A stretch of DNA of 16,480 nucleotides from an uncultured Clostridia bacterium. GTDB taxonomy: Bacteria > Bacillota > Clostridia > Oscillospirales > Ruminococcaceae. This document shows, piece by piece, positions 1 through 16,480 of this stretch. The translations under genes and the position numbers were made by a program. The stretch is from positions 1 to 16,480 of the forward strand of contig CANQKG010000009.1 of NCBI GenBank assembly GCA_947624425.1, read 5' to 3'. The notes beneath the pieces were generated by a model, which made no database searches, was not told the DNA's origin, and was given only the letters and a program-made list of their open reading frames with translations. The number at the start of each line of letters is the position of its first letter. Position 1 is the stretch's first letter.

Positions 1-966
1 CCGGGCTATGAGATTGTTGCAATCAACGATCTGACCGATCCGAAGATGCTGGCACATCTGCTGAAGTACGATACCGCTCAGGGCGGATATGCCGGACACA
101 TCGGCGAAGGCAAGCATACCGTTGAGGCCGGCGAGGACAACATCGTTGTCGACGGTAAGAAGATCACCATCTATAAAGAGGCTGACGCTTCCAAGCTCCC
201 GTGGGGAGAGCTTGATGTAGATGTGGTTCTGGAATGCACCGGCTTCTACACCAAGAAATCCAAGGCACAGGCTCATATCGATGCAGGCGCTAAGAAGGTC
301 GTGATCTCCGCTCCGGCGGGCAATGACCTGCCGACGGTCGTGTTCAGCGTGAATGAGAACACTCTGACCAAGGATGACACCATCATCTCCGCGGCTTCCT
401 GCACCACCAACTGCCTGGCTCCGATGGCGAAGGCGCTCAATGACCTGATTCCCATTAAGAGCGGTATCATGAGCACCATTCATGCCTATACCGGCGACCA
501 GATGATTCTGGACGGTCCGCATAGAAAGGGTGACCTCCGCAGAGCGAGAGCAGGCGCGGCGAACATCGTTCCGAACTCCACCGGTGCTGCCAAGGCGATC
601 GGTCTGGTTATTCCGGAACTCAACGGCAAGCTGATCGGTTCGGCACAGCGTGTGCCGGTTCCCACCGGTTCCACCACCATCCTGACCGCTGTGGTCGAGG
701 GCAAGGTGACTGTGGACGAGATCAATGCCGCGATGAAGAAGGCGGCGGAGGCTTCCAACGGTTCCTATGGTTATAACGAGGATCCGATCGTTTCCTCCGA
801 CGTTATCGGCATGACCTACGGCTCGCTGTTCGACGCCACTCAGACCATGGTGATGGAGCTTGACAACGGCACCAGCGAGGTGCAGGTCGTCTCCTGGTAC
901 GACAACGAGAATTCCTACACCAGCCAGATGGTTCGCACCATCAAGTATTTCGCAGAGCTGGGCTAA
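1..966 (+). CDS. gap: Glyceraldehyde-3-phosphate dehydrogenase, type I (5'-partial; N-terminus lies outside the window)
   Basis: Frame 1 is open from nt 1 ([28 protein letters not shown]...). The active-site motif SCTTNCLAP is present and the C-terminus ends ...[25 protein letters not shown] with TAA at 964-966. The ORF-track start at 46 is an internal Met. Confidence 0.93.
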
Positions 967-984
967 GGCGCTTTGCAAACAGAA

Positions 985-1020
985 AAGAAGTCATGCGATT
1001 TTCGCATGACTTCTTTTTAT
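985..1020 (+). terminator. Rho-independent terminator downstream of gap
   Basis: Perfect 13-bp stem aagaagtcatgcg (985-997) pairs with cgcatgacttctt (1003-1015) around a 5-nt loop, followed by the T-tract ttcttttt. Confidence 0.7.
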
Positions 1021-1101
1021 CCACGCGCGGCCTGCGCTTTTATCTCATGTCATGGACAAAGCGGGAAGCGGGCGGTATGTTAAACCCGGCATGAAAAGGA
1101 G

Positions 1102-2043
1102 ATGGCAGTTGTGGCAAAGATTTATACCTCGGCAGATCAGCTGATCGGAAGAACGCCGCTGTTGGAGCTGACCCATATCGAAAAGGCGTACGATCTCAAG
1201 GCAAAGGTGATTGCCAAGCTGGAATACTTCAATCCCGGCGGCTCGGTGAAGGACCGTGTTGCCAAGGCAATGATCGACGAGGCGGAGAAAAGCGGTCGGC
1301 TGCAGCCCGGCTCGGTAATTATTGAGCCGACCAGCGGCAATACCGGTATCGGGCTGGCGGCGGTCGCGGCGGCAAAGGGGTATCGCGTCATCATTGTCAT
1401 GCCGGAAACGATGTCGGTCGAGCGGCGGCTTCTGATGAAGGCATACGGTGCCGAGCTGGTTTTGACCGAAGGCGCCAAGGGCATGAAGGGCGCAATCGCC
1501 AAGGCGGACGAGCTGGCGGCCGAGATCCCCGGCAGCTTGGTTGCGGGACAGTTTGTGAATCCGGCAAATCCTGCCGCACACCGCGCTCATACCGGCCCCG
1601 AGATCTATGAGGATACTGACGGTAAGGTGGATATCTTTGTCGCCGGAGTCGGCACAGGCGGCACCGTGACCGGCGTTGGGGAGTATCTCAAAGAGAAAAA
1701 CCCGAATGTGAAGATCGTTGCGGTGGAGCCGAAGTCCTCCGCCGTGCTTTCCACCGGTGTGGCGGGCAGTCACGCGATACAGGGGATCGGAGCCGGTTTT
1801 GTGCCGGAGGTGCTGAATACCGGTATTTACGATGAGGTCATTCCCGTGTCGAATGAGGACGCCTTTGCCGCTGCACAATTGATCGGGAAAAGCGAGGGAA
1901 TACTGGTCGGCATTTCTTCCGGCGCGGCGGCTCATGCCGCTGTTGAACTTGCTAAGCGTCCCGAAAATGCGGGCAAGAACATCGTGGTGCTGCTGCCCGA
2001 TACCGGTGAACGGTATCTCTCTACGCCGCAGTTTGTGGAGTAG
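1102..2043 (+). CDS. cysK: Cysteine synthase A (O-acetylserine sulfhydrylase), PLP-dependent
   Basis: 313 aa. Contains the PLP-lysine motif GGSVKDR, TSGNTG and GxGTGGT motifs, and the typical length. RBS aaaggag lies 7 nt upstream of the ATG. Confidence 0.9.
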
Positions 2044-2099
2044 GATAAACTCCGCCGCCGGTTTCCGGTGACAAAGCTTTCTGGCAAGGAAGGTAGAAT

Positions 2100-2759
2100 A
2101 TGCAGGATAAGTATGCAAGAACTCGCCTGCTTCTGGGGGAGGCGGGAATGGAAAAGCTGGCGGCCTCCCGTGTTGCAGTATTTGGGCTCGGCGGCGTCGG
2201 CAGTTATGCGGTGGAAGCGCTGGTACGCTCCGGTATCGGTGCGATCGATCTGATCGACCATGATACGGTTTGCGAATCGAATATCAACCGCCAGCTTTAT
2301 GCGACCGAAAAAACAATCGGGCGCTATAAGGTCGATGTGGCAGCAGAGCGGATCAAAGAGATTGACCCAAATATCAAAGTACGGACATATCCTATCTTTT
2401 ATCTGCCCGAAACAGCCGATCGGTTTGATTTTTCGGAATACGATTATGTGGTGGACGCGATCGACACACTGACCGGAAAGCTTGCGTTGGCAGCACAGGC
2501 GGCAGATGCGGGTGTGCCGATCATCAGCTCGATGGGTGCGGGGAATAAGCTTGATCCCACTGCCTTTGAGGTGGCGGATATCTTTGAAACCTCCATTTGT
2601 CCGCTGGCACGGGTGATGCGCCGTGAACTGCGGCGGCTGGGGATCACAAGGCTCAAGGTGGTTTATTCCAAGGAGTGTTTCGTTTGTCCCGTCGGTGGCG
2701 GGATTGATCGTCGCCGGAGAGGTGATCCGCGATCTGACCGGAGTATAGCGCCTGCTTGA
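2100..2759 (+). CDS. tcdA: tRNA threonylcarbamoyladenosine dehydratase (TcdA/CsdL, ThiF/MoeB E1-like family); 3' end appears frameshifted
   Basis: N-terminal Rossmann motif VFGLGGVGSYAVEALVRSG and the region IDHDTVCESNINRQ are typical of TcdA. After ...KVVYSKE (about nt 2675) the annotated frame gives an arginine-rich tail CFVCPVGGGIDRRRRGDPRSDRSIAPA. The +1 frame over 2674-2748 instead reads SVSFVPSVAGLIVAGEVIRDLTGV-stop, which looks like the family's hydrophobic C-terminus. Confidence 0.75.
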   Translation: MQDKYARTRLLLGEAGMEKLAASRVAVFGLGGVGSYAVEALVRSGIGAIDLIDHDTVCESNINRQLYATEKTIGRYKVDVAAERIKEIDPNIKVRTYPIFYLPETADRFDFSEYDYVVDAIDTLTGKLALAAQAADAGVPIISSMGAGNKLDPTAFEVADIFETSICPLARVMRRELRRLGITRLKVVYSKECFVCPVGGGIDRRRRGDPRSDRSIAPA

Positions 2760-2784
2760 ATTTATCCTGCCGATGCGGTATAAT
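2756..2784 (+). promoter_or_regulatory. Sigma-A-type promoter upstream of the DUF362/Isf gene pair
   Basis: TTGAAT (2756-2761), a 17-nt spacer, then TATAAT (2779-2784). The RBS GGGTGG and ATG 2827 lie downstream. Confidence 0.5.
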
Positions 2785-2826
2785 AGCGGTATAATAATGG
2801 TAATAAAAATGAAAGGGTGGTTTGAG

Positions 2827-3659
2827 ATGAAATCAAAGGTCTATTTTTCAAAGACGATCACGCCCGAAAAGGTGACGGAGCTTTACCGTCTGCTGGGAAA
2901 AAGCTTGCCCGGCAAGGTTGCGGTGAAGGTGCATTCGGGCGAGGTGGGGAACCAGAACTTTATCACGCCCGATTTTTGGAAGCCGATGATCGATGCGGTG
3001 AACGGCACCTTTGTGGAGTGCAACACCGCCTATGACGGCGGACGGAATACCACCGAAAAGCATCTGAAAACGCTGTCGCTGCACGGCTGGGATCAGGGCT
3101 TTCCGGTCGACCTGCTTGACGCCGAGGGACCCGATCTGGAGCTTTCGATCCCGCAGGGGAAAATGATCCGGAAAAACTATGTCGGCAAAAATCTTGCAAA
3201 GTACGATTCCATGCTGGTGCTCTCCCACTTCAAGGGCTTTCGATCGGCGTAGCGTCCTCCTACGGCAAGTCCTATATCCACGGCGTGGGTAAGCCGGAGG
3301 ATTTCTGGACCTCGGATCATGATTCTTTCCTTGCCGCCATGGCGGAAGCCGCGTCCTCTGTCATCTCGTTTTTTGACGGCAACCTTGCCTATATCAATGT
3401 GATGAAGAATTTGTCGGTCGACTGCGATTGCTGCGAGGTGGCGGAGGACCCCTGCATGGCGGATATCGGGATCCTTGCCTCGACCGATCCGGTTGCGATC
3501 GATCAGGCGTGTCTCGATCTTGTCTATGCCGCCAAGGACGATCCCGGACAGAAGCATTTTCTGGAGCGGGTGGAAAGCCTCAACGGCGCGCATACCATTG
3601 AGGTCGCTGCCGAAATAGGGTACGGCTCCCGCGAGTATGAACTGATCACCGTAGAATAG
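2827..3659 (+). pseudogene. DUF362-family protein gene (Cys-rich, DCDC motif) interrupted by a short deletion plus frameshift at about 3238-3245
   Basis: Two adjacent ORFs, 2827-3252 in frame 1 and about 3240-3659 in frame 3, together make about 280 aa. That is the size of a single DUF362 protein. The first ORF ends ...LSHFKGFRSA-stop. The frame-3 read continues immediately with SIGVASSYGKSYIHGVGKPEDFW... and has no RBS or ATG of its own (the track start is a GTG at 3285). The likely true start is ATG 2827 (MKSKVYFSK) behind the RBS GGGTGG, not the upstream 2773. Confidence 0.6.
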
Positions 3660-3668
3660 GAGAAAAGC

Positions 3669-4286
3669 ATGAAGGTTTTGATGTTAAACGGCAGTCCGCG
3701 CGCCGAAGGGAACGCCACCCTTGCGCTGCGTGAAATGGAGCGGGTGTTCGCGGAAAACGGGGTAGAGGCGGAAACCGTTCGGGTAGGCTCCAAGGATATT
3801 CGGGGCTGCGTTGCCTGCGGTTACTGCTTTGAACACGGAGAATGTGCGTTTCACGATACCGTCAATGAAATTGCGCCTAAATTCGAGGAATGTGACGGTC
3901 TGGTGGTGGCAAGTCCTGTTTATTATGCGTCCGCCAATGCCACACTGATTGCCCTGCTCGACCGGCTGTTTTACAGCACTCACTTCGATAAGACGATGAA
4001 GGTGGGCGCCAGTGTGGTGGTGGCGCGTCGCGGCGGACTTTCCGCCACCTTTGATGAGCTGAATAAGTATTTCACCATCTGCGGAATGCCGGTCGCTTCC
4101 AGCCAGTATTGGAACAGTGTGCATGGACAAACGCCGGGACAGGCGGCTATGGACGCGGAGGGTCTGCAAACACTGCGGACGCTTGCGCGGAATATGACTT
4201 TTCTGATGAAAAGCATCGCACTGGGGAAAGAGGCATACGGCATTCCTCCGCGTGAGGAGCCGCAGCGTACGAACTTTATTCGGTGA
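3669..4286 (+). CDS. Iron-sulfur flavoprotein (Isf family; flavodoxin-like NADPH-dependent FMN reductase fold)
   Basis: 205 aa. N-terminal MKVLMLNGSPR (the NADPH-dependent FMN reductase signature) and the compact 4Fe-4S motif CxxCxxCx5C (GCVACGYCFEHGEC). The RBS aggag lies 9 nt after the DUF362 stop, so the two are probably co-transcribed. Confidence 0.85.
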   Translation: MKVLMLNGSPRAEGNATLALREMERVFAENGVEAETVRVGSKDIRGCVACGYCFEHGECAFHDTVNEIAPKFEECDGLVVASPVYYASANATLIALLDRLFYSTHFDKTMKVGASVVVARRGGLSATFDELNKYFTICGMPVASSQYWNSVHGQTPGQAAMDAEGLQTLRTLARNMTFLMKSIALGKEAYGIPPREEPQRTNFIR

Positions 4287-4327
4287 ACCGGTTGGGAAAC
4301 CGCACGAACAAAGAGTAACATTCAAAA

Positions 4328-4362
4328 ACAGCCATCTGCGAAAAGCGGATGGCTGTTTTTGT
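4328..4362 (+). terminator. Rho-independent terminator downstream of the Isf gene
   Basis: acagccatc (4328-4336) pairs with gatggctgt (4348-4356), extended by inner cg/cg pairs, followed by tttttgttg. Confidence 0.7.
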
Positions 4363-4402
4363 TGTGATCTATTACAAAATGAAAACATTCACAAAAATGT
4401 TA

Positions 4403-4431
4403 TTGACATTCATATGAATGTATAGTAGAAT
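4403..4431 (+). promoter_or_regulatory. Consensus sigma-A promoter of the DUF1836-NfeD-flotillin operon
   Basis: TTGACA (4403-4408), a 17-nt spacer, then TAGAAT (4426-4431). The predicted TSS is near 4438-4440, upstream of the RBS GAGGGGG and ATG 4457. Confidence 0.65.
4406..4421. promoter_or_regulatory. Perfect 16-bp palindrome ACATTCATATGAATGT embedded in the promoter spacer (candidate operator)
   Basis: The sequence at 4406-4421 is identical to its own reverse complement. It spans the -35 hexamer edge through the spacer towards the -10 box. Confidence 0.55.
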
Positions 4432-4456
4432 GAAGCTGATGAGAGGGGGCGATGCG

Positions 4457-5020
4457 ATGGAAGCGACATTCCCGGGTTCGGTTGTTGTCCGTCATGGGAA
4501 GACGGCAGGCGAATTTTTTGACGGAATGTTTTTTGCGACAAAAGGGTTGATGCTGTTGCAGGTGCGGGAAATTACCGGTTTGGATACGCCCGTTATCCAG
4601 AATTGGGTCAACAGGGGCTGGATCCCAAAGCCGGTGGAAAAGCGGTATTCTGCCAATCATTTGGCGCGGATCATGCTGATCAATATGCTGCGTCCCGTTG
4701 CCAAACTGGAGCACATCGCCCATATTCTTGCTTTTATCAACGGTGATACCGAGAACTTGGCGGACGATATCATTCCGGAAGCCAAACTGTATATTTATGT
4801 CTGTGATATTCTGGATCAGGTCGATTTTGAAACCGTGCTGACCGAGCCGAAGCTGGTCGGGATCATTGAGAAGAGGATCGGAGATTATCAGGAACCGTTT
4901 GACGGTGCAAGGGAAAAGCTGATTCACGGTATCAAGCTGATTTTGATTTATTATGCCGCCGCGGTGGTGAAGGTGCGTGCAGACCGTATGCTGAATTCAC
5001 TTGGACTGGCGGACGATTGA
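4457..5020 (+). CDS. DUF1836-like small HTH protein (MerR-like helix-turn-helix signature), putative regulator
   Basis: About 187 aa from ATG 4457, which sits 8 nt after GAGGGGG. The upstream ATGs at 4418, 4430 and 4439 lie inside or at the promoter. The motif ...REITGLDTPVIQNWVNRGWIPKPVEKRYSANHLARIMLINMLR resembles DUF1836/MerR-type HTH proteins. Confidence 0.55.
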   Translation: MEATFPGSVVVRHGKTAGEFFDGMFFATKGLMLLQVREITGLDTPVIQNWVNRGWIPKPVEKRYSANHLARIMLINMLRPVAKLEHIAHILAFINGDTENLADDIIPEAKLYIYVCDILDQVDFETVLTEPKLVGIIEKRIGDYQEPFDGAREKLIHGIKLILIYYAAAVVKVRADRMLNSLGLADD

Positions 5021-5036
5021 GAAAGGAGAGAAAATC

Positions 5037-5657
5037 ATGGCAAATTGGTGGAATGGTTTAACGCTTTCGGGACAGATTTTTGCTATGATCGCAATTCCGG
5101 CTACAGCGGTCATGCTGGTACAGGCGTTGCTGCTGCTGCTCGGAATCGGTCTGGATATTGACGTGGACGGGGACGGCGTGCCGGACGCCGATATCGACCA
5201 TGACGGACTGGGGCTTATTTCTGTCCGAGGAATCGTGGCGTTCTTTTCGGTCGGCGGCTGGGCAGGCTTTGTTGCCGACGCAGGTGGTCTGCCGATTGCG
5301 GTGTCGGTATTGATTGCGCTTACCGCCGGTGTTTTGGCGCTGATCGGTATTGCGGTGCTTTTCAAAAGCGTATACAAATTACAGGGTGAGGGAAATCTCA
5401 GCATTGAAAACGCAGTCGGTAAGACGGGGAAGGTTTATCTGCCTATTCCGCCGAAAGGGCAGGGACAAGGGAAGATCAATTTGTTGCTCCAGGATCGTCT
5501 GACCGAACTGGACGCCGTTCATGAGGGTGATACCACACTTGTCACGGGCGAAAGTGTCATAGTTCTTTCTGTTGCCGATGCACAGACAGTGGTTGTGCAG
5601 GGCGTCAATACGGAAGATAAAACCATTTATCAAGGAGGAATTTCAAAATGGAATTAG
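5037..5657 (+). CDS. NfeD-like membrane protein (short NfeD/YuaF type, C-terminal OB-fold), flotillin partner
   Basis: ATG 5037 follows the RBS aaaggagag. The track's 5001 start is a TTG overlapping the upstream gene. An N-terminal TM hairpin (IFAMIAIPATAVMLVQALLLLLGIGL; LPIAVSVLIALTAGVLALIGIAVLF) is followed by a beta-rich C-terminus GKVYLPIPPKGQGQGKINLLLQD...LVTGESVIVLSVAD. The stop overlaps the flotillin start. Confidence 0.75.
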   Translation: MANWWNGLTLSGQIFAMIAIPATAVMLVQALLLLLGIGLDIDVDGDGVPDADIDHDGLGLISVRGIVAFFSVGGWAGFVADAGGLPIAVSVLIALTAGVLALIGIAVLFKSVYKLQGEGNLSIENAVGKTGKVYLPIPPKGQGQGKINLLLQDRLTELDAVHEGDTTLVTGESVIVLSVADAQTVVVQGVNTEDKTIYQGGISKWN

Positions 5658-7000
5658 GGGTTATTATTTTAATCACGGTCATCGCACTGCTGCTGTTTAC
5701 CAGCCTGATCGTACTGTTGACGCGCTATCGGAAGTGTCCGTCGGATAAGATACTGGTCGTCTACGGCAAGATCGGACGGAATAAGGACGGCACGCCTCGG
5801 AGCGCCAAATGTATTCATGGCGGCGCCGCGTTTATCATGCCGGTACTGCAATCGTACGAATATTTGGATCTGACGCCGCTGTCCATCTCGGTTGACCTGA
5901 AAAACGCGCTGTCCAAGCAAAACATTCGTATTGATGTGCCGTCCCGGTTTACGGTCGGTATCTCGGTGGAAAACGGCGTCATGCAGAACGCCGCCGAGCG
6001 TCTGCTTGGACTGAAACTGCCTGAAATACAGGAACTTGCCAAGGATATCATTTTCGGTCAGCTGCGTCTTGTCATCGCAACAATGGACATTGAGGAAATC
6101 AATACGGACCGCGATAAGTTTTTGGCAGCTGTCTCCAATAATGTGGAGAGCGAACTGAAAAAGATCGGTTTGCGGCTCATCAATGTGAATGTGACCGATA
6201 TTACCGATGAGTCGGGGTATATTGCCGCACTCGGTAAGGAGGCTGCCGCAAAGGCGATCAACGACGCGAAGATTTCGGTTGCCGAGGCAGACCGTGCCGG
6301 TGATATCGGTGAGGCGAACGCGAAACGCGAACAGCGCATTCAGGTGTCTCTTGCCGATTCGGAGGCAATCAAGGGTGAAAATGAGGCAAGAGCGCAGATT
6401 GCAGAATCCAACGCGACCTTGAACGAGAAGCAGGCGGAGGCGCAGCGGCGTTCGACCGCAGCGGAAAAGATACAGGCGGCAAAGGCTCTGCAGGAATCCT
6501 ACCGCGCCGAGCAGGAAGCCGAGCTTGCCCGTTCGACCCGTGAAAAGGCGACACTGGAAGCGGATGTGATCGTCGAAGCGGAAGCGGAAGCCGAGCAGAT
6601 CCGTCGCCGCGCCAAGGGTGAAGCGGACGCGATCTACGCGAAAATGGAGGCAGAGGCTCGCGGTATGCAGGAGGTACTCACCAAGCAGGCAGAAGGCTTT
6701 GAGAAGATCGTTGCCGCCGCCGGCGGGAATGCCGCTGACGCAATGCGGCTGATGATCGCCGATAAGCTGGAAGAGCTTGTCAAGGTGCAGGTAGAGGCGG
6801 TCAAGAATCTGAAGATCGACAAGGTGACTGTTTGGGACGGTATGAACGGCAAGGACGGCACACCGGCAACCGCGAATTTCCTCGCCGGTATGTTAAAGTC
6901 CATTCCGCCCATGAACGAAATGTTTGAAATGGCAGGTATGGAACTGCCGGAAATGTTAGGGAAAAAGCAGGTAACGCCTGCGGTCGAGGTGACGGAATAG
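5648..7000 (+). CDS. Flotillin-family SPFH/band-7 protein (FloT/YuaG-like)
   Basis: 450 aa. An N-terminal membrane anchor is followed by an SPFH domain, then a long Ala/Glu-rich coiled-coil region with EA repeats (EAEAEAEQIRRRAKGEADAIYAKMEAEA). The ATG overlaps the NfeD stop (ATGGAATTAG), indicating translational coupling. Confidence 0.88.
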   Translation: MELGVIILITVIALLLFTSLIVLLTRYRKCPSDKILVVYGKIGRNKDGTPRSAKCIHGGAAFIMPVLQSYEYLDLTPLSISVDLKNALSKQNIRIDVPSRFTVGISVENGVMQNAAERLLGLKLPEIQELAKDIIFGQLRLVIATMDIEEINTDRDKFLAAVSNNVESELKKIGLRLINVNVTDITDESGYIAALGKEAAAKAINDAKISVAEADRAGDIGEANAKREQRIQVSLADSEAIKGENEARAQIAESNATLNEKQAEAQRRSTAAEKIQAAKALQESYRAEQEAELARSTREKATLEADVIVEAEAEAEQIRRRAKGEADAIYAKMEAEARGMQEVLTKQAEGFEKIVAAAGGNAADAMRLMIADKLEELVKVQVEAVKNLKIDKVTVWDGMNGKDGTPATANFLAGMLKSIPPMNEMFEMAGMELPEMLGKKQVTPAVEVTE

Positions 7001-7050
7001 AAAAAGATTTTTGACAACGGTTCGCTTCCGCCGTTTTAGGAGGAAACAAC

Positions 7051-7677
7051 ATGAAAAAGTATCTGAAATATATCATCATAATTGCTCTGTTGGTGCTGTT
7101 CGATCAGGGAGCAAAGCTGGCTGTTACTCATTTTTACACCTTTGAGGGCGATCCTATGCAGGTCGTCAATACGGTGCATATCCATCCTGAAATCAATCCG
7201 GAAACGTCTTTCGCCGATTTGACGGATATGGTGAGCATTCTTTGTATGGTTCTGTTTTCCTTGGCTCTGATCTACCTCATGTATGCCGCGATCGTGATTG
7301 CAAAAAGGCGCGCCTATCCCGGATTGGTAAGAACACTTTTTGTTCTTTTTCCTGCGCTCTTTATCAATCGGGTGCTCGATCTCTTGATTTGGCATGGTAC
7401 GCTTGATTACATCTGTGTCTCATGGCTGCAGCACATAGAAGAAAACGGTGTTGCCGATCATGCCGTCTGTCACCAGATATTCGATCTGACCGATTTGTAT
7501 TTGACTGTCGCCTTTTTGCTGTTTGTCGTATATCTTATCCTGTTTGTTGTGACCTGTATTCGTTTAGGGAGAAACAAGGAGCAGGAAAAGGAATTTATAC
7601 AGGAGTTCAAGCGCCGCGTCAAAGCGTTTTTCAAAAAACCGATCGGCTTAATGGGAGAAAAGACAGATGAATTTTGA
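7051..7677 (+). CDS. Divergent signal-peptidase-II (LspA)-like polytopic membrane protein
   Basis: 208 aa; RBS AGGAGG lies 7 nt upstream. Motif-by-motif it parallels LspA: FDQGAKLAV against ADQLTKWLV; INRVLDLLIWHGTLDYI against GN.IDR...VVDFI; FDLTDLYLTVAFLLFV against FNIADSSLCVGVMLLF. Both presumed catalytic Asp positions are retained, while the NTGAAW block and the Arg of GNxxDR are lost. It carries an extra periplasmic loop and a basic cytoplasmic tail. Confidence 0.45.
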   Translation: MKKYLKYIIIIALLVLFDQGAKLAVTHFYTFEGDPMQVVNTVHIHPEINPETSFADLTDMVSILCMVLFSLALIYLMYAAIVIAKRRAYPGLVRTLFVLFPALFINRVLDLLIWHGTLDYICVSWLQHIEENGVADHAVCHQIFDLTDLYLTVAFLLFVVYLILFVVTCIRLGRNKEQEKEFIQEFKRRVKAFFKKPIGLMGEKTDEF

Positions 7678-8869
7678 CAGTCTGAAACGAATTTGGAACT
7701 CATGCGATCGGTTCTTAGACGTCTTTCTGCTGCACCTTATTGTGGTGCAGGGGGTTTACTTTTCCGTTTCGTTTTTCAACACCCGTTTCGATCTCGTCAC
7801 GACGGAATTGGGTTTTAACGGAAAACTTCTGTCGGTCACCTGTCTTATTCTTATGCCGCTGGTGTTTTACTCGCTGGTGCGAATGTCGGTGATCTACAGC
7901 GAACCGCTGATGGCACGGTTTTTTAAAGTGCCGGAGGAGGAGTGGGGCTTCCGAAAAAAGCTCGGTTTTTTGTTCCGGCAAAAAGCTTTCTGGTTCGCAA
8001 CTGCCGTCTGGGTCGCTTTGTATCTTCTTCTGCCGCTCAAATGGACTTATGCCGTACTGCTGGACACCTTCCTCAACGGGCAGGACAGCATGGCAGGAAA
8101 GCTGCATCTTCTGACAGTGCTGTTTCCGCTGTTCTTCCTGCTTGCAATCGCCGCGTATTTTGCCGCATTTCGCTATTGGACTACCTATAAAACGGGAAAA
8201 TCATCCCTGCGTTATGTGGGCGAAACGATGCAAAAGGCTTATAGAAGAATGATAGTATCGGTGGTTGTCGTTTATGCGGTGGTCGCAATGTTCGTATGTA
8301 TGCTGTTACCGGTTTTTTTGTCTATGCTGCTGCCGATCGTCTGGACGCTGATCTGGCCCGACGGGATTATTGCACTTGCGATAGGTATTGCGGTGGCGGC
8401 ACTGCTCTTTCGGCTGCAGGGACTTATAAAGCGCCGGAAGTTCTTAAAGCGGTTGAAGCGAATGGAGCGGGATCATCTCTGCGAGGTGACCGAGATCAAC
8501 CGCCCTTACCGTTCTGTTTTTGCACTTTATGACGGAGAGAGCTTTCGTGTAAAGCGAAACGGGAAAGAATACGCCTGTAAGCTGGTGAGCGCCCTTAGAA
8601 AAAGTCGACCGATGGTGATCCATGAAAACGGGGTCTACGAATTGATTCGCAGTAAATTTGTCCCACCCGGACAGCGTGGGTATGACTTTGGGTTTGATGC
8701 CGACTGCCAAAAGGTTTTGATTTTAAACCCGACCCCAAAGCTCATTTTTGACAGCAGAATGCGCCAGCTTGATAATGGGGACACCGTTGGCGGATATAAG
8801 ATCTACACCGGCACGGCGTTTCTAAACGCCCTTGAGCGCGACTGCATCGACCGCAGCTTAAACCGATAA
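7667..8869 (+). CDS. Uncharacterized 7-TM membrane protein with a roughly 140-aa cytoplasmic C-terminal domain
   Basis: 400 aa. The ATG overlaps the previous stop by 11 nt (translational coupling). There are about seven hydrophobic segments. A basic juxtamembrane stretch KRRKFLKRLKRMERD is followed by a soluble C-terminal domain with no recognizable family. Confidence 0.6.
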   Translation: MNFDSLKRIWNSCDRFLDVFLLHLIVVQGVYFSVSFFNTRFDLVTTELGFNGKLLSVTCLILMPLVFYSLVRMSVIYSEPLMARFFKVPEEEWGFRKKLGFLFRQKAFWFATAVWVALYLLLPLKWTYAVLLDTFLNGQDSMAGKLHLLTVLFPLFFLLAIAAYFAAFRYWTTYKTGKSSLRYVGETMQKAYRRMIVSVVVVYAVVAMFVCMLLPVFLSMLLPIVWTLIWPDGIIALAIGIAVAALLFRLQGLIKRRKFLKRLKRMERDHLCEVTEINRPYRSVFALYDGESFRVKRNGKEYACKLVSALRKSRPMVIHENGVYELIRSKFVPPGQRGYDFGFDADCQKVLILNPTPKLIFDSRMRQLDNGDTVGGYKIYTGTAFLNALERDCIDRSLNR

Positions 8870-8875
8870 ACGCGA

Positions 8876-8906
8876 ACGCCGCAGATCACTCTGCGGCGTC
8901 ATTTTT
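8876..8906. terminator. Bidirectional rho-independent terminator between the convergent membrane-protein and MscS genes
   Basis: acgccgcag (8876-8884) pairs with ctgcggcgt (8891-8899) around a 6-nt loop, followed by catttttcat on the + strand. The MscS stop codon sits in the loop on the other strand. Confidence 0.6.
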
Positions 8907-9704
8907 CATATGTACGTCAATTTGCGGGAACGGGATCTCGATCCCGGCGGCGGTCACGGCGGCCAAAGCGTCCTCGTACAATCGGGTGCGCGCGTCAAAA
9001 AAGCACTCGCTTGCCGCAAAGGCGCGGAACATCAGCAGAATGCCGGAGCTTTCATATGCCTTAATAAATACCATCGGCGCCGGTTCGGAGAGGATCAGCG
9101 GATTTTCCTCGGCACAGGCAAGAAGCGTTTTTCTGGTAAGCGCAATGTCGGTGCCGTATGCCACCGAGATCGGAATGTCAATTCCTCGGTAGGTCTGGGC
9201 GGAGAGGTTGATTACCGTGGTGGAGGACAGCACGGAATTGGGTATGTTGATGCTCCGGTTGTCGGGGGTGATCAGCTTGGTGTAGAAGACGCCGATCTCG
9301 TCCACCGTGCCCTCATGCTCTGCCGTTGCGACATAATCTCCGGCGTGGAAGGGTTTGAAGATCATCAGCATCACGCCGCCCGCCAGATTGGAAAGCCCGC
9401 CTTGAAGCGCCAGCCCGAACGCCAGCCCGCAGGAGCTGATCACGGCGATGATGGTGGCGGACGGCACACCGAGTATCTGTATGGCAATGATAATCAGCAG
9501 CGCATTGAGCAGCACACGAACCACCTGTAAAATCAAGGCGGCGATGTTGCTGTCAAGCTTTGCAAAGGATTTTTGCTTTTGCAGCTTCCGGATCAGAGCC
9601 TTGACCAGTTTGAACCCGATCAGCAGCACAAGCGCTGCGATAACAAGATCAACGACAAACGGCGCCAGGTAGGAATTGATGAAATTGCCGAACCATTCCA
9701 GCAT
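8886..9704 (-). CDS. Mechanosensitive ion channel, MscS family
   Basis: 272 aa from ATG 9704-9702, which lies 8 nt after the RBS AAGGGAG. The track's 9722 start is a TTG. Three N-terminal TM helices, the pore-lining helix GLAFGLALQGGLSNLAGGVMLMIFKPF and a typical MscS beta-domain are present. Confidence 0.85.
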   Translation of the reverse strand: MLEWFGNFINSYLAPFVVDLVIAALVLLIGFKLVKALIRKLQKQKSFAKLDSNIAALILQVVRVLLNALLIIIAIQILGVPSATIIAVISSCGLAFGLALQGGLSNLAGGVMLMIFKPFHAGDYVATAEHEGTVDEIGVFYTKLITPDNRSINIPNSVLSSTTVINLSAQTYRGIDIPISVAYGTDIALTRKTLLACAEENPLILSEPAPMVFIKAYESSGILLMFRAFAASECFFDARTRLYEDALAAVTAAGIEIPFPQIDVHMKNDAAE

Positions 9705-9756
9705 GATCGACACTCCCTTCAAAAGCGTTTTGCGGATCGAGAATCATATCCATGTA

Positions 9757-9796
9757 GGATATATTATAGCATAAGATGTTTTACAACGCAATAAAA
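9757..9796 (-). promoter_or_regulatory. Putative extended -10 promoter for the MscS gene
   Basis: The minus strand reads TTGCGT, 17 nt, then TGcTATAAT (rc of 9763-9771). This places the TSS about 40 nt upstream of the RBS. Confidence 0.4.
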
Positions 9797-9798
9797 AC

Positions 9799-9829
9799 GC
9801 AGGGCAAAGGCTTTTGGCCTTTGCCCTGC
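9799..9829. terminator. Strong hairpin terminator for the giant minus-strand gene
   Basis: gcagggcaaaggc (9799-9811) pairs with ggcctttgccctgc (9816-9829), a 13-14-bp GC-rich stem around a tttt loop. On the minus strand it is followed by TTTTTATTG. Confidence 0.7.
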
Positions 9830-9841
9830 CGCTTTTTGATT

Positions 9842-12800
9842 TTACGCAAGGCCGACTGCTTTGCGCAGGATCAGCAAAGCGTCGCTTACGGTTATGGTAT
9901 CTTCTTCCGGTTTATCCGGATTGGCAGCCCAGAAATCGCCGTCTTTCAGTACATCCAGACCAACCGCAGCCCGCAGTGCAAGCAGCGCATCCACAACGGT
10001 GATCTCGTCATCGTAATTGACGTCGCAGAGATAACGGGTCGCCAAACCGGCAATCGCTTCTTCAAGCGCCTTGGCCATCGCGTCAACCTCGGCCTGACGG
10101 TCGGGCGTCAGATTGTAATCGATCTGATCGAGCAGCTCTTTCACAGCCTGAGCAGACGCCTTGGTGTAGCGTGTCAGATCCTGCGGAACTTTTTCGACGG
10201 CCTCATTCAACTTGGTGTAATCGGCTTTCGGCTGAATGGCGCCGCATACGGTGCAGCTGCCGTTTTCATAGGTGTGCGCGCCGTATTCTTCCTTTTCTCC
10301 GCAAGTGCATTCACGGTAGTGATGCGTTCCGTCGTTCTGCCAGCTGCCGTACAGATGCTCATGAGGAGCGGGGAGACGGTCGATCACCTGTCCGTCTGTG
10401 ATCTTCTGATCGCAGCCGAGGCAGTAAACATCGCCGGTATAACCCTCTGTTTCGGTCGTAGCCGGTTTTTCTCCCACCAGTCTTGTGCCGCCGGTGTGAT
10501 ACTCCGGATCCCGTTCGGTGTATTCAAATCCGCACACTTCGCAATGCTTGCCTCCGACACAGGATGCAGTCCCTCCGGTATGCCCGGCAAGGTCGCTTTG
10601 CTGCGTACAATCGGGATTCACACAGGCAGTCCGATGGCCGTTTGCGTCGCCGGTGACATTCCCGCTAAACTGATGCGTCATTGCCGCTTTGGTTACGGCG
10701 CCGCAATCCGGACATTTGACCTCGGTTTCACAGTTCCCGTCGTCCGCCGCATTGAGATGGCTGCATACCTGACGGTATCCGCATACGGTACAAGCACGGT
10801 AATGGGAATCGCCGTCCGTCTGATAATCGCCGAAGTTGTGTTCCTCCATGTCTTCCACGGTATTGCAGCTGCACTCATGATAGTGGTGGGTCGCGGTTTG
10901 GATCCAGTCGCCGAAGTCGTGCTGATGCGAGGGCGGCAGACATTCGATATCCGCGCCTTCCGAGATCTTTTGCTCACAGCTGAGACAGTAGACGTCGCCG
11001 GTATAACCCTTTTCGGTTTCGGTCGGCGCCTTGTAGCCGTCGGTTCTGGTCTCGCCGATATGGGTGTTCGGATCCCGTTCGGTGTATTCAAAGTCGCAGA
11101 CCTCACAATGCTTACCGCTGACGCAGGAAGCGCTGCCGCCGCTGTGTGCGACCGTTTCGCTCAACTGCCGACAGTTGAGATTGGTGCAGGCAGTGCGGTG
11201 ACCGGTTTGATCGCACTCCACGCGTCCCGAGAAATTATGCTGCTGCGCCGGTTCGATGATCGCACTGCAGTAGATGCAGGTGATAGCGGTCGCACAGTTG
11301 TAATCTTCGGGCGAATGTTCGTGGACGCCGTCCTGACGGTAATGGCAGAGCATACATTCCCGATAATGGGCGTCGCCCGCATTATGGTAGGAATCGAACT
11401 CATGCGCGACGGTTGATTCTTCCTTGATCGCGCCGCATTCGGAGCAAACGGTCCAGTGGCGCTGATCGTCATGGGCGTATTGCGTGAAGGAATGCTGATG
11501 TTCCGCTTCCAGCGGCGGAATTGTCGAGCCCTTTACCTTGACCTGCTGACAGCCGAGGCAGTACAGGTCGCCGGTATAGCCCTCCTCTTCATAAGTGGCC
11601 GGTTTCTGGAACCGAAGCTCATCGCCGCCCACATGATTGTCGGGATTGGTGGGGCCGTAGCGGGTGTGGCAAAGTCGGCATTCTGCCGCTTCGTGACAGG
11701 TCGCCGGCGTACCCTCGACATGGGCTTCCCGGCTTTCGGCGTCGCAGTCCGGATTGGTACATTCGAGTAGGTGGGTGGTCTCATCGCTGTTTCCGGGTTT
11801 CACTGCCCAGGAATGACTTTCACCGGCCGCCACCATCTCATAGTTGCAATCGAGGCAGAGGGTGGGCGTGATGCAGTTGTGGTCGCTGAGACCCACATGG
11901 TCAAACTTCTGCTGCACGTTGCAGCCCGGCTCGGTACAGTTGTGATAATGGCACTCGCTGTCGGCATGCCAATCGCTGCACCAGGTATGCTCCGGACGAG
12001 AGGGCAGCACCACATAGCCGCACACCGAGCAGGTGACTGCGTCATGGCAATTCCCCTCATATCCGTTTTCGGCGGATTTGTCGTGCGGCTGAGTGTCCGA
12101 GGGAATGCCGCATATCGTACACAGCTGGAAATGCCCTGTCTCATTGGATTGATAGCTGCCCCATTGATGATCGTGGGGGATACGGGTGTAGCCGCACACC
12201 GTGCAGGTGTCGCCTTGAAATTCATGCGGCTTTACATAAGACCCTTCCGTGTACTGGTAAGTGCAGCCCGACACATTGCAGACCGCCGCGTGGTACTGCG
12301 CTTCTTTTCCGGCAAGCGGCCGGTAGTGGAAGGGGAATGGAGAGTGGTAGGCCTGCGCCGGCTTTAACAAGGCATTACAGGACTGGCAATACAGGGCTGT
12401 TTTGCAGTCGCCGTCGTCAACGCCGAGATGCGCTTCAGTCTCCACAAAATGACAGACGCTGCATTCACGGTAGTGGTTTTGCGTATCCCACGATCTTGTC
12501 TGATAATCGCCGAATGTGTGGGGAACGGCCGGATTCATCACCTTCCGGCAGACACGGCAGATATCTTCGGTCGTACAGTCGTTGTCATCCGTCCATTTGT
12601 GATCCCCGGTTGCGGGGGTGTTCTCGTCATAGCTGTGGCCGCAGCGGGTGCATTGATAGGTGGTCACGCCGTCGGTCGCGCAGGTGGCAGATACCGTCTT
12701 CACCACCTCGTATTGGTGATCTCCGCCCAGTGCAGGTTTTTCGGTCGTGTAGGAATTGTCACAGTAGCGGCAGGTGTGGGTGATAACGCCTGCCTCGGTG

Positions 12801-15800
12801 CAGGTCGCAGGCTTTGTCACCTGAGAGGTGTAGGAATGCAGATCCTCGGATGACGGGATCTCCTGTTCCTGACGGTATTCACAGTAGCTGCAGACCCATT
12901 CCTGCAATCCGTTGTCTTTGCAGGTGGCGGGGCGAACCGTTCTCCAACCGCCCGAGTGAGCCGTGTTCGGAGTGATGGTCTGAGAAAATTCCTGCCAGCA
13001 GTCGGAGCATACCGATTTTTTCACCAGATCTACGGTGCAGTCCCCGCTGGGGGAGGTTTTATAGGACGATCCGACAAAGTGCGCGTGTGCATAAGAGGGA
13101 AGAACGCTCCGGACGGCTTCACAGTCGGCGCAGATCTCGTAGGAGATACCGTCGGCGTCGCAGGTCGACTCTTTAACAAACGGCATCCAATGGTGAGCGC
13201 CTTCGGTCGGCGTCTCGTCGCCTACCTTGACTTCCAGATAGGTGCAGTCGCTGCATTGCGAAATGGTGTAGGAGCGCCCATCACAGGATTGCTCAGCCGT
13301 AACGGTGCGAAGCGGAGTAAGATGATGCTCCGGCTGATCTTTTGCAACCGATCTTTGAAGCGGATTATAGAATCTGCTGCAGTCACGGCACCGATACATG
13401 GTGATTTCGTTTTGCTGCAGTGTGCAGGAAGATTCGATGACATAGGTGGATCTCCCGGCCAGCATACCGTGTTCACGGCGGACTTGTACCGTTCGGGAAA
13501 CGGTCGAATCGCCCTTCATCGCAGTCACCGTGTAGGTATAATAGGTACCGTATGCGGTCGATTTGTCGGGCGCGGCCAATTCAAACGGCTCGCCCGGCTG
13601 ATAGGAGACGTCTTCCGGGAGAGTGTCGCCGGACACGGTGATGGAATCCGCACCCAGTACATTCACGGACGGTGCGCCGCAGAATATGTCGGTATCTGCG
13701 CCTCTTGTCACGGTATATCTCTCCTGATTCGGAGTGATGACGATGACCGGGTCTTCGGTCACGATCTTCGGCACGACCGAGACAATACCGCTTTCGGCTT
13801 CCGCCTGTTTGACCGTCTCGGGTACAAAGGAGACATTCAGCATATCGTTGGCGCCCACGATCTCGTAATAGCTCAGAGAGAAGGTGCCGTTGTCTCCGAC
13901 CGGAATGGAACGCCCGCCGAAGGATACGACGTCGGTGGCAAATCCGGCTTTCGGCTTTACCTTGAAGGTGTGGGACTGACCCTCTTCAAAGGAGATAAAG
14001 CCTTTTTCGCCGGCGGTCGATTCACCGTCGCAGGTGACGGCGCCGTTCCCATCGGTCTTCACGATAATGTTGTGGTTCTTTTCCTTTTCGTCGGCGCTCA
14101 CCTTGGAAGCGTCGAGCGCCACCAGCTCGAAGGGGGAGAAGGAATCACAGAGGATGACCAGCCCGTACTGGGTGACGGCGAGCGGGATCTCCTCAACCGA
14201 AATGATGTCGTCGCCGTACTTGTGATCCGGATCGTTGACATGGTCGCACTGTTTGGTCGGGGAGCAGCGGGTAAAGTGATATGCTTTGAAAACAACCTCT
14301 TTGTTTGCCACGCTGGAAGCGTCATATCCGGCGGGGAAGCCAAGCTGCATTCTAAGGCTTTCGCCCTCCAGTACGACCGTCATTTTGCACAGGCGGGTGA
14401 AGTTGATTTCGTACATCGAGCTGCTCTTGATGGCGGAGCCGGAAATATTGGTGTGCTGATCGAAGGCTTCGGTGACCTCCTCGTATTTTTCACGGCTCAT
14501 GCCGTCTTCTTTGCCGATCTCCTCCACGGTCAGCATCAGACGGCCGTTCATATCGTCGATCTTCATCTGCTTCTGAAGATCGTTAAGCGTTTCTCTGGAG
14601 CCGTCCACGCCTTCAACGGCAAGCCTGGAAAGATCCAGATCGTTCGGATTATCAAGGAGAGAGGGGCGACCCCACAAAGCCCAGTCGATCCCCTGGCTGC
14701 GATAAGCCATCGGGCAAACCGAGGTGGACATCACATAGCTCCAAGAATTGGGAGCTTTATTGGAGCGGCTCCCGACCAGACCGGTGATACTGAAATCATA
14801 GAGGGTCAGATCGTCGGACCAGTTTGTACTTGCCTGGAACTGATACTCCACACCGGTCACAAAGCAGTCTTCGGGATTGTGCTGATGGCTGTCCTCACAG
14901 TCGTAGATCCATGTGACAACGCCTTCGTCCAGGACATAATCGCGGTTGCTGTCCGCCGAGATTTTTCCGACCAGATCATAGGGAACAATTTCGCCGTCCC
15001 GATCCAGCTGATAGCAGTCAAACCGAACGGTAACCGGCTCGGTCGCCGCTTTGCGGGAATCGGGCGTTTCGGGCGCTCCGGGATTCGTGATCGAAGCCGG
15101 GCTGATTTCGGACAGGGCGGGATGATACATCGAATCGTCAAATTCAATGTGGATCGTGAAGGTTTGCCTTGTATCAAGCTGTCCGGTCGGCGCCGGCGAC
15201 TGCCGATAGACGCAGGGAGCCGCTTCAAATTCCGATGCGGAATTATAAAGCATTTCGGTTTTGGAGATGATGTCCGAACCGTCGCCGTGATAGAAACCGG
15301 TCTCCGGATTTTTAGACAGGCCGTTGTTTTCCGGCGGGTTTTTCCAAGTGTCATACCCTTCCGGACGGGTGGTAGTCAGGGCAAATTCCACATACTCACA
15401 GGTTGCGGTGCAGAATTTCAGACAGGTATCGGTATCATAGAAATATTCGTTTTTGCCCAGCAGCGCCAAAGCGGCGGCGGCATAATACCAGTCTTCCATT
15501 TTGTGGGAGGTGCCGTCCGGATGCTCGTCGTACATCTTGACCAGCAGGTAGACGCCCTGCTCGGCGGCTTTTTCCATTCCCATACCGTTGTAATCGACGG
15601 TGAACTGCCCGGCGACCTCATCTTCCATCTCACCGTTGGCGGTGTATTGTACATGCAGGCCGCTCAGGCCGTCTTCAAATACTTCCTCGCCGGCATAGCT
15701 GCGCGGTTCAATGGTCGGGTAGGTAAAGCTCATATTGCCGCTGGAAACGGCGCCGGAAGGCAGCCAGTTCTGGCCGATTACCTCGGTGCCGACCAAGAGA

Positions 15801-16480
15801 TAGCTTTCGATCTCGCCGCCGTCGTTCCCGAGGCCTTCCCCTTCGATCCGCTGTCCGTCTTTGTCAAGCCGGATCGGATCGTCCCAAGTCGCGTCCACGG
15901 CATACCACTTGTCGCCGAGCTCAACGGCATTCCACATATGCATCTCGGGCGTGTTGCCGGAATTCTGGACGCCGTGAACCAGTACGCAGGGAATGCCCAG
16001 CCGGTTCAGGATCACCTGCATCGAACGGGCATAGCCCTCGCAGACGCCCTCATGTGTTGCAAGGGCATAGAGGGTGCGGATATAAGGGATGTGATCGGGC
16101 TGGCATTCGGTCTCAAAACGGTAGGAAATACCCTTTGTCACCTGCTCATGCACGAACCTCACCTTTCGGGCAGCCGCGTCCGCATCGCTCAGTCCGTCCG
16201 TTTTGATGCGGCCGGCCTCGGTTACGATCTTATCCACGGCTTTTTTCAGGCTTTGATCCATCTCACTTACCTGAGAGGGATCCAATCCCGGCAGGAGATA
16301 GGTGGAATCCCTGCCGACGCCGAGGTAGGCGGCATATTCGCCGTCTGCCTTTTGGGCGACGCGGAGGCTTAGGTAGGAGCTGTCCACATACCACGCCTCG
16401 GAACATTCGAGATCAAACGCGTCTTTTGCCGCAGAGAAGTCGTCTGCCAGGGTGCGGTCGCCGCCGATATAGGCGTCAAG
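9842..16480 (-). CDS. Giant secreted multidomain protein (5'-partial, more than 2,212 aa in the window): transglutaminase-like Cys-protease core, Cys/His-rich tandem modules and a C-terminal dockerin
   Basis: The minus-strand ORF has its stop at 9842-9844. The frame stays open with no stop through nt 16480 (...LDAYIGGDRTLADDFSAAKDAFDLECSEAWYVDSSYLS...). The track's Met at 16387 is therefore an internal GTG and the N-terminus lies outside the window. Domains are described under separate features. Confidence 0.85.
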   Translation of the reverse strand, partial: LDAYIGGDRTLADDFSAAKDAFDLECSEAWYVDSSYLSLRVAQKADGEYAAYLGVGRDSTYLLPGLDPSQVSEMDQSLKKAVDKIVTEAGRIKTDGLSDADAAARKVRFVHEQVTKGISYRFETECQPDHIPYIRTLYALATHEGVCEGYARSMQVILNRLGIPCVLVHGVQNSGNTPEMHMWNAVELGDKWYAVDATWDDPIRLDKDGQRIEGEGLGNDGGEIESYLLVGTEVIGQNWLPSGAVSSGNMSFTYPTIEPRSYAGEEVFEDGLSGLHVQYTANGEMEDEVAGQFTVDYNGMGMEKAAEQGVYLLVKMYDEHPDGTSHKMEDWYYAAAALALLGKNEYFYDTDTCLKFCTATCEYVEFALTTTRPEGYDTWKNPPENNGLSKNPETGFYHGDGSDIISKTEMLYNSASEFEAAPCVYRQSPAPTGQLDTRQTFTIHIEFDDSMYHPALSEISPASITNPGAPETPDSRKAATEPVTVRFDCYQLDRDGEIVPYDLVGKISADSNRDYVLDEGVVTWIYDCEDSHQHNPEDCFVTGVEYQFQASTNWSDDLTLYDFSITGLVGSRSNKAPNSWSYVMSTSVCPMAYRSQGIDWALWGRPSLLDNPNDLDLSRLAVEGVDGSRETLNDLQKQMKIDDMNGRLMLTVEEIGKEDGMSREKYEEVTEAFDQHTNISGSAIKSSSMYEINFTRLCKMTVVLEGESLRMQLGFPAGYDASSVANKEVVFKAYHFTRCSPTKQCDHVNDPDHKYGDDIISVEEIPLAVTQYGLVILCDSFSPFELVALDASKVSADEKEKNHNIIVKTDGNGAVTCDGESTAGEKGFISFEEGQSHTFKVKPKAGFATDVVSFGGRSIPVGDNGTFSLSYYEIVGANDMLNVSFVPETVKQAEAESGIVSVVPKIVTEDPVIVITPNQERYTVTRGADTDIFCGAPSVNVLGADSITVSGDTLPEDVSYQPGEPFELAAPDKSTAYGTYYTYTVTAMKGDSTVSRTVQVRREHGMLAGRSTYVIESSCTLQQNEITMYRCRDCSRFYNPLQRSVAKDQPEHHLTPLRTVTAEQSCDGRSYTISQCSDCTYLEVKVGDETPTEGAHHWMPFVKESTCDADGISYEICADCEAVRSVLPSYAHAHFVGSSYKTSPSGDCTVDLVKKSVCSDCWQEFSQTITPNTAHSGGWRTVRPATCKDNGLQEWVCSYCEYRQEQEIPSSEDLHSYTSQVTKPATCTEAGVITHTCRYCDNSYTTEKPALGGDHQYEVVKTVSATCATDGVTTYQCTRCGHSYDENTPATGDHKWTDDNDCTTEDICRVCRKVMNPAVPHTFGDYQTRSWDTQNHYRECSVCHFVETEAHLGVDDGDCKTALYCQSCNALLKPAQAYHSPFPFHYRPLAGKEAQYHAAVCNVSGCTYQYTEGSYVKPHEFQGDTCTVCGYTRIPHDHQWGSYQSNETGHFQLCTICGIPSDTQPHDKSAENGYEGNCHDAVTCSVCGYVVLPSRPEHTWCSDWHADSECHYHNCTEPGCNVQQKFDHVGLSDHNCITPTLCLDCNYEMVAAGESHSWAVKPGNSDETTHLLECTNPDCDAESREAHVEGTPATCHEAAECRLCHTRYGPTNPDNHVGGDELRFQKPATYEEEGYTGDLYCLGCQQVKVKGSTIPPLEAEHQHSFTQYAHDDQRHWTVCSECGAIKEESTVAHEFDSYHNAGDAHYRECMLCHYRQDGVHEHSPEDYNCATAITCIYCSAIIEPAQQHNFSGRVECDQTGHRTACTNLNCRQLSETVAHSGGSASCVSGKHCEVCDFEYTERDPNTHIGETRTDGYKAPTETEKGYTGDVYCLSCEQKISEGADIECLPPSHQHDFGDWIQTATHHYHECSCNTVEDMEEHNFGDYQTDGDSHYRACTVCGYRQVCSHLNAADDGNCETEVKCPDCGAVTKAAMTHQFSGNVTGDANGHRTACVNPDCTQQSDLAGHTGGTASCVGGKHCEVCGFEYTERDPEYHTGGTRLVGEKPATTETEGYTGDVYCLGCDQKITDGQVIDRLPAPHEHLYGSWQNDGTHHYRECTCGEKEEYGAHTYENGSCTVCGAIQPKADYTKLNEAVEKVPQDLTRYTKASAQAVKELLDQIDYNLTPDRQAEVDAMAKALEEAIAGLATRYLCDVNYDDEITVVDALLALRAAVGLDVLKDGDFWAANPDKPEEDTITVSDALLILRKAVGLA
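9845..10030 (-). other. C-terminal dockerin-like module (two Ca-binding loop plus helix segments) of the giant protein
   Basis: CDVNYDDEITVVDALLALRAAVGL has D1-N3-D5-T9-D12 loop spacing followed by a helix. A second segment, NPDKPEEDTITVSDALLILRKAVGLA, lies at the extreme C-terminus. A helical linker precedes them (TKLNEAVEKVPQDLTRYTKASAQAVKELLDQIDYNLTPDRQAEVDAMAKALEEAIAGL). Confidence 0.55.
10000..11760 (-). repeat. Three tandem copies of a ~565-bp (~189-aa) Cys/His-rich repeat unit within the giant gene (the last is truncated, and a further degenerate copy extends to about 12,100)
   Basis: DNA-level near-repeats recur at 10506, 11070 and 11643 (ggatcccgttcggtgtattcaaa(t/g)c(c/g)ca(c/g)ac...caatgctt(g/a)cc). 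The block cagc(c/t)gag(g/a)cagta.ac.tcgccggtata(a/g)ccct recurs at 10411, 10971 and 11543. Period is 560-573 bp. Protein-unit motifs are HSGG-ASC-GKHCEVC-FEYTERDP, KPAT-E-EGYTGD(V/L)YCL(G/S)C-QK, HQH-F, THHY(R/H)EC-C, HYR-C-(V/L)C-YRQ, H-FSG and GHRTAC-N. Confidence 0.75.
12540..13320 (-). repeat. About seven tandem ~38-aa Cys3/His mini-modules (consensus p-A-T-C-x2-[DN]G-x5-C-x2-C-x8-10-P-A-x-G-H/D-H-x-[WY]) in the giant protein
   Basis: Successive segments are AEQSCDGRSYTISQCSDCTYL..HHW, KESTCDADGISYEICADCEAV..HAHF, SGDCTVDLVKKSVCSDCWQEF..HSGGW, RPATCKDNGLQEWVCSYCEYR, KPATCTEAGVITHTCRYCDNS..GGDHQY, VSATCATDGVTTYQCTRCGHS..GDHKW and NDCTTEDICRVCRK..HTF. Confidence 0.6.
15880..16120 (-). other. 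Transglutaminase-like cysteine protease core (Cys-His-Asp) within the giant protein
   Basis: VCEGYARSMQVILNRLGIPCVLVHG supplies the Cys, TPEMHMWNAVELGDKWY the His and AVDATWDDP the Asp. The order and spacing are typical of the transglutaminase-like superfamily. Confidence 0.65.

What the first reader, a model, noticed from the sequence alone, without database searches (positions are those of the whole stretch)
10000..12100. ~189-aa Cys/His-rich macro-repeat present in 3 to 4 tandem copies with a 560-575 bp DNA period
Nucleotide-level near-identical blocks recur at 10506, 11070 and 11643, and again at 10411, 10971 and 11543. They encode a unit with an invariant skeleton: GKHCEVC-FEYTERDP, KPAT-E-EGYTGD-YCL-C-QK, HQH-F, THHY-EC-C, HYR-C-C-YRQ and GHRTAC-N-C. 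The high DNA identity between copies implies recent duplication or concerted evolution. It makes the locus prone to copy-number variation and to assembly collapse. Paired Cys and His residues at fixed spacing suggest metal-binding (zinc-ribbon-like) or disulfide-stabilised extracellular modules of unknown function.
Basis: seen in the sequence. Interest (0 to 1): 0.65.

Follow-up and report, generated by a model that had tools for sequence, protein, structure and literature searches.

The report
Zinc-knuckle stalk repeats, surface enzyme
The repeat is real but old and diverged: it is the last part of a chain of about 33 small Cys/His (probably zinc-binding) beta-sheet modules that most likely forms a long stalk holding a transglutaminase-like enzyme away from the cell wall of a gut Clostridia bacterium, and the same module type was noticed in 2025 in the Thomasclavelia ramosa IgA protease.

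Summary
A 188-192-aa Cys/His-rich macro-repeat exists on the minus strand, inside one giant gene (9842-16480, at least 2212 aa, 5' end off the window). There are 2 full copies and one 62% copy, not 3-4. The copies are 39-56% identical in protein and 50-63% in DNA, so they are not near-identical. A 65%-identical ortholog from another assembly has the same 2.6 copies. Orthologous copies are more alike than paralogous ones, so the duplication is old and there is no sign of concerted evolution or assembly collapse. The macro-repeat is six mini-modules, each with a His/Cys tetrad (H-C-C-C or H-H-C-C). It ends an array of about 33 such modules (aa 1004-2079). A profile of the unit matches the ZBD1/ZBD2 (= CTD2/CTD4) regions of T. 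ramosa IgA protease (E 3.6e-10). Those regions were described in 2025 as predicted zinc-linked rods of three-stranded sheets. No Pfam family or solved fold matches. Ligand columns are the most conserved, and a Cys-to-HxH ligand swap covaries across the family, which favours metal sites over disulfides. Relatives show head, variable-length array, then wall anchor (sortase, SLH or dockerin). At least 10,116 protein clusters carry the module. Verdict: a zinc-stapled stalk, and a new member of a recently noticed, still unvalidated kind.

The parts
9842..16480 (-). Giant surface-protein gene, partial. It encodes at least 2212 aa; the stop codon is at 9842-9844 and the 5' end (about 85 codons including the signal peptide, judged from ortholog P0001) lies beyond the window.
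   Evidence: ORF list and translation. Homologs cover the whole minus-strand product. The P0001 N-terminus has a signal peptide.
13472..16480 (-). Head and middle region, aa 1-1003. It contains a transglutaminase-like core (aa 99-197, window 15890-16186) with an invariant Cys147-His181-Asp196, followed by mostly beta domains.
   Evidence: Pfam PF01841 scores 49 bits against a cutoff of 23. The triad is invariant in 36 homologs. The AF2 model has pLDDT 73.6. Best fold match is S. pyogenes TglA 9crn, E 5.6e-9, followed by other TGase and cysteine-protease folds.
10244..13471 (-). The whole Cys/His module array, aa 1004-2079. It holds about 33 knuckle modules, 87 Cys and 71 His.
   Evidence: CxxC-type knuckle census. 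Composition is 8.1% Cys and 6.6% His, against 1.7% and 1.7% in the rest of the protein.
12548..13471 (-). Array block 1, aa 1004-1311. Eight modules of about 40 aa of the type H...(A)TC...C-x2-C (His plus three Cys).
   Evidence: Segment list; module typing and counts are my manual curation of that list.
11723..12547 (-). Array block 2, aa 1312-1586. Nine modules alternating H-H-C-C and H-C-C-C, with a two-module period of about 58 aa.
   Evidence: Self-BLAST offsets of 57-59 aa. Segment list (typing is manual). Partial matches to the macro-unit HMM.
11147..11722 (-). Macro-repeat copy 1 (aa 1587-1778, 192 aa), made of six modules a-f.
   Evidence: Alignment of the copies.
10583..11146 (-). 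Macro-repeat copy 2 (aa 1779-1966, 188 aa), made of six modules a-f. This copy was modelled.
   Evidence: The AF2 model has mean pLDDT 76 and is all-beta, with runs of three short strands per module.
10232..10582 (-). Macro-repeat copy 3, partial (aa 1967-2083, modules a-d). The last module lacks its second ligand.
10037..10225 (-). Helical linker, aa 2086-2148, FIVAR-like but below threshold.
   Evidence: Pfam FIVAR E 0.094, 13.8 bits against a cutoff of 29.2. This is a resemblance only.
9845..10036 (-). C-terminal dockerin-like module, aa 2149-2212. It has two DxNxDxxIxxxDALxxLR-type segments, the second degenerate.
   Evidence: BLASTP to the Pfam-annotated dockerins of homologs P0059 (E 8e-7, 41% over 59 aa) and P0024 (E 3e-4). 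Pfam Dockerin_1 itself scores only 9.5 bits against a cutoff of 22.9.
9799..9829 (-). Terminator-like hairpin (13-14 bp stem, T-runs on both strands), 13 nt after the stop codon.

Best explanation
The macro-repeat is a six-module super-unit (a-f, about 188 aa) within a tandem array of about 33 small beta-sheet modules. Each module carries four conserved His/Cys ligands, either H-C-C-C or H-H-C-C.

By homology with the ZBD1/ZBD2 (= CTD2/CTD4) regions of T. ramosa IgA protease, each tetrad most likely binds one structural Zn2+. The metal would staple successive three-stranded sheets end to end, giving a core-less extended rod.

In this protein the rod sits between an N-terminal secreted transglutaminase-fold Cys-His-Asp enzyme head and a C-terminal dockerin-like anchor. 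It would therefore work as a stalk ('periscope') that projects the enzyme far from the cell wall. Extrapolating from 110 A per 129 aa in IgAse gives roughly 90-120 nm.

Shown here:
- the repeat anatomy;
- homology to the IgAse modules;
- conservation and covariation of the ligand positions;
- the head, array, anchor order with variable module number in relatives.

Inferred:
- zinc occupancy and which residues pair in each site;
- rod shape and length;
- the spacer role;
- cohesin-mediated anchoring.

The array grew by old duplications at one-module (about 40 aa), two-module (about 58 aa) and six-module (about 188 aa) scales.
For: Anatomy:
- Copies are defined and aligned.

Homology:
- A profile of 7 macro-units hits PDB sequence 9qa6_A 'IgA protease' at E 3.6e-10. 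The two matched stretches (chain 843-967 and 1068-1135) coincide with ZBD1 and ZBD2.
- PMC12415215 shows by SAXS that isolated CTD2 is a fully extended rod and calls the fold an uncharacterised metal-associated periscope domain.

Structure:
- The AF2 model of copy 2 is all-beta, with three short strands per module and pLDDT 75-88 across modules b-e.

Metal rather than disulfide:
- The proposed ligand columns are the most conserved of the 187 profile positions over 1271 instances: 0.83-1.00 for most, 0.60-0.72 for the His at positions 74, 76, 115 and 130.
- Many modules have three Cys, and the array has 87 Cys in total, an odd number.
- When Cys43 of module b is present, an HxH at positions 74/76 is found in 3 of 246 instances. 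When it is absent, as in all window copies, HxH is found in 102 of 177.
- After reduction to representatives below 50% identity the counts are 0 of 66 against 25 of 62 (p 6e-10). Within the 32 proteins that hold both kinds they are 0 of 58 against 33 of 63.
- The array is low in hydrophobic residues.

Stalk role:
- Ortholog P0001 has a signal peptide and a C-terminal PPTG motif, TM helix and basic tail. Other homologs end in SLH or dockerin.
- Module number ranges from 0 to 33 among 70 proteins sharing the head.
- Among the top 150 module proteins, 126 have a signal-peptide-like N-terminus and about 85 a sortase-like or TM tail.
- In those proteins the arrays sit a median of 134 aa from the C-terminus, with a median of 314 aa of non-module sequence at the N-terminal side.
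- The same modules occur with many different partner domains: GH20, CAP, LRR, NlpC/P60, GDSL, metallophosphatase, cohesin and M64.
Against: - Zinc binding by this module type has never been measured, even in IgAse. Both papers rely on predictions.
- I could not obtain model coordinates, so ligand geometry and site pairing are inferred from sequence only.
- My assignment for module b (H, C, C plus Cys43 or an extra His) does not obviously match the '2 His + 2 Cys' stated for all three ZBD1 sites in PMC12237041.
- The macro-unit model rests on a 7-sequence alignment. Its mean pLDDT is 76, and modules a and f score 46-74.
- The link to IgAse appears only at profile level. phmmer of the whole array against PDB finds nothing.
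- The dockerin fails Pfam's threshold, and no cohesin gene is in the window.
- In IgAse the ZBDs are joined to neighbouring domains by flexible linkers, so a 33-module chain need not be one rigid rod.
Confidence: 0.7

Rival explanations
1. The modules are disulfide-stabilised extracellular knots (EGF-like) with no metal.
For: - The region has a high Cys content in a secreted protein.
- No metal has been measured for any member of the family.
Against: - About half the modules have three Cys, and others have only two Cys plus two invariant His (manual typing).
- His ligand columns are as conserved as Cys columns.
- A lost Cys is compensated by a gained His at another position. That makes sense for a four-ligand metal site and not for a disulfide.
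- The hosts are strict gut anaerobes.
- In IgAse no disulfides were seen in experimental or predicted structures, and reducing agent improved its behaviour in solution (PMC12237041).
Confidence: 0.07
2. The modules are mainly ligand-binding or adhesive units (for host glycans, proteins, other cells or plant fibre) rather than a passive spacer. The array would then be a multivalent adhesin.
For: - Other stalk repeats such as the InlB B-repeat and SasG/Aap also bind partners (discussed in PMC12415215).
- The order of six module types a-f is conserved as a unit: 43 full units in 30 of the top 150 proteins. This hints at more than generic spacing.
Against: - Conservation is concentrated on ligand and turn residues (G, Y, T), and surface positions are variable.
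- Module number ranges from 0 to 33 among proteins with the same head.
- The modules accompany many unrelated heads.
- The IgAse ZBDs are dispensable for substrate binding and catalysis (PMC12237041).
Confidence: 0.15
3. The array serves metal handling. It would be a cell-surface zinc (or iron) reservoir, scavenger or sensor, with about 33 sites per molecule.
For: - There are about 33 putative tetrahedral sites per chain.
- PMC12415215 speculates that the function may be regulated by environmental zinc.
Against: - Fully coordinated Cys/His tetrads are typical structural sites with very slow exchange (established knowledge; also argued in PMC12415215).
- There are no metal-transport genes next to the gene in the window or next to ortholog P0001.
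Confidence: 0.05
4. The macro-repeat is a recent duplication or an assembly artefact (collapsed or expanded tandem repeat).
For: There is a tandem arrangement with a regular 564-576 bp period.
Against: - DNA identity between copies is only 50-63%, and the longest exact run is 24 nt.
- An independently assembled ortholog has the same 2.6 copies and 33 modules.
- Orthologous copies are closer than paralogous ones, with one tie at 56%.
- The reading frame is intact throughout.
Confidence: 0.02

Closest known systems
ZBD1/ZBD2 (Gomis-Ruth lab, PLoS Pathog 2025, PMC12237041), also called CTD2/CTD4 (Tran, Frenette and Holyoak, PNAS 2025, PMC12415215), of the Thomasclavelia ramosa M64 IgA protease (UniProt Q9AES2; PDB sequence 9qa6_A)
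   Same: - Sequence-homologous modules at profile E 3.6e-10. Macro-unit modules b-c-d align to ZBD1 and c-d to ZBD2.
- Both have small three-stranded sheets and His/Cys tetrads of the 2H2C or 3C1H type.
- Both lie between an N-terminal secreted enzyme and a C-terminal wall anchor.
- Neither has a Pfam family or a solved structural neighbour.
   Different: - IgAse has 3+2 modules split by an Ig-like domain. This protein has about 33 contiguous modules organised at three repeat scales, including a conserved six-module super-unit.
- The head is a transglutaminase-fold enzyme, not an M64 metzincin.
- The anchor is dockerin-like, not an SPQTG sortase signal.
- Module b in this protein has lost the 'ATC' cysteine and carries HxH instead.
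Periscope proteins / SasG and Aap G5-E repeat rods of staphylococci
   Same: - N-terminal functional head, long repeat stalk and C-terminal wall anchor.
- Single-layer beta sheets without a hydrophobic core, a comparison drawn in PMC12415215.
- Stalk length varies between relatives.
   Different: - Canonical periscope repeats are near-identical at DNA level and vary between strains. These copies are 50-63% identical and stable between two species.
- Zinc in Aap bridges protomers through His/Asp/Glu sites, not intramolecular Cys/His tetrads (PMC12415215).
Classical zinc ribbons and zinc knuckles (TFIIS C-terminal domain, RPC12/RpoP, XPA finger)
   Same: - CxxC knuckles on beta hairpins.
- A local 32-33-residue structural match to the XPA zinc finger (Foldseek prob 0.85-0.96, rmsd about 2 A).
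- JGI automatically names some family members 'RPC12/RpoP'.
- Subdomain I of ZBD1 is said to resemble the TFIIS zinc domain distantly (PMC12237041).
   Different: - All Pfam zinc-ribbon and C2H2 matches are far below threshold.
- The ligand order starts with His, and by homology the sites bridge consecutive modules.
- The proteins are extracellular with no nucleic-acid context, so the RPC12/RpoP label is a misnomer.
Signal peptide - transglutaminase-like - dockerin proteins of Ruminococcus flavefaciens FD-1 (Rincon et al. 2010, PMC2930009)
   Same: Secreted transglutaminase-like enzymes carrying C-terminal dockerins in a gut Clostridia fibre degrader.
   Different: That paper does not describe a Cys/His module array. 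I did not test homology of the heads to those ORFs.

Membership tests
IgAse ZBD / CTD2-CTD4-type zinc-associated rod module | Sequence homology to ZBD1/ZBD2 | tested here: met
   A profile of 7 macro-units against PDB sequences gives 9qa6_A at E 3.6e-10. Two stretches (i-E 4e-4 and 1.4e-5) fall on ZBD1 and ZBD2. A single-sequence search finds nothing.
IgAse ZBD / CTD2-CTD4-type zinc-associated rod module | Subdomains are three-stranded antiparallel beta sheets without a hydrophobic core | tested here: met
   The AF2 model of copy 2 is all-beta, with strand triplets 33-36/51-54/60-62, 78-83/87-92/97-102 and 105-111/114-119/125-128. Hydrophobic content is low. Model confidence is moderate (pLDDT 76).
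IgAse ZBD / CTD2-CTD4-type zinc-associated rod module | Tetrads of 2 His + 2 Cys or 3 Cys + 1 His per module | tested here: met
   The pattern is present in 31 of about 33 modules (manual typing). The columns are conserved and show a compensatory Cys/His swap.
IgAse ZBD / CTD2-CTD4-type zinc-associated rod module | Tetrahedral geometry and actual Zn occupancy | not testable with these tools
No metal data exist for any member of the family.
IgAse ZBD / CTD2-CTD4-type zinc-associated rod module | Extended rod in solution | not testable with these tools
   Known only from SAXS of IgAse CTD2 (PMC12415215). It is extrapolated to this protein.
Periscope proteins (canonical definition) | Tandem repeats nearly identical at DNA level, with copy number varying between strains | tested here: not met
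   DNA identity is 50-63%. The copy number is the same in a 65%-identical ortholog. Length does vary among more distant homologs, from 0 to 33 modules.
Periscope proteins (canonical definition) | Head, stalk and cell-wall anchor topology | tested here: met
Dockerin type I (Pfam PF00404) | Score above Pfam gathering threshold, with two Ca-binding F-hand segments | tested here: inconclusive
   Pfam gives 9.5 bits against a cutoff of 22.9, E 1.5. The module does align end to end with the PF00404-annotated dockerins of homologs P0059 (E 8e-7) and P0024 (E 3e-4). The second loop is degenerate.
Transglutaminase-like core (Pfam PF01841) | Score above threshold and a Cys-His-Asp triad | tested here: met
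   49 bits against a cutoff of 23. C147, H181 and D196 are invariant in 36 homologs. The fold matches TglA 9crn at E 5.6e-9.
Pfam zinc-ribbon / C2H2 families (Zn_ribbon_3, Zn_Ribbon_TF, zf-C2H2_4, Rubredoxin) | Score above gathering threshold | tested here: not met
   The best scores are 14-16 bits against cutoffs of 23-29.

The most novel reading that the evidence does not exclude
The modules define a very large, still unclassified family of extracellular zinc-dependent rod domains in gut Clostridia, with at least 10,116 clusters at 50% identity. The conserved six-module a-f super-unit would be a true structural super-period of that rod. Because the rod has no hydrophobic core, its stiffness and length would depend on zinc occupancy. 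Host zinc withholding (calprotectin) or zinc supply could then switch the display of surface enzymes on and off.
Probability: 0.15. Interest if true: 0.7.

Novelty: new member of a known kind. Interest (0 to 1): 0.4.

Why it matters
Cys/His 'finger' arrays are normally thought of as intracellular nucleic-acid binders. Here about 33 of them form what is probably a stalk of roughly 100 nm on the outside of a Gram-positive gut anaerobe.

- The family is huge: 10,116 representative clusters at E<=1e-3 and 620 at E<=1e-30, with arrays of up to 68 matched stretches in a 5219-aa protein.
- It accompanies many different surface enzymes.
- It has no Pfam or NCBIfam model and no solved structure.
- Some members are mis-named 'RNA polymerase subunit RPC12/RpoP' by automatic annotation.
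- The ligand-swap covariation found here is, as far as I could find, the first sequence-based evidence that the sites predicted in IgA protease are real metal sites.

A family model and one zinc-bound structure would annotate thousands of 'hypothetical' gut surface proteins.

Tried and rejected
- Tandem Repeats Finder found nothing because the copies are too diverged.
- The first homolog search with copy 2 alone returned nothing because of the word index. This was not evidence of absence: the exhaustive profile search found more than 10,000 proteins.
- Pfam and NCBIfam, run on the whole protein and on isolated pieces, gave no family for the modules.
- phmmer of the whole array against PDB found nothing.
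- Model coordinates were not exposed to scripts, so Zn-site geometry could not be measured.
- The top module proteins P0095-P0106 have no Pfam domains at all.
- The P0001 locus shows no synteny with the window, so there is no conserved partner gene.
- A literature search for TglA found nothing.
- Rejected: the long plus-strand ORFs (9776-11416 and 12956-16372) as real genes, because only the minus-strand product has homologs along its full length.
- Rejected: intracellular DNA-binding zinc fingers, because the relatives have signal peptides and wall anchors.
Full report
**The gene.** It stays open to the window edge at 16480. The product has at least 2212 aa. Compared with the closest relative P0001, about 85 N-terminal residues are missing, including the signal peptide. 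Residue i maps to window position 16480-3(i-1). A terminator-like hairpin (9799-9829) follows the stop codon. The long plus-strand ORFs opposite the gene have no support. Homologs cover the whole minus-strand product.

**Checking the observation.** A tandem macro-repeat is present.
- Shared 12-mers concentrate at offset 564.
- Segment-wise BLASTP gives offsets of 188 and 191 aa with E down to 4e-28.
- Copy 1 is aa 1587-1778 (192 aa; 11147-11722). Copy 2 is aa 1779-1966 (188 aa; 10583-11146). Copy 3 is partial, aa 1967-2083 (10232-10582).

So there are about 2.6 copies, not 3-4. The claim of near-identical DNA does not hold. The best 63-nt blocks are 67-76% identical. Whole copies are 50-63% identical at codon-aligned DNA level, with a longest exact run of 24 nt. 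Protein identity is 39-56%. Tandem Repeats Finder sees nothing.

**Age of the duplication.** P0001 is 2208 aa, 65% identical, and comes from an independent ENA assembly. It has the same 2 full copies plus 1 partial copy and the same count of 33 knuckles. Window copies 1, 2 and 3 are 62, 56 and 67% identical to their P0001 counterparts. They are only 39-56% identical to their own paralogs, with one tie (c2 is 56% identical to both P0001 c2 and window c3). The duplication therefore predates the split of the two organisms. There is no sign of concerted evolution, and collapse during assembly is implausible. P0002 (64% identical in the head) has only about 1.2 units, so array length does change over longer times.

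**Anatomy of the repeat.** The Cys/His-rich region is far larger than the box. It spans aa 1004-2079 (window 10244-13471) and holds 87 Cys and 71 His (8.1% and 6.6%, against 1.7% each elsewhere). It is poor in hydrophobic residues. It contains about 33 modules that each end in a C-x(1-5)-C knuckle.
- Block 1 has eight modules of about 40 aa of the H...ATC...CxxC type (aa 1004-1311).
- Block 2 has nine modules alternating H-H-C-C and H-C-C-C, with a two-module period of about 58 aa (aa 1312-1586; offsets).
- The 2.6 macro-units follow.

Each macro-unit is six modules a-f. The proposed ligand sets, in copy 2 numbering, are:
- a: H1, C8, C14, C17
- b: H29, C54, C57 plus H74 or H76
- c: H76 or H74, H88, C92, C94
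- d: H103, H115, C119, C122
- e: H130, C139, C145, C148
- f: H158, H171, C175, C180

The module typing and this pairing are inferred from sequence by hand. They were not measured.

**What is known that resembles it.** Pfam and NCBIfam have no model for these modules. Only sub-threshold zinc-ribbon noise appears. A profile of seven macro-units (A1) searched against all PDB sequences gives one significant hit: 9qa6_A, 'IgA protease', at E 3.6e-10. Two stretches match, at chain residues 843-967 and 1068-1135.

These stretches are the ZBD1 and ZBD2 regions of T. ramosa IgAse. PMC12237041 describes them from AI models as chains of three-stranded antiparallel sheet subdomains joined by putative structural zinc sites (2 His + 2 Cys, or 3 Cys + His). 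[quoted passage not shown] PMC12415215 calls the same regions CTD2 and CTD4. [quoted passage not shown] Macro-unit modules b-c-d correspond to ZBD1 and c-d to ZBD2.

**Metal site or disulfide.** I realigned 1271 domain instances from the 150 best family members.
- The proposed ligand columns are the most conserved positions: H1 1.00, C14 0.99, C54 0.99, C57 0.99, H103 0.98, C119 0.99, C175 0.98, C180 0.98, and so on.
- Column 43 is Cys in 69% of the family (the 'ATC' cysteine, present in IgAse). It is T, Y or E in all window and P0001 copies.
- That loss covaries with a second His in an HxH motif at columns 74/76. HxH occurs in 3 of 246 instances with Cys43 and in 102 of 177 without it.
- The association survives reduction to representatives below 50% identity: 0 of 66 against 25 of 62, p 6e-10.
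- It also holds inside the 32 proteins that contain both kinds of module: 0 of 58 against 33 of 63.

A Cys replaced by a His at a different position is what a four-ligand metal site would tolerate and a disulfide would not. Add the three-Cys modules and the invariant His residues, and the evidence favours metal binding. Zinc is the likeliest metal given the mixed Cys/His ligands. Occupancy itself is untested.

**Role in the protein.**
- The head (aa 1-1003) carries a Pfam transglutaminase core with invariant C147, H181 and D196.
- Its AF2 model (pLDDT 73.6) best matches S. pyogenes TglA (9crn, E 5.6e-9). It also matches other transglutaminase and cysteine-protease folds.
- After the array comes a helical, FIVAR-like linker, which is sub-threshold.
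- The protein ends in a 64-aa dockerin-like tail. The tail aligns with the Pfam-annotated dockerins of homologs P0059 and P0024 but fails Pfam's own cutoff.
- Seventy proteins share the head. Their Cys/His arrays range from 0 to 33 knuckles. Their C-termini are sortase-type (P0001, P0002), SLH or dockerin.

Across the wider family, 126 of the top 150 proteins have a signal-peptide-like start and about 85 have a sortase-like or TM tail. The arrays sit near the C-terminus, a median of 134 aa from the end. Partner domains are diverse: GH20 with F5/8C, CAP, LRR, NlpC/P60, GDSL, metallophosphatase, cohesin, fn3 and M64. A generic, length-variable element between varied heads and wall anchors is the signature of a stalk. 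Extrapolating 0.85 A per residue from IgAse ZBD1 gives roughly 90-120 nm for 1076 aa. That figure is an inference.

**Distribution.** The exhaustive profile search finds 10,116 representative proteins at E<=1e-3, 3,773 at E<=1e-10 and 620 at E<=1e-30. One protein of 5219 aa has 68 matched stretches. Full six-module units occur 43 times in 30 of the top 150 proteins, so the a-f super-unit is a recurrent building block. In species-representative genomes, 341 loci were confirmed. Nearly all are in gut Clostridia (Oscillospiraceae, Lachnospiraceae, Ruminococcus, Acutalibacteraceae), with many in rabbit-gut 'Lapin' MAGs. The best match is 58% identical, so the window's own genome is not in that collection. 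No conserved neighbour genes were seen.

**Verdict.** The feature is a new, unusually large member of a module type first noticed in 2025. That type remains experimentally unvalidated and unclassified. Confidence by claim:
- diverged tandem macro-repeat: about 0.97
- homology to the IgAse ZBDs: about 0.9
- metal binding: about 0.8
- stalk role: about 0.6

Noticed in passing
window 2773-3659 (+): A DUF362 gene is split into two ORFs in different frames (2773-3252 matches profile positions 1-110; 3285-3659 matches 141-200). The sequence around 3236-3285 looks like a short out-of-frame deletion after 'SHFKG'. It may be a pseudogene or an assembly error.
   Followed up: partly
window 9776-11416 (+) and 12956-16372 (+): Very long stop-free antisense ORFs (546 and 1138 aa) lie opposite the giant minus-strand gene. 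They are most likely shadow ORFs caused by codon usage, and a gene caller could mis-annotate them.
   Followed up: no
window 9799-9829: A perfect 13-14 bp GC-rich hairpin with T-runs on both sides lies between the giant gene and the downstream MscS-like gene (8886-9722, minus strand). It looks like a bidirectional intrinsic terminator.
   Followed up: partly
window 1102-2759 (+): A PLP-dependent (cysteine-synthase-like, PALP) gene sits directly next to a ThiF-family E1-like gene, followed by DUF362 and an FMN reductase. This may be a sulfur-carrier-type thiol biosynthesis cluster.
   Followed up: no
window 5001-5657 (+), 7667-8869 (+): Two ORFs (218 and 400 aa) have no Pfam match. GC content dips to 0.45 around 7000-8000, near a weak signal-peptidase-II-like ORF (7051-7677).
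   Followed up: no
P0272, P0313: JGI automatic annotation names module-bearing surface proteins 'DNA-directed RNA polymerase subunit RPC12/RpoP'. This is a misnomer caused by the zinc-knuckle motifs.
   Followed up: partly
P0140 (5219 aa, 68 matched stretches), P0195 (6446 aa), P0164 (5246 aa): Giant proteins elsewhere carry far longer arrays of the same modules. Their heads and anchors were not examined.
   Followed up: no
L001-L031: The closest full six-module units come overwhelmingly from rabbit-gut ('Lapin') Clostridia MAGs. The window probably derives from a related herbivore-gut organism that is absent from the species-representative genome set.
   Followed up: partly
P0072, P0249, P0305: The same Cys/His modules occur in cohesin-containing (scaffoldin-like) proteins. 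The stalk may therefore be used on both sides of cohesin-dockerin assemblies.
   Followed up: no
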